Positions 1 to 59,578 of a DNA stretch of 59,578 nucleotides are shown piece by piece; within the stretch, counting starts at the first letter, position 1, and every line of letters begins with the position of its first letter. Below the pieces are notes generated by a model. It ran no database searches. It was not told where the DNA came from and saw only the letters and a program-made list of their open reading frames with translations. The stretch is from Patescibacteria group bacterium (GTDB taxonomy: Bacteria; Patescibacteriota; Gracilibacteria; UBA1369), in contig JAHJEW010000051.1 in the NCBI GenBank assembly GCA_018825335.1, forward strand, positions 1 through 59,578. The letters are read 5' to 3'. Both the position numbers and the translations under genes were made by a program.

Positions 1-488
1 GAATAATCGAGCACATGAAAAAAACGGGAGAATGGGGCCAATTCTTCCCCATGTCCATCTCCCCGTTCGGATACAACGAAACCATAGCAAACGAATACCA
101 TTCACTCACAAAAGATCAGGCTCTTGCCATGGGCGCAAAATGGCACGATGAAGACACAACAAATCGTTATAAAGGGCCGAAAATTGCAATTCCAGATCAC
201 ATTGCAGATATAAAAGACGAAATAACAAAACAAATACTTTATTGCGAAACCTGCGAGAAAAACTACAAAATAATCCCGAAGGAACTGGATTTTTACAAAA
301 AAATAAAAATCCCGCCACCCCGCAGCTGCCCCGACTGCCGCCATAAAGCCCGTCTCGAGCTAAAAACTCCTCGCCATCTTTACCCCCGCGCATGCGCCAA
401 ATGCGCGACGCCAATCCAAACCACTTACGCCCAGGGCCGCCCGGAAAAAGTATATTGCGAAAAATGCTATTTGAAAGAAGTATATTGA
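1..488 (+). CDS. Cys-rich double zinc-ribbon family paralog, copy 1 (C-terminal fragment, 5' end outside window)
   Basis: The frame is open back to nt 3 (IIEH precedes the listed Met). It aligns with the C-terminal ~160 aa of the ORFs at 2824, 11150, 12798, 14461 and 16151 (EWGQFFP..SPFGYNET.., CETCEKNYKIIPKELDFYKK..CPDCRHKAR) and ends in the family tail VYCEKCYLKEVY*. Confidence 0.85.
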   Translation, partial: IIEHMKKTGEWGQFFPMSISPFGYNETIANEYHSLTKDQALAMGAKWHDEDTTNRYKGPKIAIPDHIADIKDEITKQILYCETCEKNYKIIPKELDFYKKIKIPPPRSCPDCRHKARLELKTPRHLYPRACAKCATPIQTTYAQGRPEKVYCEKCYLKEVY

Positions 489-540
489 AAACCAACTTTT
501 ATACGGTAAACGGCGCCGGGGGAGAACAGAACCTTATGTT

Positions 541-762
541 TTATTGAGCCTGTTTCAAAAGGAATTTGAAGAATATTTTGAAAGCTCGAAAAATTAAAAT
601 AAACACTACGGAAGCAACAATAATCATTCCTATCCAAAGTAATAAAAGAAAAAGGAAAGACATTTTTTCAAACTCATATCCAAAGAAACCCAGTATCATC
701 TCCGTACAACCAATCCAAAGAGCTATCACCAAAAAAAGAACAAACTGAAGATCAATGAACAT
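541..762 (-). CDS. small hydrophobic protein with two predicted TM helices
   Basis: The 73-aa ORF has two long hydrophobic stretches. Its start overlaps the stop of the upstream 453-aa gene by 11 nt on the same strand. AT-rich like its neighbour. Confidence 0.4.
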   Translation of the reverse strand: MFIDLQFVLFLVIALWIGCTEMILGFFGYEFEKMSFLFLLLLWIGMIIVASVVFILIFRAFKIFFKFLLKQAQ

Positions 763-2113
763 AAATAGTTTGATTTAAGTGAATTTCAATTTCAAAGTTG
801 TGAATAATTCCCAAATCTTCACCTTTATCAAGTTCATTGATAATGCTCTGTTTAATAAATTGACCTGACAAAAATGATGGTGTGTCTTCTTTTTGAAAAT
901 CATAAATGTCAAAAAGTATGAATTTAACTTCAAATTTATTGTTCCCGCTTGATTTTGCATTGTATTCGATTTTTTTGATTCCATGGAGTGAGGTTGCTAA
1001 ATCTGGGGAATCAAAGTTTATTTGCCCTTTCATAGTTTCATCATGCTCAAAATCTTTTGGCCAAATCTCGCCTTTTAAAATTCCATTGGCGATCTTCTCC
1101 TGTAATTTTTCGAGGATTTTAATATAAGAAGGATTTTTTTTAATTAATTTTACAAGAGCGTTATTTGGGTGAAAAATAAGCGGAGATGGATTATCTTCAA
1201 TTGCGTGTCTTATAAATTGAGCTGAAAAAGGTTTATTAAAGACTTCAAAATAAGCAATAATAGTATTGACTATATTTATGATATAGCTTTTCAAGTCAAC
1301 CATTGATCTTATGCTTGCCAGAAACTCCTGATTGTCAAAAAAGAGAATATTCAGGCTGGAAATTTCCGGCTCTTCATCATACCAAAGTTCAATGGCGTTT
1401 TCAAAAGCAATAGGATTCGATATATCCTCATTCGTAATAGTAAGAATATCGAACTCTTTCAGATCTCCCGAGAAATAGAAGTTTTTGTATTTCTTTGAAG
1501 TTTGAGCTTGTTCGTTATTCCAAATTTTACCGTTTACAACCACTTTTAGGTTGTCTCCATCTGTACCCCCTTTTGTTTTAGCGCTTTTTGTATTAACTCC
1601 GAGAACGAAGCTTTTGGTATAAGATCCAAGGAAAACGAAGCTTAACCAGGGAATTCCTTTGCTTTCGCTTTTAATATTTTCTGAAGGCTTTAAATTATTG
1701 AGTTCGAAATTATTTTCTTCGATTTCAAAAACTTCAATGCTTTCTAAGGTAGGTGTATTGTCAGCAAAGAACCTCAATATATGATCACCTTTTTCTAGGG
1801 TGACGAAATAATGGATTGTTTTTATTCCCCCTCTTAGGCTTGCTCCGTTCCAGCTTGCCGATGTGCCAAAACCTTTCCATGAAATTTTTTCCTGATGATT
1901 CTCATATTTACCAAAATCAAATCCATCCAGGACCATCTTGAGATCATCGTCATCTGTAGAGTTATTTTGTTTTGCATTTTTTGCCGAAGCTTTAATTTTG
2001 ATTGCATAAAGCCCTTTTCTTGACACCTGAAATTTAGTCTCCGCAGAATTCCATTCGTATATGTTACCGCCTGGAGCTTTTAATTGAAGATTTTTTTGAA
2101 AGATGTTTTTCAT
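752..2113 (-). CDS. hypothetical protein with two similar N-terminal segments (possible beta-sandwich repeats) and a C-terminal domain
   Basis: Uninterrupted 453-aa ORF in an AT-rich segment. There is an internal repeat by eye (DDDDLKMVLDGFDFG..ESIEVFEI versus TDGDNLKVVVNGKIW..ISSLNILF). No signal peptide and no motif I recognise. Confidence 0.7.
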   Translation of the reverse strand: MKNIFQKNLQLKAPGGNIYEWNSAETKFQVSRKGLYAIKIKASAKNAKQNNSTDDDDLKMVLDGFDFGKYENHQEKISWKGFGTSASWNGASLRGGIKTIHYFVTLEKGDHILRFFADNTPTLESIEVFEIEENNFELNNLKPSENIKSESKGIPWLSFVFLGSYTKSFVLGVNTKSAKTKGGTDGDNLKVVVNGKIWNNEQAQTSKKYKNFYFSGDLKEFDILTITNEDISNPIAFENAIELWYDEEPEISSLNILFFDNQEFLASIRSMVDLKSYIINIVNTIIAYFEVFNKPFSAQFIRHAIEDNPSPLIFHPNNALVKLIKKNPSYIKILEKLQEKIANGILKGEIWPKDFEHDETMKGQINFDSPDLATSLHGIKKIEYNAKSSGNNKFEVKFILFDIYDFQKEDTPSFLSGQFIKQSIINELDKGEDLGIIHNFEIEIHLNQTIYVH

Positions 2114-2205
2114 ATTGTAATTTTACTTTTTATCCTGTTTGCCACAAGAGATGGTGATACTTCCATGCAAAAAATGCGGTGAAAATTATAAAATCATCAA
2201 ATAAA

Positions 2206-2454
2206 TCACCTATTCTTCAATTTCTTGTACACACTGCCGCGAAATTCAATAAAGATCGGTTCACCCGCCGTCGTCGATTTCCTGAAAATAACCCGGATTT
2301 TCCCAACTCTAATCCTGAACAAATCTTCAAAACCTTTCACCTTTTTGCAGTCATAGCCGGCTAACTTCATCGCAACAATATCCTGCAAAACCGGTGCCAG
2401 TTTTAGGGCCAGACTCTTTTCCAGTCTGCCAATGAACTTTTCAATCTGATCCAT
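2206..2454 (-). CDS. RelE/ParE-family type II toxin (start refined to internal Met)
   Basis: The 82-aa product from MDQIEKF contains the ..FRIRVGKIRVIFRK.. signature typical of RelE/ParE toxins. It overlaps the upstream antitoxin-like ORF by 14 nt. ATG confirmed as cat at 2452-2454 on the plus strand. Confidence 0.55.
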   Translation of the reverse strand: MDQIEKFIGRLEKSLALKLAPVLQDIVAMKLAGYDCKKVKGFEDLFRIRVGKIRVIFRKSTTAGEPIFIEFRGSVYKKLKNR

Positions 2455-2686
2455 GAATTTTCTTGATTGATTGCAAAATCTTGTCCACGGGAAGACCATT
2501 TTCACAGTAAATCCCAAAGTCGTCCTTATTCTCAAAATAAGCCGTTTCACTTTTTTCAAGCGGCTGAATCAGCAGCCCTTCGGGAGTTTCCTTCGCGATA
2601 TAATTCTTGGTTTTATATTTCTCCCGCCACGATTTTGGCAAAGTTACCTGTCCCGTATTAAATAGTTTCAAAGTAAAAACATTCAT
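2441..2686 (-). CDS. AbrB/SpoVT-fold antitoxin-like DNA-binding protein (start refined to internal Met)
   Basis: MNVFTLKLFNTGQVTLPKSWREKY matches the looped-hinge-helix G-x-V-T-(L/I)-P motif of AbrB/MazE/SpoVT domains. It sits immediately upstream of and overlaps the RelE-like ORF. Confidence 0.55.
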   Translation of the reverse strand: MNVFTLKLFNTGQVTLPKSWREKYKTKNYIAKETPEGLLIQPLEKSETAYFENKDDFGIYCENGLPVDKILQSIKKIHGSD

Positions 2687-2823
2687 TATATTAAAATTAG
2701 ATAAATTAACTAAATTCATAAAAATAATATCATTCCCCTTTAGGAAAGTCAATAATGTTACCAAGAACCTTGATGGACATATTAACCAAATTTCATTAAA
2801 TTTCTATTAACTAATTCTAAGAA

Positions 2824-4497
2824 ATGCATAAATCCTGCGGCCAGTGTAAGCAATCATTCGAAATTGCCAACGAAGACCTAAAGTTTTACGACAAAGTTTC
2901 CCCAATTTATAATGACAAAAAATATCTCCTCCCCCCGCCAACACTATGCCCGGACTGCAGACAAAGACGGCGACTGGTATGGCGCGGTGAAAGAAAATTA
3001 TATAGCCGAAAATGTGACCTTTGCGGCAAAAACATAATTTCAATCTTCGCAACAAACAGAGGGTATACAGTTTACTGCCCGCCCTGCTATTGGAGCGACA
3101 AATGGAATCCCGCGGATTTCGGAAGATCTTACGATCCTTCCAGGACATTTTTCGAGCAATACGATGATCTCCTAAAATCGGTTCCACTCCAATCTTCCTA
3201 TTTAATTGAAGCAGTTAATAGTGAATTCAACAATAACGCGTCCTATTTAAAGAACTGCTACCTTATGAGTTCTTCAAATTCAAATGAAGACTGCTATTAT
3301 GGCTATTTTGTGAACGATTCAAGGGACTGCATGGACTGCACTTCCGTGAATAAATCCGAAAAATGTTATGAAAGTATTGAATGCGTTTCCTGCTACGATT
3401 GCAGATACTGCAAAAATTGCGTCAACTGCACGGAAAGTTATTTCCTGACGAACTGTATTTCCTGCAATAATTGTTTTGGATCAATAAATTTGCGTCACAA
3501 AAAGTACTGTTTTTTTAATGAGCAACTCACTAAAAATGAATATGAAAAGAAAATCAGTACATTTCTTAGTGGAGACAGAACGAAAGTGGAAGAAATGCTC
3601 CAGAAAGTTCGTGAGCATAATCTAAAATATCCTTTTCCGTACATGATCGGTGAAAACAATGAAAACGTCAGCGGAAATTCCATTTACAGGTCAAAAAACA
3701 GCAACACCTGTTTCGACTGCGATGACATTGAAGATTGTAAATATTGCTATCAACTAATGAATGCAAAAGATTGCTACGATATTATGTCATGGGGACGAAC
3801 CGGAGAGTTATTTTATGAATGCGTTGCAACCGGCGCAAATGGCTACAATAACAGCTTTACAGCAATAAACGTCGCAGGAATAAATAACTTATATTCATAC
3901 ATGTGTATGCATTCCAAGAACCTTTTTGGATGCGTATCGGTCAAAAAATCCCAGTACATGATTCTAAATAAAAAATATTCACCCGCCGAATTTGAAACAC
4001 TTGCCGCAACCATTATAGAAAACATGATCCGGACAAAAGAATGGGGAGAATTTTTCCCGGAAGCACTTTCTCCCTTCACTTATAACGAGTCTCTGGCCGA
4101 CGATTTCTTTCCTTTAACAAAGGATCAGGCAGAAGCAATCGGTGCCAAATGGTACGACGAAACCAATAAAGCATCCGAACAAAATTCAAAAAAAATTATT
4201 CCGGTCGCAATTCAGACAGTTACGGAAGATATACTAAAAACTATCCTAACCTGCCAATCCTGCCAAAAAAACTACAAAATAATCCCGCAGGAACTGGATT
4301 TCTACAAAAAAAACACCGTCCCCCTCCCCATTAATTGCGTGGACTGCCGCCATAAAGCCCGCCTGGCCCTGCGCAACCCGCGCCACCTATTCAACCGCGC
4401 CTGCGCCAAATGCGCGGCGCAAATCCAGACCACCTACGCCCCCGACCGCCCCGAAACCGTCTACTGCGAACAGTGCTACCTAAAGGAAGTCTACTAA
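2824..4497 (+). CDS. Cys-rich double zinc-ribbon family paralog, copy 2 (full Cys complement in both terminal modules)
   Basis: 557-aa ORF with an ATG start. N-terminal module: CGQCKQSF..FY..LCPDCRQRRR..RKCDLCGK..VYCPPCYWSDKW. Two CxxC-repeat blocks, then EWGEFFP. C-terminal module: CQSCQKNYKIIPQELDFYKK..CVDCRHKAR..CAKCAAQIQT..VYCEQCYLKEVY*. Confidence 0.9.
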   Translation: MHKSCGQCKQSFEIANEDLKFYDKVSPIYNDKKYLLPPPTLCPDCRQRRRLVWRGERKLYSRKCDLCGKNIISIFATNRGYTVYCPPCYWSDKWNPADFGRSYDPSRTFFEQYDDLLKSVPLQSSYLIEAVNSEFNNNASYLKNCYLMSSSNSNEDCYYGYFVNDSRDCMDCTSVNKSEKCYESIECVSCYDCRYCKNCVNCTESYFLTNCISCNNCFGSINLRHKKYCFFNEQLTKNEYEKKISTFLSGDRTKVEEMLQKVREHNLKYPFPYMIGENNENVSGNSIYRSKNSNTCFDCDDIEDCKYCYQLMNAKDCYDIMSWGRTGELFYECVATGANGYNNSFTAINVAGINNLYSYMCMHSKNLFGCVSVKKSQYMILNKKYSPAEFETLAATIIENMIRTKEWGEFFPEALSPFTYNESLADDFFPLTKDQAEAIGAKWYDETNKASEQNSKKIIPVAIQTVTEDILKTILTCQSCQKNYKIIPQELDFYKKNTVPLPINCVDCRHKARLALRNPRHLFNRACAKCAAQIQTTYAPDRPETVYCEQCYLKEVY

Positions 4498-4515
4498 CCG
4501 ACAAGCGTTGTTGAC
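4498..4515. repeat. boundary hairpin motif, copy 1 (CCGACAAGCGTTGTTGAC)
   Basis: Starts 1 nt after the TAA of paralog copy 2. The stem is CGACAA/TTGTTG with a GCG loop. Confidence 0.7.
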
Positions 4516-4853
4516 TAAACAACAAAGAAAATCTGTTCGCGCACCTGCGCCATTGTGTCTTTATCAAGGGCGGAAACAAACTTCTTTAGCCTTTTTTTAT
4601 CTATCGTCCTAAGCTGAAACAAAAGCGCAACACTATCGAACGGAAGAAGAGACTCTTTTTTTGAAATAAAACAGGTAGTCAGATGACCCATCGCCTTTAG
4701 ATTTTTTGTAAGCGGAGCAACCACCACTGTACTCAGATGCCTGTTTAGCATATTTTTTTGTAGAATAAGAACGGGCCTATAGCCACCCTGCTCATGCCCC
4801 ATTATCGGGTTAAGATCGGCAAAATAAATATGTCCCTGTTGAATTTCAGTCAT
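4515..4853 (-). CDS. mazF: MazF/PemK-family endoribonuclease toxin (start refined to internal Met)
   Basis: MTEIQQGHIYFADLNPIMGHEQGGYRPVLILQ matches the PemK/MazF N-terminal signature. It overlaps the upstream RHH ORF by 8 nt. ATG confirmed as cat at 4851-4853. Confidence 0.7.
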   Translation of the reverse strand: MTEIQQGHIYFADLNPIMGHEQGGYRPVLILQKNMLNRHLSTVVVAPLTKNLKAMGHLTTCFISKKESLLPFDSVALLFQLRTIDKKRLKKFVSALDKDTMAQVREQIFFVV

Positions 4854-5088
4854 TGGAGTTTGTTTCAGATTGGATGGAAAGCCAGTCGTCTTCCGAAGGC
4901 AGGTCATCGAATTGCATTGCTGCAAGCTCCATTACTTCTTCTTCAAGTTGATGTTGCAGATAATCTTTCAAAGCATTTTCCACCAGAGCGCTCTTGCTTT
5001 TGCCCGTTTTCTTACTGATTTTTTCAAGCAAAATATTCACAGTGGGAATAATTGTAATTGAAATTCTGGTTTTGATATTTTTTGCCAT
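4846..5088 (-). CDS. ribbon-helix-helix (CopG-like) antitoxin paired with MazF
   Basis: 80 aa. The N-terminal TRISITIIPTVNILLEKISKKTGKSKSALVENALKDYL segment fits a beta-strand plus two-helix RHH pattern, followed by an acidic C-terminal tail. It is in the canonical position upstream of the toxin. Confidence 0.6.
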   Translation of the reverse strand: MAKNIKTRISITIIPTVNILLEKISKKTGKSKSALVENALKDYLQHQLEEEVMELAAMQFDDLPSEDDWLSIQSETNSND

Positions 5089-5199
5089 AGTATTACAATA
5101 AAGTATTACTAAATAATCATACTATGGATTACTCAACATATCAAGCACGTTTACAATCTACATTGTAATTATTAAGCGATAATAAATTTTTTCTAAATT

Positions 5200-6483
5200 C
5201 TACTCATTCATCCTTTTAGCAATACTATCCCCCGCAAGTTTCCCGCAGGCCCAAGAAGCCTGCAGATTAAAGCCGCCGGTAAAGCCGTCTATGTCCAGAA
5301 TCTCGCCGGCAAAAAATAGTCCCGGGCACAGTTTTGATTCCATTGAATGAGAGTGAACTTCGCTTAGATCAACGCCGCCCGCGGTAACAAACTCACTGCC
5401 TGCACCTCTGCCAACAATCTGAATCTTGAAATGCTGCAGCATATCAACAATCTTTTTCCGCTGCTCTTTGCTGATTCCCGCCGCCTGTAAGTCCGGATTA
5501 AACTTCAAAATCCCAACAAAAACATCACAAAAAGATTTCGGTAACAATAAGTCCAACAAATTCACCAGACGTTTTTTGCCATGTCCTGCCCCCAGCTTTT
5601 GAAAACGTTTTTCCAAATCTTCCGCGGTCTCATCCGGGAAAAAATTAATCGTCAGAACCATGGGCTTTTCTTTTCCAAACGATTCATAAGCCGCCATTGC
5701 CGAAACAGCAAAAACCGCCGGCCCCGAAACCCCGCCATGCGTAATAACCATCGCCCCCGTGCGCTCAAAAAAACGCTTCCCGTCAAACGAAGCAAGCGTC
5801 AGGCCGGCTTTTGCAAAAGAAACCCCGGCAACGGAGGCAAGCCATTTATCAAATACAATAAGAGAACTCAAAGAAGGCGCAAGTTTGGTAATGGTGTGCC
5901 CAAGACTTTTCGCAAAAGCATAACCGTCTCCGGTAGACCCGGTGTGCCTGTATGCGTTTCCGCCTGTGGTAATAACAACAAAATCAGCCTCATATTTTTT
6001 CACGTCGCCGTCAGAGACACCACAATCCGCCGCCTTTGCTTCAATCAAAAAAACGCCATTCTCTTTTCGCACGGATTTAACATCCGCCCCAAACAAAATC
6101 CGTATGCCCTTCGCGCGCAAATCCTTTTCCAGGGCGCAGACCACATCTTTGCCATTATTCGAAACCGGAAAAGCCCTCAAATCTTCCTCTATCTTCATGC
6201 GCACACCGTGATCCTCGAACCACTCAATAACCTTATCCGGCGGAAACCTGAACATCGCCGACATCAAAAACTTTGCGCCGCGCGGATAATTCTCCAGCAA
6301 CCTATCAACATCAAAAATCCCCGACGTAACATTGCAGCGCCCCCCACCCGAAATAATCACTTTCGCCCCAAGATAAGCATTTTTCTCAAAAAGCGTCACC
6401 TCGCAGCCGGGCTCACCGACCGCCGCGGCGCTTGCAGCCATCATTCCCGCAGCGCCTCCTCCAATAATCGCAACCCTTTTCAT
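5200..6483 (-). CDS. HI0933/BaiN-like FAD-dependent flavoprotein (NAD(P)/FAD oxidoreductase)
   Basis: 427 aa. N-terminal Rossmann motif VAIIGGGAAGMMAA, then GGGRCNVT and a C-terminal GEILDIDGFTGGFNLQ motif typical of the HI0933 family. Confidence 0.8.
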   Translation of the reverse strand: MKRVAIIGGGAAGMMAASAAAVGEPGCEVTLFEKNAYLGAKVIISGGGRCNVTSGIFDVDRLLENYPRGAKFLMSAMFRFPPDKVIEWFEDHGVRMKIEEDLRAFPVSNNGKDVVCALEKDLRAKGIRILFGADVKSVRKENGVFLIEAKAADCGVSDGDVKKYEADFVVITTGGNAYRHTGSTGDGYAFAKSLGHTITKLAPSLSSLIVFDKWLASVAGVSFAKAGLTLASFDGKRFFERTGAMVITHGGVSGPAVFAVSAMAAYESFGKEKPMVLTINFFPDETAEDLEKRFQKLGAGHGKKRLVNLLDLLLPKSFCDVFVGILKFNPDLQAAGISKEQRKKIVDMLQHFKIQIVGRGAGSEFVTAGGVDLSEVHSHSMESKLCPGLFFAGEILDIDGFTGGFNLQASWACGKLAGDSIAKRMNE

Positions 6484-6492
6484 AAAAGAAAA

Positions 6493-8103
6493 TTAAACCA
6501 GTGATTTTTCGTATTCAGATTCCGTCACAATATTTTTCTTTTCCGGATGCTCAAAAAAAACAGAGACCTTTTCATCACCCACCAAAATCTCTTTGGGAGT
6601 AAAACTTGTATCCATTATTTCCATGCGCTGTTTGTATCTAAGAACCGGACTGACCCTTGGTAACGCAATAAAGTGCTTTTTATAATAATCCAGTTCCTGG
6701 CTTAAATACTTAAACTTCTTCCCTGAAATAATGCAGCTTTGTACCGATCCGGACTGTTCGCCATTCGTAGCCCCAGCACCGACCTCACACTCCCTTCCAA
6801 AATAATCCGACTCCTTATCATCAAAAAGATCAAAAGCAATCGTGTCTTCATACGGAAACGGACTTAAAGACATTGGGAAAAACTTTCCATATTCACCTCT
6901 TTTACGCATTAAATCACGCAAAACAGCGGTCCGTTCAATATATTCCTCCTTGGAATATGGCTTGTTAAAAATATGATACTGCTTATTTTTCAGCCCGATG
7001 CACCCAAAACAATTACTACTGTTCAGACATAAATAACAATATTCCATGAATGAACTATGCCACACAAAAGCGCAATTCTTCACTTCATAAGAAGCAATGC
7101 CCGTTGCCACGCACTGAAAACAATTTTCCACTCTATCGTTGCACATAAAAGAACCAACCATGTCTTTCGCCATGGCGCACTGAAAATTATTATATGCATC
7201 TTTCATGTCAAAACTTTCGAAACACCGCAGAGTACTGGCCGAATTACGCAGATAATTGCCGCTGGCGTTTTCACAATTATCCATTATTGCGTACGACATG
7301 GGAGCGCGAGCCACAATCTTTTCCCGGAACTCTTTCTTCATCTCTAAAACTTTTGAATAATCGCGAAAATCAATGTCCAGCATAAATTTCCCATACTGCT
7401 CCTTGGTCAGTTGCTCATTATTTACGCAATATTGCTTATTCCGCAGGTTTGAGCACATAAAAGAGTTCTGAACATTCCGGCAATTATACGAAAAAGCCGA
7501 ATCCGAAACCTGCCTGCAATTAAAGGAAAAACGGACATTATAGCAATTGAATAAATAGACGCTGTCATAAATCAGCTCGGAGTCCATAATCCAGTAAACG
7601 TCAACGCAATCACGGGAATTATATATCCTGGTCGAGTAATAAACGTCCCGACAATTAAGCGCGTCAAAAACAAGATAGCAGTTCTTCAAGCCTTCGCAGT
7701 CATGGCAATATTCCGCATTTTCCTGAAGATTGGAAAGCAGGGACACCACCGGCGCCCTCTTTTGAAGTTCCTTGAATTGCTCGAAAAACGGCTTGTTAAA
7801 ATCAATTTCAAGGAAAGGTGAGGACCAGTCGTCGCTGTACCATTCATCATGACTAAAAACTGGACAAAGAGCATTTTCGCTATAAACGGAAACGATTTTC
7901 TTTCCACTCTTGCTTGAAGTCCGTTCGTAAAGACGTTTGTTGGGATACCATGCCATAACCTGTCTCATACTTTCATTGGGGTCGATTTTGGCAAGATCAA
8001 CGCCAAATTTATCAGATAAATAAGCGAGTAAATTTTGCATACACCAAGTATACCCAATAATGGGCACACCCGTAGTAGAGCGGGCACCCAAAACACTGGA
8101 CAA
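6493..8103 (-). CDS. Cys-rich family paralog, copy 3 (divergent; both terminal zinc-ribbon modules have lost their Cys ligands)
   Basis: It retains EWYSDDW, IDFNKPFFEQFKELQKRAPV, the central CxxC-type repeats, GLKNKQYHIFNKPYSKEEY and GEYGKFFP..SPFPYE, but the ends lack CxxC pairs. An alternative start is the Met at 8040 (MQNLLAYL). Confidence 0.8.
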   Translation of the reverse strand: MSSVLGARSTTGVPIIGYTWCMQNLLAYLSDKFGVDLAKIDPNESMRQVMAWYPNKRLYERTSSKSGKKIVSVYSENALCPVFSHDEWYSDDWSSPFLEIDFNKPFFEQFKELQKRAPVVSLLSNLQENAEYCHDCEGLKNCYLVFDALNCRDVYYSTRIYNSRDCVDVYWIMDSELIYDSVYLFNCYNVRFSFNCRQVSDSAFSYNCRNVQNSFMCSNLRNKQYCVNNEQLTKEQYGKFMLDIDFRDYSKVLEMKKEFREKIVARAPMSYAIMDNCENASGNYLRNSASTLRCFESFDMKDAYNNFQCAMAKDMVGSFMCNDRVENCFQCVATGIASYEVKNCAFVWHSSFMEYCYLCLNSSNCFGCIGLKNKQYHIFNKPYSKEEYIERTAVLRDLMRKRGEYGKFFPMSLSPFPYEDTIAFDLFDDKESDYFGRECEVGAGATNGEQSGSVQSCIISGKKFKYLSQELDYYKKHFIALPRVSPVLRYKQRMEIMDTSFTPKEILVGDEKVSVFFEHPEKKNIVTESEYEKSLV

Positions 8104-8154
8104 ATAAAGAAAAAAGTGTTATAAATACACCCAATATTGCCATATAAAGATTGG

Positions 8155-10197
8155 ATGCCAAAAAATACACCGAAACAAGAACAATCCGGAATCTTAAAAG
8201 ACGCCAAAATGCCGCTGCAGCTATGCCGTGGAACCGTCCATAAAATCAACGGCAAAAAAGTCGAAAACTGCTGGGGAAAGCCAATACCGGAAGGCAACTC
8301 CGGCGCGCTGTATATTGGAAAAACGATTATCGAACCAATTTCCACCAGAATAAGAGCGGTTCTAACGGGCAAAGAACCAGGCCCGCAAAACATTTATTCG
8401 GAGGAATTCATTCAAAGCGCGCTGGAAAACCTGGGGCCGCATTTAAGAATTGGAAATAAAATTTGCATTGTGCAGGCGCGTTGTCTTAGCGAAATTTTCA
8501 ACGGCCCCACGGACACGGAAAACGCCCTTACAATAGAGCGGCAACGTGATTTTATCCGGAAAATTGCGAAAAAAATCGGCATAAAAGAGGAGCAACTGGA
8601 ATTTATAGATCTGGAAGATCAGGTGCGCCACTCCCAGCTTTTTTTGGCTGTAAGGATGTCAATAGATCCGGCAACGGGAAAATTTGATCCTGAAATGGCT
8701 TTTGGCGCAGACAGGGACGAGGATGAAAAAAATGAACCGTTCAGATGGCCGGAATCCGTTTCTCTGGACATCGCCAAATGCCTTTATGAAGCATACAAAG
8801 CCCATCCGGAGTTTGCGGACCTGTTCAGGGAAACAATTCCTAAAGGTCTGGCGGGCGACCGGGAAGATCAAAGCGATCAGCAAAACTACTATTCCCTTGT
8901 GGAAATCGCATGCAGAATTGCGGATCTAAAACACGGAACAAGCTTTCAATGCGGCGCCGGCAGGCAGGCGCGCTACGATAAAATCATTGAGGATCTTCGG
9001 AGAGGGGAAAAAGGACAATTCAAAAAATACCGCGAATTGAAGCCAATATTTGATCTATTAAAAGGAGCCACATTTCAAACATTGCACTTCTTCACGGATG
9101 CCGATTACAGAGGAAAAAAACTGCGCAGAACCAGGGCGCGAACCAAAATAGCCGCCATGGCCGCCATTGGTTTAACCACCCTTGGCACGGCTGCATTCCA
9201 CTCATGCACGTCAGAAATGAGGCAGAGGGAAGAGCAGGAACAACTAATGGAGGAAAAAATCCGGGAGGGAACCAGGCATATAAGATTCAGATTCGAAGGT
9301 TTTTTCATGGATGAACAGGAAAATGTAAAAATGACTTTATCGATTGCAAATTCGGTTCTGGGTAGATTGAAGGAACGCTATCAGATGGGCATATTCATGA
9401 ATAGCGAGCTTAAACCTCTGGTGATAGAGTTTCTTCTGGCAAGCACCGGTCTGTTGCAGCAGGCAAATCAGGACGCGGGAGTGGTAAACGAACTGGCCGA
9501 TCTTTTTGTAAAAAAACATTCACTGTTTCTGGCCCAAAAAGGATTGAATACGACGCAACCTTTCGCCAATTTTACGCCGTACATGGACAAAATCAAAGAA
9601 GCTGCGGTCGGCATGGACGATTTTCAGCTCAATACAATTCTTGCCTCACCCAACCCGGGTAATTTCGACGACGTTGAATCAGTAAACGATCTACATCTAA
9701 AAAAAATCGGAAAATTCACACCATCGGTTCAGTACGGATGGACGCAAACTTTATATATATACGAAAAAAACGGGGAAACCCACATCCTGGGCCGCGACAT
9801 GAGTAAAGAAGATCCAAAAACGGTGGACAGGGTTTTTACGGCTAAAGAAGGGCGCGAGCTGGCACAACAATTCCTTAGCGGATTGCGCAAATACGACACT
9901 CTGCAGATAGCCGACTTAAGGTCGACTCTTTCCAACATGTGCTATAACAAATACAACCCCGGACCAAAAGAAAAAAGTGAGCCGGCCGAATCAAATCCGT
10001 ACAGCCCGTACACGTTTCATTACAAAGATTCACTCGGCGAGTTTGATTATTACCTGCGGCAATCTTACTTCATGGACAAAACAATCAATCACTCCATAGA
10101 CATTATACTTGCGCGCCGCCCCGGAGAGTCGCAATATACATACGAAACAGGCATGGAAGTCGCCCGAAAATACTGTAATATCATGAAATACAGATGA
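8155..10197 (+). CDS. hypothetical ~680-aa protein with one central TM segment
   Basis: Long uninterrupted ORF. The track start at 8137 is TTG and the first ATG is at 8155. A hydrophobic segment IAAMAAIGLTTLGTAAF lies mid-protein and a Glu/Gln-rich segment follows it. The stop overlaps the ATG of the TrmB-like gene (ATGA at 10194-10197). No recognisable catalytic motif. Confidence 0.7.
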   Translation: MPKNTPKQEQSGILKDAKMPLQLCRGTVHKINGKKVENCWGKPIPEGNSGALYIGKTIIEPISTRIRAVLTGKEPGPQNIYSEEFIQSALENLGPHLRIGNKICIVQARCLSEIFNGPTDTENALTIERQRDFIRKIAKKIGIKEEQLEFIDLEDQVRHSQLFLAVRMSIDPATGKFDPEMAFGADRDEDEKNEPFRWPESVSLDIAKCLYEAYKAHPEFADLFRETIPKGLAGDREDQSDQQNYYSLVEIACRIADLKHGTSFQCGAGRQARYDKIIEDLRRGEKGQFKKYRELKPIFDLLKGATFQTLHFFTDADYRGKKLRRTRARTKIAAMAAIGLTTLGTAAFHSCTSEMRQREEQEQLMEEKIREGTRHIRFRFEGFFMDEQENVKMTLSIANSVLGRLKERYQMGIFMNSELKPLVIEFLLASTGLLQQANQDAGVVNELADLFVKKHSLFLAQKGLNTTQPFANFTPYMDKIKEAAVGMDDFQLNTILASPNPGNFDDVESVNDLHLKKIGKFTPSVQYGWTQTLYIYEKNGETHILGRDMSKEDPKTVDRVFTAKEGRELAQQFLSGLRKYDTLQIADLRSTLSNMCYNKYNPGPKEKSEPAESNPYSPYTFHYKDSLGEFDYYLRQSYFMDKTINHSIDIILARRPGESQYTYETGMEVARKYCNIMKYR

Positions 10198-10964
10198 CCC
10201 AAAAACAGCAAATAATTCAGCTCTTGCGCAGAATCGGACTCACCGAAAGTGAAGCCGAACTCTATTTTACCGCGCATAAATACCCGAAACTGACCCTCTC
10301 CGAGCTGCAGAAGAAAACCAATTATTCAACAGCCTCGGTGTACAGAGCCTTCGACAATCTTTACAATCTGGGATTTCTAACAGCATCCCATGAAAACTGG
10401 AAGAAAAATATTGAGGCCGTGTCACTGAAAACCATAAGTGAAAAACTGGCCTGCGAGCAGCGAAAACTAAGAAAAATCGAATTAAAATTCAAACAACTGG
10501 ACAGCCTTATTAACTTCTCCCTGGACGGAGACATGGAAGATCCGCTGGAAATCCACACAGACAAAAACAAAGTCGCGGACAGCTATTTTCAGATTTTAAG
10601 TGAAGATGCATCGAACATGCGGGTATTCGGTTCCGCGGAAAGGCTGATAGACATTTTCGGCTCCGATCTGGAGCGCGCCTTTGTGAATATTAGAAGAAAA
10701 AAAGGAATAAAATGCGACGTCGTTTTAACAGAAAGCGGAGATTACGCAAAAGAACTTATGGCTTCCGAAGGCCGCGAACTGCGAAACACGAAAATCAAAG
10801 TCAGCCCCTCGTTGCAGGATACGATGTGTTACATAAGCGGACAAAAAGCCACAATTCTGCAAAAAAACAAAAACGGTGAAGACAGGGCGGTAGTAATTAA
10901 AGACCCTGCGCTGGTTAAAATGCAGGAAAAATTATTCGATTCCCTCTGGGGAAATTCACCTTAA
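10194..10964 (+). CDS. TrmB-family winged-helix transcriptional regulator
   Basis: The N-terminus LLRRIGLTESEAELYFTAHKYPKLTLSELQKKTNYSTASVYRAFDNLYNLGFL matches the TrmB HTH pattern. 256 aa. Translationally coupled to the upstream gene. Confidence 0.65.
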   Translation: MTQKQQIIQLLRRIGLTESEAELYFTAHKYPKLTLSELQKKTNYSTASVYRAFDNLYNLGFLTASHENWKKNIEAVSLKTISEKLACEQRKLRKIELKFKQLDSLINFSLDGDMEDPLEIHTDKNKVADSYFQILSEDASNMRVFGSAERLIDIFGSDLERAFVNIRRKKGIKCDVVLTESGDYAKELMASEGRELRNTKIKVSPSLQDTMCYISGQKATILQKNKNGEDRAVVIKDPALVKMQEKLFDSLWGNSP

Positions 10965-11034
10965 AGGTGAACTTTTTCTCAAATCAATGAGAAAAGCCGC
11001 AGGTTGGGAAGCGCTTTGAATAAAGGAAAAGAGA

Positions 11035-11063
11035 CCGCGGCCGGCGCGCGCGCGGCCATTTTT
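11035..11063 (+). terminator. candidate Rho-independent terminator after the TrmB-like gene
   Basis: GC-only stem (ccgcg 11035-11039 pairs with cgcgg 11051-11055; other GC registers are possible), followed by a run of 5 T at 11059-11063. Confidence 0.3.
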
Positions 11064-11089
11064 GACAAATTCCAAAACCGATCTATTTT
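11062..11089 (+). promoter_or_regulatory. candidate sigma70-type promoter for the five-gene paralog array
   Basis: TTGACA at 11062-11067, a 16-nt spacer, then TATTTT at 11084-11089, about 60 nt upstream of the ATG at 11150. Confidence 0.3.
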
Positions 11090-11107
11090 AATATCCTAAA
11101 AAACTAA

Positions 11108-11140
11108 CCGACAAGCCTTGTTGACCGACAACGCTTGTCG
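11108..11140. repeat. boundary hairpin motif, copies 2a and 2b (CCGACAAGCCTTGTTGAC then CGACAACGCTTGTCG)
   Basis: Two adjacent copies lie 10 nt upstream of the ATG of paralog copy 4. Copy 2b is a perfect 6-bp stem with a CGC loop. Confidence 0.7.
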
Positions 11141-11149
11141 CCAAATACC

Positions 11150-12790
11150 ATGAACAAAACCTGCGAAACCTGCGGAGAAAATTTTATCCTCTCCGATCTG
11201 GAAATACGGCAATACAAAAAAAACGACGTTACGCCGCTGCCAATATGCTTTCCCTGCCAGCATAAACACAGGCTTTCATTCCGCAACGAAAGAACCCTAT
11301 ACACAAGAAAATGCGATGGCACGGGAGAAAGTATTATCACCATCTATGCGCCGGACAGCCCATACAAGGTATACAAAAACGAATACTGGTACAGCGACAA
11401 ATGGGATCCAATGGAGTACGGAATGGATTTTGACTTCAACCGACCTTTCTTCGATCAGTTGCGCGAGCTAAATCGCAAAGTGCCAAGAGTGGCTTTAATC
11501 AACTTAAAACACGAAAACAGCGACTACTGCAACATGGCAGTCGGCAACAAAAACTGCTACCTGGTCTTTGGCGGCGACTACGACGAAGACTGTATGTACA
11601 TGACATTAAGCTTTTTCTGCAGGGACTGTCTGGACGCCGACTACAGCAACAAAAACGAACTAACCTACATGGCGGACAACACCATGGACTGCTACGACTG
11701 CCAATATATATGGGATTCAAGAAACTGCACAAACTGCTATTTCAGCACCGATTTAAGCGGGTGCACCGAATGTATTTTCTGTAATAATTTACAGAATAAA
11801 TCCTATTGCATAGAAAATAAACAGTACACAAAAGAAGAATATTTAAGGAAGAAAGCAGAAATTCTGGATGGCAGCTACGCGACGCAAAGGAAAAACTGGG
11901 AAAAATTCAGGCATCTCCGCGAAAGCAGAATTGTAAAATACGCCCACATTATGGCCTCCGAAAACTGCACAGGCGATTATATTAAAAACTCAAAAAACTG
12001 CACCAGCTGTTTTGACTGCAGCAACAGCGAAGACGTGTCCGAATCAGTATTTCTGGAAGGAGCAAAAGACGGCTTTAACATAAGCTTTTTAGGACATAAA
12101 TCCGAACTGACCTACAACTGTATTAGCGTAATAACCTCCAGTAACATTTTCGGCAGCTACTTTATTAGCGACAGTAGCGACATTTTTTACTCCGAAATGT
12201 GCCTAAACAGCCAGGATCTTTTCGGATGCCAAGGCCTGCGCCGCAAAAAATACTGCATCCTAAACAAGCAGTACACCAAAGAAGAGTACCAAAAAATGGT
12301 ACCGAAAATAATTGAGCACATGAAAAAAACAGGAGAATGGGGACGATTCCTGCCAAAAGATTTTTCGGCATTTGCCTATAACGAGGGAACCGGCATGCGT
12401 TATTTCCCGCTGACAAAAGAGCAGGCGCTGCAGCAGGGTTTCCGCTGGAGAGACGAAGATGCCAAATCTTTCACGCCACAAACCTATGTTACTCCGGACA
12501 ACATTAAAGATGTACCGGACAGCATAACATCGGAAGTTTTAGCCTGCACCGATTGTAAAAAGAACTTCAAAATACTCCAGGCGGAGCTCCAGTTTTACAG
12601 GAAACTGAACATACCGGCGCCGCGCACATGCGCCGACTGCAGGCAAAAAGCAAGAAATACCTTAAGAAATCCATACGTCCTCCACCTACGCACCTGCAAA
12701 AAGTGCGCGGCGCCTATCCAGACCGCGTACGCCCCGGGCCGCCCCGAAACCGTATACTGCGAAAAATGCTACCTGAAAGAAGTCTACTAA
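11150..12790 (+). CDS. Cys-rich double zinc-ribbon family paralog, copy 4
   Basis: The track start at 11135 is TTG. The ATG at 11150 gives MNKTCETCGENF, matching the other copies (M.K(T/S)C..C). Full-length homology, ending in RPETVYCEKCYLKEVY*. Confidence 0.9.
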   Translation: MNKTCETCGENFILSDLEIRQYKKNDVTPLPICFPCQHKHRLSFRNERTLYTRKCDGTGESIITIYAPDSPYKVYKNEYWYSDKWDPMEYGMDFDFNRPFFDQLRELNRKVPRVALINLKHENSDYCNMAVGNKNCYLVFGGDYDEDCMYMTLSFFCRDCLDADYSNKNELTYMADNTMDCYDCQYIWDSRNCTNCYFSTDLSGCTECIFCNNLQNKSYCIENKQYTKEEYLRKKAEILDGSYATQRKNWEKFRHLRESRIVKYAHIMASENCTGDYIKNSKNCTSCFDCSNSEDVSESVFLEGAKDGFNISFLGHKSELTYNCISVITSSNIFGSYFISDSSDIFYSEMCLNSQDLFGCQGLRRKKYCILNKQYTKEEYQKMVPKIIEHMKKTGEWGRFLPKDFSAFAYNEGTGMRYFPLTKEQALQQGFRWRDEDAKSFTPQTYVTPDNIKDVPDSITSEVLACTDCKKNFKILQAELQFYRKLNIPAPRTCADCRQKARNTLRNPYVLHLRTCKKCAAPIQTAYAPGRPETVYCEKCYLKEVY

Positions 12791-12797
12791 AAAAACC

Positions 12798-14423
12798 ATG
12801 CAAAAAACCTGCCGCCAGTGCGCAAAACAATTCAAAATCACTCGGGAAGATCTGGAACATCTGGACAAAGTCAGCCCAATAATCGGCGGCCAAAAGCAGC
12901 AAATCCTACCGCCTACCCTCTGCCAGGACTGCCGTAGGCAAAGGCGTCTGGCCTTCAGAAACGAACAATACATCTACCTCCGCAAGTGCGACCTTTGCAA
13001 AACGGATATCATTACTATCTATTCACCGGACAAACCGCTGCCCGTATACTGCAGCAAATGCTGGTGGGGCGACGACTGGGACCCACTTGAATGCGGCCGG
13101 AACTTTGATTTTTCCAGACCTTTTTTCGATCAATTCAAAGAACTGTCAGCAAAAGTCCCCGTGCCGCCCAACATGGTTTTTTCGTCCGAAAACTGCGAAT
13201 ACTGCGGCTTCTGCGTCAACTCCAGAAACAGCTATTTATCCAGCCGCGTCGGTGACAGTGAAGACATCTATTACTCATACCTGGCCGTCGGATCGCAAAA
13301 CTGCACAGACTGCTACAATATCATAAACTGCCAGCTCTGCTACGAATGCATCGATTGCTGGAACTGCTACGCTACCGTTTTCAGTCGTCTTTGCAAAACC
13401 ACCAGTGACTCCGCTTTTTGTTACGATTGCATAGGATGCAAAAACTGTTTCGGATGCTTTGGCCTGCGAAACGCCGAGTACTATTTCTTCAATCAAAAAT
13501 GCAGCAAAGAGGAATATGAAAAGAAGGTGCGCGCCCTGCAGCTTGAAAAGCCGGAAAACCTTGAGCGCGCAAAAGAAATGTTCGAAAAATTCATACTGGA
13601 AAAACCACATCGTGCCACCATAATAAACAACTGCCAAAACGTTTCCGGCGATTTTATTGTCGATTCAAAGGATGCTCACGACTGCTACGACATCGAAAAA
13701 ATCGAATCCGCAAAAAACGTCTGGTCCAGCGAATATTCAAAAGACATTTACGATTGCGATTTCATATACGGCGGCGAAAAATGCTACGAAAACATGTCCA
13801 ACGCCAATAGTAACGGCATTTTATTTTCCGCGGTCGCCATTACCGGCGTAAACGACTGTCTTTACTCCGCATTGGTTTGCAACGGCACCCAAAACTGCTT
13901 TGGCTGCGCATCGCTCAAAAAACAAAAACACTGCATCCTCAACAAACAATACTCAAAGGAAGAGTATGAAAATCTTGTCCCCAAAATTATTGAGCACATG
14001 AAAAAAACAGGCGAATGGGGTGAATTTTTCCCGGCTACGCTTTCCAATTTCGCCTATAACGAAACCGTAGCCCAAAGCTATTTCCCGCTAACAAAAGAGC
14101 AGGCACTCACAAACGGCTTTATGTGGAAAGATAGGGAAACGCAGCAAAAACACGCCGCCGCGGAAAACCTAATAACCTGCAAAACCTGTAATAAACAGTT
14201 CAAACTCGTAGCCGCGGAAATAGAATTCTACAAAAAAATGCACCTGCCGCCCCCCGCAAAATGCCACGACTGCCGCCACGCCGCGCGAGGTGCTCTACGA
14301 AGACCCCGCCGCCTATACCCTCGCACCTGCGACAAATGCCAGGATCCCATACAAACCACATTTGCCCCAACCCGTCCCGAAACCGTATACTGCGAATCGT
14401 GCTACCTAAAAGAAGTTTATTAA
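12798..14423 (+). CDS. Cys-rich double zinc-ribbon family paralog, copy 5 (full Cys complement)
   Basis: 541 aa with about 43 Cys by manual count. Starts 7 nt after copy 4 ends. All family motifs are present. Confidence 0.9.
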   Translation: MQKTCRQCAKQFKITREDLEHLDKVSPIIGGQKQQILPPTLCQDCRRQRRLAFRNEQYIYLRKCDLCKTDIITIYSPDKPLPVYCSKCWWGDDWDPLECGRNFDFSRPFFDQFKELSAKVPVPPNMVFSSENCEYCGFCVNSRNSYLSSRVGDSEDIYYSYLAVGSQNCTDCYNIINCQLCYECIDCWNCYATVFSRLCKTTSDSAFCYDCIGCKNCFGCFGLRNAEYYFFNQKCSKEEYEKKVRALQLEKPENLERAKEMFEKFILEKPHRATIINNCQNVSGDFIVDSKDAHDCYDIEKIESAKNVWSSEYSKDIYDCDFIYGGEKCYENMSNANSNGILFSAVAITGVNDCLYSALVCNGTQNCFGCASLKKQKHCILNKQYSKEEYENLVPKIIEHMKKTGEWGEFFPATLSNFAYNETVAQSYFPLTKEQALTNGFMWKDRETQQKHAAAENLITCKTCNKQFKLVAAEIEFYKKMHLPPPAKCHDCRHAARGALRRPRRLYPRTCDKCQDPIQTTFAPTRPETVYCESCYLKEVY

Positions 14424-14439
14424 CCGACAACGCTTGTCT
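14424..14439. repeat. boundary hairpin motif, copy 3 (CCGACAACGCTTGTCT)
   Basis: Starts 1 nt after the TAA of paralog copy 5. Confidence 0.7.
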
Positions 14440-14460
14440 AACCGCTAACCACCGCAAACA

Positions 14461-16137
14461 ATGCAAAAATCCTGCCAAAAATGTAAAACACCGTTTGAAG
14501 TCTCCACATTCGAAAAAGACTTTCTACTTAAAATAAGCCCAAAAATCGGAGAAAAACAGTACATGATCCCGGAGCCGCAAATCTGCCCGGACTGCCGCCT
14601 TGCCGAAAGGACCGTCCAAAGAAACGAGCAAAATTTCTATCACAACAAGTCCGCAATATCAGGAAAACCACTGCTAGCCCTATACGCACCAAATACGCCC
14701 TGGGGCAAAGAGTACAAAGTCTATACCAAGGAAGAATGGAATAGCGACAACTGGGACGGCCTTGATTACGGCAAGAATTTCGATTTCAACAGGCCATTTT
14801 TTGAGCAGTATAAGGAACTGAACGACCAAATCCCAAAAGTGAACATGGTAACTGTAAGCAACGAAAATTCCCCATACACCACAGGCACCGCATATTGCAA
14901 AAATTGCCACCTAATAAACTGCTCGGAAAATTGCGAAGACTGCTATTACGGAAAACTTATTCAGGACTCAAGAGATGTAATAGATTCGGACTTCGTCTAC
15001 GACTCGGAGCTTTTATACCAATGCTTCAACGTGACAAAATGCTACGACTGCAAATACTTATCATACAGCCAAAACTGCTCCGGCTGTTCTTTCTCGGACA
15101 ATTTACGAGGATGCAAAAACTGCTTTCTATGCACAAACCTTGTAAACAAAGAATACCATTTCATGAATAAGCCGCTAAAAAAGGAAGAGTACGAAGCAAA
15201 AGTAAAAGAATTCATGAGCTCAACCGCCAATATCCAAAAGGCAAAAGAGCAATTGAAAAAACTTAGAGAACAGCGCACATACAAATACGCAAACGTCGTA
15301 AATTGCGAAAACTCAACCGGTGATTTCCTTACAAACTGTAAAAACTGCACCGACTGTTACGACGTAAACGACAGCGAAGATTGCAAATACGTCACCGTAG
15401 GAGTAAACGTAAAAGATCTGGTGGACTGCTCAAATATGTATTTAAAGCCGGAATTAAACTATCAAGTCCTTGGTACAATAGAAACATACAATGTTATTTT
15501 CGGAGTGTTCGTCTTTCACAGTCAGAATGTAATGTATAGTCAGTTTTGCTTTAACTCGCAAAATCTTTTTGGATGCAGCGGGCTAAGGCAAAAGAAATAT
15601 TGCATTTTAAACAAGCGGTATTCGCAGGAGGAGTACAATCAACTGGTGCCAAAAATAATTGAGCACATGCAGAAAACGGGTGAATGGGGAAGATTTTTCC
15701 CAATAGAAAGTTCACCCTTCGGATACAACGAAACCGTTGCAAATCAATATTTGCCACTCACAAAAGAAGAAGCATTAAAGCGGGGATACAAATGGAAAGA
15801 GCCCGACATGAAAGAATATAAAGCCCAAAACTGCAATGTCCCGGAAGAAATCGGCCAGGTGAAAGATGACATAATACAGGAAACTCTGGCCTGCAATAAC
15901 TGCTCAAAGAACTACAAAATCATTCCACAGGAACTGAAAAGATTAAGAACAATAGGCTTACCCATACCAACAAAGTGCCCCGACTGCAGACAAATGGAGA
16001 GAATGTCCATGCGCAATCCACGCCGCCTATATGCTCGTACCTGCGACCAATGCGCCGCCCCTATCCAAACCTCATTTGCCCCCTCCCGCCCAGAAACCGT
16101 ATACTGCGAAAAGTGCTATTTGAAAGAAGTTTATTAA
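14461..16137 (+). CDS. Cys-rich double zinc-ribbon family paralog, copy 6
   Basis: 558 aa with family motifs throughout. The second Cys pair set of the N-terminal module is lost (NKSAISGK, KVYTKEEW). Confidence 0.9.
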   Translation: MQKSCQKCKTPFEVSTFEKDFLLKISPKIGEKQYMIPEPQICPDCRLAERTVQRNEQNFYHNKSAISGKPLLALYAPNTPWGKEYKVYTKEEWNSDNWDGLDYGKNFDFNRPFFEQYKELNDQIPKVNMVTVSNENSPYTTGTAYCKNCHLINCSENCEDCYYGKLIQDSRDVIDSDFVYDSELLYQCFNVTKCYDCKYLSYSQNCSGCSFSDNLRGCKNCFLCTNLVNKEYHFMNKPLKKEEYEAKVKEFMSSTANIQKAKEQLKKLREQRTYKYANVVNCENSTGDFLTNCKNCTDCYDVNDSEDCKYVTVGVNVKDLVDCSNMYLKPELNYQVLGTIETYNVIFGVFVFHSQNVMYSQFCFNSQNLFGCSGLRQKKYCILNKRYSQEEYNQLVPKIIEHMQKTGEWGRFFPIESSPFGYNETVANQYLPLTKEEALKRGYKWKEPDMKEYKAQNCNVPEEIGQVKDDIIQETLACNNCSKNYKIIPQELKRLRTIGLPIPTKCPDCRQMERMSMRNPRRLYARTCDQCAAPIQTSFAPSRPETVYCEKCYLKEVY

Positions 16138-16150
16138 TCGTGCGTAAGCT

Positions 16151-17809
16151 ATGTCGCATCCAAAACAAATCTGCAAGCAATGCAAAACGCAGTTTGAGGT
16201 TATTCCAAAAGACCTGGAGTTTTACAAGAAAATGAATGTGCCGGCCCCGGCGCATTGTCCAGATTGCAGAGTGCAAATGCGCTTGGCATGGCGTAACGAA
16301 AGAAGGCTTTTTACGCGAAAATGCGACCTGTCCGGCAAACAAACAATCTCTTTCTATCCACAAAATTCTCAATATAAAGTATATGCCCAGGACGTCTGGT
16401 GGTCAGACAAATGGGACGGCAAAGACTACGGCCGCGATTTCGATTTCAACAGACCATTTTTCGACCAGTTCGCAGAGCTTCTTGCAGACGTCCCCCACAT
16501 GGCAATGGTAATTTCACACGGAGAAAACAGCGATTATTGCCCTTACGCCGTTTATTACAAAAACAGCTACATGTGCGTTTCAGGAGTAAAAGGAGAAGAT
16601 ATATATTATTCATTCTGGACCAACGACAGCCGCAGCTGCACCGATTGTTATGCCTGCTTTGAATCCGAACTTTGCTACGAATGCGTTCAATGCATCAACT
16701 TATACAACTCATTTTTCTGTAAAGACTGCGACAATTCAAACGACCTGGCTTTTTGCGTAAATTGCGACGGATGCAAGAACTGCATAGGCTGCTACGGGCT
16801 TAGGCATAAGGAATATTACGTGTTCAATAAAAAGGTTACGCCGCAGGAGTATGAAAAAATCAACAAAGAAATACGCGAAAGTCCGGAGGCGCTTCTGGAA
16901 ATGAAGGCCAAATTTCAGCAACATCTATTAAACTACCCCCAGCGCGCACTCCAGATGGTCAATACAGAAAACTGCACAGGGGACTACCTGCTAAATTGCA
17001 GAAACAGCCATGACTGCTACCTTTCCGAAGGCCTGGAAGACTGCGCCTACATGTGGAATATTCCGGACGGATGCAAAGATTGTATGGATTTAAACTTCTC
17101 TCCAAAAAGTGAACTTACCTATAACAGCATAAGCACGGTCAATGGATCTAATTGCCTTGTCGCCCCTTTCTGCTGGGATACAAAGGATTCATTTTACTCC
17201 TTTCAGTGTTTCTACTCAGGGAATCTGCTTGGTTGTGTTGGATTAAAAAAAGAAAAATATTGCATCTTAAACAAGCAATATTCAAAGGAGGAATACAACA
17301 GGCTGGTGCCAAGAATCATTGAACATATGAAGAAAACAAATGAATGGGGCGAATTTTTCCCGATGGAAATAAGCCCATTTGGTTACAATGAAACAATCGC
17401 GCAGGACTATTTCCCACTTTTAAAACATGAAGTTAAGAAGCGCGGATGGCGCTGGTCGGATGAACAGCCATCGGTACCGAAAGTGGAAAAAACAATAATA
17501 GCGGCTCAAATACCGGCAAACATAAAAGATGTCCCGGACGACATTGTAAATTGGGCCATATTGTGTGAAGAAAGCGGAAAACCGTTCAGAATAATTCCGC
17601 AGGAACTGACATTTTATAGAAAAATGGGATTACCCATTCCGCGCCGCCACCCGAACCTGCGCCACGCGCAAAGGCAGGCGTCGCTAAACCCACGCCATCT
17701 GTTCAACCGAAATTGCGACAAATGCGGCGCGCCCATGCAAACGACCTTCGCCCCCTCCCGCCCAGAAACCGTATACTGCGAAAAGTGTTACCTGAAAGAA
17801 GTATATTAA
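16151..17809 (+). CDS. Cys-rich double zinc-ribbon family paralog, copy 7
   Basis: 552 aa. The N-terminal second site is degenerate (RKCDLSGK, KVYAQDVWW). The C-terminal first site is degenerate (LCEESGK, RRHPNLRH). The tail RPETVYCEKCYLKEVY* is retained. Confidence 0.9.
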   Translation: MSHPKQICKQCKTQFEVIPKDLEFYKKMNVPAPAHCPDCRVQMRLAWRNERRLFTRKCDLSGKQTISFYPQNSQYKVYAQDVWWSDKWDGKDYGRDFDFNRPFFDQFAELLADVPHMAMVISHGENSDYCPYAVYYKNSYMCVSGVKGEDIYYSFWTNDSRSCTDCYACFESELCYECVQCINLYNSFFCKDCDNSNDLAFCVNCDGCKNCIGCYGLRHKEYYVFNKKVTPQEYEKINKEIRESPEALLEMKAKFQQHLLNYPQRALQMVNTENCTGDYLLNCRNSHDCYLSEGLEDCAYMWNIPDGCKDCMDLNFSPKSELTYNSISTVNGSNCLVAPFCWDTKDSFYSFQCFYSGNLLGCVGLKKEKYCILNKQYSKEEYNRLVPRIIEHMKKTNEWGEFFPMEISPFGYNETIAQDYFPLLKHEVKKRGWRWSDEQPSVPKVEKTIIAAQIPANIKDVPDDIVNWAILCEESGKPFRIIPQELTFYRKMGLPIPRRHPNLRHAQRQASLNPRHLFNRNCDKCGAPMQTTFAPSRPETVYCEKCYLKEVY

Positions 17810-17933
17810 AAAAACGCCCCGGAAAGCCTTCCGAAGAGTTTTAACAGGGCGCAGATTACGGATTGTAATCCTTACCTCCACCACCGAAGATGTAATAAAT
17901 ACACCTCAGGACATAATTATACGGGTTGACCGG

Positions 17934-18002
17934 TGGTGGAGGCAAGGGGAGTTGAATCCCTGGTAACAGGATGATAAGCCCGTCTTCGCGCCCGCTGCCC
18001 CC
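17934..18002 (-). ncRNA. tRNA-like / tmRNA-TLD-like element (acceptor stem with G3:U70, T-arm, encoded ACCA; no normal D-arm)
   Basis: Minus-strand RNA: GGGGGCA GCGGGCGCGAAG ACGGG CUUAUCAU CCUGU UACC AGGGA UUCAACU CCCCU UGCCUCC ACCA. The 7-bp acceptor stem pairs fully, with a G:U at 3:70 and discriminator A73. The T-loop UUCAACU is identical to the E. coli tmRNA T-loop as I recall it, and the 5' GAAGACGGG resembles the tmRNA UUCGACGGG motif. Weaknesses: A53:C61 mismatch, a 12-nt D-region and an 8-nt loop. Confidence 0.45.
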
Positions 18003-18076
18003 ACCCCGTATCAGCAATAGCAAATATACAAAAGAAAGATTATGCTTTATTAAGCTGTTGATAAAATTTTTCTCAC

Positions 18077-19741
18077 ATGGAAAAAACCTGTAATCAATGC
18101 ACCGCAAAGTTCAAGGTCGACGAAAACGATCTCGCCTTCTACGATAATATCTCGCCCACCTTCGGCAACAAAAAAATCCAAATCCCTCCGCCAACCCTCT
18201 GCCCCAAATGCCGCCTGCAGCGCCGCCATGCTCGCCGCAACGAATACAATTTATACCCGCGTAGCTGTGACCTTTGCAGCAAATCCATAGTTACAATCTA
18301 CCACCCGGCGGCGCCCTTCACCGTCTATTGCAATAATTGCTGGTGGAGCGACAAATGGGAGGGCGCGGACTACGGCATCGACTACGACGAATCCATACCT
18401 TTCTTCGACCAATTCCAAAACCTTCAAAAAAAAGTCCCGCGCATGGCAATCTGGAACCACGCCTGCGAAAACAGTGACTACACAAATCACTCATCCAATC
18501 TAAAAAACTGCTACCTAGCAACCTGCGCGATCTACAGCGAAAACATCTACCACTCGCGCTGGGTAATAAGATGCAAAGACCTCTGCGACTGCTACCAAAT
18601 GATTAGCTCGGAACTTTGTTACGAAACGTCATACACTCATGGATACAAAATCATTAACGGCTATTTTGCGGACAGCCGCGACTGCACCTTTGTTTACGAC
18701 TGCAAAAGCTGCTCAAATTGCTTTATGTGCTGGAATCTTCGTCACAAAGAGTACTGTATAGAAAACAAACAATATTCAAAGGAAGAGTACGAAAAAATTA
18801 TGGCCGGAATAAATATTGGTTCATACAGCCAATATCAAAAATACAAAAAGCAATATCTGGAAATTGTCAGAACCAACGTTATCAAGCAAGGTGCAAGACT
18901 AACCATGTGCGAAAACAGCAGCGGCGAACTCCTATACAAATGTAAAAATGTCCAAGATTCATACGGCTGCGTAGAATCCCGCGATTGCCGTCATTCCCAC
19001 GAAAGCGAAGACCTAAAAGACTGCTACGACACCTGCGAAACTGCGTCCAATTGCGAGCTGCAATATGAAACCAGCGGATGCGATCACTCCAATAATGTCA
19101 TATGCTCAAGTCGTTCCTCCAATGTAAGCGGCGCTTTCTACACCGAAGGATGCAGCAATGGCGGAAACCTCTTTGGCTGTATTGGACTTAACCGGAAAAA
19201 CCACTGCATCCTGAACAAACAATACACAAAAGAAGGGTACCAAAAACTGGCGGCAAAAATCGCCCAAAACATGCAAAAAAACAATGAATGGGGCGAATTT
19301 TTCCCAATTTCAACCTCCCCCTTTGCCTACAACGAAACCACTGCCCATGAAGACTTCCAAATAACAAAAAAACAGGCAAAACAAAACGGCTGGCAATGGC
19401 TGGAAGTCGACCACAAACAATACCTCCTTCAAACCTGCACCCTCCCCGACGACATCAAAGATACGCCGGATTCCATCACCAAAGAAATCCTCGCTTGCCC
19501 ATGCGGCAAAAACTACAAAATCGTCCTACCCGAACTGGAATTTTACAGAAAAATGAACCTGCCAATCCCCCGAAAATGCCCGCAGTGCAGACGAAAAGAC
19601 CGCAAAAAATTGCGTCCGTCCCTTTTCACGCAAACCACAATAAAATGCCAAAAATGCGCCCGGCCAACCATAACCGGCCTAAATCCCGACTACCCGGGCA
19701 TAACCTACTGCGAAAAATGCTATCTTAAAGCGGTGTATTAA
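18077..19741 (+). CDS. Cys-rich double zinc-ribbon family paralog, copy 8 (more divergent core)
   Basis: 554 aa. The N-terminal module is intact (CNQCTAKF..LCPKCRLQRR..RSCDLCSK..VYCNNCWWSDKW). The tail is ITYCEKCYLKAVY*. Confidence 0.9.
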   Translation: MEKTCNQCTAKFKVDENDLAFYDNISPTFGNKKIQIPPPTLCPKCRLQRRHARRNEYNLYPRSCDLCSKSIVTIYHPAAPFTVYCNNCWWSDKWEGADYGIDYDESIPFFDQFQNLQKKVPRMAIWNHACENSDYTNHSSNLKNCYLATCAIYSENIYHSRWVIRCKDLCDCYQMISSELCYETSYTHGYKIINGYFADSRDCTFVYDCKSCSNCFMCWNLRHKEYCIENKQYSKEEYEKIMAGINIGSYSQYQKYKKQYLEIVRTNVIKQGARLTMCENSSGELLYKCKNVQDSYGCVESRDCRHSHESEDLKDCYDTCETASNCELQYETSGCDHSNNVICSSRSSNVSGAFYTEGCSNGGNLFGCIGLNRKNHCILNKQYTKEGYQKLAAKIAQNMQKNNEWGEFFPISTSPFAYNETTAHEDFQITKKQAKQNGWQWLEVDHKQYLLQTCTLPDDIKDTPDSITKEILACPCGKNYKIVLPELEFYRKMNLPIPRKCPQCRRKDRKKLRPSLFTQTTIKCQKCARPTITGLNPDYPGITYCEKCYLKAVY

Positions 19742-19742
19742 C

Positions 19743-19757
19743 CAACAAGCGTTGTTG
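19743..19757. repeat. boundary hairpin motif, copy 4 (CAACAAGCGTTGTTG)
   Basis: Starts 2 nt after the TAA of paralog copy 8. Perfect 6-bp stem with a GCG loop. Confidence 0.7.
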
Positions 19758-19812
19758 TCGACCTACGCACACCACAATTTACGAAAGCTGACAAGTGTGG
19801 TAAAATAATAAC

Positions 19813-22050
19813 ATGGAATTCTTGCATGTCATTGTTCCGCAGGGAACGCCGGATAATCCGAAAAAAGAGAACCTGTTTCTCCACTTTTTGAATAACCTCC
19901 ATAACACCGCCAAGGGTAAAATTTTTTCCCTGGAAATGTTCGGCTACAAGCAGTACACATACTTTTTTGTAGGATGCAACGCCGAAGACGTAAAACTGAT
20001 TGAAGGGCTTATATACAGCATTTACCCCGAATGCGAAATTAAACCGCAAAAAGATTACACCACCTATTTAAACGCGCAGACCCACGTAATAAAAGGCACA
20101 TCGCTTCACATGGAAAGAAGCGACATCTACCCGATCCAGACTTTCGAAACATTCGACGTGGACTCACTTTCCGGCATATTCTCGGTGATTTCAAAAATGA
20201 ACCCCAATGACAGGGCCTGGATTCAGATCCTTACCTCACCCCGTACCGACAACTGGATCTACCATTTCAAGCGAACATGGAGAATGAAAATCAATAAAAT
20301 AAAAAGGATTTTTCGTTTGAAGGATTACGTGCGTCTCAAAGGCAAAAAAACATTTCACAAGGAAGAAGACACCTCTTTCGTGACCAAGACGGAAAGCAAC
20401 CCTTTTGAAATCCAGATAAAAATCGGGGCCGTTTCCGGTAATGCCGCCGAAGCCGAAAGGAACGTTCAGGCGCTTGCCAAAGCCTTTTATCAGTTCAATA
20501 AAACTGATGCGAACGGGTTTGTCATGGAAAGAATCAGAGGAGGTGAAAACTTTCTGAACGAATATCGGAGACGAAAAATAAACAGGCCCGCCATAGTCGG
20601 CGCCAACGAACTGGCCACCTTGTATCATTATCCAAATCCGGACCATGTACCCCATGTAGTGCATGTACTGGCCAAAAGGCACGAGCCGCCAAAGAACCTG
20701 CCAACCCAGGGCGAAGGAATTTCCATGTTTGGGATTACAAACTACCACAACACTTTTCAGCAGTTTGGGATCCAGAGAGAAGATCGCAGGCGACACCTTT
20801 ACGTTGTTGGAAAGAGCGGTACCGGTAAGTCGAAACTGCTTGAGTTGCTCATACAAAATGACATCAACGAAGGGCACGGGATAGCGGTCCTTGACCCTCA
20901 CGGTGACCTTGTGGACAACATTATCCGCATGATCCCGGAGCATCGAATTAAAGACGTAATCCTGTTCGACCCCGGCGATACCGAATTCCCGATCGCATTC
21001 AATCCGCTCGAAAAAGTGGACGAAAAATTCAAGATGCAAATAACAATCGGATTCATAGATATCTTTAAAAAACTTTTTGGCGACAACTGGTCAGACAGGC
21101 TGGAACACGTACTTAGGTACACCACTTTGGCGCTTCTGGACTCGCCAAACACATCGGTGCTTTCCATCCTGAAAATGCTTACCGACAAGAATTATCGCCA
21201 AACAATTGTAGCCCGCATTCAGGATTCGGTGGTTAAAAACTTCTGGGTAAACGAATTTGCCGGATGGAGCGAAAAATTCGATGCGGAAGCAATTACGCCG
21301 CTGTTAAACAAAGTCGGCCAACTGGTTTCCACCAACATGATCCGCAATATGATAGGACAGCCGAAGAACAGTTTTGATATTCGCGATGTCATGGATAACC
21401 AGAAAATCCTGCTCATGAAAGTTTCAAAAGGACTTCTCGGAGAGGAAAACTCGCAGCTTATAGGATCGATGATTATTACCAAGATTTACCAGGCCGCCAT
21501 GGCCAGGGCGGATATTAAGGAAGAACAGCGAAAAGATTTCTATTTCTACGTAGACGAATTCCAAAACTTCGCGACCGACACATTTTCGGAAATCCTTTCA
21601 GAAGCCAGAAAATACCATCTTTGCATGACCATTGCGCATCAGTATGTTGGACAGCTTGGCGACGTAATCAAGAAAACGGTTTTCGGTAATGTGGGTTCGA
21701 TAATTAATTTCAGGGTGGGAGCGGAAGATGCGGTTGTGCTGGCCGAGGAATACACGCCGGTATTTAGCGTGCGGGACATTATCAACCTTGGCGTTCGTGA
21801 ATTTTATTTAAAGATGAGTATTGGTGGAGAGCTTAGTGAAGCCTTTTCCGGCCGTACAATGGACATGACTTTACCCGACTACGATCACAGCGCGGAGATT
21901 TTCGAACAGTCGCGGGAAAAATACTGCACGCCAAAAGACAAGGTGGAAGAAATGCTGAAAAAATGGGACGAAGGAAGCGCAGAGCCGCCGCCGAAAGATA
22001 TTAATCAGGTAATAAAACAGGCCGAGGAATTCGAAACTCCGCTAATATAG
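19813..22050 (+). CDS. VirD4/TraD/TrwB-like (type IV coupling protein-like) or HerA-like P-loop ATPase
   Basis: 745 aa. Walker A is YVVGKSGTGKSKLL, followed by AVLDPHGDL. Walker B-like motif is FYFYVDEFQNF, then ARKYHLCMTIAHQ. I did not identify other T4SS components in the window. Confidence 0.65.
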   Translation: MEFLHVIVPQGTPDNPKKENLFLHFLNNLHNTAKGKIFSLEMFGYKQYTYFFVGCNAEDVKLIEGLIYSIYPECEIKPQKDYTTYLNAQTHVIKGTSLHMERSDIYPIQTFETFDVDSLSGIFSVISKMNPNDRAWIQILTSPRTDNWIYHFKRTWRMKINKIKRIFRLKDYVRLKGKKTFHKEEDTSFVTKTESNPFEIQIKIGAVSGNAAEAERNVQALAKAFYQFNKTDANGFVMERIRGGENFLNEYRRRKINRPAIVGANELATLYHYPNPDHVPHVVHVLAKRHEPPKNLPTQGEGISMFGITNYHNTFQQFGIQREDRRRHLYVVGKSGTGKSKLLELLIQNDINEGHGIAVLDPHGDLVDNIIRMIPEHRIKDVILFDPGDTEFPIAFNPLEKVDEKFKMQITIGFIDIFKKLFGDNWSDRLEHVLRYTTLALLDSPNTSVLSILKMLTDKNYRQTIVARIQDSVVKNFWVNEFAGWSEKFDAEAITPLLNKVGQLVSTNMIRNMIGQPKNSFDIRDVMDNQKILLMKVSKGLLGEENSQLIGSMIITKIYQAAMARADIKEEQRKDFYFYVDEFQNFATDTFSEILSEARKYHLCMTIAHQYVGQLGDVIKKTVFGNVGSIINFRVGAEDAVVLAEEYTPVFSVRDIINLGVREFYLKMSIGGELSEAFSGRTMDMTLPDYDHSAEIFEQSREKYCTPKDKVEEMLKKWDEGSAEPPPKDINQVIKQAEEFETPLI

Positions 22051-22065
22051 CGACAAGCGTTGTCG
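22051..22065. repeat. boundary hairpin motif, copy 5 (CGACAAGCGTTGTCG)
   Basis: It fills almost the whole 17-nt gap between the TAG of the VirD4-like gene and the stop of the convergent paralog copy 9. Confidence 0.7.
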
Positions 22066-22067
22066 GC

Positions 22068-23729
22068 TCAATACACATCTTTCAGATAGCACTTTTCGCA
22101 AAGAATTCTGAATTTTACCGCGTCATAAGTGGTTGAAATATTTACCCCGCACTTACTGCATTTTTCATCATGTAGTTCATTCACGGCCAGAACGCCTGAA
22201 CGTTCTTCCAGCCTTTTCATGGGAGATACATGCGGAATCGGGAAGTTATTTTTCCTGTAAAAGTCCAGCTCCTGTTTAATAATTTTAAACTTTCTTCCGG
22301 TTTTTTCACACTTAAGTTCCGTTTCCAGAATATCATCTTTAACATCTTTAATATTATCGGGAACCTTATATGAAGGCACGAAATCCGGCGCTTCTTTTTC
22401 TTCCGCCCACCTGTAACCTTTCTTCACGGCATCTTCTTTTGTCAGCGGAAAAAATAAATTATCCTCACTTTCATTGTAATAATTCGGGGACATCGACTTG
22501 GGGAAAAACTGACCATATTCACCATTTTCCATCATCTGCTTTTTAATCCGCCGAACCATGTCGAAATAATCTTCTTTTGAATACTGTTTATTTAAAATGC
22601 AATATTGCTTTCGCTTCAATCCAACGCACCCAAAGCAATTGCCCGATCCATGCGTAACAAACATGCAGTATTCAAGGTCATGCACATCCGGCCAGGCTTC
22701 ATTGCAGAACTTAATATTATAGGCGTTATCCCCGACGGTGATTGAGTTATAAACAAGCTCGGAATTATTCCCGAACATCGCCTGGACAAAGCTGGATTTC
22801 GCGTCGGTAAGCCAGATGCAGTTCTCCATGTCTTCCGTATTTTGCATCAAATAAGAATCACGCGTGTTCTTAACATTAAACATATTATTACCGGTCGAAT
22901 TCTCAATGTTCTTACCGAAAATATTTTTGATCGGAAAATCTTTACTGAAATTCCTGAATTTCTTCAGCTCGCTCTGCACAACCTTATAACTCCCAAGGTC
23001 AATTCCGGCTATCTTTTTTTTGTAATCCTCTTTTGATAACTGCTTGTTGTAAAAACAGTACTCCTTGTTCCTCAAATTCACGCATCCAAAGCAGTTTGAA
23101 CAGGCCTGACAATTGTAAAGAAAATAAGAATCGCTGCATCCAAAACACTGCTCTGAAAAATGCAGATTATAACCCTGGTTAACATTAACACACTCATAAC
23201 AAAACTCGGAATTGGTCACAAGTGTGCTATCAACAACATTATTACAGCTATTCAAATAGCTGGAAAACATACAATCTTCATTAAAAGACGCGCTAAAAAG
23301 AAGATAACAATTCTTCGCCTTTGTAATCCCGTTCGTATAATCACTATTCTCCATAAGACTCTTATTCAGGGCCAGATTCGGCCACGGAACGTTCTTTGCA
23401 AGAACCGCAAACTGCTTGAAAAAAGACTTGGTAAAATCATACTCCATGGCATAGTCCGCGCCGTCCCACTCATCCGACTCCCAAATCCCAATATCATAGA
23501 CTTTTTGTCCCGATTCGGGAGGTACGCAACTTAAAATCGGCTTCCGTGAAAAATCACATTTTGTATGATACAAATACAGGCGATTCCTGAAATAAAGCAT
23601 GTGACGAAGCCGTTCATGCGGATGGATTACCGGTAAAGGAATGCCATTTTCGCGACAATACTCCTGCTCCGCAACGGAAATAACAAAGCTCTTTCCTGTT
23701 TCAATGCACGTTTTCTGTATTGGATTCAT
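22068..23729 (-). CDS. Cys-rich family paralog, copy 9 (divergent; start refined to internal Met)
   Basis: MNPIQKTCIETGKSF from the ATG at 23729 removes the overlap with the divergent dGTPase-like gene. Family motifs are present (WESDEWDG, YDFTKSFFKQF, GLKRKQYCILNKQYSKEDY, GEYGQFFP, tail ILCEKCYLKDVY*). Several zinc ligands are replaced (IHPHERLRH, HVSPMKRL). Confidence 0.85.
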   Translation of the reverse strand: MNPIQKTCIETGKSFVISVAEQEYCRENGIPLPVIHPHERLRHMLYFRNRLYLYHTKCDFSRKPILSCVPPESGQKVYDIGIWESDEWDGADYAMEYDFTKSFFKQFAVLAKNVPWPNLALNKSLMENSDYTNGITKAKNCYLLFSASFNEDCMFSSYLNSCNNVVDSTLVTNSEFCYECVNVNQGYNLHFSEQCFGCSDSYFLYNCQACSNCFGCVNLRNKEYCFYNKQLSKEDYKKKIAGIDLGSYKVVQSELKKFRNFSKDFPIKNIFGKNIENSTGNNMFNVKNTRDSYLMQNTEDMENCIWLTDAKSSFVQAMFGNNSELVYNSITVGDNAYNIKFCNEAWPDVHDLEYCMFVTHGSGNCFGCVGLKRKQYCILNKQYSKEDYFDMVRRIKKQMMENGEYGQFFPKSMSPNYYNESEDNLFFPLTKEDAVKKGYRWAEEKEAPDFVPSYKVPDNIKDVKDDILETELKCEKTGRKFKIIKQELDFYRKNNFPIPHVSPMKRLEERSGVLAVNELHDEKCSKCGVNISTTYDAVKFRILCEKCYLKDVY

Positions 23730-23770
23730 GGGCGGCGTATGTATAATCAAAACGCAATTACTATACATCA

Positions 23771-24925
23771 ATGCTAAAAACGCGCCAACAGCTTGAAGAA
23801 GAAGAAAACGCCCGACTGGCACCTTATGCCATGAAGAATTCGCAAAGTCTGGGGCGGCTATACAAGGAAAAAGAAGATAACGGACGCATGCCTTTCCAGC
23901 GCGACCGCGACCGTATAATTCACTGCCGCGCTTTTAGAAGGCTGCAAGCCAAAACTCAGGTATTCGTATCGTATTTTGGCGATCACTACCGAGACCGGCT
24001 GACACACTCCATTGAAGTTGCCCAAATAGCACGTGACATTTCGCGCAGACTCAGCCTCAACGAAGACTTGAGCGAATGCATAGCACTTGCGCATGATCTT
24101 GGCCATCCGCCTTTCGGCCACGGAGGCGAAGACGCGCTGAATGAATCCATGCAAAAATACGGGCTCCACTTTGAACACAACGAACAAAGCCGCCGGATAA
24201 TTGAAAAACTCGAAAAACTTTACCCCGGATTCGACGGTCTGAACCCTACCGTGGAGGTGCTGGATGGCCTTTTAAAGCACAATCCGCATAAATACGAGAC
24301 TCACATCAAGTTTGTCATGTCACCCCACCTGGAATCGCAGGTGGCGGATTTATCCGACGAAATCGCTTATACAAACCACGATCTGGACGACGGACTGCGC
24401 AGCGGAATAATAACCATGAAACAACTGAAGGACTTTAAACTATGGAACGATGCCGAAAAACAGGTGTATGAAATCCACGGTAAACAGGCTTTTTCATTCG
24501 GACCGGACGGCGAACGCCGCCTTCAAAGCCGCACAATAAGCCGGATGATCGGCCGCATGATCGAAGATCTGCAATATCAAACCGAATCAAACCTGAATGC
24601 ATTTGGAATCGATTCAATAGAAAAAGTCCGTATCCAGGGCCGAAAAATAGTCTCTTTCAGTGATGCGATCTCACCGCATCTGGCCGAGCTTCGTGATTTT
24701 CTTCATGAAAACTTTTACTATCATCCAACAGTTCACGCTCAAATCGAAAAAGGCAGGAACATCATAAAAGAACTGTTTATTTTCTACGGTAAAAATCCGC
24801 AAAAACTCCCCGATCCATATTTGGAAGCAATCAAAAGTGGCGAGCGGCCGGAAATTGTGATAAAGGATTATATTGCGGGCATGACAGACCACTATGCCGA
24901 AGAAAAATTTAATGAAAATCTATGA
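23771..24925 (+). CDS. dgt: dGTPase-like HD-domain triphosphohydrolase
   Basis: FQRDRDRIIHCRAFRRL, HSIEVAQIARDI and LAHDLGHPPFGH are classic Dgt-family HD motifs. 384 aa. Confidence 0.85.
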   Translation: MLKTRQQLEEEENARLAPYAMKNSQSLGRLYKEKEDNGRMPFQRDRDRIIHCRAFRRLQAKTQVFVSYFGDHYRDRLTHSIEVAQIARDISRRLSLNEDLSECIALAHDLGHPPFGHGGEDALNESMQKYGLHFEHNEQSRRIIEKLEKLYPGFDGLNPTVEVLDGLLKHNPHKYETHIKFVMSPHLESQVADLSDEIAYTNHDLDDGLRSGIITMKQLKDFKLWNDAEKQVYEIHGKQAFSFGPDGERRLQSRTISRMIGRMIEDLQYQTESNLNAFGIDSIEKVRIQGRKIVSFSDAISPHLAELRDFLHENFYYHPTVHAQIEKGRNIIKELFIFYGKNPQKLPDPYLEAIKSGERPEIVIKDYIAGMTDHYAEEKFNENL

Positions 24926-25365
24926 TTTGTCCAAAATGTAAGCAAAAAGACACACGCGTACTGGACTCCCGCGAAACCAACGAATCCCGCGAAATACGCC
25001 GCCGCAGAAAATGCGAAGCCTGCAATTTTCGCTTTACCACCTTTGAAAGAGCCGAAACAACCAACTTCCTGGTAATAAAAAAGGACGAATCACGTCAGGC
25101 CTATGACCGCCAGAAGCTGGAAAGCGGCATATGGAAAGCCTGCGAGAAACGTCCGGTAACCGAGGAACAGATTAGCAAAATGCTCAATGAACTGGAGGAA
25201 GAGTGGTCGCGCAGAGGGAAAGAGGTTCCCGCGAAATTAATTGGAGAGGGTGTTATGGAAAAATTGCGCCAACTGGACGATGTCGCCTATATTCGCTTTG
25301 CCTCTGTGTACCGCCATTTCAAGGACATCGAAACTTTCCGCAAGGAACTGCAGAAACTCATATAA
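24922..25365 (+). CDS. nrdR: transcriptional repressor NrdR
   Basis: MICPKCKQKDTRVLDSRE plus C..C forms the zinc ribbon, followed by an ATP-cone-like region. 147 aa. ATGA overlap with dgt. Confidence 0.9.
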   Translation: MICPKCKQKDTRVLDSRETNESREIRRRRKCEACNFRFTTFERAETTNFLVIKKDESRQAYDRQKLESGIWKACEKRPVTEEQISKMLNELEEEWSRRGKEVPAKLIGEGVMEKLRQLDDVAYIRFASVYRHFKDIETFRKELQKLI

Positions 25366-25385
25366 TTGTCCCCACCCTTTAATTA

Positions 25386-25413
25386 TTGACGTATCCTAGC
25401 GGTATGTTATAAT
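25386..25413 (+). promoter_or_regulatory. near-consensus sigma70 promoter with extended -10
   Basis: TTGACG at 25386-25391, a 16-nt spacer ending in TGT, then TATAAT at 25408-25413, about 45 nt upstream of the L,D-transpeptidase ATG. Confidence 0.55.
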
Positions 25414-25458
25414 TTAATGATGCCAAAATGAAGGCAATAAAAAGAAAAACAAAACAAA

Positions 25459-26508
25459 ATGCGCAAAACACTTGGAACTCTGGCAATAATAACGGCACTT
25501 TCCTCACTTCTGGTTTTACAGGGGGTTTTCGCGCAGGATGCACCGGTGGTTCATGGTGTGAAAAGGCAGATTGCCGATGCGGGCGAAAATGCGAAAAAAA
25601 CAACTCAGGAACAGGTAAATTGCGCTTTTGAAGAGCCGGAAAACCAGGTCTACGACGCGCAGTTTATCGCAACGCGCAAAAAAGGCGTCGTGGCCAAAGG
25701 TGAACTCTTCGAAACACGCATATATATTAGAAATACGGGAAATGTCCCATGGTTTTCGGCGCAAAGCGGCTGTAAAAACATGGTTGTCAACCTTGGAACG
25801 GATAACGACCGTGACCGCATAAGCCCGTTTTTCACGAACAATTTGCTTTGGGAAAGCGGATGGGCAAAGGAAAATCGCATTTACATGAAAAGTCTGCGTG
25901 TAGATCCGGGGAAATTGGCTGAATTTGCCTTCTGGAGCAGAGCGCCACAGGAAGACGGATTTTTCAGGGAAATATACACACCGGTCGTGGAAGGTAAAAA
26001 ATGGCTTGAAAACGGGACTATTACATCAGATATCAGAGTCGGGAATGGATCAATTCCGCTAAAAAATAAAGACATCCTGAAATACATTCAGACAAGCACC
26101 AATTTATCCAAAATCAATCTGGATGGCGACCGTTGGATCAAGGTGGATATTTCGGAGCAGCGTATGAGTCTGATGGTGGGGGATTATCTGCTGAGAAATT
26201 TTCCGGTAAGCACCGGCAAACGTAGCACTCCCACACCATATGGAGAAACAATAATATTTCAAAAACAGGAAGTGCGCGTCGGCGGTGGTTACCCGCACTA
26301 TATAATGCCAAAATGGCTGCAATTCAGAAGGGGATACGGTATTCATGCCCTGCCAAGTCTCGCCAACGATGGTGGAGTTTTCTGGACGGAAGCGCTAAAT
26401 CACATAGGCACACCGCGAAGTCATGGTTGTATACGTCTTCTACCCGCGGACGCCGAATTCACCTACAATTTCGCAGGGATAGGAACAGCCGTGAAAGTTG
26501 TACCCTAA
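25459..26508 (+). CDS. secreted L,D-transpeptidase (YkuD domain) with an N-terminal extra domain
   Basis: Signal-like N-terminus (LAIITALSSLLVLQGVFA). The C-terminal YkuD signature is ..YGIHA..PRSHGCIRL. Confidence 0.8.
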   Translation: MRKTLGTLAIITALSSLLVLQGVFAQDAPVVHGVKRQIADAGENAKKTTQEQVNCAFEEPENQVYDAQFIATRKKGVVAKGELFETRIYIRNTGNVPWFSAQSGCKNMVVNLGTDNDRDRISPFFTNNLLWESGWAKENRIYMKSLRVDPGKLAEFAFWSRAPQEDGFFREIYTPVVEGKKWLENGTITSDIRVGNGSIPLKNKDILKYIQTSTNLSKINLDGDRWIKVDISEQRMSLMVGDYLLRNFPVSTGKRSTPTPYGETIIFQKQEVRVGGGYPHYIMPKWLQFRRGYGIHALPSLANDGGVFWTEALNHIGTPRSHGCIRLLPADAEFTYNFAGIGTAVKVVP

Positions 26509-27104
26509 AGGTCATCCATACCGGAAATCCCGGTACTACCCCCGCATTCCAGATTTGAACCGCTGCGCCCACCTGATAAATCCATTCCAACGGGACTATT
26601 TATTGTAGCCAAAAGAGCATCGATTTTACGACCATCCAGTAACAAACTCACAAGGGAAGCAACGGTCCTGTCGTTAATAAATCTTGGAAAATTCCGGCCA
26701 AACCGTTTTAGCAAAATTCCAAGAACATTCTTGAAGTTTTTTTGTTGATCTTTCAAAGCCAATAAAGCATCCCGGACTTCATTCATGGAAAGTTTATCCT
26801 CTTCCTCGGAAATGGGTCCCATATCCGACAAATATTCCGCATAATGATCACAAAAAATAATAGTATCGGCTACTAGCCGGCTCACCTTAATTCTTCCGGG
26901 CTTTCTCTTTCCGGCTTCTTTTTTTGGAGTCGATAAAGACTTACCGGTAGCCGCCTCATAATCAGCAGCAAAAGAAATCATTTCCCGAAGTGCCTGAATA
27001 TCGGAATCACCCGTACTGCACATGGGAACATTTTTCTGTCCGCCTATATCCTCTACCAGAGTCACATAAAACGGTTCATTACTATTTAGTATATTTTTAG
27101 ACAT
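26505..27104 (-). CDS. hypothetical protein
   Basis: 199-aa ORF with coding-like composition and no competing ORF. No motif recognised. Confidence 0.5.
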   Translation of the reverse strand: MSKNILNSNEPFYVTLVEDIGGQKNVPMCSTGDSDIQALREMISFAADYEAATGKSLSTPKKEAGKRKPGRIKVSRLVADTIIFCDHYAEYLSDMGPISEEEDKLSMNEVRDALLALKDQQKNFKNVLGILLKRFGRNFPRFINDRTVASLVSLLLDGRKIDALLATINSPVGMDLSGGRSGSNLECGGSTGISGMDDL

Positions 27105-27161
27105 GATTATGTATAATTAGCGGGCCGGAAATAGGTCATACCATAACAAAGAACAGTCAAG

Positions 27162-29333
27162 TTGTCAATCCTTCAACAACTCAACGATAAACAGCGCGAA
27201 GCAGTCCTTTGCATAAACGGCCCGCTTTTGGTAGTTGCGGGTGCTGGATCCGGCAAAACAAAGGCGCTCACCCACAGGATTGCCTATTTAATGAGCGAGA
27301 AAAAAGTATGCCCATGGAATATTCTGGCGGTTACTTTCACCAACAAAGCCGCCAACGAAATGAAAGAGCGCATAATCAGCCTTGTTGGAAGCAGCGAAGA
27401 AAGAGATCTGCCGAACATTGGAACATTCCATGCAACCTGCGTGCGCATTCTGCGCAAAAATATCCATCTTCTAAATTACGAAAATTCCTTCACTATTTAC
27501 GATACGGCGGATCAGCAAATTCTCATGAAGCATGTCATGAAAGACCTTAACCTTAGCGATAAACAGATCAACCCCAAAGCGATTTTAACCCACATTTCAA
27601 ACGCCAAAAACCAGCTAATAGGGCCTATGGAGTACAGATCCTACGCCACCAACTATTTTACCGAAAAAGTACACGAAGCGTATACCCGTTACCAAAAAGA
27701 ACTCCAAAAAAACAGCGCCCTGGATTTTGACGATATAATCATGAAAACGGTGGAACTATTCAAATCCCAGCCCAAAGTGCTCGATCAATACCAGGAAAAA
27801 TTCAAATATATTTCCATAGATGAGTACCAGGACACCAATCACGCCCAGTACGTTTTAACCAATCTGCTTGCGGAAAAATATCGCAACCTTTGCGTGATAG
27901 GAGACTCGGATCAGAGCATTTACAGCTTTCGCGGAGCCAATATTCAGAACATCCTTGATTTTGAAAAAGATTATCCGGATGCCAAAATCGTGCTCCTTGA
28001 ACAAAATTACCGCTCCCCCCAGACCATTCTTGACGGCGCGCACGCAATCATCCAAAAAAACGGCAAAAGAAAAGACAAAAAACTCTGGACTTCCCGCAGC
28101 GGCGGCGACAAAATCATGGTGCGCGCCCTTGAAAACGAACGCATGGAAGCCGAATTTGTAGCCAAAACAGTCCGCGAACAAATGGAATCGCACGAAACCC
28201 CGTCCTACAAAGACTTCGTTATCCTCTACCGCACAAACGCACAGTCCCGCCTGTTCGAGGAAGCCTTTTTGCGCTACGGCATGCCATATAAAATCGTCGG
28301 AGGCATTAAATTCTATCAACGCAAAGAGGTAAAAGACATGGTCGCGTACCTGCGCGTAATCCAAAACCCGTCCGACAGCGTCAGCCTCTTTAGAATAATC
28401 AACACGCCGACCAGAAAAATCGGCGCACGAACATTGGAAATAATTCAGGACTATGCTCTGCAAAAAAATCTCAGCTTCTTTGAAGCAATGCAGCAGGTAG
28501 AATCTATACCCGAAATGAACTTATCGAAAACGGAGGCAATAAGCCAATTTATCGACCTCGTAAAAGAGCTTCAGAAAATAAACACGCAGTTCAGCGCTTC
28601 GGGAGTAATAAAACACGTCCTCGACCTGAGCGGCTATAAAAAATTCATCGATGACGGAACCATTGAAGGAGAAAGCCGCCTTGAAAACATCTACGAACTC
28701 ATTTCCGTGGCCGCCAAATACGACAATCTGGAGGCCGGAATATCACTAAGCATTTTTCTGGAAGAAATATCTCTGATTGCGGATGTGGACACCCTGGACA
28801 GTCAGGACAACGCCGTAACACTTATGACTATACACTCGGCCAAAGGACTGGAATTCCCGACAGTTTTCATTGCGGGACTTGAGGAAGGCATTCTACCGCA
28901 CTCACGCAGTCTTCTGGAGCGGGACGAGCTGGAAGAAGAAAGACGTCTTATGTACGTGGGAATGACCCGTGCCAAAGACCGCCTGTATCTGCTACGCGCC
29001 AAAAACCGCATGCTATACGGCGAAACGCAGTCGAATACACCTTCACAATTTCTGTCCGAAATACCGCAGGCAATCGTCGACAGCGAGCAGGAAGCAGTCC
29101 GTACCCACCGCGAACTTTCGACGCAGGAACTCGGTTACACGCCGATTCCATACGAAGAATATGATGAAGACGGAATTCAGCTTAACGAAGGGGATAAAGT
29201 TGCCCATGCCACTTTTGGTGAAGGCACAGTAATGAACGTGACAGGCGCCGTAGCCGTAGTCGCCTTCAACAACCCGAAATACGGCGTCAAAAAAATGGCG
29301 CTCTCCATCGCCCCCCTAAAAAAAATCGGATAA
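27162..29333 (+). CDS. pcrA: ATP-dependent DNA helicase PcrA/UvrD (SF1)
   Basis: TTG start. LNDKQREAV, VVAGAGSGKTKALTHRIAYL (motif I), DEYQDTN (motif II), TIHSAKGLEF and YVGMTRAK (motifs V/VI). 723 aa. Confidence 0.9.
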   Translation: MSILQQLNDKQREAVLCINGPLLVVAGAGSGKTKALTHRIAYLMSEKKVCPWNILAVTFTNKAANEMKERIISLVGSSEERDLPNIGTFHATCVRILRKNIHLLNYENSFTIYDTADQQILMKHVMKDLNLSDKQINPKAILTHISNAKNQLIGPMEYRSYATNYFTEKVHEAYTRYQKELQKNSALDFDDIIMKTVELFKSQPKVLDQYQEKFKYISIDEYQDTNHAQYVLTNLLAEKYRNLCVIGDSDQSIYSFRGANIQNILDFEKDYPDAKIVLLEQNYRSPQTILDGAHAIIQKNGKRKDKKLWTSRSGGDKIMVRALENERMEAEFVAKTVREQMESHETPSYKDFVILYRTNAQSRLFEEAFLRYGMPYKIVGGIKFYQRKEVKDMVAYLRVIQNPSDSVSLFRIINTPTRKIGARTLEIIQDYALQKNLSFFEAMQQVESIPEMNLSKTEAISQFIDLVKELQKINTQFSASGVIKHVLDLSGYKKFIDDGTIEGESRLENIYELISVAAKYDNLEAGISLSIFLEEISLIADVDTLDSQDNAVTLMTIHSAKGLEFPTVFIAGLEEGILPHSRSLLERDELEEERRLMYVGMTRAKDRLYLLRAKNRMLYGETQSNTPSQFLSEIPQAIVDSEQEAVRTHRELSTQELGYTPIPYEEYDEDGIQLNEGDKVAHATFGEGTVMNVTGAVAVVAFNNPKYGVKKMALSIAPLKKIG

Positions 29334-29349
29334 AAACAAAATTAATTCG

Positions 29350-29405
29350 TCATTTGAAATTTGACATTTGTCATTTGTCATTCGGATTTCGGATTTCGGA
29401 TTTCC
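29350..29405. repeat. eight tandem degenerate heptamers
   Basis: tcatttg aaatttg acatttg tcatttg tcattcg gatttcg gatttcg gatttcc, with strict 7-nt phasing. It lies between the convergent pcrA and the 73-aa zinc-ribbon gene and covers that gene's last codons. Confidence 0.8.
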
Positions 29406-29599
29406 TCCTCCTCCTTTACCCTGTAAAAAGCCCGGATCGTTTTTTCCGTACCGAAAGCCACATTCTTTGTCCCGCAAACGGCGCATCTGTAAACAAACTT
29501 GCGCCCGACCGGTTTGGTCTCGACAATTTTCTCGCAGTCCTTGCAGTAATAAACCACATGACCCTTCAGTATATTTGAAACATATGCGGATCTTGCCAT
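29378..29599 (-). CDS. small zinc-ribbon protein
   Basis: 73 aa with CKDC..x17..CAVC. The start codon shares one nt with the stop of the upstream membrane-protein gene (TGATG). Confidence 0.55.
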   Translation of the reverse strand: MARSAYVSNILKGHVVYYCKDCEKIVETKPVGRKFVYRCAVCGTKNVAFGTEKTIRAFYRVKEEEEIRNPKSE

Positions 29600-30249
29600 C
29601 AGAGATCTAATCTATAAGGTTGTACGGACTTTTTCCCCGAAGCAGACGCAGCACTACTTACATCCTGCTGAATCTGAACCGGATCCATTGCCGGCTCAGT
29701 GGAAACATTGGTTCTAATGTTCTCCCTCGGTTTTTCCTGTTTTGGAAACTCGATAAGGGGATCGCGGGTTTCATCCTCGAATTCCCTTAGTAAAGAAGCT
29801 TTGTCGCGCGTGGACAGATAACCGCCGATTGTAATGAAAGAAGAAGCGATAAAGGCGAAAAACATGCCGAACTGTGATTGCTTGAGTGTAATATTGATGC
29901 CGAATTTCGCGTGAAAATAAACCGAATTAACAACCAGAAGCATAAAAAAGGCGAAAAGCCCGGTCGCAAAATAGAAAGCGGAAGGTTTTACGCTCAAATA
30001 AGGAATCTTTCTGCCATTGATCTCGGCAAAAAGCATCGCGATATTTATTGCGGCCAAAATCAGCAAACTATAACCCGCAAGATAAAGTGGCCCGGTAATC
30101 CCAAGAAACATATCACCCGTTTTAAAAGAATCCAGATCCTGATACCACGGCAGAAAAAGGCTTAAAATAAGCAAAACCGAACCAACACCCAGTAGTTTTT
30201 TCTCAAAAGAAAGTTCCCCGAAAATCTGTGAAATATTTTTTGTAGGCAT
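29599..30249 (-). CDS. integral membrane protein (about 5 TM segments) with a hydrophilic C-terminal tail
   Basis: 216 aa with repeated 20-aa hydrophobic segments. No other motif recognised. Confidence 0.6.
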   Translation of the reverse strand: MPTKNISQIFGELSFEKKLLGVGSVLLILSLFLPWYQDLDSFKTGDMFLGITGPLYLAGYSLLILAAINIAMLFAEINGRKIPYLSVKPSAFYFATGLFAFFMLLVVNSVYFHAKFGINITLKQSQFGMFFAFIASSFITIGGYLSTRDKASLLREFEDETRDPLIEFPKQEKPRENIRTNVSTEPAMDPVQIQQDVSSAASASGKKSVQPYRLDL

Positions 30250-30375
30250 AATATTTTTCCCATATGAAATACATGCCCAATATAAAGGATAAAACGCGTC
30301 TTTGTAAAGCTGCTATTGAGGACTACACAAATCCGGAAATATTCATTAGAATGGGCTGGCTTTGGAAAAGTTCAA

Positions 30376-31488
30376 ATGAAAATAGCCATAGACATCAAAG
30401 GCGCGGACAAGGAAAAAACCGGAAAAGGCTGGTATACCTACAATATGGTGGATCAGCTGCTCAAGCTGGACAATTTCAACCAATATTTACTCTACACAAA
30501 TAATAAAAAAAATCCCTTTCCCGATGCCAAAAACGCCCAAATAAAGTGCGTTGAGGATGAATCGGTCAAATGGCATTACAAAGTATTAAAAGATCTACAG
30601 ATGGAAAAAGTGGATCTTTTTTTTGCTCCCACCAGCTATATCATCCCGGCTTTTGCCCCGAAATCGCTCAATGTAATCATCACCGTGCACGATCTGGTGG
30701 CCTTTCTGTTTCCGGCGACGCACAAGGCCAAAGCCACTATCATTGAAAGATTGACTCTGAAAAAAGCTCTGAAAAAAGCAAAAAAAGTATTCGTCGTATC
30801 TGAAAATACCCGTAAAGACCTGCTGAAAAGATTCGATTATCCCCAGCAAAATATTCATCTAACCCCATGCGCCCCGTCCGATTTCTTTAGAACCAAGGTC
30901 AGTCTGGAAGATCTTGAAGCATTTATAGCAAAAATGAAGCTTCCCGAAAAATTTATTCTTGCCGTCGGCACACTGGAGCCGCGCAAAAATTTTGCCACGC
31001 TGATAAAAAGCTTTGTATCATTACAGAAACGTCATCCGGATTACAAACTGGTCATTGTCGGGAAGAAAGGCTGGCGATTCAAAGAAATAGAGGCATCAAT
31101 CAAACAATATAAAATGGAAAAAGAGGTTATTTTCCCGGGATACGTTAAGGAGGATGAGCTGCAAAAATTCTATGGCCTGGCCAAAGTCTTCATTTTTCCG
31201 TCACTATATGAAGGATTCGGTATTCCGCCGCTGGAAGCCATGGCCAGCGGTTGCCCGGTTGTCAGCTCCAATGTGGCGTCACTGCCGGAAGTGATTGGCG
31301 ATGCGGGACTATTAATCGATCCAAAAAATTCCTATAAAATGGCGGAGGCTGTTGCGGACTTAATAGACAACGATCATGTACGAAACACGATGATCGAAAG
31401 AGGGTACAGGCAGGCCGAAAAGTTCAGTTGGGAAAAAAGCGCGCAGGTGGCTCTGGAAGTTTTTCAAACCATTAAAAAAGGAATATGA
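30376..31488 (+). CDS. glycosyltransferase, GT4 (GT-B fold) family
   Basis: The track start at 30316 is TTG. The ATG at 30376 gives [10 protein letters not shown], typical of GT4 N-termini. The C-terminal region contains [23 protein letters not shown] (the E-x7-E region). Confidence 0.85.
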
Positions 31489-32381
31489 TCAAACAACCCA
31501 AAAAAAAGTTTAAAAAAGTCGGTATTCTGGCCAAAAAGGCCGTCGCCGCCAGGGTGAAAAATCTGGATAAAATAGTGAAAATTCTGCGCGACCATAAAGC
31601 GGAAGTGTTTTTCGACGAACATATTGGCGCAAAAATGAAAAGCAGGGAAGTGTATACCCGCGGCGAACTGCTGGATATGTGTGATCTGGTACTGGTGCTC
31701 GGCGGCGATGGCACCATTTTAAAAACAGCCGGACAAATCGGCCGGAAAAAAGTTCTTGTTCTTGCAGTGAATTACGGCAATCTCGGATTTTTGTCCGAAT
31801 CGCACCCCGAAAACCTGGAAAAAAATCTGGAGAAAATCTTCAAAGGCAGATATTTCATCGACAAACGTTCGCTGCTCAGAATTACTCATTACCGCAATAA
31901 GCGCAAATGCAACACATTTGTGGCCATGAACGACGCCGTAATAAACCAGGGATTATTCGCAAGACTTATTGAACTTAATATCGACATGGCCGGATCACAC
32001 GTAGTGAAATTTAAAGCGGACGGGATGATTATTTCCACGCCAACCGGCTCAACGGCACATTCACTTTCCGCAGGTGGCCCGATCGTACATCCGGCCCTAA
32101 ACGCGCTGATTATTACGCCTATCTGCCCTGCTCCGCTTACGCTTCGTCCGATTGTAATTCCCAACGACAAGAACGTCACTTTCACCGTTATTACACAGCG
32201 CAAGGAAGCGCACAATCTGGGACTGACAATAGATGGGCAGATTACAATTCCGCTTGAATTCGGTGACACCGTAAAAGCCAGAAGATCCAGAAGATGCTTC
32301 TATATGATCCGGTTTGAAGGATCCGCATATTACAAAACGCTCCGCGAAAAACTGGGATGGGGAAGAAAACCCAACGAATAA
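31485..32381 (+). CDS. nadK: NAD kinase
   Basis: LGGDGTIL, NDAVI and STPTGSTAHSLSAGGPI motifs. ATGA overlap with the GT gene. Confidence 0.9.
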   Translation: MIKQPKKKFKKVGILAKKAVAARVKNLDKIVKILRDHKAEVFFDEHIGAKMKSREVYTRGELLDMCDLVLVLGGDGTILKTAGQIGRKKVLVLAVNYGNLGFLSESHPENLEKNLEKIFKGRYFIDKRSLLRITHYRNKRKCNTFVAMNDAVINQGLFARLIELNIDMAGSHVVKFKADGMIISTPTGSTAHSLSAGGPIVHPALNALIITPICPAPLTLRPIVIPNDKNVTFTVITQRKEAHNLGLTIDGQITIPLEFGDTVKARRSRRCFYMIRFEGSAYYKTLREKLGWGRKPNE

Positions 32382-32397
32382 AACTTAAAAGACCTGT

Positions 32398-35004
32398 TTA
32401 TTTATTTTTCAGCGCAGCCTGGGCCGCGGCTATTCGCGCAATCGGCACCCTGTAAGGACTAAGACTTACATAGTCCAGCCCGATTTTATGGCAGAACTCA
32501 ACGGAGGAAGGCTCTCCTCCCTGTTCACCGCAAATACCTATTTCAATATCTTTTTTAGCCTTTCTTCCAAGTTGCACGCAAGTATCCATTAGTTTCCCAA
32601 CACCTTTTTGATCGATAGCCGAGGAAGGATCACGCTCCAATACGCCGTTTTCAAGATAATAATTAAGGAACTTTCCGGAATCATCGCGTGACATCCCCCA
32701 AGTGGTTTGAGTCAGATCATTGGTTCCGAAAGAGAAAAAATCGGCGTGTTGCGCAAGTTCATCGGCTGTGAGACAGGCGCGCGGCAGCTCGATCATCGTG
32801 CCTATCCTGCACTCAAAATTCACCGCGTCCCCATATTGCTTTATCACATCCAAAATGGCCGCGCGCCCCCGCACAAGCTCATCCTCACATGCAATAAACG
32901 GCAATTCAATTTCGGGAAGAACCTTTATTCCGTCTTTTGAAACCGCGATTCCCGCCTGAATAATCGCCTTTACCTGCATTTCATAAATCTCCGGATTAGT
33001 CAGTCCAAGGCGGCTTCCTCTGTGTCCAAGCATGGGATTAATCTCATGCAGCTGATCAATCACGCGCTTTAATTTATCAATCTCCATACCCATCTCTTCC
33101 GCAAGTTCCAGAATCTGATCCTCCTTTTGCGGTAAAAACTCATGAAGCGGTGGATCCAGCAGACGAATGGTAACCGGCAGCCCATCCATTTCCCTGAAAA
33201 TACCTTCAAAATCTTTTTGCTGCATTGGTAGAATAGTTTCAAGTGCGCCCCGACGACCTTCTTCACTAATCGAAAGAATCATTTTTCGCACAGCCTTGAT
33301 TCTGTCTTCGTCAAAAAACATATGTTCGGTGCGGCAAAGTCCGATTCCTTCCGCGCCAAACTCCCGTCCCACTTTCGCGTCCAATGGAGTATCCGCGTTA
33401 ACGCGTACCTTAAGCCGTTTAATCTCGTTTGACCAGTCCAGAATCTTCTTGAAATTGTCCGTCAGCTCTGGATCGACCATTGGAACTTCACCCAAAATCA
33501 CCTCTCCTGTACTTCCATTAAGTGTAATATAATCACCCTCCTGCACCTCCAGCGGGCCAACCCGCAATACTTTATTCTTTAAATCCACGGAAATATCGTT
33601 ACACCCGGCTATACAACATTTACCCATTCCGCGCGCCACCACGGCCGCGTGGGACGTCATTCCTCCGGTCGATGTTAAAATACCCTGGGAAGCATGCATA
33701 CCGTGAATATCTTCGGGACTCGTCTCTTTGCGCACCAAAATGACTTTCTCATCGCGGTTGAACTTCCAGTCCGAAGCATCGTCCGCGGTAAAAACCACGC
33801 GGCCGCATGCAGCTCCGGGCGAGGCAGGCAAGCCCTTGGCAATAACATTTTTCTCCGCATCGGGATCAATGTCCGGATGTAAAAGTTGATTCATCCTGTT
33901 CGCGTCTATCCTGAGCAAAGCCTCATCGCGGGTAATCAAACCCTCATCCACCATGTCGCAGGCAATATTAACCTGCGCTTTGGCCGTCCGTTTGCCGCTT
34001 CTGGTCTGCAACATAAAAAGCTTGCCTTCCTGAATCGTAAACTCAATATCCTGCATATCGCGGTAATGAGCTTCCAGCTTTTCTCTTACGGCATCCAGCT
34101 CCTTATAAACCTCCGGCATCACATCATTCAATTGGGATAACTTTTGCGGAGTCCTTATCCCCGCAACAACATCCTCACCCTGCGCGTTCATTAAAAACTC
34201 TCCGTAAAATTCTTTCTCACCAGTGGATGGATTACGTGTAAATGCAACCCCCGTACCTGAAGTGCCACCCATATTCCCAAAAACCATCGCCTGTACATTC
34301 ACCGCCGTACCTTTAAGCCCGACAATATCATTTAAACGCCTGTACGTTTTTGCGCGGTCGTTATTCCACGAATCAAAAACCGCTTTAATCGCAAGCTTAA
34401 GCTGTTCCCGCGGATCATCCGGGAATCCGGCGCCAGTGCTGTCCATCACAACTTTTTTAAAAGATTCAACAAGCGCTTTCAAATCTTCCGCATCCAGATC
34501 AGTATCAAGCTTTACACCTTTTTTCTCTTTAAGTTTATCCATCTCCTCTTCAAAATTGTCATGGGCAACGCCCAAAACCACATTACCGAACATATTCACG
34601 AATCGGCGATAAGCGTCATAACAAAACCTTTCATTCCCGGTCTTTTTTAGCAGGCCCAAAACCGTTTTATCGTTCAGGCCGAGATTCAATATTGTATCCA
34701 TCATTCCCGGCATCGAAACCGCCGCACCGGACCGCACCGAAACCAAAAGTGGATTATTGTCATCTCCAAACTTGCTGCCCAGTTTTTCCTCCACCTCCTC
34801 AAGATACCGCGCCAGCTCCTCATCAAACCCACCAAAAAAACTTCCGTCTTTTAGATACTGTTCACAAGCCTCGGTAGTAATTGTAAAGCCGGGAGGAACA
34901 GGCAGATCCAGTAAAGTCATCTCGGCCAAATTAGCGCCTTTCCCACCAAGAATACTTTTCATTTCCCTGTTCCCTTCGTGAAAGGCGTAAATATATTTGG
35001 CCAT
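32398..35004 (-). CDS. ppdK: pyruvate, phosphate dikinase
   Basis: 868 aa. The phospho-His region is GGMTSHAAVVARGMG. Also CRTEHMF and the PEP-utilising C-terminal motif FFSFGTNDLTQ. Confidence 0.95.
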   Translation of the reverse strand: MAKYIYAFHEGNREMKSILGGKGANLAEMTLLDLPVPPGFTITTEACEQYLKDGSFFGGFDEELARYLEEVEEKLGSKFGDDNNPLLVSVRSGAAVSMPGMMDTILNLGLNDKTVLGLLKKTGNERFCYDAYRRFVNMFGNVVLGVAHDNFEEEMDKLKEKKGVKLDTDLDAEDLKALVESFKKVVMDSTGAGFPDDPREQLKLAIKAVFDSWNNDRAKTYRRLNDIVGLKGTAVNVQAMVFGNMGGTSGTGVAFTRNPSTGEKEFYGEFLMNAQGEDVVAGIRTPQKLSQLNDVMPEVYKELDAVREKLEAHYRDMQDIEFTIQEGKLFMLQTRSGKRTAKAQVNIACDMVDEGLITRDEALLRIDANRMNQLLHPDIDPDAEKNVIAKGLPASPGAACGRVVFTADDASDWKFNRDEKVILVRKETSPEDIHGMHASQGILTSTGGMTSHAAVVARGMGKCCIAGCNDISVDLKNKVLRVGPLEVQEGDYITLNGSTGEVILGEVPMVDPELTDNFKKILDWSNEIKRLKVRVNADTPLDAKVGREFGAEGIGLCRTEHMFFDEDRIKAVRKMILSISEEGRRGALETILPMQQKDFEGIFREMDGLPVTIRLLDPPLHEFLPQKEDQILELAEEMGMEIDKLKRVIDQLHEINPMLGHRGSRLGLTNPEIYEMQVKAIIQAGIAVSKDGIKVLPEIELPFIACEDELVRGRAAILDVIKQYGDAVNFECRIGTMIELPRACLTADELAQHADFFSFGTNDLTQTTWGMSRDDSGKFLNYYLENGVLERDPSSAIDQKGVGKLMDTCVQLGRKAKKDIEIGICGEQGGEPSSVEFCHKIGLDYVSLSPYRVPIARIAAAQAALKNK

Positions 35005-35036
35005 ATTCTGTCATAAAATCGATGACAGTATAATCA

Positions 35037-36302
35037 CTATACCGTCCCCCGCAAGATTAAAATCTCCTTAAGCCGTTCAAGCGCTACAATAAAAGCCGCC
35101 AGCCTGTATGAAGTACTATACTTTTCACTGGTCGCTTTAACTTTTTTCCATGCATTTACCATAATTTTCTTAAGCTTTTCTTCAATCTCATCGGCTTCCC
35201 AATAATAGTCCTGTTTGTTCTGCACCATCTCAAAATAACTTACGGTGACACCTCCGGCGTTGGCCAGAATATCAGGAATAATTGTAATATTTTTCTTCGC
35301 AAGGATTTCATCCGCTTCCGCCGTAATCGGCCCGTTGGCCATCTCCAGAATAAGCTTGGATTTGATTTTATCGGCATTATCTGCCGTAATTTGATTCTCC
35401 AGCGCCGCCAGAATAAGTACATCGCAATCAAGTTCCAATAGTTCCTCATTACTCACTTCCCTGCAGGAATCACCCTGTGAAGGCTGGTATTGACTGCCTC
35501 CGCACTCGGTTACGCTACCCTCTTTCACCTTACATTCCATTGTTGCCAACGCATCAAGACCGTGCGGACAATACAGTCCGCCATGAGAATCACTCACCGC
35601 CACTACCTTAAACCCTTCAGCCGCCAGAAGATTGGCAATATTACCACCGACATTACCATATCCCTGGATCGCCACAGTCGTATCCTGCGGCTTCCTGCCG
35701 CCATCTCCCAGTACTTCATGTAAGATGAAAGTGCCCCCCCTGCTGGTGGCGTCAAAACGCCCTTTACTCCCGCCGTACATTACAGGTTTTCCGGTAACCA
35801 CACCTTTTACACTCTCCTCATGCAATTTTGAAAATTCATCAGCTATCCATGCCATAACGTGTTCATCCGTATTAACGTCCGGAGCCGGCACATCCTTATC
35901 TGGCCCAATAAGTGGCTCTATCATTATCACGAAAGCCCTTGTAATACGTTCAAGTTCATTTTTTGAATATTTTGAAGGATCAAAGGTGATGCCGCCCTTC
36001 GCGCCACCCAGCGGCAATTCCACCACTGCGCACTTCATTGTCATTAACGATGCAAGGGCTTTCACTTCATCCATTGAAACATCCTGATGATATCGTATTC
36101 CACCCTTGAAAGGCCCCGCGGCATCACTGTGCTGGACGCGATAACCCGTAAAAATCTCAATTGATCCATTGTCCAGTTTGACGGGAAAATTCACCTCAAC
36201 AATACGCTGAGGTTTGCTCAGCACATTCAAAACATTTTTATCAAGCTTCACTATTTCGGCGGCCCGCTCAATCAATTTCAAAGTGTTTTCAAAAAAAGTC
36301 AT
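35037..36302 (-). CDS. gdhA: Glu/Leu/Phe/Val dehydrogenase family, glutamate dehydrogenase-like
   Basis: GPFKGGIRYH, PLGGAKGG and the Rossmann motif IQGYGNVG. 421 aa. Confidence 0.85.
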   Translation of the reverse strand: MTFFENTLKLIERAAEIVKLDKNVLNVLSKPQRIVEVNFPVKLDNGSIEIFTGYRVQHSDAAGPFKGGIRYHQDVSMDEVKALASLMTMKCAVVELPLGGAKGGITFDPSKYSKNELERITRAFVIMIEPLIGPDKDVPAPDVNTDEHVMAWIADEFSKLHEESVKGVVTGKPVMYGGSKGRFDATSRGGTFILHEVLGDGGRKPQDTTVAIQGYGNVGGNIANLLAAEGFKVVAVSDSHGGLYCPHGLDALATMECKVKEGSVTECGGSQYQPSQGDSCREVSNEELLELDCDVLILAALENQITADNADKIKSKLILEMANGPITAEADEILAKKNITIIPDILANAGGVTVSYFEMVQNKQDYYWEADEIEEKLKKIMVNAWKKVKATSEKYSTSYRLAAFIVALERLKEILILRGTV

Positions 36303-36319
36303 GAGAAGTGAGTAAAAAA

Positions 36320-37858
36320 TTATGAAGTCAAATATTCCCTGGTGACGCGGGCCGCTCTTTCAACCTTTTCCGGCGTCGTATTCACCACCGAAGCTCTCAC
36401 CATATCTCGCATGTCCGCCGATTCCCTTTCACTCTTGGCAAAAAACAAATTGGCCGGAAGAAATACAACGCCGCGCCCCGCCAGATCCAATAATTTTTGT
36501 TCCGCCGCAACTCCGCGTTTGGTGCATCCATCAATGCTGTTCATGTCAAACACGATATAATATAAATTACCCTTGTGTCGCAAACGTAATTCCGTCACAA
36601 AAACATCAACATTATGCCGCACTCCCTCAAAATATCTTTCGCGTTCCTCCTCCGCCAGAACCATGTGAGCTATTCCCAGGAACTGTGAGGGGCCGGGCAC
36701 AAAAGTTGTATGCTGAAGCTCACCGTGTGTCCCCCCGGGACCTTTTGCCTGCATTAAATAAGACTTAAAATCCAGCCCTTCCGGCAATGAACCTTTTAAA
36801 ATTTTATTCGTAATATATTCATTGGCTTTTCTGGAAATAAACATATCCCCAAAACGAAGCCCCGTGCTCCGTTCGATCTTCGATCTCGCGTCAATTCGCA
36901 CCGTCCTTTCCGGACAATAATCAACAATCGTCTTTTTTTTGGGGAAAAACGACGTATACACTTCATCAGTGATAATGAGTGCGTCATTTTTTTTCGCAAT
37001 TTCCGCAATACGCGCAAGCGCATCATCCGACAAAGAAAACCCGGTCGGATTATTTGGATCAATCAATATAATCGCTTTAAAACGCCCATCGTGATTATTT
37101 GCCAGTCCCAGAGACTCCTCAGACAGATCACCCTTAATCGGATCAATCGACAATACGAAAGACGGAATATTCTCATGAAATAGACTTAAATTATATGGCG
37201 CATAAACCGGAGAACAGATTAGTACGGCACTTTTCTCATTTATAAAATTTAGTCCCCGTACGCCCAAAGCCTTAAACACCGTGCCAATCGCGTGGGAAGC
37301 GCCATAAGTCAAAATGAAATCGTCATGATCAAGTGGAGTGGCAATAAAGGAGCGATACCAGTGTGCCAAAACCACGCGCGAAATTTCCTCCCCCTGAGGA
37401 TTCAGATAAGTACCTCCGCTGACTGCGCTGTTTAAAAAAACACCGCTTAAAACATCAAATTCATCCCATTTTATGCCGCATTCCGCGGCCATTTCACAAA
37501 TCTTCAAAATAAATTCGTCAAGATCTTTCAAGAGATCTTCGGCAACTTTCACTTTATACATGGACTTCGTAAACTCAGCTGCATCTTTCTTGATTTCTGT
37601 AAGATGCTCCCGTTTAAATCTTCCAAACCTGGTTGTCTCGTTATTAAAAAATATATCAAGATTCAGAAGATAGGAATAGAAGCGGCGCCCCCTTTCACTG
37701 GGAGTAAAGCCGTATCCGGGATCCCCCCGCGACAGATCAATCACATTCTCACTCCCGACGCTCTTGGCCGCGACTTCTTGAAGCAATGTAAAAATCGCAA
37801 AAGGATTATCCTCGGCAATCGAAAATCCCCATTCGTTTTGTGTAAGTTGTTGAGACAT
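36320..37858 (-). CDS. class I/II PLP-dependent aminotransferase (long form)
   Basis: 512 aa. DPNNPTG, and a lysine motif in the SK..(S/T)G.R.G pattern (ARSKIERSTGLRFG). Substrate not assignable. Confidence 0.75.
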   Translation of the reverse strand: MSQQLTQNEWGFSIAEDNPFAIFTLLQEVAAKSVGSENVIDLSRGDPGYGFTPSERGRRFYSYLLNLDIFFNNETTRFGRFKREHLTEIKKDAAEFTKSMYKVKVAEDLLKDLDEFILKICEMAAECGIKWDEFDVLSGVFLNSAVSGGTYLNPQGEEISRVVLAHWYRSFIATPLDHDDFILTYGASHAIGTVFKALGVRGLNFINEKSAVLICSPVYAPYNLSLFHENIPSFVLSIDPIKGDLSEESLGLANNHDGRFKAIILIDPNNPTGFSLSDDALARIAEIAKKNDALIITDEVYTSFFPKKKTIVDYCPERTVRIDARSKIERSTGLRFGDMFISRKANEYITNKILKGSLPEGLDFKSYLMQAKGPGGTHGELQHTTFVPGPSQFLGIAHMVLAEEERERYFEGVRHNVDVFVTELRLRHKGNLYYIVFDMNSIDGCTKRGVAAEQKLLDLAGRGVVFLPANLFFAKSERESADMRDMVRASVVNTTPEKVERAARVTREYLTS

Positions 37859-37863
37859 CTAAA

Positions 37864-38505
37864 CTACGTAAAAAAGGCGAAAAGCCATGCAAGCGGCCAC
37901 GGAAAATCAAGCAGATGAATCCCCATAACATAAACAATCATCTGTCCGGTAAAGCCGGCGAACAACGGAACGGTTAAATTATCATCAAGCTTATTCGTCA
38001 TCAGCTCAACCACGCTCGCAACAACCGCCATCGAGAAAAAAACGACCGGAAATTGGGGGAAAAACAAAAATCCAACCAATAAATTCATCGCAAATCCGGC
38101 TAAAAACCCTTCCAGGGTTTTACTGCCAGAAAGCCTGGTTTTTCCCCACTTGGTACCAACAAGAGCTGAAGCCAGGTCTCCGAAAACCGTAAGTAGGAGA
38201 GCCAGCAGCGCAATCCCGAAATCAAAAACGGCAAAAGCAATTATTGTCGCAATGATAAAAAAAACAGTCCCCGTAATATTATTTTGTTCCCTGCGCCGCA
38301 TGAAAGGCATCAACTGCGGAATTTTAGGCCACACTTCCAGTCTCATATATTCTATCTCCAGTAGAATCAAAAGCAGGGCTGTCAGCGCAAGAATCGCAAC
38401 CTGCCCGGACCACATATAGCGGATAACACTGTATCCAAGCAGGAGCGGCACTTCCATTAGATGGAAAAGCTTTCTAAGAATCTCTCTTTTAAACTTATGA
38501 CTCAT
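37864..38505 (-). CDS. polytopic membrane protein, CTP-dependent polyprenol/dolichol kinase or CdsA-like family
   Basis: 213 aa with about 6 TM segments. FGDLASALVGTKWGK resembles the cytidylyltransferase/polyprenol kinase signature. Confidence 0.5.
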   Translation of the reverse strand: MSHKFKREILRKLFHLMEVPLLLGYSVIRYMWSGQVAILALTALLLILLEIEYMRLEVWPKIPQLMPFMRRREQNNITGTVFFIIATIIAFAVFDFGIALLALLLTVFGDLASALVGTKWGKTRLSGSKTLEGFLAGFAMNLLVGFLFFPQFPVVFFSMAVVASVVELMTNKLDDNLTVPLFAGFTGQMIVYVMGIHLLDFPWPLAWLFAFFT

Positions 38506-38542
38506 TCAGCGCGCCAGAAATTTGGCACAAGTATAACACAAT

Positions 38543-41500
38543 TTATTCGTGCACCGTTAATATTTGACCGGCTGATCTGCCAAAAACTTCCGGGAAATAA
38601 AGTTCCTGTGCAAGCACCGGAAGATCATGGAACACTCCCGGGGTTGTGGCTCTAATATAATATTCAATTTCATAAACACCTTTCGGCAAAAAATCCGCAA
38701 AATACATCATGCGGTCATCGCGCACTTCCGAATAATTAAAATACCAGGAGCTGTCAAAGAACATGTTGCGCCTTTCCTCCTGTTGCAGAGATTGTTGCGA
38801 TGTATTCAGTCCAAAATCAATGCCCTCAAGGCCCGCCGGCAGAAAATCTTCCACCATCACATAATATCGATCCTCGGGCACCACAAGCGTAATCCTGGCC
38901 TTCAGATTATCCCCCAGTTTAACTGTGGAAAGAGGAATCTCCATTTTCTTGTCATCGGCAGTAAAATACTCATGAGTCACAACGATTCCCTCGTTGCGCG
39001 GCTCAACCTTCTCGGTCGGCAGATAATATTTCATATTGATATCCGCATACATTTTGCCGGATCCTTCCTTGGAGAAAACAACCTCATTATCCTGATTGTC
39101 GGACATTAGTTCCGAGAGAGGAATAACCAATGATTCCATGTCCGTAAGATTTTCCTTATTGAAAACCTTGCTGATTTTTTCCGTTCCGTTAACAGTCACG
39201 GTAGCGTCATAATCCGCATCCAGCTCACCGCTGGTCTTTAAATAATCAATCATGGCAATTAATGAAACCGCTGTTTCCTGTGTAGTCGAAAAGTGTCCGT
39301 CTTTCTTTTCAAGCAATAAGTTTCTCAGAATCTTGGGAATATACGGATTGTTGGAATCAACGTGGGTCAACATTTGCAGCACCAGAGCGGTTGTACGCGT
39401 ATTTGTATCGAAGAACTGCCAGATGTTATAGGACTCCTCAAAGTGCACCCCGCGCGGAGTTTCCTTGGCCAGATTAAGGATTTCATTTTTAAGATTCGTA
39501 ACTTTATCCTCGTTGCCGCCAAGAGAATCGTATGTCATTACCAGATAAGCTTTGGCAAAAATGTTCAAAACATCTTTGTATGAATAAAGATTATTGGTCA
39601 AAGCAAGATCCCCGTGACCAAGCTCGGCAAGCACAAAGAGAGCATAAGCTCGCGCATTCGCCTGATAGCGACTTTCACTATATGGCTTTATGCCTTCTTC
39701 CTTCGCAAGCTCATGTGAATTCATGTAAGACGTCAAATATTCAATGCCATGATTAATCACATTTTCATCAACGGAAAAACCGGCCTTTTTAGTCTCATTA
39801 AGAGTGTAAAGAACATAAGCCGTCAAATAAGGCGTCGGCTCACTGGTCTGCCAGATTCCCCATCCGCCATTACCATTCTGGAATTTATAAAGCAGCTGTA
39901 ATCCGGCCTGAACATTCTTTTCAAGCTCCTTTTTATCAACAAGATCGTCATCGATAATTGGCAGATCAAGAAGCTGAGAAAGAATAACATTTGGCAGTAG
40001 TGCGCTCGTGGTTTGCTCAACGCAGCCATAAGGAAACATCATTAAATATTCAAGTCCCTTGGAAATAGATCCGCTTAAAGTCGGGGCTATACTTACGCCA
40101 AGTTCACCGAAATTAACATCTGTTCCAAGCGGTAACCAGATAGTTTCAACGTGCTTAGCATTGTCGGAAATGGTCTGTGCCGTTGCCACAATTTCCGGAA
40201 AACTGAAAGGATAAATAGGCAGCTTTTGCTCCAAAATATCACCAATCTGAACATCAAATGTTGACTGAACATCAAATGTTAAAACCGCCTCCTGCCGGTT
40301 TATAACTTCAATATTCCACTCAACTTTTTTTTCCTCTCCCGATTTCAACGTAATGCGTTTTTTTACATCATCTTTAATGTTCACACCATCGGCCTGTAAG
40401 GAAACAATAAAATCCATGTCGCGATCCAGATAATTATGAACAATACCGCCAATCTTCATGGTGTCATTCATAATCAAAAATCGCGGCAATACGGGGCGTA
40501 CCAGCACATCTTTTGTAACAAGAAATTCATGTTTCTTGCTGCCAACTAACGTGTCATCGGTAATGCCAATGGCCAGTATTTCCCAAGTGGTAAGATTATC
40601 CGGAAGTTCAAAAGTAGCCTCTCCATTACCACTTGCATCGGTTTCTATAGTGGCCTCCCAGTACGCTGTATCCTTGAAAATGCCGCGTTTCTGGCGGTCG
40701 GCACCACCTCCGCCTTTAAGTCCGGCTTCAACCATTATATTCACGCGTGATAAAGCTTTTGTAAGCGTATGCGCGGTAGAAACGCCAAGCATACGTATTC
40801 GATAAAACTCATTCAATAAATCCGCGGTAACATTTTCAGTTAAAGAAAGCACACTTTTATCAACAACACTTATTGACACTTCGGCAGGTGCAGGCGCCCC
40901 CGATTGATTGGTTGTTTTAATTTTTACCGTGACTTTTTCCCGCGGCTTATATTTGTCTTTATCGGTAGTAACATCAATCTGCAGTTGCTTGGACTTATTA
41001 TCAACCTGCAACGTTGTATAGCCGATCTTAAACGCAGCAACGTTTCTTTCGTCATTTGCACCAAGTGGCGGCTCTTCCAGGCCGGCTGCGTCATTGCTGC
41101 CTTTAACCAGAACAACTGAAACAAAAACATTTGGAATGGACGCATCTGTAATCGGAACATCAATCGTTTCTGAATTGGATGAAATCTTCACAACGCGGGT
41201 ATCAAGGATTGAATTTCTTTCCTGTGTTACCAGGGCCCAGACATTTTCATAAGGCGATTTAACAAGGATTTTGGCCGTATCGCCGGACTTATATTCCGGC
41301 TTATCCGCAACCAGCTCAATTCTGTCATTGTTTTCAAGTCCCCAGTTCACAAATCCGGAAGTTGAAACATAGACCGAAGTCGCCGCGGTCACTCCGTGCC
41401 CGCGGCTATCCGTGGAAGTAACCACGGCTCTGAAATCGCCGCCGTCTTTTGGTGTGAACTCAATCGCGGCAAACCCTTTATCATTTGTAGTAAGGGATTT

Positions 41501-44500
41501 AGTTTCAACCAAAGTGTCTTCAAAACTGTTCTCGTAATAGAAACCGCCATCCACATTCTTCTTCTTTATAGTATTCCATTTCCTCTTATACAAAGCCACA
41601 TCGGCCTTTTTGCCGGCCAAAGGCATACCGATATAATCAACACTTATCACTTCTAACTTGGCCGGTTTACCCTGCTGCACTACATAATCATCATTCATGA
41701 TACCCATGTAATATTCCCCCTGATGAACGGGCAATATCAATCGATTGGAAACGGTTTGATTATTCAAATCATGAGCCGTAACCTCCACCGTATACAATTG
41801 GCTGATTTTTTTATCATTAAGATTAAAAGGCAGCTCCAAAGTATACTCACCGTTTTCATTCAGCTTCGCTTTCCCGGAAGAAACCACTTCATTGTCACCC
41901 TCACATCCCCAGAAACACAAATACCCTTCATCGGAGAAGCTGAACCATTTGGAAGCATAAATGCTCACCGAATCAAACGGAATAAAAAAGAAATAGTCCT
42001 GGCGCGTTACAGTCCAATCGATGTCGGCATTGGGCATTGGTGAGCCAAAAAAGAAAGCTCCTTTTACATCAAGCCTGGCGGTATCGCCATCGACATAATT
42101 GTCTTTATCACCTTCCAAAGTTAACTCATAGTCGGGCTTTCTGTATTCGGCAATACGGAAAGATGTATAAAAAGAGTTCAAATACTCCGGCCCGGAAGCT
42201 CCTATCAAAGTGGAGGAAATTGAGTATGAACCCGTACGCGCATTGTCGCTTAATTTAAGCTCGCCGTTATACGTTCCGTTTGAATTTAGATTCAGATCTT
42301 TTTCGTACACATTGTCCCCCTGACTGTCGGTAACAATCACATGTACGTTTTTCAGATCGGGAAGATTGAACTTTGCATCCAAATCACGCCTTACAAGCCC
42401 TTTAAAATAAACCGTATGACCGGGTCTGTATATTGGCCTGTCCGTATAAGAATAAATAAAATAATGGCTTACTTCCGGGCTAAAATCTATATTGAAATTC
42501 CACGGGGCTATGCCTTCGCTCCAGCTTGAATGAGCCAGCGTAAAATTGCCGTTGCCGCGGCCAAAAACCGTATACTCTTTATAATAATAATCACCAGGTC
42601 CATTATTGGGGAAAGCAAAAGAGGCAAGCCCATCTTTATCGGTCTTACCGGAAAAAATCTCTTCCCCGCTATTATCCAGCACGGAAATATTCAGATCCGC
42701 CATGGGGCTTCCGTCTGCAATGCCGGTCGCCCAAACCAGCAGTTTGTCCGGAGCTCTCTTAACCGCCAGTGAAACTGATGTAACAACAAAAACCTGATGC
42801 TCAACTCTTTGACGGCCGTAATAATCAACCACGCCGGGGCTCCTCAAATCAAAATAATAAATTCCCGGCTCCAGATTGTGCCCAAGCTCTTTCGCCAAAT
42901 CAATCTGAGTATGAATTGATTGATTAAACTTATTTTCAACTCGTTTGGACCAGCCCGCGAATGGCCCTTTAACTGATTCCACGGCGCCATAATTAAGATA
43001 GCCATCTGCGTACAAATCCCTGAACTCCTCATCCGATAGTTTTTTGAACCTGAAATCAAGAGTATCCGTGTTTACAGACTTAACATAATAGATAGGAGGC
43101 TTGTTAACATCCAAAATACTTATATCGCCCCCCTGAAAAAGCTGAAAATTAGGATCCAGTGCGGGAGTTTTAAATGAATATTCAAAATCGGATTCAAGTT
43201 TTTGACCGAACTGGTCCGGCTGACCTGATCTAATACCTACTTTATAGTCGGTTGAAGCATCAAAAGCATATTGAATCGAAAGAACCGTTCCGTTGCCGGA
43301 AAAACTCACGGACGGCTTAATTTTCTCGCCGATATCTTTATCGACTTTTTCAGGTGTAATCCAGACTTTATCCTCAATTCCCTCACTATCCATGGGATGA
43401 CTGAAAACGATTTCGGCCCAATAAAAACCGCCGGAATATTTTTTACCGGTATCCGGATTTATTTTCATTCCCATATCAACCCCGTTTTCCGGCGTGGTGG
43501 AAACGATACTGACTTCGCCAACAGTTTTAAACGCAACAGCCGCGGATTTAGGAAGCGTAAAAGTGCCTTCCTCTCCGCCAAAAGACACATCCACCGTAGC
43601 CAGATATAAAGATTTATAACCCAATTTTTGAGCCGGGGTAAGAATCAAAGACTTTTTCAGGTCTTCGGGACTCTTTTCTTCGTCATTAAAATTCCAATAA
43701 TCATAATCGGTAGGCTCACTTTTAATGTCCTCCTGCTTTAAATATTCCACCTTAAAGGTGATTTCTTTCCAGTCATTTCCGGGAGCAGTTTGTCCCAAAG
43801 CCTCACTGCCGGAAGAAAGCATATTATCAATATCTCCGGTTCCCTCATATTTATATAAATGGATTTTATTATTGGCATCGCCAAGTTTCATGGGCTGATT
43901 AAAATCAAGCCTGATCTTTGTATCAGGGCCGTTATAAATGCTTCCATCATAAGGAATAGTTCCAATAAGCTCCGGCTTTTGTGTTACGAATGAAAAAGAA
44001 AAATCCTGGTCCGTCGTGCCGCCGTCGGCCGCCGCGGTGCCTTTTGGAATCGTTACCTTATATTCCGTAGCGTAAAGCAGCTTTTCCGGGATAAAACTTA
44101 TTGAATCTGTCCCAAGCCATTTATATTTCCCGTTCAGGGGCGGATTAAAAATCATCTTGGGGGCGGAGGCAACACCTTCATCCAGGCTTTTAAGCGCAGT
44201 CATGGGACGATCAAATAGAACCGTAATCTTCGCATCATTGGCAATATTCTCCGAATCCGGCGCCGGATTATACAAAAGCACCTGCGGCGGCCCGATAATT
44301 TCAAAAGTTTCCTCATAATCGAACTCCATTTGCTTCTGAAACAAACTCTTGGCCTCTTTTCCTATAAAAACATCATAGCGATCACCTACGTTGAACGGAT
44401 TTTTTGGATAGAAAAGCAGTGAATTGCCGGACCAGGAAATTTTTCCGGCAACAGAAGGCTCCACATGAAAAGCCCTTTCAACCGATCCGTGATCCATCGG

Positions 44501-44902
44501 CTGACTAAATACCACCTTAATAGGTGCATTGTAAGAAACAAGCCGAACATTTTCCTTCAAAGAATAACCAATAACCTGAGGTGCCGGAATTAAAGGATAA
44601 CTCACTACCCCGGAAATAAGCACAATCAACAATACCGCCACTGCATATGACCATCCGCCGAACGGAACTTTAAAGTAGGAGCTAAGAGAGACTTCTTTTG
44701 TGGTCTGATGAGCGGCTTTGATCTTTTTTGGCATGGTCTTGTGTTTAAGGAGTAATTGTTGGCGAAGTTTTTTCTGGAAAACGGGGCTCGGTGAATCTGG
44801 AGCCAATTTTTCTATGCTTTTAACGATATTATTCAGCTCAATTGGCGTCTTGCCATCAAGGTCTTTCATGAATTCCCTAATTTTCTTCTTATTAAAAAAC
44901 AT
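38543..44902 (-). CDS. bacterial alpha-2-macroglobulin family protein with thioester motif, membrane-anchored by an N-terminal TM helix
   Basis: 2119 aa. The thioester motif PYGCVEQ is encoded at 40013-40024 (CVEQ). N-terminal Ig-like (SbsA-type) repeats are followed by MG-like domains. The first ~85 aa are hydrophilic, then comes the TM segment WSYAVAVLLIVLISGVV. Confidence 0.9.
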   Translation of the reverse strand: MFFNKKKIREFMKDLDGKTPIELNNIVKSIEKLAPDSPSPVFQKKLRQQLLLKHKTMPKKIKAAHQTTKEVSLSSYFKVPFGGWSYAVAVLLIVLISGVVSYPLIPAPQVIGYSLKENVRLVSYNAPIKVVFSQPMDHGSVERAFHVEPSVAGKISWSGNSLLFYPKNPFNVGDRYDVFIGKEAKSLFQKQMEFDYEETFEIIGPPQVLLYNPAPDSENIANDAKITVLFDRPMTALKSLDEGVASAPKMIFNPPLNGKYKWLGTDSISFIPEKLLYATEYKVTIPKGTAAADGGTTDQDFSFSFVTQKPELIGTIPYDGSIYNGPDTKIRLDFNQPMKLGDANNKIHLYKYEGTGDIDNMLSSGSEALGQTAPGNDWKEITFKVEYLKQEDIKSEPTDYDYWNFNDEEKSPEDLKKSLILTPAQKLGYKSLYLATVDVSFGGEEGTFTLPKSAAVAFKTVGEVSIVSTTPENGVDMGMKINPDTGKKYSGGFYWAEIVFSHPMDSEGIEDKVWITPEKVDKDIGEKIKPSVSFSGNGTVLSIQYAFDASTDYKVGIRSGQPDQFGQKLESDFEYSFKTPALDPNFQLFQGGDISILDVNKPPIYYVKSVNTDTLDFRFKKLSDEEFRDLYADGYLNYGAVESVKGPFAGWSKRVENKFNQSIHTQIDLAKELGHNLEPGIYYFDLRSPGVVDYYGRQRVEHQVFVVTSVSLAVKRAPDKLLVWATGIADGSPMADLNISVLDNSGEEIFSGKTDKDGLASFAFPNNGPGDYYYKEYTVFGRGNGNFTLAHSSWSEGIAPWNFNIDFSPEVSHYFIYSYTDRPIYRPGHTVYFKGLVRRDLDAKFNLPDLKNVHVIVTDSQGDNVYEKDLNLNSNGTYNGELKLSDNARTGSYSISSTLIGASGPEYLNSFYTSFRIAEYRKPDYELTLEGDKDNYVDGDTARLDVKGAFFFGSPMPNADIDWTVTRQDYFFFIPFDSVSIYASKWFSFSDEGYLCFWGCEGDNEVVSSGKAKLNENGEYTLELPFNLNDKKISQLYTVEVTAHDLNNQTVSNRLILPVHQGEYYMGIMNDDYVVQQGKPAKLEVISVDYIGMPLAGKKADVALYKRKWNTIKKKNVDGGFYYENSFEDTLVETKSLTTNDKGFAAIEFTPKDGGDFRAVVTSTDSRGHGVTAATSVYVSTSGFVNWGLENNDRIELVADKPEYKSGDTAKILVKSPYENVWALVTQERNSILDTRVVKISSNSETIDVPITDASIPNVFVSVVLVKGSNDAAGLEEPPLGANDERNVAAFKIGYTTLQVDNKSKQLQIDVTTDKDKYKPREKVTVKIKTTNQSGAPAPAEVSISVVDKSVLSLTENVTADLLNEFYRIRMLGVSTAHTLTKALSRVNIMVEAGLKGGGGADRQKRGIFKDTAYWEATIETDASGNGEATFELPDNLTTWEILAIGITDDTLVGSKKHEFLVTKDVLVRPVLPRFLIMNDTMKIGGIVHNYLDRDMDFIVSLQADGVNIKDDVKKRITLKSGEEKKVEWNIEVINRQEAVLTFDVQSTFDVQIGDILEQKLPIYPFSFPEIVATAQTISDNAKHVETIWLPLGTDVNFGELGVSIAPTLSGSISKGLEYLMMFPYGCVEQTTSALLPNVILSQLLDLPIIDDDLVDKKELEKNVQAGLQLLYKFQNGNGGWGIWQTSEPTPYLTAYVLYTLNETKKAGFSVDENVINHGIEYLTSYMNSHELAKEEGIKPYSESRYQANARAYALFVLAELGHGDLALTNNLYSYKDVLNIFAKAYLVMTYDSLGGNEDKVTNLKNEILNLAKETPRGVHFEESYNIWQFFDTNTRTTALVLQMLTHVDSNNPYIPKILRNLLLEKKDGHFSTTQETAVSLIAMIDYLKTSGELDADYDATVTVNGTEKISKVFNKENLTDMESLVIPLSELMSDNQDNEVVFSKEGSGKMYADINMKYYLPTEKVEPRNEGIVVTHEYFTADDKKMEIPLSTVKLGDNLKARITLVVPEDRYYVMVEDFLPAGLEGIDFGLNTSQQSLQQEERRNMFFDSSWYFNYSEVRDDRMMYFADFLPKGVYEIEYYIRATTPGVFHDLPVLAQELYFPEVFGRSAGQILTVHE

Positions 44903-44911
44903 GGGGAAAAG

Positions 44912-45460
44912 TTAAGCAAAATATGATAGTTCAGGCTTAATCCTCCTAAGTGCCCTGTAAAGAATAACGGCAACATTGCTTTCCGAAAGCCCTGTAACGG
45001 CAACTATTTCACGATTTGTCATTTGCGCAAAAAACTTCAAGTGAACAACATTTAGATCCCTTTCAGGTAAATCCTTCAAAACTTCCCTGACTTTTTGGGC
45101 AAGCTCATTCTCGGCGGCTTTCTTATGGGGGGAGATTTCCTTATTATCCGCTACCAGCCTGCCTTCATCTAGCTCCGAAGTCTTCTTTCTGTTACTTTTG
45201 GAAAAAAAATTATTTATGGAATTGCGGGCAATCGTAAAAAGCCAGGCGGCAAAAGGAATATTGCGCCACTCGAAACCATCTATATGCTCAAGAGCTTTCA
45301 TAAACACCTCGCTTACAATATCTTCACTGTCCGCCTGATCTCTGACTTTCATCAGAGTGTACGCATAAATCTTGGGAAAATAGTAATCATAAAGCTTCCC
45401 GAAACTCTCACCATGAGTTTTGGCATCTTCCACCAGCTGTTTTTCCTCCTGTAAGTCCAT
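44912..45460 (-). CDS. ECF-type RNA polymerase sigma-70 family factor
   Basis: 182 aa. The region 2 pattern is DSEDIVSEVFMKALEHI..F..WLFTIARN. The region 4 HTH is MTNREIVAVTGLSESNVAVILYRALRRIK. Confidence 0.85.
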   Translation of the reverse strand: MDLQEEKQLVEDAKTHGESFGKLYDYYFPKIYAYTLMKVRDQADSEDIVSEVFMKALEHIDGFEWRNIPFAAWLFTIARNSINNFFSKSNRKKTSELDEGRLVADNKEISPHKKAAENELAQKVREVLKDLPERDLNVVHLKFFAQMTNREIVAVTGLSESNVAVILYRALRRIKPELSYFA

Positions 45461-45539
45461 ATAATAATGTATCGAAAAGCACTTACCAGTCAGCTTAGTA
45501 TATTTTATAGATAGTACAACAGAATATTTTCCAAAAGTA

Positions 45540-48041
45540 TTACAAAATCGAAAAAGAGACGGTCGGGCTTTTAATCAACGTACCATTTTCCAATTCTGTT
45601 TCCGCGTAAAAAGAATGAATACCTTTTTGGGGTAGCCAAAGATAGGTGTATGGAACTTTATTTTGTGTACCCACCTGTACATTATCAATATAAAAATTCA
45701 CCTTTAAGGTGGATTTGGGAGGAGTCACCCGAAGCGGTACCTTTTGATCCTCCGGTGGCAGTAGATTACTCAAAATGAACTCGTCATTATTGGCGGGGGA
45801 ATCAACTATAATAAGATTGGACTGTTCATCCGTATAGCCGTTTGCATAGGTGGATGAATAATCCGATGATGCTGCACAGGTGGCGAAATGCGGCAGTGCA
45901 AGCCCCTTGGAGGTCGCCCATTTCTGTAATTCCGGTGGATAGGCCACGAGCACTTTTTGCTCCAAAGACAAAGGATTATATTGATTCTTGCATTGATCCG
46001 GAATAATACTGCCGGAATTTTTATCAACAGTAAAAAGTTGATAATAATCATCGGTTTCTTTGGGTAGGTTATCAGAGGAGAAAAATTCGTATAGTCGTTC
46101 CTTGCAATATTCGGTGGGTAGCTTGCCGGATAAGGCGCAAATCTCTTTTTGAACAATACCGTCCGGCACCTGGAAATCCACTTTTGGTGAGGTGGCTAGC
46201 GCAGCCCCCATGAAATCCGCCCAGATTGGGGCCGCCCCGTCTATGCCGGAAACATTTTCCATGGGACTTGCATCCGCATTGCCTACCCAAACCGCCGTTA
46301 ATAGCTGCGGCGAAAAACCTATTGTCCAGTTATCTTTAAAATTACGGGTGGTACCTGTTTTTACGGCTGCCGGATGCGATATTTCCAGTACGCCGCCTTC
46401 CCCGAAGCCGGGTATGCGCGCAAGCGGATCTTTTAAAATATCAATTACTAAATATGAATTTTCTTTCCCATGCGGCCCGAGAACATAGGAGGAAACAGGC
46501 TTTGTCCAGGAATAAAGCTCAGTTCCATCCGACGTTTCCACTTTTGAAATAGTTGAATAGTCAAATTTAAAGCCATAATTGGCCAGAACATTATATGCCT
46601 GCGCCATATCAATTAGCCGCACTTCTCCGCCGCCCAGCGTAAGCGCCAGACCATAATGCCCGGCAGATTCTGTTAACGTGGCAATACCAAGATCCTTAAG
46701 AAAAGCAATGAAATTGCCCACCCCAACAAAGTCCAGCGTCTTTACCGCCGGAATATTAAAAGAGCTTGCAAGGGCCGTTCTTACCCGCACCGGACCATGA
46801 TAATCCAGGTCGTAATTCTTGGGAGAATACGGTCCCGTTTCCGTGGAGAACTGGGTGGGGATATCATAAATAATTGTTGCGGGATTATAACCTTTTTCAA
46901 AAGCCAATAAATAAGTTAACGGCTTAATGGAAGATCCCGGCTGGCGCAGAGCTGTTCCCATATCCACAGCTCCGTCAATCGAATCATCAAAATAATTGGC
47001 GCTGCCCACCCATGCCAGGATTTGCCCCGTTTTTACATCCATGGATATTAATGATCCGTTCGTAACATTATGCCGGTCAAGAAGGGCAATATGCCGATCA
47101 ATCGTTCTTTCCGCCAATTGCTGAAGATTATAATCAAGAGTGGTAACGACATTTAAGCCGCCTCTGTGAACCAGTTCCTCTCCATAAAGATCCTCCAGTT
47201 GAGTTAATACATGGTGCACAAAATGAGGAGCTTTAATGGGATACCTGTTTGCCTGAAGATCAATAGCCTCCGCAGATGCAGAGTCCGCATCCGCCTGAAC
47301 CAGAAATTTTTGCTTAACCATCTGATCCAAAACATACTTTTGCCGATTTTTGGCTTGCGAAAAAGCAGTATATGGATCGTAAAGCGAGGGTGACTGAGGC
47401 AAACCGGCAATAAAGGTTATTTGAGCCAGATCCAGATCGTAAACATGCCTTCCAAAATAGTTTTGCGCAGCCGCTTCAACCCCATAAGAAAGATTCCCAA
47501 AATAAATTTTATTCAAATAAAGCTCTAAAATCTCATCTTTTGAATAAAAGTTACTTAGACGCACGGCATAAATGGCTTCCATGGCCTTATCCCAAATATT
47601 TTTATTCGGACGCCCAAGCATATTTCTGAACAGCTGTTGGGTAATCGTACTGGCACCGCTGACTATCCGTCCCTCGCGCACATTAAAGAAAACAGCCCTT
47701 CCTATAGCCAGAATATCAACTCCAGGGTGTGAATAAAAATTAATATCCTCCGCCGCCAGAGTGGCATCAATCAGACTTTGCGGCATTTTTTCAAGCGGAA
47801 TAAAAGTCTTGCGCCCCGACTCCGGAAGAAGAACCTCGTAAAGCAAAACACCATTGCGATCAAAGATCTTTGTCGTGGCAATATTCCGGGTATCCGCGAA
47901 CGGATCGGGCAAAGGCAGGAAATAGGCGATATACAAATAAAAAGAACAGATCAAAGCAACCAGACAAAACAAAACAGCCATCATCCAAAACCAAACCGGA
48001 TGCAGGGCTGCCCATTTTCTTATTTCCAGAACTGATACCAT
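45540..48041 (-). CDS. pbpC: bifunctional class A penicillin-binding protein, PBP1C-like (glycosyltransferase plus transpeptidase plus C-terminal beta-domain)
   Basis: GT51 motifs AAEDINFYSHPGVD and GASTITQQ. Transpeptidase motifs SSIK, SFN and KTGTT. The C-terminal ~90 aa resemble the PBP1C C-terminal domain. N-terminal TM anchor. Confidence 0.85.
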   Translation of the reverse strand: MVSVLEIRKWAALHPVWFWMMAVLFCLVALICSFYLYIAYFLPLPDPFADTRNIATTKIFDRNGVLLYEVLLPESGRKTFIPLEKMPQSLIDATLAAEDINFYSHPGVDILAIGRAVFFNVREGRIVSGASTITQQLFRNMLGRPNKNIWDKAMEAIYAVRLSNFYSKDEILELYLNKIYFGNLSYGVEAAAQNYFGRHVYDLDLAQITFIAGLPQSPSLYDPYTAFSQAKNRQKYVLDQMVKQKFLVQADADSASAEAIDLQANRYPIKAPHFVHHVLTQLEDLYGEELVHRGGLNVVTTLDYNLQQLAERTIDRHIALLDRHNVTNGSLISMDVKTGQILAWVGSANYFDDSIDGAVDMGTALRQPGSSIKPLTYLLAFEKGYNPATIIYDIPTQFSTETGPYSPKNYDLDYHGPVRVRTALASSFNIPAVKTLDFVGVGNFIAFLKDLGIATLTESAGHYGLALTLGGGEVRLIDMAQAYNVLANYGFKFDYSTISKVETSDGTELYSWTKPVSSYVLGPHGKENSYLVIDILKDPLARIPGFGEGGVLEISHPAAVKTGTTRNFKDNWTIGFSPQLLTAVWVGNADASPMENVSGIDGAAPIWADFMGAALATSPKVDFQVPDGIVQKEICALSGKLPTEYCKERLYEFFSSDNLPKETDDYYQLFTVDKNSGSIIPDQCKNQYNPLSLEQKVLVAYPPELQKWATSKGLALPHFATCAASSDYSSTYANGYTDEQSNLIIVDSPANNDEFILSNLLPPEDQKVPLRVTPPKSTLKVNFYIDNVQVGTQNKVPYTYLWLPQKGIHSFYAETELENGTLIKSPTVSFSIL

Positions 48042-48442
48042 TTTTTATTATTCGGCTCCTCTAAAAGCTTAAGCTGATTTTCCATGACCACAAACCGATC
48101 CTGGAAAGTCTTCATAAAACGCATAAAGCTTTGTTTTGCCTGTTCATGTTCAGATAAAATATTACCTATTTCCGCCTGAACTTTGTTAAGATCATCAATA
48201 GTGGCAAACTCCTGCGCAATGGCTTTATTCCCACTAATATTTCTCTGCTTTCTATCCTGCTTGGAAACGCGCAATTTGTATAGTTCAATAATGCTTTCCC
48301 GATTAATCAAATAGTTAAAACCCTGTGGCGTTCTTTTCCTTTTGGAAGCTACTTTATTGGCCTTAATGGCCCTCCTCAAAGTTTGAACCGATTTGCCGCT
48401 TAGCGCCGCCGCTTCCTGAATTGTAATGAGAGCACCAGCCAT
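48020..48442 (-). CDS. excisionase/MerR-type HTH protein with a predicted coiled-coil tail
   Basis: ITIQEAAALSGKSVQTLRRAIKANKV is a typical HTH_17-like segment. 140 aa. Its 3' end overlaps the PBP gene start by 22 nt. Confidence 0.6.
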   Translation of the reverse strand: MAGALITIQEAAALSGKSVQTLRRAIKANKVASKRKRTPQGFNYLINRESIIELYKLRVSKQDRKQRNISGNKAIAQEFATIDDLNKVQAEIGNILSEHEQAKQSFMRFMKTFQDRFVVMENQLKLLEEPNNKKWYQFWK

Positions 48443-48559
48443 AATCGAAAATGATAACCTTACGTTGCATTATATTGGTTACCCACCCGCTTAATCAAGC
48501 AAAAAGCCGGGTGCGTTTATAGCAAAGCAAAACCCCTCATCGCATTGCAGGGTGCAAGA

Positions 48560-48635
48560 TGGTGGGCCAAGCAGGAATCGAACCTGCGACCATCTGCTTA
48601 AAAGGCAGCTGCTCTACCGACTGAGCTATTGGCCC
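48560..48635 (-). tRNA. tRNA-Lys (anticodon UUU), CCA encoded
   Basis: The reverse complement gives acceptor GGGCCAA/TTGGCCC, discriminator A plus CCA, T-arm GGTTCGATTCC, and anticodon loop CUUUUAA flanked by a CUGC/GCAG stem. Confidence 0.9.
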
Positions 48636-48689
48636 TAAATATCTTCATGCAAAAAAGCCCCACTATTCTATTGATAGAGCATTTGTTTA

Positions 48690-49280
48690 TCAAGCCGATT
48701 TTTTGTGGAAAAGACTCAAAAGAATCATGCCAACGCCCGGAATGAAAAACCACATATTTGAATAATCAATCATTAATCGTACAAAGCGGGACTCACCATA
48801 AATAGAGGTGAGCGGGCTGTTCGCATTAGCAACATCCGATATCAATGATCCTCCGGCAACAAAAATCATTATCGCGCTCATCATAAGGCCGGCGCTCATA
48901 ACGCCAAGAGCAAGGTTGATACCCATTTTAAGACTCAAAGGCCGACTATCATCAGCATCAAAATTATAAAGTCCCCGCACGGCAATAATCACAATAAAGG
49001 TAATAAGAATAAGTACCTTGAAAAAAGCCGTCGCCTGGTCGGAATTAGCTATTGCAAAAAGTCGCAGAAACTTTAGAAACGATTCCGAATTGGCAAGATA
49101 AGTGGAAAAAAGATTACCGACCGCATCACTGCATAAGATCGCCACATAGGTTGCGGAAATAACTTTAAGGGTCTGGTTGCGCCCGATAATGAAGCTATAG
49201 GCAACTACAACGCCAAAGAATGCCAGAATAAACAGATCCCAAGAAAGGTTAATATTCATTGCAGCCAAATAATCAATCAA
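48690..49280 (-). CDS. integral membrane protein (about 5 TM segments)
   Basis: 196 aa and strongly hydrophobic throughout. No motif recognised. Confidence 0.55.
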   Translation of the reverse strand: MIDYLAAMNINLSWDLFILAFFGVVVAYSFIIGRNQTLKVISATYVAILCSDAVGNLFSTYLANSESFLKFLRLFAIANSDQATAFFKVLILITFIVIIAVRGLYNFDADDSRPLSLKMGINLALGVMSAGLMMSAIMIFVAGGSLISDVANANSPLTSIYGESRFVRLMIDYSNMWFFIPGVGMILLSLFHKKSA

Positions 49281-49333
49281 TTGCCACTCATTATACTGGC
49301 AATCATTGCAAGTGCAAAGTGCTTAAAAAAAGA

Positions 49334-50479
49334 CTAGCTCAAAAGGCTGTCCAGGAACCCCTTTTTCCCTTTTGTGCTAATCTTTGCCTCTTTGGCCAAT
49401 TGTAAATAAAGATCCTTTTCTTTGCGCGAAAGTTTTAAAGGGATATCGACAATGATTTTGGTGTATTGATCGCCCTTGCCGGTGCCGCGAAGTTTTTCAA
49501 TCCCGTATTCCTTCAGGCGAAAAACCTTACCGCTTTGGGTGCCTGCCGGAATTTTTAGCGTAACTTTTTCACGAAGAGTATCAACTTCAATCTCATCACC
49601 AAGGAGGGCTTGCAATAAATGAATATGGAGTTCGTTATGAATGTCGTAGCCGTTTCGCACAAATTTTTTGCTGGGCGCGGTGCGAATATGAATGTACAGA
49701 TCGCCGCTGCCGCCGCCCAAATAACCGGCCTCACCCTTACCGCTAAGGCGAATGGTGGAATCGTTATCGACTCCAGCCGGAATTTTAACTCTGACTTTTT
49801 CATCTTTTTTCATGCGGGTGGAACCATGACATACGGTGCATATTTTCTCATGTGTCCGACCTTCACCGTTGCATTCATTGCAGGCCGTGGATGTCGCCAT
49901 CTGACCAAAAAGCGTTTGCCTGACTGTCCTGATTTCACCGGTGCCGTTGCAAATTCTGCATGTCACGGACTTGCTACCGGGCTCTGCGCCGGTGGCGTGA
50001 CAATGATCACATTGCACGGCCTTGGTCACCATTAAATCTTTTTCCGTCCCAAATGCGGCCTCTTCAAAAGATATTGTGAGTTGAAATTCAATATCGCTGC
50101 CGGGTATGGGGCCGGTACGCTTTCTCTTGGCGCCCCCGGCGCCTCCAAAAAAAGTTTCAAAAATATCTGAAAACCCGCCTCCGCTAAACTGGGAAAAATC
50201 AAATCCGGATGCATTAAATCCCTGGGCTCCCCCAAATCCGGTGCCACCCCCAAAGCCCTGGCCGCCTGCGGAGCCAAAAGTGTCGTAATGAGAACGTTTC
50301 TGCTTATCCGAAAGAACCTCATAAGCCTCATTCGCCTCTTTGAACTTGCTTTCAGCGGCTTTATCGCCCTTATGTTTATCCGGATGATATTGTTGCGCCA
50401 ATTTCCTGTAAGCTTTTTTTATTTCGAGGTCGCTGGCATTTTTAGAAACGCCAAGAACTTCGTAGTAGTTTTTTGCCAT
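49334..50479 (-). CDS. dnaJ: molecular chaperone DnaJ
   Basis: J-domain [20 protein letters not shown], a G/F-rich linker, and four CxxCxG(x)G zinc motifs ([32 protein letters not shown]). Confidence 0.95.
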
Positions 50480-50634
50480 CAGAGTGAGCGTTAGCGAGCT
50501 CTCGCGTGCGTAAGCACGCTAATAATAGTGCAGCGAAGTTTGCGAAGCAAACACAATATCTTAACAATATCATATTTGAAAACCCCCCCGCGGTAGTATA
50601 AAGTTACCCGCGCCTGGTCAAATACAATAAACGC

Positions 50635-50710
50635 GGTCCCATCGTCTAGTGGCCCAGGACGCCACCCTCTCACGGTGGAAACACGGGTTCGACTCCCGTT
50701 GGGACTGCCA
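50635..50710 (+). tRNA. tRNA-Glu (anticodon CUC), CCA encoded
   Basis: GGTCCCATCGTCTAGTGGCCCAGGACGCCACCCTCTCACGGTGGAAACACGGGTTCGACTCCCGTTGGGACTGCCA. Very similar to canonical bacterial tRNA-Glu. The anticodon loop is CUCUCAC and pair 1:72 is G:U. Confidence 0.9.
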
Positions 50711-50835
50711 AAAAGTGAATACTTTCGATTTTAGCTGCGTTGGCTGCGAATAAAATTTCCATCGCCGTATGTCCCTATACGGCTCAGGAAATTTTTTCTT
50801 GCCGCCTTGTAAAATCGAAAGTATTCACTTTTTGG
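50708..50835. repeat. 128-nt long palindrome (26-bp perfect terminal inverted repeats plus partly palindromic interior)
   Basis: ccaaaaagtgaatactttcgatttta at 50708-50733 is the exact reverse complement of 50810-50835. Inner arms aaaatttcc/ggaaatttt and gccgtat/atacggc also pair. The left arm starts at the CCA of tRNA-Glu. Confidence 0.85.
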
Positions 50836-50861
50836 ATAGCGAAAAATAAGCCGCGGAGGCC

Positions 50862-51416
50862 TTATTCTTCCTCCTTTTTCTTTTTTATCGTGTGCTGAAA
50901 TTTCAGAACGGCAAAGTTCAGCTCAATGGTGGTTTCACTTTCGCTAAAAGATAAGTCGTCTTCCATAATTTCGGCAATAATTTCTCCACTTTTTCGCATC
51001 AGCTTTTGCTTTTGTTGTTCGTCAGGCGGGGCAGATAATTGGCGGATGTTACGTGAAAGGTGTTTAACTCTGGCAAAAGTTTCAATAATTGCAAGGGTGG
51101 TTTGGGTTGCTTTGGGGCTTTTCAGGATGGTTGCAAGCATATAGAGTCCTTTTTCGGTAAAAGCTTTGGGGTTTGGCGTAGAGTGTTTCAGCAAATTGAA
51201 CTGGTGGAAATTTTCCACCAGTTCGTTTTTCTCAGCGATCGACAATTCAAAAACATATCCTTCGGGAAACTTATACGGATTATTTTTAACAGATTTATTA
51301 ATATCGCGCGTTGCCACACCGTAAAGCGCAGCCACATCACTATCCATAATAACTTTTTGTCCTCTGATCTCAATAAGTTTGCTTTGTACGTCTTCAAAAT
51401 TTGCGATTTCCGGCAT
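50862..51416 (-). CDS. ORF6N/KilA-N-related DNA-binding domain protein (start refined to internal Met)
   Basis: IEIRGQKVIMDSDVAALYGVATRDINKSVKNNPYKFPEGYVFELS matches the ORF6N domain pattern. The long track ORF (to 51641) would overlap the divergent PRTase gene. ATG confirmed as cat at 51414-51416. Confidence 0.65.
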   Translation of the reverse strand: MPEIANFEDVQSKLIEIRGQKVIMDSDVAALYGVATRDINKSVKNNPYKFPEGYVFELSIAEKNELVENFHQFNLLKHSTPNPKAFTEKGLYMLATILKSPKATQTTLAIIETFARVKHLSRNIRQLSAPPDEQQKQKLMRKSGEIIAEIMEDDLSFSESETTIELNFAVLKFQHTIKKKKEEE

Positions 51417-51500
51417 AGGTTTCCTGTTCCTGAAAGATTTATGGATGACCACACTTTTATACAGTACAATCATTAAGAATTTATAAAGCAGACATAAAAA

Positions 51501-52172
51501 ATGCACTTTGAGGATCGCATTGAAGCTGCCAAACAGCTGGTTCCAAAGCTGGAAAAGTATAAAAACGCCACAGCTACTTATATTTTGGCAATTCCTCGCG
51601 GATCGCTGGAGATGGGGTATGAACTTTCCAAAACGCTTCACCTGCCGCTGGACATTGTTGTGACAAGAAAGATCCCGGCACCCGGCAACGAGGAGTACGC
51701 AATAGGATCGGTTGCCCCCGATGGAGGAACGCTTTTAAACGAGGAGGCGGTCAGGGGATACGGAATTTCTCCGGAATATATCAACAACGAAAAAGATAGA
51801 CTTTTGGTTGAGATAAAGCGCCGCTATAAAATGTACAGAGCCCCCGCGGACAATAATATAATCCCTTCTTTTACAGGGAAAACAGTCATTATTATTGACG
51901 ACGGGATTGCCACGGGCTTTACCATGAAGGCCGCAATCTCCTACCTGCGGCGCGAAAAAGTAAAAAAAATAGTAGTGGCGGTTCCGGTTGCCGCCCCGGA
52001 CACTGCAAAAGAAATTGCAGATATGGTGGATGAGTTTATTTGCCTTTCCACGCCCATGTTTTTTGCAGCCGTGGGTCAGTTTTACGAAAATTTTCCGCAG
52101 GTCTCGGATGAAGAAGCGGCGAATTTTCTAAAAAAAGCCGCAGATTTGTTCAAAACATCGCAAAAACCTTAA
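51501..52172 (+). CDS. phosphoribosyltransferase-family protein
   Basis: The PRPP-binding loop is VIIIDDGIATGFTMKAA. 223 aa. Confidence 0.75.
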   Translation: MHFEDRIEAAKQLVPKLEKYKNATATYILAIPRGSLEMGYELSKTLHLPLDIVVTRKIPAPGNEEYAIGSVAPDGGTLLNEEAVRGYGISPEYINNEKDRLLVEIKRRYKMYRAPADNNIIPSFTGKTVIIIDDGIATGFTMKAAISYLRREKVKKIVVAVPVAAPDTAKEIADMVDEFICLSTPMFFAAVGQFYENFPQVSDEEAANFLKKAADLFKTSQKP

Positions 52173-52414
52173 ATAAGAAAACATTTCAACAATATGTCTT
52201 GCTAAATATTGAAACAAATGACCTTTTTAATAGTTTGATCGCATGGCTGCAATTGACTTGAATAATGCAGTTTGATAAATTTTCTTTTGAACCCGAAGCC
52301 CGGCAAGGCTTGGAATTGCGCTTATTTATAAGCGGCAGAATGCGCTGATCTTCGCGAGAAAAAGATGAACTGGGAGCTACAAATATCTACAAATTTTTGG
52401 TGTCATTTTGATCT

Positions 52415-52443
52415 TTGACAACAAGAAACGAAGCGCTGACAAT
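52415..52443 (+). promoter_or_regulatory. candidate promoter giving a ~200-nt leader for the S-layer gene
   Basis: TTGACA at 52415-52420, a 17-nt spacer, then GACAAT at 52438-52443. Weak -10, so low confidence. Confidence 0.25.
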
Positions 52444-52651
52444 ATGCGCTTCGCATAAAGAAACCTCTTAAGAATTTCTTAAGAATTCTCTCTCAATTAT
52501 CTCTCCCAAGCCTATATAAAAGGCTTTAAATTAATAAATTTATACTTAAATTTAACAAGGCTACACGCGAAATTATTATTGCGGTATGCCACCTGATATA
52601 GATATTCATTTGTCTATTAATTCATAATATCCCTTAATCCAACTTTGTTTT

Positions 52652-55600
52652 ATGAACATTGTTAGAAATGTTCGTCGGCAAGTGGCTGGCTTTAGCCTCG
52701 CGACCTTGATTGCAAGTTTCTTTGCGATCGGCGTGGCTCAGGCTCAGACCTTCCCTGACGTATCACCGGACAGCTGGTACTACACATATGTGGAACAGCT
52801 GGTCGTAGATGAGGTTGTAAACGGTTCTATGGACCTTTACCGCCCCGCAGATAATGTAAATCGTGCTGAAATGACGAAACTCGTCGATGAAGCATTCGAT
52901 ATCACGCTCGTAGATCCGGACACGGCAACATTCAAAGATGTTGCAAAAGATGCCTGGTACTACACTTATGTAGAAACAGCAGCAGCAAACGGTGTTGTTG
53001 GCGGTTACAAGGACGGTGACGGTACTCTTACCGGTTACTTTGGTCCCGGCGATGACGTAACACGTGAACAGGCAGCCAAGATGATCGTTCTTGGAGCCCC
53101 AATGGCAACAAACACGGTTTGCGGCCCGACATTTACCGATGTGCCAGTATCGTCATGGGCCTACTCTTATGTAGAAACTCTCTACGCAAACTCTGTAATT
53201 GACGGATACACAGACGGCTCATTCGGCCCGACAAACAAAATTAACCGCGCTGAAGTTGCAAAGATTGTTTCCAACGGCATGAATCCCGTGCTGCGACCTT
53301 GCGGCGGATTCAATGTTGATGACGCAACCGCAACCAGCGAAACAACGGTTGAAGTTTGCTTCAACGCCGAATACGACGAAACAAGCGCAATGCTTGCTGA
53401 AAACTACAGCATTACGGATCTCGACAGCGCAGAACTCGCGGTAGAATCCGTAGCGGCTACATCCGACCCGATGTGCGTGGAACTTACTACAGATGCTCAG
53501 GTATCTGGTACGAACTACGACCTTTTGGTCAGCAATGTAACTTCCGCTGACGCTCTTGAACTTGGAATTAACGACACTTCATTCACCGGATACACCGAAG
53601 GCGCGCTTGGCACGGGTGATATTACCGTTGAACTGAACGCCGCTTCTCCAAGCGGAGTGACTCTGCCTTCCGGCGCCACTTCCGTGAAAATGGTTTCATG
53701 GAACTTCACGGCGGGCGACGAAGACGCTGTACTGCACTCTCTGCAGGTACACAGATTTGGAGTTTCCGCGCTTCCGGGTGACCACCAGGTTTATCTTTAC
53801 AATGGAAGTGACAGACTTACATCCGGTAAAGCTGTAAACGGAACTACAAACCTTGCGTCTTTCAACAACATTAACGTTGAAATTGCCGCAGGCAAGACCG
53901 AAACTCTTACACTGCGCATGGACACGGGTACGGTTGCTGCATCAGGTGAAGTGGGCTTCGAAATCGTAAACGCAGACGCAGTAGATGCTGACGCGGGTGC
54001 GGCAATGGGAGACTTCCCTGTAAAAGGTGATCTCTTCGGCCTTTCCACAACGGCAGCCGGAACAATCACAATTGAAAAGAACGGAACAATCACAAATCCG
54101 AAAGTTGGTGAAGACGACGTAACGATTGCAAAATTCAAGGCAACAACCGCAACTGAAGCGGCAAGCCTTGAACAAATGAATGTTTATATCACGGGATCAG
54201 TTACATCGGATTCAATTGAAAACCTTGAACTCTATGTCTCGGGTAAAACAGATCCTATTGCTACGGCAGACGGTTTGAACAGCAATGACCTTGCTACGTT
54301 CGTAATCGATCCTCCATACGCAATCGCCAAGGGTGACACAAAGAGCTTTACAGTTAAAGCCGACTTCAACACAGGTCGAAGCGGTGACACCGTAAACGTT
54401 TACTTTGATGAAACAACTGACGTACTGGCAATTGGTGGAACATACGGATTCGGCATGACGGTCGATCTGGATAACGCAGGTGGCTACGACGGTACAACCT
54501 GTACCGCTGCAGGCGGATACTTAGACTGTTCCAATTCAGCACTTGAAGGTGGTGATATAACCATTTCTTCCAGTGGTCCATCCGCTACCGATGTTGCAAT
54601 CGCTGGTGATGATGTTCACCTTCTTGATTTCACCATCGCAACGGTATCTAACGTAACATTCAAGAACTTCCCGATTTCACTTACGGCTTCCGAATCTGCA
54701 GATACGACAGAAGGTCTCTTGAACGCTACCGCATCCAACTTGACGGATATTAAGGTAATCGACAGAGACACAGGTGAAACACTTTGGGGTCCTGTTGATT
54801 CCAACGTATTAACTACTGCTCTTGGTGGCGCTACAGCCATTACGGAAGCAGCCGGAGACAACGCACAGTCATGGTATCTGTTCACCGACGAAATCGACTT
54901 CGATGCAGGTGGAGAAAAAAATCTTGCTATTACGGCCGACGTTGCTAACACAGCTACTCTGGATGCAATGACAGTTGTTGCAACCATCGCGACAGCAGAC
55001 AGCGGCACCAGCTATCCGGAAGTAAGAGACGTTAACAACAAGGTTGTAACGAACACCACTTCATTTGTACCAAACACACCAATTGTAGGTAAGACAATGA
55101 CAGTAAGCAGCCCATCTTTGGCTCTTACAACAGCTGCCGTTCCTGTCGCCAATACGGTATATGTAAAGGGACAGAAAGCTGTTAAGTTTATTGGTGTAAA
55201 CGCCGCTTGCGGCTCTGCATCTGACTGTCTGGTTACAGACGCAGCTCTTACTGGATTGATCGATGGTGAAGGTGATAACAATGACTACACTGCCGGAGCA
55301 GATGCCGTTGGCAGTACAGTTAGCTTGAACGCAATTGTGGGTAGCGTATGGCTTGTTGACAGCGAAGATAATGTTGTCGCAACCTCAAAGAGCATTCAAA
55401 GCACCGGTGCGGTTACCTTCGATAACATGGCCTGGACTCTTGATGCCGGTTCATCAGAGGTATTCTACGTTGTAGGAGATGTTTCATCTTCCGCATTCGC
55501 AGGTGCCGATGGTGAAAACATAGGATTCTCTGTAGCTGCAGCGGGTCTTTCATACGAAGATGATGACGGAAACAGCCGCACATCCACGGGAGTGATAAAT

Positions 55601-57538
55601 GCCGAAGCAGGACTGGATGCCGGAACCGGAACCTACATGAGCATCTCCGGTGGCGGTTCATTAACAATAGCTGTTGATGGAGCTACTCCACTTGAAGATA
55701 TTATGGTTGCAGGTACTTCCAGCAATCTGGTGTCTAAGTTCAAATTCACTACAACTGACGAAGCATTCCTTGTTAAGAAGCTTTCAATTAACGCAAGGCA
55801 ATCAGCTGCCACTACAGCAGCGTTGGGTAATTACGACAACAACATAACCTCCATTAAAATTGAATACACCAACAGCCTTGGAGAAACTGAAAGTAAGACT
55901 TCAAGTATTACAAGTGGTATTGCAAACTTCTCCGGAATGGATATGTTGGTAGACAAAGATGATGATGCTGTACTTAATGTATATGCAACACTAAACACAA
56001 TTTCCGGTGGAGCAACCGCTGGTGAATTCGTTGACCTTAATGTCGCATTCAACCAGTTCGAAGCTGTTGCACAGGCAAGTGGCGAAACATACAAAGGAGA
56101 CAAAATTGACTCCGATGTGTTAGCTGCTTCCGATCTTGATTTCGGAACAATCACATGGACTAATAATGCGCAAAATATAAACCTTGCCGTAGCAGCATTG
56201 GCTGGGCTGGGCTCTGCACAAACAATCTTGGTAGATGATGGCGCTGCAGGAGATCCTGAGAACCTACCGGTAGGAACATTGCTTTGCGTAAGCGCTGATA
56301 CAACCTGTGATCAGACAGCCGAATCAGTAATGGTTGTAACCGGATGGACGAACGCAGCCGCTTGGACTGATGGAGTAACTGGTGATTCTGTTACTACTCT
56401 GGTACTAAACAATGATGACGCTGCATTCGCAAATGACGATAACATCGTCTACGCATTACCAGGTTCCGGATATCTAACAAACGCCAACATGGCGCATGTA
56501 TACGAATCCAAACTTGGTATCGCGCTTGACGCTTCAAGTCCATCTGGAGCTAGACCCGCAAAAGATGGCGACTTGCCATTCGTCTTCAATCTATCTGAAA
56601 CAGGTGGTAAGGAAAAAGTACAGCTACGTGCTGGACAGGATGTGACAGCAACTGCAGCGGCAGGTGTTGGCGCAGTTTGTACACCTTTAGCTGTTACTAC
56701 TGTAGGAAACCAGCTGGATGGTTCAGGCTATATTTGTACGGAAGCTGGTAATGCTGATGGTGATACATTCACATTCAGCACAACCGGTAGTGACTTGAGC
56801 AATTACGCTCGTGTTAACTTCTGGTTCAAATACACAGCCGTTGCTGGTGTCGCTCCACTTTGGGCAGACCTCGCAATTGGATCAGCTGATGATGCTACTG
56901 CCGTAGATCAAAGAACAGCATTTACGCAGACAGCTTGTGGAGCCGATGGTACAACCGCTGTGACTACAGAATGGTACAATTGTGACCTAGTAATGCCAGT
57001 AGGTACAGCAGCTCTAGATGACACTCTGCACTTCGAGTTTGTTGACAATACAACACGATTGGCTGCAACCGACACGATCCATATTGATCAAGTTAAGGTT
57101 TACAACGAAAGCCTTGTTATAGATGTTACAACCGACCTAACTGATGTGGATACATACGCTACCAACACAGAAAACGTGGGTGCGCCTGTTGAGGCATTGT
57201 TGAAAGACGGAGGATCCACAAAAGCCACCGGTTACTGGAGCACGTTAACAAACGGTGTTGCGACAACAAATTCGGCCTTTGTAAGATTCATTCCGACAAC
57301 AGAGATTGAAGTGGCCAAGGGCGGTTCAAAGACTTTGACTCTTGAGACCAATACATCGACTCTGCTTAATGAAGACGACAATGTAAACGATAACGTAACC
57401 TTCTCAATCGGCCTTGGAACATCTTCCGAAGGTACTGTAACTGCAGGAGATATTAGATGGTTCGAAACCAATGCTATTGTTCAATGGCTTGGTTCCGTAA
57501 CAAACTCAACCTTCAGCAGCAACACTCTCACATACTAA
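52652..57538 (+). CDS. giant S-layer-type surface protein with three N-terminal SLH domains
   Basis: Signal peptide (LATLIASFFAIGVAQA). Three SLH repeats (FPDVSPDSWYYTYVEQL.., FKDVAKDAWYYTYVETAAANGVVGGY.., FTDVPVSSWAYSYVETLYANSVIDGYTDGSFGP..INRAEVAKIV). About 1400 aa of Thr/Ala/Gly/Asp/Val-rich sequence follows. Confidence 0.9.
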   Translation: MNIVRNVRRQVAGFSLATLIASFFAIGVAQAQTFPDVSPDSWYYTYVEQLVVDEVVNGSMDLYRPADNVNRAEMTKLVDEAFDITLVDPDTATFKDVAKDAWYYTYVETAAANGVVGGYKDGDGTLTGYFGPGDDVTREQAAKMIVLGAPMATNTVCGPTFTDVPVSSWAYSYVETLYANSVIDGYTDGSFGPTNKINRAEVAKIVSNGMNPVLRPCGGFNVDDATATSETTVEVCFNAEYDETSAMLAENYSITDLDSAELAVESVAATSDPMCVELTTDAQVSGTNYDLLVSNVTSADALELGINDTSFTGYTEGALGTGDITVELNAASPSGVTLPSGATSVKMVSWNFTAGDEDAVLHSLQVHRFGVSALPGDHQVYLYNGSDRLTSGKAVNGTTNLASFNNINVEIAAGKTETLTLRMDTGTVAASGEVGFEIVNADAVDADAGAAMGDFPVKGDLFGLSTTAAGTITIEKNGTITNPKVGEDDVTIAKFKATTATEAASLEQMNVYITGSVTSDSIENLELYVSGKTDPIATADGLNSNDLATFVIDPPYAIAKGDTKSFTVKADFNTGRSGDTVNVYFDETTDVLAIGGTYGFGMTVDLDNAGGYDGTTCTAAGGYLDCSNSALEGGDITISSSGPSATDVAIAGDDVHLLDFTIATVSNVTFKNFPISLTASESADTTEGLLNATASNLTDIKVIDRDTGETLWGPVDSNVLTTALGGATAITEAAGDNAQSWYLFTDEIDFDAGGEKNLAITADVANTATLDAMTVVATIATADSGTSYPEVRDVNNKVVTNTTSFVPNTPIVGKTMTVSSPSLALTTAAVPVANTVYVKGQKAVKFIGVNAACGSASDCLVTDAALTGLIDGEGDNNDYTAGADAVGSTVSLNAIVGSVWLVDSEDNVVATSKSIQSTGAVTFDNMAWTLDAGSSEVFYVVGDVSSSAFAGADGENIGFSVAAAGLSYEDDDGNSRTSTGVINAEAGLDAGTGTYMSISGGGSLTIAVDGATPLEDIMVAGTSSNLVSKFKFTTTDEAFLVKKLSINARQSAATTAALGNYDNNITSIKIEYTNSLGETESKTSSITSGIANFSGMDMLVDKDDDAVLNVYATLNTISGGATAGEFVDLNVAFNQFEAVAQASGETYKGDKIDSDVLAASDLDFGTITWTNNAQNINLAVAALAGLGSAQTILVDDGAAGDPENLPVGTLLCVSADTTCDQTAESVMVVTGWTNAAAWTDGVTGDSVTTLVLNNDDAAFANDDNIVYALPGSGYLTNANMAHVYESKLGIALDASSPSGARPAKDGDLPFVFNLSETGGKEKVQLRAGQDVTATAAAGVGAVCTPLAVTTVGNQLDGSGYICTEAGNADGDTFTFSTTGSDLSNYARVNFWFKYTAVAGVAPLWADLAIGSADDATAVDQRTAFTQTACGADGTTAVTTEWYNCDLVMPVGTAALDDTLHFEFVDNTTRLAATDTIHIDQVKVYNESLVIDVTTDLTDVDTYATNTENVGAPVEALLKDGGSTKATGYWSTLTNGVATTNSAFVRFIPTTEIEVAKGGSKTLTLETNTSTLLNEDDNVNDNVTFSIGLGTSSEGTVTAGDIRWFETNAIVQWLGSVTNSTFSSNTLTY

Positions 57539-57583
57539 TTGTTAGTTATTGAAGAGTTACGCTCGAACAGAGTAAAGAAAAAA

Positions 57584-57611
57584 CCCCCGCTGAAAAGCGG
57601 GGGTTTTTTTT
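57584..57611 (+). terminator. Rho-independent terminator of the S-layer gene
   Basis: Stem cccccgc (57584-57590), loop tgaaaa, stem gcggggg (57597-57603), then eight T. Confidence 0.85.
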
Positions 57612-57659
57612 ATTGTCCAAGTTCACTATAATGCAAACAAAAACATTAATATTTATTAC

Positions 57660-58217
57660 ATGAAAAACGCAAAGCCAATTGGAATAATTATTGCCATAAC
57701 GCTCTTATTTCTATCTTCCTGCTCCGACGGTAAATGGAATAACCCAGATCCGAATATGCCTGAAGATGTAAGATCAAACCACGAAACTTTGCTGCAAAAG
57801 AGTCAGGAGGAGCTAAATCAGGATCCATCCAATATAGATGCCCAATTTGAGGTAGCTTTCAGATATCATCAACTTGGCGACTATAAAAACGCGGTCAGCG
57901 AATATAAAAAGGTTCTTGAGCTGGCACCGCACCATTTTGCAGCAACGAACAACCTTGCCGACATATATGAACAGGTAAAAGAGTACGACAACGCTGCAAA
58001 ATATATTATGGAACTTTATAGCTACAATTCGGACAGTACGGAAGTATTAAGAGATACCGTGAGGATCTTGCTGGAAGCAAATATGCCGGATCAGGCGCAG
58101 CAGGCTTTGGAAAACTTTGTAAAATTAACAAAAGAAAATGTTACGCCAGAACTGCGCACACTTATTAGCGACCTTTATGAATCCATATACAATTACAACC
58201 AAAAACATGCGAAATAA
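57660..58217 (+). CDS. TPR-repeat lipoprotein
   Basis: Lipobox-like LFLSSC after an N-terminal hydrophobic segment. TPR-like repeats (AFRYHQLGDYKNAVSEYKKVLELAP, LADIYEQVKEYDNAAKY). Confidence 0.7.
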   Translation: MKNAKPIGIIIAITLLFLSSCSDGKWNNPDPNMPEDVRSNHETLLQKSQEELNQDPSNIDAQFEVAFRYHQLGDYKNAVSEYKKVLELAPHHFAATNNLADIYEQVKEYDNAAKYIMELYSYNSDSTEVLRDTVRILLEANMPDQAQQALENFVKLTKENVTPELRTLISDLYESIYNYNQKHAK

Positions 58218-59578
58218 AGCAATCATCGCTGCAGTTCTTCTTGTCTTTGGACAACCCGCGTTGGCATTTGCAAGCCCTGTGTTTACCGCGTACGACAATC
58301 AGACTTTTAGTCAAAATGCCACGTATCAGCAGCTCGTCACAATAACCGTTACAGAAGACCAGGATGGGGGCTACATAAAGGCGGGTTCAATAAAACTGCA
58401 TATCCCGGATGAACTGGCAATGATTTTTGAAACCGAAAATACGAGCAAAGATGTTGTACTTTCCGGGACGGCTGTAACAAATGGCAGGACAGAGCAAAAG
58501 CCTGCAGTTACGTTTGAAAATAAAGATAAAACGCTTGCAATTCCAGTTGTGGAAGATTTTGCGTCCGGCGAGAGTATGACAATAAATTCTGTTTACGTGG
58601 AAGGATTCCATGCATCCCCGGGCCAATCATACAGCCTGTATTTCACAGTGAACGATGGAACTGAAAAATACTTCAGCAATAAATATGTGTACATACAACC
58701 GAGCAATTATGAAGATACCAATGTGCCTGACAAGCCAACAAACATTGCAGTTTCCGACACAACGGGAGGCGTAAAACTTTCCTGGACAGACCCCACCGAC
58801 CTTGATTTACAGCAGATACATATATTGAGGGGATTAAACAATCTGCCTGTTGATGCCGGTAATCCAATAGTTGCGGTGGCGGGTGTACAGGAATATACAG
58901 ATACAAACGTAAATGAGGGCGACACGGTAAAATACATTTTAAGAGCATCTGACGGCAAAAACGTAAGCGAAAACACCAACGAAATTCAGTTCGTTGTTGG
59001 ATCCGGAAGTACAGCGCCCGCGGAGGAGCCGACCGAAGAGATGACGCCGCCTGCCGAGGAACCAACCGAAGAAGCGGCACCTGCAGAAGAAACACCCGCA
59101 GCGGAAGAATCACAGTATTGCGCAGGATTCACAGACATCCCCGCAGAGGACTCACATTGCGCGGTCATTACCTATGTATCGGACAACGGCATTTTTGAAG
59201 GTTACGATGACGGTACTTTCAAAGCCGACGCGGTTATTAATCGTGCTGAAGCTCTGAAAGTTATTGTTGAAGGGCTGGGACTCACTTTGTTGGAAGACGA
59301 TGGAACGGACCTTGGATTCAGTGATGTGCAAAAGGGCGCCTGGTATATGCCTTATTTGAAGACGGCAAAAGAGGCCGGCATTATTGAGGGTTATCCGGAT
59401 GGCACATTTAAACCGGAACAAAGGGTCAATTACGTGGAAATGATGAAGATGTTCCTGCTGGCCGCCGGAGCACAGTTACCCGAAGTTGCAGTAGACGCGG
59501 CTTGGTATCAGCCATATGTTCATTACGCAATAGCCAATGACCTGGTTGAATATCAGGATCTTGCGGCGGGTATGAAAC
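58207..59578 (+). CDS. secreted FN3-like plus SLH-domain protein (3' end outside window; not in the supplied ORF track)
   Basis: My manual translation from the ATG at 58207 stays open to the window end. It reads MRNKAIIAAVLLVFGQPALAFA (signal), PDKPTNIAVSDTTGGVKLSWTDP (FN3-like), a Pro/Glu/Thr linker, then SLH repeats (FTDIPAEDSHCAVITYVSDNGIFEGYDDGTFKADAVINRAEALKVIV and FSDVQKGAWYMPYLKTAKEAGIIEGYPDGTFKP). It overlaps the TPR gene stop by 11 nt. Confidence 0.8.
   Translation, partial: MRNKAIIAAVLLVFGQPALAFASPVFTAYDNQTFSQNATYQQLVTITVTEDQDGGYIKAGSIKLHIPDELAMIFETENTSKDVVLSGTAVTNGRTEQKPAVTFENKDKTLAIPVVEDFASGESMTINSVYVEGFHASPGQSYSLYFTVNDGTEKYFSNKYVYIQPSNYEDTNVPDKPTNIAVSDTTGGVKLSWTDPTDLDLQQIHILRGLNNLPVDAGNPIVAVAGVQEYTDTNVNEGDTVKYILRASDGKNVSENTNEIQFVVGSGSTAPAEEPTEEMTPPAEEPTEEAAPAEETPAAEESQYCAGFTDIPAEDSHCAVITYVSDNGIFEGYDDGTFKADAVINRAEALKVIVEGLGLTLLEDDGTDLGFSDVQKGAWYMPYLKTAKEAGIIEGYPDGTFKPEQRVNYVEMMKMFLLAAGAQLPEVAVDAAWYQPYVHYAIANDLVEYQDLAAGMK

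Follow-up and report, generated by a model that had tools for sequence, protein, structure and literature searches.

The protein encoded at positions 12798..14423 appears to belong to a very large, uncharacterised family of cytoplasmic proteins, restricted to CPR bacteria, in which two pairs of zinc fingers enclose two solenoids carrying a ladder of cysteines, with, in this copy, about four zinc ions in the fingers; we would give this reading a probability of roughly 60%. The gene lies in a window (the whole stretch of DNA analysed) of 59.6 kb, of which six copies of the family occupy 17%.

12798..14423, + strand: focal gene, an intact ORF of 541 aa with 43 Cys (7.9%)

The focal protein has neither a signal peptide nor a hydrophobic segment (maximum 19-aa Kyte–Doolittle value 1.50). 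It is cytoplasmic, with the modular order A-B-B'-A', that is finger pair, solenoid, solenoid and finger pair. A database entry identical to it (P0001) is named 'zinc-ribbon domain containing protein [Patescibacteria group bacterium]'. Self-BLAST of the whole protein found no internal repeat, and the duplications were resolved by segment-wise Smith–Waterman alignment with shuffles and by hhalign, where self-BLAST had failed. In the whole-protein hhalign self-comparison only two off-diagonal matches are significant, one pairing residues 111–260 with 260–403 (E 2e-26) and the other 4–89 with 460–536 (E 3e-21). For the termini, alignment of residues 1–95 with 456–541 scores 165, against 28.3 ± 5.3 for 500 shuffles, none of which scored as high (z = 25.8), and the profile–profile comparison gives E 1.2e-31 over 79 columns. 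For the core, residues 126–245 align with 271–400 at a score of 118 (z = 12.6), with E 3.1e-32 for block 1 against block 2, profile against profile. The initial annotation had proposed, from the letters alone, the same eight-cysteine module at both ends, with two four-cysteine sites each, and a duplicated core, and had named a lack of significant self-similarity between termini or between blocks as the outcome that would count against it; both duplications are significant in the formal repeat analysis, and the terminal motif that it wrote out agrees with the consensus of 24 modules.

The focal copy has two complete Cys4 sets in each terminal module. The four fingers are:

12798..12953, + strand: N-finger 1 (aa 1–52; C5, C8, C42, C45), of zf_Tbcl type
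12954..13082, + strand: N-finger 2 (aa 53–95; C64-x2-C67-x17-C85-x2-C88), of zf_Tbcl_2 or CxxC-x17-CxxC type, with Pfam matches
14169..14297, + strand: C-finger 1 (aa 458–500; C461, C464, C489, C492), zf_Tbcl, with a PF13451 match
14298..14420, + strand: C-finger 2 (aa 501–541; C511-x2-C514-x17-C532-x2-C535), zf_Tbcl_2, with a PF23477 match

When the C-terminal module is scanned alone, it matches PF13451 (zf_Tbcl) at 29.3 bits, above the gathering cutoff of 24, and PF23477 (zf_Tbcl_2) at 30.3 bits, above the cutoff of 27. In the full-length scan of the focal protein, PF13451 scores 24.5 bits at aa 459–497 and PF23477 scores 23.7 bits, below its cutoff of 27. Across 24 modules the two models match 16 and 17, respectively. 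The N-terminal module is assigned to zf_Tbcl because it is homologous to the C-terminal one (E 1e-31); N-finger 1 in particular is homologous, by profile comparison, to aa 458–500, and both modules keep the CxxC-x17-CxxC spacing exactly (64/67/85/88 and 511/514/532/535). Judged by these sequence comparisons, A and A' are homologues, each a treble-clef zinc-finger pair with zf_Tbcl before zf_Tbcl_2, and this assignment replaces the label of zinc ribbon given to the termini earlier. The NCBIfam model TIGR04272 (cxxc_cxxc_Mbark) scores 18.3–21.3 bits in five of the six paralogs of the window, against a cutoff of 36, and has no match in paralog 1; the terminal domain is related to TIGR04272 but is not a member by the NCBI threshold. 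Structural comparison with Foldseek returned 43-residue local matches to phage 'zinc-ribbon domain' proteins at an rmsd of 0.7 Å. PDB sequence searches, whether with the terminal-module profile or with a profile of the six paralogs, returned LIM and C2H2 noise only.

The behaviour of the ligands among 477 homologues is the pattern expected of real sites, in that they are kept or lost as complete sets, with co-occurrence r of 0.62–1.00. In N-finger 1, which carries the Arg-rich helix CRRQRRLAFRNE and a net charge of +6, the four cysteines are 86–97% conserved (r 0.62–0.83). In N-finger 2, C67, C85 and C88 are present in 33% of the homologues and are kept or lost together (r = 1.00). C-finger 1 has a basic helix and a net charge of +5; its C464 and C492 occur in 37% of the homologues, with r 0.99, and at position 489 cysteine alternates with histidine. 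The four cysteines of C-finger 2 are 97–99% conserved, and this finger, which ends in the near-invariant VYCExCYLKEVY, has the highest identity of all segments among the paralogs of the window (68%). N-finger 1 and C-finger 2 are thereby shown to be the constant fingers of the family. The ligand sets of N-finger 2 and C-finger 1 are lost in about half to two-thirds of members, a feature that the initial annotation had missed. [quoted passage not shown]

Both terminal modules match the group of proteins defined by zf_Tbcl (PF13451), zf_Tbcl_2 (PF23477) and TIGR04272, whose described members are for the most part small proteins that stand alone, or fingers arrayed in tandem. Unlike these, the focal family has two finger pairs that bracket a duplicated solenoid of about 350 aa, and half or more of its members have one degenerate finger per module. 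There is also a resemblance to the LIM domain, a double zinc finger with treble-clef-like halves, which likewise packs two Cys4-type fingers in succession into a compact unit. In CRP1 and CRP2 it is the C-terminal LIM half that aligns with the second finger (PDB profile E 3e-4 to 5e-3), and the Pfam LIM model matches seven of 24 modules, although below its gathering threshold (17.3 vs 22.9 bits). LIM, a eukaryotic protein-interaction domain, differs from the terminal module in spacing and in the Arg-rich helix.

Between the fingers, the protein is divided as follows:

13083..13175, + strand: conserved linker 1 (aa 96–126, W-D-x5-G-R-D-F-D-F-x-R-P-F-F-x-Q), leading into the core
13176..13463, + strand: solenoid block 1 (aa 127–222), Cys-rich, with 16 in-register hexads in the hexad table
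13464..13607, + strand: block 1 cap (L-R-N-x-E-Y-Y-F-F-N-x-K-x-S-K-E-E-Y-E) and two helices (aa 223–270)
13608..13913, + strand: solenoid block 2 (aa 271–372), the Cys-poor homologue of block 1 (hhalign E 3e-32)
13914..14117, + strand: block 2 cap and helix (aa 373–404), then a conserved linker (aa 405–440)
14118..14168, + strand: variable linker (aa 441–457), shorter in the focal copy than in the other paralogs

Block 1 runs through its 16 hexads without indels, giving eight twelve-residue units with the consensus [C/v]-x-[ND]-[SC]-[KE]-[ND]-C-Y-x-[SC]-Y-x. Position 1 of the hexad is Cys in 47%, Ser in 13%, Val in 11%, Leu in 8% and Ile in 7%; position 4 is Cys in 42% and Ser in 30%; and position 6 is Asn in 29% and Asp in 25%. 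Autocorrelation of the cysteines is 0.69 at lag 3 and 0.56–0.58 at lags 6, 9 and 12, and that of the profile peaks at lags 12 and 24, giving a repeat unit of 12 residues. The cysteine pairs had been described as spaced by 8–9 residues; the true period is 3/6/12, and spacings of nine were seen because 9 is a multiple of 3. In block 2 the presumed inward positions are instead Ile 24%, Val 19% and Cys 15% at the one, and Ser 35%, Cys 18%, Gly 11% and Ala 8% at the other. As far as the alignments go, B and B' are shown to be homologous repeat domains with hexads paired into 12-residue units, each closing with the cap Y-x-[IF]-[FL]-N-x-x-x-[ST]-K-E-E-Y-E and then a helix.

The segments around the blocks differ widely in conservation. 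In linker 1, where the AlphaFold model has a helix at aa 109–119 (pLDDT >90), D104, F109, F110, Q112, L116 and P121 are invariant or nearly so. The block 1 cap, whose motif recurs where block 2 ends, is followed by modelled helices at aa 237–247 and 252–267, and the helical segment 248–270 is the most variable of the protein (entropy 2.82; 18% identity among the paralogs of the window). The block 2 cap and the linker after it (Y-C-I-L-N-K-Q-Y-S-K-E-E-Y-E-x-L-V-P-K-I-I-E-H-M-x-K-T-G-E-W-G-E-F-F-P...S-P-F-x-Y-N-E-T) are the best-conserved regions outside the fingers, with entropies of 1.15 and 1.38 and paralog identities of 59% and 57%, respectively; N382, Y385 and G408 are invariant. The variable linker (entropy 2.53; 19% paralog identity; pLDDT 66–80) has a 19-column gap in the focal copy relative to its paralogs.

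The full-length AlphaFold model (pLDDT 86.9, pTM 0.87) has short strands every six residues, including DSSP strands with this period at aa 305–336 of block 2, and pLDDT of 68–78 in the solenoid regions; the core-only model (pLDDT 74.5, pTM 0.45) has strands every 12 residues. Foldseek searches of both models against the PDB and BFVD gave no significant match (best E 0.55; best TM ≤0.13 query-normalised and ≤0.37 target-normalised), and all the weak matches are β-solenoids: LpxA, LpxD and GlmU, tailspikes, Qnr and the Tenebrio molitor antifreeze protein TmAFP. With the periodicity of the sequence and of the DSSP strands, these matches suggest that B and B' would fold as narrow β-solenoids, and the repeat or solenoid fold foreseen in the initial annotation is in keeping with this. 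None of 24 cores scanned matched a Pfam model significantly, and the core would merit a new one.

The weak matches have features in common with the core, but none of the known classes accommodates it. TmAFP (PDB 1EZG, PF02420), a Cys-rich β-helix of 12 residues per coil, shares with the core the 12-residue unit and the cysteines or small residues six apart, and is the highest-probability Foldseek match of the core model, although not a significant one (E 1.9, probability 0.33, target TM 0.36); one family member (P0030) has a precomputed PF02420 match. However, TmAFP is secreted, made of T-C-T-x-S-x-x-C-x-x-A-x repeats, held by disulfides and equipped with a T-x-T ice-binding face, whereas the focal family is cytoplasmic, with individually dispensable cysteines and a different consensus. 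None of the 24 cores matches PF02420 at E ≤ 1, and the core cysteine pairs are not co-conserved as an intracoil disulfide in every coil would have them. The Hexapep proteins (PF00132; LpxA, LpxD, GlmU, PglD and γ-carbonic anhydrase), which form left-handed β-helices and dominate the weak Foldseek list of the full-length model, share the strict period of six, in which one hexad position is aliphatic or small and another is small. Their register is [LIV]-G-x-x-[STAV]-x ([LIV]-[GAED]-x2-[STAV]-x in its wider form), i/i+4, and their super-period 18, whereas the core has i/i+3 (C/V/I ... S/C) and 12; the focal family also lacks an acyltransferase context, the Foldseek matches have E ≥ 1.9 and TM ≤0.22 (target-normalised) or ≤0.11 (query-normalised), and no core of the 24 matches PF00132 at E ≤ 1. 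Finally, the pentapeptide-repeat proteins Qnr and MfpA are acidic, DNA-mimicking solenoids, and the core is likewise predicted to be a cytoplasmic, net acidic solenoid, with EfsQnr among its weak structural matches. Their A(D/N)LXX pentads have a period of 5/20, against 6/12 for the core, they have no zinc fingers, and the Pentapeptide models of Pfam match none of the 24 cores. That the core solenoid might mimic DNA is, on this likeness, speculation only.

The many CxxC motifs had suggested a metal-stapled solenoid, in which the core pairs coordinate a row of zinc or iron ions, or Fe–S clusters, that hold the coils together, and the protein would be a scaffold for metal storage, metal sensing or electron transfer. 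The idea that many such motifs mean many metal sites is appealing, and now probably wrong. Block 1 always retains 9–20 cysteines (median 14 in 477 homologues), at an exact three-residue spacing and at apparently inward positions, so that four thiols could be available per 12-residue unit; CPR bacteria are mostly anaerobes, in which free thiols or Fe–S clusters are plausible. Yet the presence of one core cysteine is statistically independent of that of another (mean r 0.017, maximum 0.42, over 253 pairs in 477 homologues), whereas the finger ligands of the same proteins reach r 1.00. The cysteines are replaced one by one, by Ser, Val, Leu, Ile, Met or Thr, and so by bulky hydrophobic residues and not by ligand residues alone. 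Block 2, where the count runs from 1 to 18 per protein and a single cysteine can suffice, has Ile or Val and Ser, Gly or Ala at the corresponding hexad positions, which are presumed to point inward. Pfam and NCBIfam gave no match to a ferredoxin, radical-SAM or other Fe–S family, and the CxxCxxC motifs are accordingly not classed as Fe–S or ferredoxin-like. We therefore consider metal stapling of the core quite unlikely. Judging by the periodicity and by the substitutions seen, positions 1 and 4 of the hexad probably point inward, and the cysteines of block 1 would then pack the interior as a Cys/Ser ladder instead of making up separate metal sites. Read as a packing ladder, block 1 leads to the prediction of about four zinc ions per focal protein, all in the fingers. 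The last unit of block 1 (C211-x2-C214-x2-C217-x2-C220) is nevertheless 76–94% conserved, and its 214–217 pair gives the only notable correlation in the core (r 0.42); together with the richness of block 1 in cysteine throughout the family, this leaves room for a metal or redox role of that block.

The family, whose length and architecture hardly vary, comprises at least 2,510 clusters at 50% identity and has been observed in CPR bacteria only. In 59 of 78 genome loci there are 2–10 tandem copies. Besides the focal gene, the second of a tandem array, the window contains:

2824..4497, + strand: sixth paralog, 557 aa, 43% identical to the focal copy; separate from the array and 6.6 kb upstream of it
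11135..12790, + strand: paralog 1 of the tandem array, 551 aa, 40% identical and of the same architecture
14461..16137, + strand: paralog 3, 558 aa, 41% identical
16151..17809, + strand: paralog 4, 552 aa, 46% identical
18077..19741, + strand: paralog 5, 554 aa, 41% identical

Paralog 3 has lost the cysteine set of N-finger 2, with C64 replaced by Ser, and C-finger 1 of paralog 4 is without its cysteine ligands. The predicted ORF of paralog 1 begins with TTG, and its true start is likely the Met of MNKTC, a few codons further on. Comparison of genomes revealed no positional orthology among array members, all pairs being about 40–50% identical. Natural split forms exist in which core-only genes (~299–311 aa), opened by the helix of linker 1, and finger-only genes (92–105 aa) stand side by side.

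No published description of the family turned up in literature searches that covered its Pfam names, its occurrence in CPR bacteria and the fold, and the earlier remark that no described protein has such a layout agrees with these and with the Pfam (core) and PDB searches. The CPR, or Patescibacteria, make up a large share of bacterial diversity and most of their lineage-specific proteins are functionally uncharacterised; this family is among the larger of these, and a genome of about 1 Mb can hold up to ten copies per array. It is experimentally tractable, with recognised zinc-finger termini, an unmodelled Cys/Ser-ladder core and a linkage to TrmB-like and ATPase genes. Two other identities were considered and rejected. 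A phage or mobile-element origin finds no match in 50,697 phage records and one partial match in IMG/VR, and the neighbours are housekeeping genes. The Cys-rich proteins of the Peribacteria genome paper, a candidate because of the figures '14-gene cluster, 7.2% Cys, 1,655', are different proteins according to Table S4, large and extracellular (580–3,860 aa).

The array is flanked by a putative regulator, directly upstream, and by an ATPase:

10194..10964, + strand: TrmB-family HTH regulator, 256 aa (PF01978, E 3e-8)
19813..22050, + strand: soluble VirD4/TraG/TrwB-like P-loop ATPase, 745 aa (PF02534, E 7e-12; PF10412, E 4e-9)

TrmB-like genes occur in or beside arrays in 35 of the 78 genome loci. 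The ATPase gene starts 71 nt downstream of the last paralog; its product has a Walker A motif (GKSGTGKS) at residue 333 and no transmembrane segment (maximum Kyte–Doolittle value 0.99). Of 48 eligible loci, 16 have an orthologue of it no more than 3 kb from where the array ends; identity across genomes is 52–72% for the ATPase, against 40–45% for the family paralogs. Viewed reciprocally, eight of the 13 loci whose ATPase is ≥50% identical also have family members in the vicinity, several others being short or truncated contigs, and split forms also flank ATPases that are only 41% identical. A further 67 more distant soluble VirD4-like loci (33–46% identity) mostly lack the family and mostly adjoin a sigma-like HTH gene and topA. 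The association of array and ATPase is only partial, and some of the adjacency could be inherited synteny. The family is genetically linked to a type of orphan, soluble VirD4-like ATPase whose function in Patescibacteria is recognised in the literature as an open question (PMC12102498).

With low confidence, we propose that the two basic finger pairs, with their Arg-rich helices and net charge of +3 to +6, may tether the protein to a polyanion, for which nucleic acid is the most plausible candidate, while the rigid, acidic, aromatic-rich solenoids (net charge of the blocks –5 and –8) would bear surfaces specific to each paralog. The tandem paralogs might then be a panel of adaptors or recognition modules that works with the downstream soluble VirD4/FtsK-HerA-type ATPase under TrmB-like regulators. 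A stronger version of this, which we regard as unlikely, is an undescribed CPR-specific system in which five to ten or more zinc-finger-anchored solenoid adaptors target an exapted VirD4/FtsK-type translocase, together with a new Cys-ladder fold. If this were true, each adaptor, cytoplasmic and with a surface specific to its paralog, would load the soluble translocase onto certain nucleic acids or proteins, or direct it to them, as might happen when DNA is taken up or exchanged with a host, and the ladder of block 1 would be a new way to build, in the cytoplasm, a very narrow β-helix of 12 residues per coil without disulfides or metals.

The same gene order might instead mean that the paralogs are effectors or cargo, passed by the VirD4-like ATPase to a type IV secretion system or pilus and so into the host of the episymbiont. 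In favour are the ATPase gene, which follows directly on the same strand, the strong diversification and multiple copies of a family confined to CPR lineages that depend on a host, and the near-invariance of its C-terminal ~12 residues. On the other side, tightly folded proteins of the zinc-finger and solenoid kind make poor substrates for secretion. The ATPase lacks the transmembrane anchor of canonical coupling proteins, and no T4SS channel gene was seen in the window. Although type IV secretion is widespread in Patescibacteria, most of their VirD4-like genes are orphans, with 148 of 5,713 T4CP homologues near virB4, and exaptation to other roles has been suggested (PMC12102498). More distant orthologues of the ATPase adjoin topA and a sigma-like gene, a setting suggestive of a housekeeping role related to DNA. 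Export of the paralogs thus has a small chance of being right.

Another reading takes the array for a panel of sensors, whose variable solenoid surfaces would detect invader molecules in phage defence or other conflict while the ATPase and HTH proteins execute and regulate the response. Defence systems commonly couple repeat-domain sensors to NTPases, and a tandem array whose paralogs diverge strongly but keep a conserved scaffold, and whose NTPase partner is conserved, would fit; in PADLOC the ATPase matches the mad8 model (E 2e-12) and, weakly, HerA models. The focal protein, however, matches no model in the PADLOC-DB search and is not assigned to a defence system. The paralogs are ancient (~40–45% identical) and not recently expanded, with no positional orthology or sign of rapid turnover, the neighbourhood contains no nuclease, toxin or other effector domain, and the other genes around the array are housekeeping genes. 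We give the sensor reading a slim chance and return to the adaptor panel as the preferred, if tentative, account of function.

Apart from its protein-coding genes, the window has two tRNAs only in an Rfam scan. The scan of the array for promoters and terminators returned no more sites than shuffled sequences did and is therefore uninformative. A promoter-like site (10/12) is present at 11062–11089, just upstream of the first paralog.

The focal gene (12798-14423, + strand) is intact and encodes a protein of 541 residues, 43 of which are cysteine (7.9%); residue numbers below refer to this copy. It is the second member of a same-strand tandem array of five paralogs. The five other copies in the window are 40-46% identical to it, with an architecture common to all. 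The copies, and two neighbours of the array, are as follows.

2824-4497, sixth copy, outside the array
10194-10964, TrmB-family HTH regulator
11135-12790, + strand, paralog 1, tandem array
12798-14423, + strand, paralog 2 (focal), tandem array
14461-16137, + strand, paralog 3, tandem array
16151-17809, + strand, paralog 4, tandem array
18077-19741, + strand, paralog 5, tandem array
19813-22050, + strand, VirD4/TraG/TrwB-like P-loop ATPase

Paralog 1 is listed from a TTG start at 11135 (MSPNTMNKTC...; window 11135-11150), and alignment to the other copies suggests that its true start is the internal methionine of MNKTC. A sigma-70-like site (10/12, 11062-11089) lies upstream of it, and there is a terminator-like hairpin (10955-10971) after the TrmB-like gene; sites of both kinds are no more frequent than in shuffles. 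The sole long gap within the array (267 nt, 17810-18076) separates paralogs 4 and 5, the other gaps being 7-37 nt. Many related arrays have gaps of ~700-900 nt that contain an antisense TrmB-like gene, for which the window gap is too short.

The initial annotation held that the two termini are homologous and that the core between them is duplicated, and both proposals are borne out. Residues 1-95 align with 456-541 at a Smith-Waterman score of 165, against 28.3 +/- 5.3 for 500 shuffles (z = 25.8), and residues 126-245 align with 271-400 at a score of 118 (z = 12.6). Profile comparison using 92 homologues gives E-values of 1.2e-31 for the termini and 3.1e-32 for the core blocks, and in a comparison of the whole protein with itself the only significant pairs are 111-260/260-403 and 4-89/460-536. 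From these two self-similarities the domain order is read as A-B-B'-A', where A and A' are the N- and C-terminal modules and B and B' are blocks 1 and 2 of the core. This order is not what one tandem duplication of A-B would yield.

Each terminal module had been credited with eight cysteines in two Cys4 sets, and this holds for both (N-fingers 1 and 2, residues 1-52 and 53-95; C-fingers 1 and 2, residues 458-500 and 501-541). Scanned alone, the C-terminal module matches zf_Tbcl (PF13451; 29.3 bits, gathering threshold 24) and zf_Tbcl_2 (PF23477; 30.3 bits, threshold 27); 16 and 17, respectively, of the 24 modules tested match these models. Finger 2 of both modules has the exact CxxC-x17-CxxC spacing (64/67/85/88 and 511/514/532/535) of a domain found by ICP-MS to bind zinc in small proteins of Methanosarcina mazei (PMC12704099). 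The NCBI model of that domain, TIGR04272, scores under its cutoff for the proteins considered here. The C-terminal half of LIM domains resembles finger 2 of each module, and the modelled fingers fit phage 'zinc-ribbon domain' proteins locally (43 residues, rmsd 0.7 Å).

Conservation of the putative ligands was followed in 477 diverse full-length homologues. C67, C85 and C88 of N-finger 2 occur in 33% of them and are always kept or lost jointly (r = 1.00). C464 and C492 of C-finger 1 co-occur at r 0.99, with position 489 alternating between Cys and His; C8, C42 and C45 of N-finger 1 co-occur at r 0.62-0.83; and C511, C514, C532 and C535 of C-finger 2 are 97-99% conserved. The finger ligands thus behave as real sites would, and on this pattern N-finger 1 and C-finger 2 are retained throughout the family (the focal protein and its homologues), whereas N-finger 2 and C-finger 1 can be dispensed with. 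In the focal copy all four fingers have their ligands, and its chain would bind about four zinc ions, all in the fingers. The finger segments are basic (net charges +6, +5 and +3), with Arg-rich helices such as C-R-R-Q-R-R-L-A-F-R-N-E.

Residues 127-222 constitute 16 hexads with no insertions or deletions across the family. In block 1, hexad position 1 is C (47%), S (13%), V (11%), L (8%) or I (7%), position 4 is C (42%) or S (30%), and position 6 is N (29%) or D (25%); positions 2, 3 and 5 are aromatic or charged, variability being greatest at position 2. Autocorrelation of the core cysteines is maximal at lag 3 (0.69), and the 8-9 residue spacing of Cys pairs described earlier is not borne out, being a by-product of this 3-residue period. 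Autocorrelation of the core profile peaks at lags 12 and 24, and therefore defines a 12-residue unit, [C/v]-x-[ND]-[SC]-[KE]-[ND]-C-Y-x-[SC]-Y-x, of which there are ~8 repeats per block. A conserved cap, Y-x-[IF]-[FL]-N-x-x-x-[ST]-K-E-E-Y-E, closes both blocks and leads into a helix.

An AlphaFold2 model of the full-length protein (92-sequence alignment) is confident overall (pLDDT 86.9, pTM 0.87), with moderate confidence (68-78) in the repeat regions, where short strands recur every six residues. A core-only model (24 sequences) is weaker (pLDDT 74.5, pTM 0.45) and has strands every 12 residues. Foldseek finds no significant neighbour of either in the PDB (best E 1.9 for the full model, 0.55 for the core; TM at most 0.13 query-normalised and at most 0.37 target-normalised, the latter for TmAFP). 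The weak matches are nearly all beta-solenoids, and for the core-only model all of them are: LpxA, LpxD, GlmU, PglD and gamma-carbonic anhydrase for the full model, and AlgE6, phage tailspikes, pectate lyases, EfsQnr, tubulin cofactor C and TmAFP, an antifreeze protein with 12-residue coils, for the core. The core matches no Pfam model; with 24 cores, Hexapep, Pentapeptide and AFP gave nothing at E <= 1. The suggestion of a duplicated repeat or solenoid core is therefore supported by the periodicities, the modelled strands and the type of weak match, and our conclusion is that the core is probably a duplicated beta-solenoid, from a sequence family with no existing model. Its coil length (probably 12 residues) and handedness we infer from periodicity and substitution patterns.

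It had also been proposed that the core is stapled by metal. Three lines of evidence argue against discrete, obligatory metal sites. Firstly, among the variable core Cys columns of the same 477 proteins (253 pairs), the presence of one cysteine hardly correlates with that of another (mean 0.017, maximum 0.42), against values of up to r = 1.00 for finger ligand sets. Secondly, the residues that replace the cysteines (S, V, L, I, M and T) are suited to packing and are not alternative ligands. Thirdly, block 2 is homologous to block 1 (E 3e-32) with hexad registers aligned, and is poor in cysteine: position 1 is I (24%), V (19%) or C (15%), position 4 is S (35%), C (18%), G (11%) or A (8%), and its Cys count ranges from 1 to 18. 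Most simply, positions 1 and 4 would point into a narrow solenoid, and block 1 would fill them with a Cys/Ser ladder, the solenoid then being packed with these residues. Block 1 never has fewer than nine cysteines in the family, and conservation of its final unit, C211-x2-C214-x2-C217-x2-C220, stands at 76-94%; part of block 1 may therefore have a metal or redox role, while a metal-stapled or Fe-S scaffold for the core as a whole seems improbable.

A word-indexed search gave more than 7,155 matches; the named ones are all from Patescibacteria and are labelled 'hypothetical' or 'zinc-ribbon domain containing'. In an exhaustive search of 50%-identity representatives, a threshold of E <= 1e-30 gave 2,510 clusters and one of E <= 1e-10 gave 4,136. 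Among the best 150 clusters, lengths are nearly always 517-601 residues (one is of 808), and with a single exception the profile is matched over about its full length. Relatives are encoded by 586 stretches in 185,579 reference genomes. The best 78 of these loci are all from MAGs, and those with a named lineage are all CPR, that is, Patescibacteria-type ultra-small bacteria (Peribacteria/Peregrinibacteria, Gracilibacteria, Abawacabacteria and a few Paceibacterota). Among 50,697 phage records there is no member of the family, and IMG/VR has one partial match. Tandem arrays are the rule: 59 of the 78 loci have 2-10 copies within +/-10 kb, nearly always on one strand. At about 40-50% identity, copies are equally divergent within and between genomes, and array copies show no positional orthology across genomes.

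The initial annotation knew of no described bacterial cytoplasmic protein with this layout, and none came to light here; literature searches gave no paper on the family. The Cys-rich proteins of Ca. Peribacter riflensis are other proteins, large and extracellular. The fingers belong to known domain families, and the putative solenoid to a known fold class. The following seem not to have been described before: the 12-residue unit with its Cys ladder, the domain layout A-B-B'-A', an expansion on this scale in minimal genomes, and linkage to orphan VirD4-like ATPases.

The family also occurs in split form. Core-only genes (299-311 residues, one of 335) cover profile positions ~108-410, and adjoin double-finger genes of 92-105 residues, some overlapping by 4 nt. 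Both forms lie beside soluble VirD4-like ATPases, including some 41% identical to that of the window. Split-form genes at metagenome loci retrieved with the window ATPase are listed here.

L083: 2120-3055
L091: 5099-6019 and 6016-6333, - strand
L093: 2662-3582 and 3579-3887, - strand
L097: 1303-2235, 2285-2563, 2827-3756 and 3857-4864
L087: 2427-3359 and 3849-4748

Finger module and solenoid core are therefore separable units that are genetically kept together, and different architectures of the family share the association with the ATPase.

A TrmB-family regulator (~255 residues) is present in 35 of the 78 loci, usually on the opposite strand and within or just upstream of the array. The ATPase (~747 residues) lies at most 3 kb from the array end in 16 of the 48 loci that extend far enough to be scored, and in 10 of these it adjoins the array on the same strand. 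Its identity across genomes is 52-72%, the paralogs being much less conserved. The window ATPase has a Walker A motif and no transmembrane segment; its N-terminal region of ~310 residues has no Pfam match. In the reciprocal test, on 80 metagenome loci (L080-L159), close orthologues of the ATPase (at least 50% identity) had family members nearby in 8 of 13 cases, several of the other five being short or truncated contigs, whereas distant homologues (33-46% identity) did so in only 4 of 67. The ATPase thus has a wider distribution than the family, and inherited synteny may explain part of their linkage.

The distant homologues adjoin a gene for a sigma-70-region-4-like HTH protein (~351 residues; 39 loci) and topoisomerase I (18 loci), a hint that their role is in DNA-related housekeeping and not in secretion. 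A 2025 survey counted 5,713 VirD4-like genes in Patescibacteria, 148 of them near virB4, and its authors consider that these genes may be exapted to other functions (PMC12102498). That the family is secreted T4SS cargo, a reading suggested by the VirD4-like neighbour, is thus unlikely. A panel of defence sensors is about equally unlikely. With low confidence, we put forward a scheme in which the basic finger pairs of the two termini would bind a polyanion, most likely nucleic acid, and the acidic, aromatic-rich solenoids (net -5 and -8) might offer rigid, paralog-specific surfaces. The array could then be a panel of adaptors for the soluble VirD4/FtsK-HerA-type ATPase, under TrmB-like control.

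Four large ORFs flanking the array have no Pfam match: 6493-8103 (-), 8137-10197 (+), 22068-23822 (-) and 752-2113 (-), of 536, 686, 584 and 453 residues. The 686-residue ORF shares 4 nt with the start of the TrmB-like gene. A PADLOC scan of the 536-, 686- and 584-residue ORFs gave no match.

The remaining window is ordinary chromosome (UvrD, PPDK, glutamate dehydrogenase, PBP1, DnaJ, NAD kinase). A bacterial alpha-2-macroglobulin of 2,119 residues (38543-44902, -; MG2, bait region, TED, bMG10 and Big_5) is encoded in this small CPR genome. A 1,628-residue protein (52652-57538, +) has as its sole Pfam match S-layer homology domains near the N-terminus, with ~1,400 residues beyond. The ORF6N domain binds DNA and is typical of phages and mobile elements; a gene for an ORF6N-domain protein (50862-51641, -; PF10543, E 9e-27) lies ~150 nt from tRNA-Glu (50635-50710), and its 5' end is overlapped by an opposite-strand ORF of 223 residues (51501-52172).

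Follow-up and report, generated by a model that had tools for sequence, protein, structure and literature searches.

A conserved alanine-identity tRNA-like RNA gene of Peregrinibacteria and its relatives in uncultivated bacteria, with candidate antisense partners

Results

The 69-nt tRNA-like element found on the minus strand of the window (the whole stretch of DNA analysed here, 59.6 kb) is, judging from its sequence and from those of its homologues, a conserved gene, neither noise nor a remnant of ssrA. It belongs to a large and apparently undescribed family of alanine-identity tRNA-like RNAs in uncultivated bacteria. A 17-nt complement of its 3' acceptor strand and a second promoter/terminator unit, both absent from the original prediction, tie it to a two-RNA module.

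Anatomy and genomic setting of the element

From position 18002 to 17934 the element reads GGGGGCA GCGGGCGCGAAG ACGGG CUUAUCAU CCUGU UACC AGGGA UUCAACU CCCCU UGCCUCC A CCA (Table 1). The original prediction had proposed a tRNA-like fold on this strand, and every part of it matched the sequence. The acceptor stem was seven bp long with G3.U70 and was followed by A73, which gives the claimed alanine identity set, and by an encoded CCA; with the T-arm, these are also the parts of a tmRNA tRNA-like domain (TLD). Acceptor, D-analogue, P2 hairpin and T-arm succeeded one another without a coding body, and the linker before the T-arm (UACC) counted four nt. The T-loop was correctly equated with that of Escherichia coli tmRNA, GGACGCGGGTTCAACTCCCGCCAGCTCCACCA being the 3' end of ssrA in 5422 of 5426 E. 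coli genomes. The window's genes for tRNA-Lys and tRNA-Glu likewise encode CCA.

Several canonical features of tRNA (RF00005) were missing from the element, which had no D-stem, an eight-nt loop and A53.C61 instead of G53-C61. No mRNA-like domain (resume codon, tag frame, stop) was present, only the eight-nt loop lying between the P2 strands. The tmRNA D-loop signature GG(n)nUCGAC and the GAC preceding the T-stem were absent as well, their places being taken by GCGGGCGCGAAG and UACC. No standard tmRNA or smpB gene was found within the window.

Table 1. Coordinates of the features discussed in the text
Feature	Position	Strand	Details and basis
Cys-rich paralog, 552 aa, flanking	16151..17809	+	ORF list; Pfam zf_Tbcl_2 at C-terminus
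Intrinsic-terminator-like hairpin and T run	17808..17836	-	Hairpin 17817-17836, T7 run 17808-17814; terminator scan, sequence
Candidate partner small RNA, ~100 nt	17808..17909	-	5' hairpin, anti-acceptor segment, hairpin, terminator; fold z-score -4.5; transcription inferred
Anti-acceptor segment CGGUGGUGGAGGUAAGG	17870..17886	-	Complement of CCUUGCCUCCACCACCG (17931-17947), 17 nt, 94 %; repeat search
Promoter-like site of downstream unit	17916..17945	-	-35 TTGCCT 17940-17945, 18-nt spacer, -10 TATAAT 17916-17921; scan 10/12
Alanine-identity tRNA-like / tmRNA-TLD-like RNA gene, 69 nt, CCA encoded	17934..18002	-	Sequence, Rfam, homologues, covariation
Acceptor 3' strand UGCCUCC, discriminator A (17937), CCA (17934-17936)	17934..17944	-	Sequence
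T-arm AGGGA UUCAACU CCCCU, A53.C61 mismatch	17945..17961	-	Sequence
Hairpin P2 / anticodon-arm analogue ACGGG/CCUGU	17966..17983	-	5 bp; 8-nt loop CUUAUCAU at 17971-17978
D-arm analogue GCGGGCGCGAAG, 12 nt, with conserved GG	17984..17995	-	GG invariant in 4-way alignment; family consensus GCgGGUgcg
Acceptor stem 5' strand GGGGGCA	17996..18002	-	Partner strand 17938-17944
Leader arm AUACGGGGUG of leader/trailer inverted repeat	18002..18011	-	Partner 17919-17928; 10 nt, 90 % complementary; repeat search
Putative -10 box (TATATT after TG) of the tRNA-like RNA gene	18023..18028	-	Sequence reading only
Cys-rich paralog, 554 aa, flanking	18077..19741	+	ORF list; same protein on GCA_018814385.1

Other family members carried TGTTATAAT about nine nt upstream of G1. 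Pairing between leader and trailer, with differing sequences, recurred at loci L067, L044, L045 and L039; as a family signature it was discarded, since family-wide it did not clearly exceed tRNA controls, except for an extension of the acceptor by four to six bp in 17 of the 57 copies lacking CCA.

As predicted, the spacer that harbours the element (17810-18076, 267 nt) was the only long one in the array of Cys-rich paralogs, the others measuring 7-71 nt. The element was identical in three assemblies, which probably represent one population and are therefore uninformative on conservation. Its neighbourhood with the paralogs extended to five Peregrinibacteria genomes, and a paralog-like gene lay near just one of 124 metagenomic and viral loci; a functional tie to the array was dropped on this account. 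The association is local to Peregrinibacteria, and no conserved protein neighbours of the module were found.

Detection and folding

ARAGORN at default settings, tmRNA mode included, made no call at the window element, and Rfam gave no match there at gathering thresholds. These programs had been proposed as a check, and they responded under relaxed settings only: ARAGORN -ps80 returned 'tRNA-??? (tatc)', i.e. an eight-nt anticodon loop, and the E-value mode of Rfam placed tmRNA (RF00023) first with 23.4 bits (E = 2.2e-7 in a scan of 801 nt), below the curated gathering threshold of 47 bits. This match spanned model positions 1-374 with both model ends aligned and 328 positions deleted. The family covariance model R2 scored the element at 76.7 bits, a value to be read with its sequence having sat in the training set. 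Folding of the single sequence was weak evidence (z-score -2.5, minimum-energy fold not a cloverleaf), and the case that the element exceeds chance is made by its homologues because these display compensatory changes.

Homologue family and covariation

More than 80 non-redundant homologues of 66-75 nt were gathered, five of them in other Peregrinibacteria genomes, where they were found without any RNA-based ascertainment; the metagenome scan added more than 100 further copies among the matches listed. Host loci ranged from 29 to 70 % GC. Common to the members are G3:U70, GG within the D-analogue and a C-Y-U-R-Y-C-A-N loop on the hairpin, all of which the window element displays, its loop being CUUAUCAU.

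Pairing was conserved in these relatives, a point on which the original prediction had staked itself. All three helices covaried: standard pairs filled 96.3 % of the pair cells of the aligned family versus 74 % in shuffles, double changes occurred at 12 of 17 pairs, and the covariation score reached 0.60 versus 0.16. Acceptor pairs 5-7 accumulated 22-23 double changes each, and five of the five hairpin pairs covaried across the family. G3:U70 was present in 50 of 50 aligned copies. The scan pattern imposed G3:U70 and the loop motif on most metagenomic copies, so that G3:U70 is supported free of this bias by the seven Peregrinibacteria copies and by L193b and L116b, which were found by covariance model and whose acceptor stems lie outside the pattern fixing G3 and U70. 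For the loop motif, L152b joins the same copies, and C-Y-U-R-Y-C-A was present in most copies ascertained without a loop pattern. The pair closing the T-loop was G-C in 49 of 50 aligned members, the sole exception being the window copy (A53.C61).

The proposed likeness to a tmRNA TLD without its coding body held across the loci scanned, tmRNA being the best Rfam family for the window copy and 27 homologues (17-46.5 bits); the best member, at 46.5 bits, came close to the cut-off of 47. The tmRNA model outscored the Rfam tRNA model in every mini copy tested, and many members displayed a bulged hairpin of eight to nine bp abutting the T-arm, with no D-arm. Some members were called as tRNAs by ARAGORN, and full cloverleaf relatives with G3:U70 were called tRNA-Asp(GUC), Thr, Ile, Val or Gly, several of these full-size relatives having repeats of the anticodon arm nearby. 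The family grades into such cloverleaf forms; therefore, sequence alone cannot separate a 'tmRNA domain' from a 'tRNA-Ala derivative'. A BLAST search of phage genomes with one family member returned T-arm matches only.

Contig L039 carried three tandem copies and L152, L193 and L116 two each. On contig L181 a standard, full-length tmRNA (135 bits) lay 2.9 kb from the module, which is therefore accessory there; because of this tmRNA and the multiple copies, the family as a whole is seen as accessory and not as the sole ssrA. Two origins that had been considered for the element, a degenerate ssrA copy and a tRNA-mimicking attachment site, are opposed by the members' own promoters and terminators, by the covarying helices, by contigs with several copies and by the full-length tmRNA alongside on L181.

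Candidate antisense partner units in the family

A second small transcription unit, in which a sigma-70 promoter is followed by a 5' seed, a hairpin and a terminator, was located 20-130 nt away in 38 of 83 members, about half of the family. Units were counted if at least 10 nt of exact complementarity to the hairpin region lay on the same strand within 200 nt. The seed was usually directed against the 5' strand of the hairpin and the eight-nt loop of its own tRNA-like RNA. A promoter of at least 9/12, placed for a start at the seed, accompanied 31 of these 38 units (1.2 % of random positions), and a terminator followed 15-57 nt after the seed start in 36 (11 % of random positions). The convergent units of L044 and L045 shared a bidirectional terminator.

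Seed and hairpin co-varied. Cognate complements had a median of 13 nt versus five nt for non-cognate pairs, three-way covariation was apparent between L085 and L195 and among L039a, b and c, and seeds differed even between copies of one contig (L039, L152). Cofolding of tRNA-like RNA and partner gained -14 to -31 kcal/mol versus about -2 for shuffled partners; this measure and tests for exact or contiguous helices were used in place of duplexfold energies with large internal loops, which did not discriminate. In 20 partner RNAs no consistent ORF was shared, and stop codons occurred within the hairpin loops of only some. The partner as a split mRNA-like domain was rejected, as the same 20 displayed no consistent frame of resume codon, tag and stop. 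The literature searched contained no case of a tRNA-like RNA as the regulated partner of a cognate antisense RNA.

The unit downstream of the window copy

No partner complement directed against the loop or hairpin was found anywhere in the 59.6-kb window. What adjoined the window copy was a promoter-terminator unit complementary to another part of the tRNA-like RNA, namely the acceptor 3' strand with CCA. Its -35 box lay inside the acceptor 3' strand, its promoter was laid out identically to that of the L067 partner (TTGCCT-18-TATAAT), and the position of the candidate partner matched those of partner units of L067, L126 and others. The T run of its terminator overlapped the stop codon of the plus-strand paralog. 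None of 400 spacer shuffles gave such an anti-acceptor repeat. Cofolding of the candidate partner with the tRNA-like RNA gained -16.0 kcal/mol versus -2.6 +/- 2.1 for shuffled partners, and anti-acceptor pairing dominated the fold of the read-through precursor (z -4.7).

An anti-acceptor segment was present in only two of 83 elements, where 0.4 would be expected by chance: the window copy and L146. The analogue in L146, UGGUGGAGCUCA, pairs with a CCA that is absent next to the L146 gene and thus non-templated, which argues for the mature tRNA-like 3' end as its target. A permuted or two-piece tmRNA, with the downstream GGAGGUAAGG as second 5' acceptor strand, was rejected: the terminator leaves room for only about 70 nt, a tag frame is lacking, and the layout is not common to the relatives.

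Discussion

The explanation we tentatively prefer, though with less than even confidence, is that the element is a functional small-RNA gene encoding a chargeable mimic of tmRNA or tRNA-Ala, which would act on translation or ribosome rescue and be neutralised by a cognate antisense RNA. The tRNA-like RNA would be matured like a tRNA, receiving or carrying CCA, and AlaRS would charge it through G3:U70 and A73. Since the RNA has no tag reading frame, the charged mimic would engage tmRNA and tRNA partners (SmpB, EF-Tu, stalled ribosomes) unproductively, and ribosome rescue or translation would be inhibited or modulated. In most copies the antisense RNA would neutralise the mimic through opening of the hairpin that adjoins the D-analogue; in the window copy and L146, the acceptor 3' strand and CCA would be sequestered instead. 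The pair would then constitute an RNA-only, toxin-antitoxin-like lock-and-key module. The acceptor-directed variant, together with the change of G53 to A, suggests that the window copy may be attenuated.

Several observations count against this explanation. The window copy has A53.C61 and no UCGAC signature; it has no loop-directed partner, and the anti-acceptor class comprises few cases; about half of the family is without a detectable partner; and the full-cloverleaf relatives with sense anticodons would fit a decoding tRNA equally well. More doubtful is the extension of the same idea to a broad, unrecognised class of RNA-only lock-and-key modules, in which a mimic would poison or tune rescue or translation, a co-evolving antisense RNA would serve as antidote, orthogonal pairs would coexist within genomes, and the window antidote would act on the CCA end.

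The window copy might also be a decaying relic, inactivated by G53 to A and by loss of a loop-directed partner and surviving only through its position in the spacer, a reading we regard as somewhat unlikely. Its broken 53:61 pair is the only one among the 50 aligned members, hairpin-complementary sequence is lacking from the whole window, and pairing in the lower hairpin is poorer than in relatives. However, no other damage is visible in its acceptor stem, hairpin, T-stem or CCA, the 17-nt anti-acceptor complement, the 10/12 promoter and the terminator all follow downstream, and L146 displays the same alternative design.

Unlikely in turn is a self-contained regulatory RNA duo unrelated to charging, for instance with the tRNA-like RNA as a stable sponge or target of the small RNA, or with a switch processed by RNase III or RNase P; the tRNA shape would serve stability and processing only. 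Such a duo would agree with the strong and specific pairing, with the resemblance of the partner to a classical 5'-seed small RNA with terminator, and with the lack of a conserved protein gene beside the module. Divergence of seeds between same-contig copies (L039, L152) argues against shared external mRNA targets, though; a stability scaffold would not require the degree of conservation seen at G3:U70, at A73, in the T-loop and at the GG of the D-analogue, and the partners of L146 and the window target the CCA end itself.

Relaxed ARAGORN settings read the window element as a tRNA, and its loop, C-U-U-A-U-C-A-U, fits the grammar of an anticodon loop (C32 U33 ... A37) plus one base. It could accordingly be taken for a non-canonical, alanine-charged decoding tRNA with reduced D-arm and enlarged anticodon loop, frameshifting (quadruplet-reading) or mistranslating, whose anticodon arm would be masked by the antisense RNA. 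The tRNA calls and nearby anticodon-arm repeats of full-size G3:U70 relatives point the same way, as does the score of a genuine tRNA-Ala with the family model (49 bits). We nevertheless consider it quite improbable: the 'anticodon' varies freely (UGU, UAC, UAU, UGC), and with the stem it co-varies with the partner seed, which indicates recognition by the partner and not by a codon. The long hairpin abutting the T-arm is of TLD-like geometry, and the better fit of the mini copies to the tmRNA model also speaks for a TLD.

The element might instead be all the tmRNA that the organism has, in extremely reduced form, and add alanine but no tag. This reading recalls the CDS-less tmRNAs of organelles (mitochondria and plastids) and possibly a few bacteria described in PMC11915505 and would suit the lack of standard tmRNA and smpB in the window, but is highly improbable in view of the coexisting tmRNA on L181, the two or three copies on other contigs, and an antisense RNA and diversifying hairpin unexpected of a housekeeping ssrA.

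TLD-only tmRNA-like genes have so far been seen as isolated oddities of one phage, a few organelles and perhaps two bacterial groups. With the copies gathered here, such mimics become a large family that spans diverse uncultivated bacteria. The mini copies scanned escape standard tRNA and tmRNA finders, those checked against Rfam scoring just under the tmRNA cut-off. The family offers a new target for annotation pipelines. If the preferred explanation of a neutralised mimic were true, it would represent a new, RNA-alone route to regulate or sabotage ribosome rescue and would bring a new, RNA-based logic to toxin-antitoxin pairs. Should the function prove different, the pairs still form a compact, naturally orthogonal RNA-RNA recognition system. 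The role of mimicry towards SmpB and AlaRS can be tested directly, a 70-nt RNA and a partner of 60-100 nt being all that is needed.

Comparison with known systems

Antisense-controlled toxin-antitoxin systems comprise type I (hok/sok, par of pAD1) and type VIII with RNA toxins (SdsR/RyeA, CreTA). Like these, the module consists of two adjacent small units with matched complementarity and a recognition loop on a hairpin, and its seeds diversify into pair-specific combinations. Its putative toxin is a mimic of tRNA or tmRNA and not an mRNA; its toxicity is hypothetical, and the comparison covers architecture and pair specificity.

With tRNA-Ala the window element shares the acceptor GGGG...CUCCACCA, G3:U70, A73, the T-arm and GG in the D region, and tRNA-Ala(UGC) of a Peregrinibacteria genome (L046:9969-10045) is the one that reached 49 bits with the family model. 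Unlike tRNA-Ala, the element has no D-stem, no UGC anticodon and a loop of eight instead of seven nt, and it escapes both the ARAGORN default and the Rfam tRNA cut-off. Standard tmRNA (RF00023) is its best Rfam family, with acceptor and T-arm aligning end to end with the model and the T-loop UUCAACU of E. coli ssrA; it differs by its lack of 328 of the 374 model positions, of a tag ORF and of pseudoknots.

Closest in design are the TLD-only tmRNA-like genes of mycobacteriophage DS6A, the plastid forms of ~65 nt and the mitochondrial tmRNAs, as described in PMC4131195 and PMC11915505, through which the work of Mao et al. 2009 is cited. They share with the window element a G3:U70 acceptor, discriminator A, a short GG D-analogue and a P2 hairpin followed by the T-arm, and likewise lack a resume codon, a tag and pseudoknots. 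The DS6A gene (L207:28478-28560) scored 38 bits with the family model. It and at least 14 similar phage genes display the tmRNA signature GGnnAUCGAC...GAC and short P2 loops, without the eight-nt C-Y-U-R-Y-C-A loop and without an antisense partner, whereas members of the window family come mostly from non-viral DNA, are often present in several copies and go together with a cognate small RNA.

Anatomy of the window element

Read 5' to 3', the window element, a 69-nt tRNA-like RNA gene, was composed of GGGGGCA / GCGGGCGCGAAG / ACGGG-CUUAUCAU-CCUGU / UACC / AGGGA-UUCAACU-CCCCU / UGCCUCC / A / CCA. The anatomy originally predicted was present in full, with G3.U70, A73 and an encoded CCA as well as the mismatched A53.C61, and the T-loop ascribed to E. 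coli ssrA (UUCAACU) was correct on checking. As predicted, the surrounding 267-nt spacer was the sole long one in the paralog array according to the ORF layout; it is flanked by the last two paralog genes, both on the plus strand. The window locus was also matched in CAYTES010000002.1 (uncultured Candidatus Peribacteria MAG) and GCA_018814385.1.

ARAGORN and Rfam, to which the original prediction had referred the matter, missed the element at standard settings. At permissive thresholds the top Rfam family was tmRNA (23.4 bits for a cut-off of 47, E = 2.2e-7), with both model ends aligned and 328 intervening positions deleted. ARAGORN on the whole window and Rfam at curated thresholds both returned tRNA-Lys and tRNA-Glu alone, without the element. 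At an ARAGORN threshold of 80% it was displayed as 'tRNA-???' with a 4-base anticodon tatc, i.e. an 8-nt loop, and its single-sequence fold was unconvincing (z = -2.5).

The six window paralogs were Cys-rich proteins of ~550 aa, 39-43% identical, whose sole domain match was a treble-clef zinc finger at the C-terminus; across Patescibacteria, more than 560 relatives were encountered. A VirD4/TraG-like coupling ATPase follows the array. Elsewhere in the window, an ORF6N-domain protein adjoins tRNA-Glu, close to DnaJ and tRNA-Lys. The ORF6N domain is typical of phage antirepressor/KilA-like proteins, and an integrated element may have its boundary in this region.

Coordinates of tRNA-like elements and neighbouring features (L-numbers, loci compared)
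Feature	Locus	Position	Strand	Remark
Window element	window	18002->17934	minus	
First repeat arm	window	17947->17931		
Second repeat arm	window	17886->17870		
Promoter-like site	window	17945-17916	minus	TTGCCT-18-TATAAT, 10/12 positions match
Terminator	window	17836-17817	minus	followed by T7; terminator scan
Paralog 1	window	2824-4497		
Paralog 2	window	11135-12790		
Paralog 3	window	12798-14423		
Paralog 4	window	14461-16137		
Paralog 5	window	16151-17809	plus	
Paralog 6	window	18077-19741	plus	
Coupling ATPase	window	19813-22050		
ORF6N/tRNA-Glu region	window	50862-51641 and 48560-50710		
Homologue	L067	5852-5920		
Homologue	L044	3340-3410		
Homologue	L045	6810-6881		
Homologue	L039	4663-4736		one per paralog spacer
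Homologue	L039	6526-6600		one per paralog spacer
Homologue	L039	8391-8465		one per paralog spacer
Model-only copy	L152	288-357		
Model-only copy	L193	3905-3977		
Model-only copy	L116	9840-9913		
DS6A gene	L207	28478-28560		
DS6A-type gene	L214	4017-4078		
DUF3800-II RNA	L195	1707-1778		RF02961, 70 bits

Homologues and covariation

Eighty loci around relatives of the paralog proteins, fetched from species-representative genomes, were searched by structural descriptor and with a covariance model made from a single sequence. Window-type elements were found in five other Peregrinibacteria/Patescibacteria genomes, all on the opposite strand to a paralog gene and 20-160 nt away from it. A pattern scan of metagenome contigs yielded at least 120 loci, which made 124 with four viral ones. 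Among the matches listed, 102 of the 124 displayed a perfect 7-bp acceptor stem, 76 of these 102 being distinct minis (short members, here 66-72 nt up to the discriminator), and host loci ranged from 29 to 70% GC. Among the same matches, a paralog-like gene was near only one of the 124 loci and no conserved protein neighbour was found; the link with the paralog array is therefore a local matter, through either synteny or the tandem duplication of a unit made up of paralog and RNA, and does not hold family-wide.

Pairing was kept in relatives, a check that the original prediction had called for. Fifty members were aligned to the family model, a covariance model built from family members (E-values of models built here are rough). 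Standard pairs made up 96.3% of pair cells, versus 74.3% in shuffles and 59-70% with partners slid; both sides had changed in 12 of 17 pairs, and the covariation score was 0.60 versus 0.16 shuffled. Covariation was heavy in acceptor pairs 5-7 and in all five pairs of the hairpin, the P2 or anticodon-arm analogue. G3.U70 was present in all 50 members. GGGG, CUCC and the loop motif were preset in the pattern used for the metagenome scan, which biases most metagenomic copies for G3:U70 and that motif; the Peregrinibacteria copies are free of this bias. Three copies found by the model alone, with loops AUUAUCAA (L152), AGUUACCAC (L193) and CUUGCCAG (L116), all displayed G3.U70, and the acceptor stems of the latter two fall outside the scan pattern. 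Family members scored 17-46.5 bits against Rfam tmRNA, which always outscored tRNA. This RNA gene family with the anatomy of tRNA-Ala or the tRNA-like domain (TLD) of tmRNA is real and widespread.

Cognate antisense partners

Reading of the flanks revealed a short segment near each copy, complementary to the hairpin 5' strand and loop. With the criterion set at 10 nt or more of exact complementarity to the hairpin region, same strand and no farther than 200 nt away, it was present in 38 of 83 non-redundant elements among the matches listed, usually 22-90 nt downstream, and ~90-126 nt upstream in the D-hairpin sub-family. In 31 of the 38, the seed (the complementary 5' segment of the partner RNA) lay behind a promoter of sigma-70 type, in many cases with perfect TTGACA-N16/17-TATAAT or TATACT, from which transcription would start at the seed (random positions, 1.2%); an intrinsic terminator lay 15-57 nt past the seed start in 36 (random positions, 11%). 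At L044, L045, L128 and others the segment was a direct repeat with an other-strand -10 box before it and a bidirectional terminator after it, and the predicted transcript is therefore again antisense.

Cognate complements had a median length of 13 nt versus 5 nt in 1406 non-cognate combinations, and cofolding gained 14-31 kcal/mol with cognate versus ~2 kcal/mol with shuffled partners. Three-way compensation was apparent between the closely related pairs of L085 (hairpin GGCUGAG...CUCAAGCC, seed AGUUGACAAGCUCAG) and L195 (hairpin GGCAGAG...CUCAUGCC, seed AGUUGACAAGCUCUG), and likewise among the three L039 copies. At the sequence level, hairpin and seed thus co-vary pair by pair, and a predicted cognate antisense transcription unit stands beside about half of the copies. 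Partner RNAs displayed no consistent reading frame and matched no Rfam family.

In the L085, L131 and L181 cofolds, pairing of the partner ran on past the seed and took in the D-analogue together with some of the 5' acceptor strand (~29 nt in L085, G.U pairs counted); the partner gene may have begun as the tRNA-like gene's 5' half, copied in inverted orientation. A DUF3800-II RNA ~0.8 kb downstream of the L195 module is probably unrelated to it. A GC-rich sub-family (GGGGGUAGCAGGUUCGCC...CCCGAC-T-arm) without antisense partner was encountered at L104, L112 and L164, and also at L099, L123 and L191; at three loci it had a conserved hairpin upstream and, on its other side, an IS-like transposase ORF whose flanks are conserved, and it may belong to a mobile element.

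Partner arrangement of the window element

Nothing complementary to the hairpin or its loop was found across the 59.6-kb window. The spacer displayed a 17-nt inverted repeat, CCUUGCCUCCACCACCG pairing with CGGUGGUGGAGGUAAGG (94% complementary, one G.U as RNA), equalled in none of 400 spacer shuffles. Its first arm takes in the acceptor 3' strand with A73 and CCA, plus three bases of the trailer; the second lies between the promoter-like site and the terminator, inside a candidate partner unit (~100 nt) that folds well (z = -4.5). The same TTGCCT-18-TATAAT layout recurred in the partner promoter of L067, the closest genomic relative, again overlapping the tRNA-like gene at its 3' end. In the predicted fold of a read-through precursor, the anti-acceptor helix beats the acceptor stem.

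L146 was the only other element with an anti-acceptor segment among the 83 in the matches listed. This segment, UGGUGGAGCUCA, lies inside a TTGACC-17-TATAAT unit and complements the L146 3' strand plus CCA; since the gene itself is followed by UAA, not CCA, the pairing would make sense only with a matured, CCA-added end. Two such segments in 83 elements, versus 0.4 expected by chance, give modest statistical support alone.

Possible function

Two or three mini copies were present on each of several contigs. Diversification into orthogonal pairs on one contig, scattered contexts and multiple copies fit a selfish or toxin-antitoxin-like module. Maturation and charging of the RNA would proceed as for tmRNA or tRNA-Ala and, because it has no template, its occupation of SmpB, EF-Tu or stalled ribosomes could be unproductive. 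Its antisense partner would disable it by opening the hairpin beside the D-analogue or, in the window variant, by masking the CCA end.

One rival explanation is a tRNA that decodes, shifts the frame or mistranslates, favoured by full-size G3:U70 relatives that ARAGORN assigned to amino acids other than alanine (Asp GUC, Thr UGU, Ile UAU, Val UAC, Gly ACC). Such cloverleaf genes were seen at L170, L185, L197, L202, L203 (viral), L124, L192, L118, L154, L149 and L103, several with a 10-22-nt anticodon-arm repeat nearby, and could represent either tRNAs that cause mistranslation or the mini family's full-length relatives. The RNA might also act as a small-RNA sponge or switch, independently of charging. 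The window copy specifically might be a decaying one; it was the exception to the G-C pair that closes the T-loop in 49 of the 50 aligned members. A reduced sole tmRNA, a further rival, is made unlikely by L181, a contig encoding infC and rplT, where a full-length tmRNA (135 bits, tag GNFIAKVKNAFALPSLVLA) stands 2.9 kb from a mini element with its partner: the family RNA is not the sole ssrA there.

Comparison with known systems

Among described objects, the closest were phage DS6A's TLD-only tmRNA-like gene and the CDS-less tmRNAs of organelles (Mao et al. 2009 via PMC4131195, PMC11915505). The DS6A gene scored 38 bits with the family model; it displayed the tmRNA UCGAC signature but lacked both the C-Y-U-R-Y-C-A loop and a partner. 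A loop-unbiased scan of viral contigs yielded at least 14 further genes of this type (62-67 nt), while the loop-plus-partner type was almost absent among the matches listed. These phage genes, on IMG/VR contigs L214, L222, L223, L231, L273, L320, L219, L258, L288, L317, L263, L270, L319 and L233, displayed the classic tmRNA D-loop signature GGnnAUCGAC ... GAC without coding body, and the type appears far more frequent in phages than one published case would imply. The literature searched offered no account of a dedicated antisense RNA that accompanies a tRNA-like or TLD-like RNA. TLD-only tmRNA mimics were known already; the two-RNA architecture appears to be new.

What the first reader, a model, noticed from the sequence alone, without database searches (positions are those of the whole stretch)
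38543..45460. ECF sigma factor directly followed by an alpha-2-macroglobulin whose N-terminus has anti-sigma-like topology
The ECF sigma gene ends 9 nt before the A2M start. Anti-sigma factors are usually encoded in exactly this position. They are single-pass membrane proteins with a short cytoplasmic N-terminal domain. The A2M begins with about 85 hydrophilic residues (MFFNKKKIREFMKDLDGKTPIELNNIVKSIEKL..QKKLRQQLLLKHK), then one TM helix, then about 2000 extracytoplasmic residues that include the thioester. No separate anti-sigma ORF is visible. The hypothesis is a fused anti-sigma and protease trap, in which bait cleavage or thioester firing by an attacking protease is signalled to the sigma factor. 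I know of no described example. The N-terminal segment lacks the HxxxCxxC zinc motif, so any anti-sigma domain would be a non-zinc type.
Basis: inference. Interest (0 to 1): 0.6.

Follow-up and report, generated by a model that had tools for sequence, protein, structure and literature searches.

The report
Protease trap doubling as anti-sigma factor
In this uncultivated small-genome (CPR/Peregrinibacteria) bacterium, a giant membrane-anchored protease trap (alpha-2-macroglobulin) carries a short inner tail that is kept or lost together with the sigma factor gene next to it, so the trap itself very probably holds that gene switch in check; no paper in the library searched describes this design.

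Summary
On the minus strand lie pbpC (45540-48041), an ECF sigma gene (44912-45460) and, 9 nt later, a 2119-aa thioester A2M (38543-44902). The A2M has a basic tail of about 83 residues, one TM segment and a complete ectodomain with GCVEQ.

The anti-sigma reading is well supported by comparative evidence:
- The tail forms three predicted helices and is as conserved as the ectodomain (41% against 17% for the linker).
- All 16 assessable relatives with the orthologous sigma have the tail.
- All six sigma-less A2M orthologues lack it, through at least four separate events. One keeps only helix 3, after a roughly 700-bp deletion.
- The helix-3 motif F-x3-L-[RK]-x2-L recurs in single-pass partners of BldN-like sigmas in other phyla, with unrelated ectodomains.
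- A conserved ECF-type promoter (TGTAATAC-N16-GTT) precedes every orthologous sigma gene.
- The closest solved sigma is BldN, whose anti-sigma RsbN also has three helices.

No known anti-sigma family matches by sequence or fold. My fused-chain AlphaFold test was inconclusive. The protease-sensing step is untested.

I found no paper on this. Earlier notes of this scan describe the same arrangement on other genomes. I class it as a new variant of a known kind.

The parts
45540..48041 (-). pbpC-type class A penicillin-binding protein (PBP1C), 833 aa. It is the usual genomic partner of bacterial A2M.
   Evidence: Transgly plus Transpeptidase domains. TIGR02073 PBP_1c scores 509.5 bits against a cut-off of 494.2.
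45513..45544 (-). Candidate autoregulated ECF-type promoter. The -35-like TGTAATAC is at 45537-45544, followed by a 16-nt spacer and the -10-like GTTGTACT at 45513-45520. The pbpC stop codon TAA (45540-45542) lies inside the -35 element.
   Evidence: T(T)TGTAATA[CG]-N15-16-GTT lies upstream of the sigma gene in all 16 loci L001-L016, but not in L017. It is absent upstream of the A2M in 5 of 6 sigma-less loci. It is the only clean intergenic copy in the genome. Function is inferred, not shown.
44912..45460 (-). ECF sigma factor, 182 aa, BldN-like
   Evidence: Sigma70_r2 and r4_2. The best NCBIfam hit is TIGR02952 (BldN family), at 131 bits and below its cut-off of 206. The closest solved chain is 6dxo_A, BldN, at E 2e-18; the next best is 1e-9.
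44903..44911 (-). 9-nt spacer between the sigma stop and the A2M start. The two ORFs are in the same frame.
   Evidence: The shared frame looks like chance: 5 of 16 orthologous loci with a readable downstream start are also in frame, one of them with a further TGA in the gap.
44732..44902 (-). Cytoplasmic three-helix tail of the A2M (residues 1-57), the candidate anti-sigma module. Helix 1 is about residues 5-16 (44855-44890), helix 2 about 21-33 (44804-44842) and helix 3 about 40-56 (44735-44785). Helix 3 carries F42, L46, R47 and L50.
   Evidence: AF2 predicts the helices. F42 and L46 are invariant and L15 and L50 nearly so. Mean pairwise identity is 41%, equal to the ectodomain. The tail is present only where sigma is present.
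44654..44731 (-). Basic, poorly conserved linker (residues 58-83)
   Evidence: 17% mean pairwise identity. AF2 pLDDT is about 50.
44594..44653 (-). Single transmembrane segment (about residues 84-103), followed by the conserved YPLIPAPQV.GY start of the ectodomain
   Evidence: It is the only hydrophobic segment in 2119 residues.
38543..44593 (-). Extracytoplasmic A2M body: Big_5 x3, bMG3, MG2, bMG6, bait-region domain (residues 1195-1354, nt 40841-41320), A2M, thioester domain and bMG10
   Evidence: Pfam.
40013..40027 (-). Thioester motif GCVEQ (residues 1626-1630)
   Evidence: GCxEQ is kept in all 21 homologues P0003-P0023.

Best explanation
The first ~57 residues of the A2M form a three-helix cytoplasmic module. 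This module binds and sequesters the BldN-like ECF sigma encoded just upstream, so the membrane-anchored protease trap is itself the anti-sigma factor. Sigma and A2M are transcribed together from a sigma-dependent promoter (TGTAATAC-N16-GTT) that starts at the pbpC stop codon.

When the A2M is removed from the membrane, sigma is freed and drives more sigma and A2M. Removal would most plausibly follow damage or consumption of its ectodomain and then intramembrane cleavage by the genome's RseP-type site-2 protease. In relatives, sigma probably also drives a few lipoprotein genes.

Shown here:
- the gene layout and the single-pass topology;
- conservation of the tail;
- strict co-occurrence of tail, sigma and promoter;
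- recurrence of the helix-3 motif on other sigma partners.

Inferred:
- physical binding and inhibition of sigma;
- promoter function;
- the release route;
- the signal.
For: 1. Position and topology match a single-pass anti-sigma factor. The gap is 9 nt, the tail is N-in and basic, and there is one TM segment.
2. The tail is under selection. Helices 1-3 show 41% mean identity, equal to the ectodomain, against 17% for the linker. F42 and L46 are invariant.
3. Co-occurrence is complete. All 16 assessable genomes with the orthologous sigma have a tail on the adjacent A2M. In L017 it is divergent: the A4 profile did not detect it and I read it by eye.
4. Six same-family genomes have an orthologous A2M but no sigma. 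Five of these have only a 10-40-residue unrelated tail, and one keeps helix 3 only.
5. On the A2M tree the sigma-less forms are scattered, and well-supported branches force at least 4 changes. All 4 independent pairs go the same way.
6. Within one genus there is a before-and-after pair. G042 has dnaJ, promoter, sigma and an A2M with the full tail. G013 lacks a ~700-bp block holding sigma and the first ~44 A2M codons.
7. The module is portable. BldN-like sigmas of Dormibacterota, Chloroflexi, Dehalococcoidia and other Patescibacteria are followed by single-pass proteins. These carry F-x3-L-[RK]-x2-L at about residue 40 and 20-35 residues before the TM. Their ectodomains are unrelated: Big_5, PD40 and DUF3160. 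The other ECF pair in this genome (contig C65) has a FecR and DUF5667 partner, but I did not scan it for the motif.
8. Other Patescibacteria sigma partners are A2M-like too.
9. The closest solved sigma is BldN from the RsbN-BldN complex. RsbN is a three-helix anti-sigma with a long helix 3 that carries an invariant Arg and a Leu three residues later (PMC6101532). Here the corresponding residues would be R47 and L50.
10. AF2 gives three helices, with helix 3 at pLDDT 95-98 in the sigma-tail chain and pTM 0.81. The modelled sigma matches the compact anti-sigma-bound forms: CnrH TM 0.72, SigW 0.65, and EcfG-type RpoE with NepR 0.65. It does not match holoenzyme forms, which give rmsd ~25 A.
11. 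A conserved promoter motif lies upstream of sigma in 16 of 16 loci L001-L016. It is absent from sigma-less loci except the recent deletion G013.
12. No match over the curated cut-off to zf-HC2, and no match to RskA_C or RseA_N, exists in the genome. The tail profile has one copy.
13. An RseP-type site-2 protease with an HEWGH motif is present.
Against: - No sequence or fold match links the tail to any known anti-sigma domain. Pfam and NCBIfam found no anti-sigma family. The profile against PDB sequences gave only chance-level hits and no RsbN. Foldseek with the tail alone gave 0 hits.
- The AlphaFold surrogate is weak. The same helices are predicted without sigma, at pLDDT 68-94 against 79-98. 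No PAE or coordinates were available, so no contact is shown.
- The modelled sigma arrangement does not match BldN in 6dxo (TM 0.52).
- The tail lies next to the sigma gene, so one deletion can remove both, as in G013. Part of the co-loss may therefore be mechanical.
- The independent-pairs test has only 4 pairs (p 0.125).
- Generic promoter and terminator scans are at chance level.
- There is no experiment of any kind.
Confidence: 0.75

Rival explanations
1. The tail is a cytoplasmic accessory of the A2M anchor with no role in sigma control, for example in membrane insertion, localisation or turnover. Under this reading sigma merely activates the operon and is regulated some other way. The joint loss reflects single deletions that take out two adjacent pieces of DNA.
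For: G013 shows exactly such a single ~700-bp deletion spanning sigma and the first 44 A2M codons. No anti-sigma family match was found. AF2 predicts the helices with or without sigma. The sign test is underpowered.
Against: - A tail with its own function should survive in at least some of the 4 or more independent sigma losses. None keeps it whole, and in five lineages even helix 3 is gone.
- The same helix-3 motif is found on non-A2M partners of related sigmas in several phyla, always directly after the sigma gene. A deletion artefact cannot explain that.
- No other regulator of the sigma is detectable.
Confidence: 0.12
2. The tail does bind sigma, but protease attack on the trap is not the signal. 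The A2M would be only a convenient membrane anchor. Sigma would be released by generic envelope stress or constitutive turnover, so the loop simply matches sigma level to A2M level.
For: Nothing in the data connects the bait region or thioester to release. The same tail type sits on ectodomains with no protease-trap function, such as DUF3160, PD40 and Big_5. For RsbN itself the signal is unknown (PMC6101532).
Against: Ectodomains of single-pass anti-sigma factors are usually the sensing part (established knowledge: RsiV and lysozyme, RsgI and polysaccharides). Sigma-A2M pairs of two distinct types occur here: the thioester type of this window, and a Hint-bearing type in L037 and L039. Further Patescibacteria also have A2M-like sigma partners. 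This repeated pairing suggests that it is selected for.
Confidence: 0.35
3. A separate anti-sigma protein of an unrecognised family, encoded elsewhere, controls this sigma.
For: CPR genomes are full of unannotated small proteins. The genome is in 134 contigs and about 96% complete.
Against: No candidate was found. There is no ORF between or beside the pair. The other two ECF sigma types in this lineage also have their tail-bearing partner directly downstream.
Confidence: 0.04

Closest known systems
RsbN-BldN of Streptomyces venezuelae (class III anti-sigma domain; PDB 6DXO; PMC6101532)
   Same: - The partner sigma is the nearest solved relative of this sigma.
- The anti-sigma is a single-pass membrane protein with an N-terminal cytoplasmic domain of three helices joined by flexible linkers.
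- Helix 3 is long and carries a conserved basic residue with a Leu three residues later.
- There is a large extracytoplasmic domain, and the gene lies next to the sigma gene.
   Different: - No detectable sequence similarity to RsbN.
- The ectodomain is a 2000-residue thioester A2M rather than a 270-residue domain of unknown function.
- The modelled sigma2/sigma4 arrangement resembles CnrH/CnrY more than 6dxo.
- The authors found RsbN homologues only in Streptomyces.
Ligand-sensing single-pass anti-sigma factors released by regulated intramembrane proteolysis (RsiV-SigV with lysozyme, RsiP-SigP with beta-lactams via PbpP, RseA-SigE, RsgI-SigI)
   Same: The operon layout and topology are the same. 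The ectodomain acts as the presumed sensor, a site-2 protease is present in the genome, and the loop is autoregulatory.
   Different: Those use class I or SigI-type anti-sigma domains. None has an A2M ectodomain. Here the sensor would also be the effector that the sigma induces. Release by proteolysis is inferred, not shown.
Bacterial thioester alpha-2-macroglobulins linked to pbpC (E. coli ECAM/YfhM, Salmonella A2M); from my own knowledge of the literature
   Same: It has MG domains, a bait-region domain, a thioester domain with CxEQ, MG10, and a pbpC neighbour.
   Different: The anchor is an N-terminal TM helix with a cytoplasmic tail rather than a lipoprotein anchor. Three Big_5 domains sit at the N-terminus. 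An ECF sigma gene and its promoter are inserted between pbpC and the A2M.

Membership tests
Bacterial thioester A2M (ECAM/YfhM type) | MG domains, bait-region domain, A2M domain, thioester domain and C-terminal MG10 | tested here: met
   All are over the Pfam cut-offs.
Bacterial thioester A2M (ECAM/YfhM type) | CxEQ thioester motif | tested here: met
   GCVEQ at residues 1626-1630, conserved as GCxEQ in 21 of 21 homologues.
Bacterial thioester A2M (ECAM/YfhM type) | Lipoprotein signal peptide anchor | tested here: not met
   There is no lipobox. Instead there is an 83-residue basic tail and one TM segment.
Bacterial thioester A2M (ECAM/YfhM type) | Linkage to pbpC | tested here: met
   PBP1C (TIGR02073, over its cut-off) lies directly upstream, separated only by the sigma gene.
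ECF (group 4) sigma-70 factors | Only the sigma2 and sigma4 domains, about 180 aa | tested here: met
   Sigma70_r2 plus r4_2. TIGR02937 scores 97 bits against a cut-off of 43.
BldN family (TIGR02952) | Score over the curated equivalog cut-off | tested here: not met
   131 bits against 206. It is the best-scoring model, and BldN is the closest solved chain. The sigma is therefore BldN-like, not a BldN equivalog.
Class I anti-sigma domain / zf-HC2 (ZAS) | HxxxCxxC zinc motif or a match to the zf-HC2, RseA_N or RskA models | tested here: not met
   There is no Cys or His motif in residues 1-83. Pfam found no hit at E up to 10.
Class III anti-sigma domain (RsbN) | Three helices with flexible linkers and a long helix 3 | tested here: met
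   AF2 predicts H3-16, H21-33 and H40-55 for the tail alone, and the same helices in the fusion.
Class III anti-sigma domain (RsbN) | Sequence homology to RsbN | tested here: not met
   The profile of 26 tails against all PDB sequences did not hit the RsbN chain at E up to 10.
Class III anti-sigma domain (RsbN) | Conserved Arg and Leu (+3) on helix 3 contacting sigma2 | tested here: inconclusive
   L-[RK]-x-x-L is nearly invariant. Without an alignment to RsbN or a complex model, equivalence to R67/L70 cannot be shown.
Class III anti-sigma domain (RsbN) | Helix 3 clamped between sigma2 and sigma4, with helices 1-2 on sigma4 | not testable with these tools
   Only single-chain AF2 without PAE or coordinates was available. 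pLDDT rises just 4-11 points when sigma is present.
Membrane anti-sigma factor (operational definition) | Encoded directly after, and inherited with, its ECF sigma; N-in single-pass topology | tested here: met
Membrane anti-sigma factor (operational definition) | Binds and inhibits the sigma | not testable with these tools
   This needs a two-hybrid, pull-down or reporter assay, or a true multimer prediction.
RIP-controlled anti-sigma factors | Site-2 protease available | tested here: met
   A Peptidase_M50 protein with HEWGH and a PDZ-like middle lies on contig C14, and a second M50 protein on C114.
RIP-controlled anti-sigma factors | Signal-dependent site-1 cleavage of the ectodomain | not testable with these tools
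   No data.

The most novel reading that the evidence does not exclude
The A2M is both sensor and effector of a protease-sensing transcription switch. Attack by a foreign protease would cleave the bait, fire the thioester, or lead to clearance of the spent trap. That would lead to intramembrane cleavage of the anchor and free the BldN-like sigma. The sigma would then re-make the trap and induce envelope lipoproteins. This would be a self-replenishing, innate-immunity-like defence circuit in CPR bacteria. As a corollary, the F-x3-L-R-x2-L three-helix tail would be the widespread form of the RsbN-type (class III) anti-sigma domain, which has so far been reported only from Streptomyces.
Probability: 0.35. 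Interest if true: 0.8.

Novelty: new variant of a known kind. Interest (0 to 1): 0.6.

Why it matters
Bacterial A2Ms are regarded as passive periplasmic protease traps. Nothing is known about how cells sense that the trap is being used.

A trap whose own cytoplasmic tail holds a sigma factor would give a direct route from extracellular protease attack to transcription. It would be a new sensor type for ECF signalling and a rare regulatory circuit readable in CPR bacteria.

It also suggests that RsbN-like three-helix anti-sigma domains are far more widespread than Streptomyces. This would help annotate many 'orphan' BldN-like ECF sigmas in Patescibacteria, Chloroflexi and Dormibacterota.

The pair is small enough (182 aa plus about 110 aa) to test in E. 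coli.

Tried and rejected
- Pfam and NCBIfam on residues 1-132 and 1-83 at E up to 10 gave no anti-sigma family. There was only a chance-level HpsJ-like hit.
- A profile of 26 tails against PDB sequences gave only chance hits such as trigger factor and Piwi.
- Foldseek with the tail-alone model gave 0 hits.
- The fused-chain AF2 run read the TAA between the in-frame ORFs as Gln, as a stand-in for a co-fold. It gave a confident model, but the tool returns neither PAE nor coordinates. The tail-alone control showed that the helices are predicted anyway, so I do not count it as evidence of binding.
- The shared reading frame of sigma and A2M is no more frequent in orthologues than chance, so I rejected a read-through fusion protein.
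- A tail profile searched against 1.84 billion representative proteins gave only 11 hits. They were the same ~2100-2200-aa A2Ms, fragments, and two odd repeat proteins. The narrow profile does not reach the wider family.
- Generic sigma-70 promoter and terminator scans were at shuffle level.
- A genome-wide search for further copies of the promoter in the window's own genome was not enriched over a reversed-pattern control, at 9 against 9.
- The ECF re-classification paper (PMC7826278) does not mention macroglobulin or CPR groups, and none of its supplements is held.
Full report
**Observation**

The window is contig C46 of a 1.15-Mb, 134-contig, ~96%-complete genome. Its closest public relatives are MAGs labelled Candidatus Peregrinibacteria, Peribacteria or Gracilibacteria.

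On the minus strand lie three genes:
- a PBP1C-type penicillin-binding protein (45540-48041; TIGR02073 over its cut-off);
- an ECF sigma factor (44912-45460, 182 aa; Sigma70_r2 plus r4_2);
- after the stop TAA and 9 nt, a 2119-aa alpha-2-macroglobulin (38543-44902).

The A2M has three Big_5 domains, then bMG3, MG2, bMG6, the bait-region domain, the A2M domain, the thioester domain and bMG10. The thioester motif GCVEQ is at residues 1626-1630.

Hydropathy shows a single hydrophobic segment, with its peak at residues 87-105. The 83 residues before it carry 18 K/R against 7 D/E, which fits N-in topology. The tail has no HxxxCxxC motif.

The public gene call starts at Met12 (P0003). The first 11 residues are conserved as protein in orthologues while Met12 is not. 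The long start is therefore right.

**Direct family searches**

Residues 1-132 and 1-83 hit no Pfam family, even at E 10. The only NCBIfam hit is at chance level. A profile of 26 such tails hits no anti-sigma chain among PDB sequences. The tail-alone model has no Foldseek match. By sequence or fold, the tail belongs to no described anti-sigma family.

**Conservation and co-inheritance**

The sigma has clear orthologues (44-69% identity) in 16 of 40 related genomes. After that there is a gap to paralogues at 37% or less. In every orthologous locus with a readable downstream region, the next gene is an A2M. Its start reads MFFxKKKIRxL..LD..K.P.DL..VV.AIE...P....P.FQK.LR.QLL.KH, followed by a variable basic linker, a TM segment and YPLIPAPQV.GY. 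The most distant locus, L017, has a longer, divergent tail that still carries an IRQML-type helix.

Mean pairwise identity is 41% for residues 1-57. That equals the first 300 ectodomain residues, against 17% for the linker. F42 and L46 are invariant; L15 and L50 are nearly so.

Six genomes of the same family have an orthologous A2M but no orthologous sigma. In these, pbpC or dnaJ abuts the A2M gene.
- Five of them (L031, L032, L033, L035, L036) have only a 10-40-residue unrelated tail before the TM.
- The sixth (L034, G013) keeps only SVFQTKFKKILLSQHKTM, which is helix 3.
- A frame-independent profile search confirms that the tail is not found in the sigma-less genomes.

On a tree of the ectodomain the sigma-less forms are scattered, and well-supported branches force at least four changes. 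All four independent pairs change together. With so few pairs the sign test cannot go below p 0.125.

A congener of G013, G042, has dnaJ, the promoter, sigma and an A2M with the full tail. Alignment shows that G013 lacks a ~700-bp block holding sigma and the first ~44 A2M codons. One related genome (G031) has a truncated sigma with stop codons yet still carries the tail.

No orthologue keeps sigma without the tail. The genome has no match over the curated cut-off to zf-HC2 and no match to RskA_C or RseA_N.

**The module is portable**

More distant BldN-like sigmas from Dormibacterota, Chloroflexi, Dehalococcoidia and other Patescibacteria are followed by single-pass proteins. Their cytoplasmic starts align with this tail. 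They share F-x3-L-[RK]-x2-L at about residue 40 and 20-35 residues before the TM. Their ectodomains differ: Big_5, PD40 propeller and DUF3160.

This genome's other assessable ECF sigma (contig C65) is likewise followed by a 651-aa single-pass protein with FecR and DUF5667 domains. I did not test that protein for the motif. The third ECF sigma (C74) sits at a contig end, but its orthologues have a KYFE...FK..LR..LL partner.

Several partners in other Patescibacteria are again A2M-like. A conserved N-terminal module on varied ectodomains, always directly after a related sigma, is the signature of an anti-sigma domain.

**Link to RsbN**

The nearest solved sigma is BldN in the RsbN-BldN complex (6dxo_A, E 2e-18; next best 1e-9). 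The best NCBIfam model is the BldN family, though below its cut-off.

RsbN is a single-pass protein whose 91-residue cytoplasmic domain has three helices joined by flexible linkers. Its helix 3 is clamped between sigma2 and sigma4 and carries a fully conserved Arg67 and an anchoring Leu70. The authors found homologues only in Streptomyces (PMC6101532).

AlphaFold predicts three helices for the tail here (residues 3-16, 21-33, 40-55), and helix 3 carries L46-R47-x-x-L50. This is a resemblance in design and in partner, not demonstrated homology.

**Co-fold surrogate**

The two ORFs happen to be in frame. I therefore folded the read-through chain, with TAA read as Gln, using an alignment of paired and unpaired rows. 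The model has pTM 0.81, and helix 3 reaches pLDDT 95-98.

The sigma part matches anti-sigma-bound compact forms: CnrH TM 0.72, SigW 0.65, and EcfG-type RpoE with NepR 0.65. It does not match holoenzyme forms, which give rmsd ~25 A.

The tail alone gives the same helices, with pLDDT only 4-11 points lower. Neither PAE nor coordinates are returned. I count this test as compatible but inconclusive.

**Promoter**

Upstream of the sigma gene, loci L001-L016 all carry T(T)TGTAATA[CG], a 15-16-nt spacer, then GTT. L017 does not. In the window the motif is at 45513-45544, and the pbpC stop codon lies inside the -35-like element. It is the only clean intergenic copy in this genome.

It is absent upstream of the A2M in the sigma-less loci, except in the fresh deletion G013.

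In five relatives the bare pattern is no commoner than a reversed control. However, the four copies that share the T-rich extension of the sigma promoters all lie 56-67 nt upstream of lipoprotein genes. Those genes are unrelated to each other and are not found in this genome. A weaker candidate in this genome lies before a 399-aa lipoprotein gene on contig C129.

The sigma thus probably autoregulates the sigma-A2M pair and, in relatives, a few envelope lipoproteins. This is inferred from conservation only.

**Mechanism**

Most likely (0.75), the tail sequesters the sigma at the membrane. How sigma is released is unknown. The genome has an RseP-type site-2 protease with an HEWGH motif, split at a contig end, so regulated intramembrane proteolysis is available.

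It is attractive because the sigma's main output is the trap itself, which would give consumption-coupled resupply. Nothing I could run bears on it, and I put it at about 0.35.

The main caveat on the comparative evidence is that tail and sigma are physically adjacent, so one deletion can remove both. The loss of even helix 3 in the older sigma-less lineages argues against a purely mechanical explanation. So does the recurrence of the motif on non-A2M partners in other phyla.

**Novelty**

Full-text searches for macroglobulin together with anti-sigma or ECF terms found only incidental co-mentions. The ECF re-classification paper does not mention macroglobulin.

Earlier notes of this scan describe sigma-A2M pairs in many other genomes. 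Two on related Peregrinibacteria reached the same reading. I saw those only after I had read the RsbN paper, run the first fold and built the tree. They are AI notes, not independent evidence.

I class this as a new variant of a known kind: a single-pass anti-sigma factor whose sensor domain is a full thioester A2M, with an RsbN-like but unrecognised anti-sigma module.

Noticed in passing
L034 (G013) against L130 (G042): Within one genus, one genome has dnaJ, promoter, sigma and an A2M with the full tail. The other lacks a ~700-bp block (sigma plus the first ~44 A2M codons) but keeps the promoter motif and helix 3. This looks like a fresh deletion caught in the act.
   Followed up: yes
L037 (G012) 173-5647 and L039 (G038) 4047-9323: A second, thioester-poor type of sigma-coupled A2M-like protein in the same family and order carries a Hint/intein-like domain (PT-HINT, Vint) between the bait-region and A2M domains. 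The window's A2M has no such insert.
   Followed up: partly
P0031 (339 aa) and P0032 (244 aa): These are soluble proteins without a TM segment. They are built of three tandem copies of the helix 2 and helix 3 unit (...DPELTALAAHLDATAP...DPAFRKALRGKLLD). They might be multi-site sigma binders or decoys.
   Followed up: no
L126-L129 (G016, G020, G019) and own genome C129:3867 (-): Copies of the extended promoter motif TGTAATACTTTT...GTT lie 56-67 nt upstream of lipoprotein genes in relatives. Those genes are unrelated to each other and have no Pfam family. In the window's genome, a weaker TGTAATAG copy precedes a 399-aa lipoprotein gene just after a tRNA-like 3' end. These are possible extra regulon members.
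   Followed up: partly
window 45537-45544: The pbpC stop codon TAA (45540-45542) lies inside the -35-like element TGTAATAC of the sigma promoter.
   Followed up: yes
window 44870-44902: The public gene call for the A2M starts at Met12 (after an AGGGA Shine-Dalgarno-like stretch). This cuts off most of predicted helix 1. Protein-level conservation supports the upstream ATG at 44902.
   Followed up: yes
own genome C65:12227-14778 (-): A second ECF sigma is followed by a 651-aa single-pass protein with a ~105-residue cytoplasmic start and FecR plus DUF5667 ectodomains. The third ECF sigma (C74:26579-27097) is cut by the contig end.
   Followed up: partly
L041 (G031 C12) and L043 (G018 C5): Some relatives have an additional ~1760-1790-aa A2M with a cleavable signal peptide and SLH-like N-terminal repeats, and no sigma neighbour. 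L044 (G005) has a lipoprotein-type A2M.
   Followed up: no
own genome C14:21071 to the contig end, and C104:3428-3772: The RseP-type site-2 protease gene (HEWGH, PDZ-like middle) appears to be split across two contig ends.
   Followed up: partly
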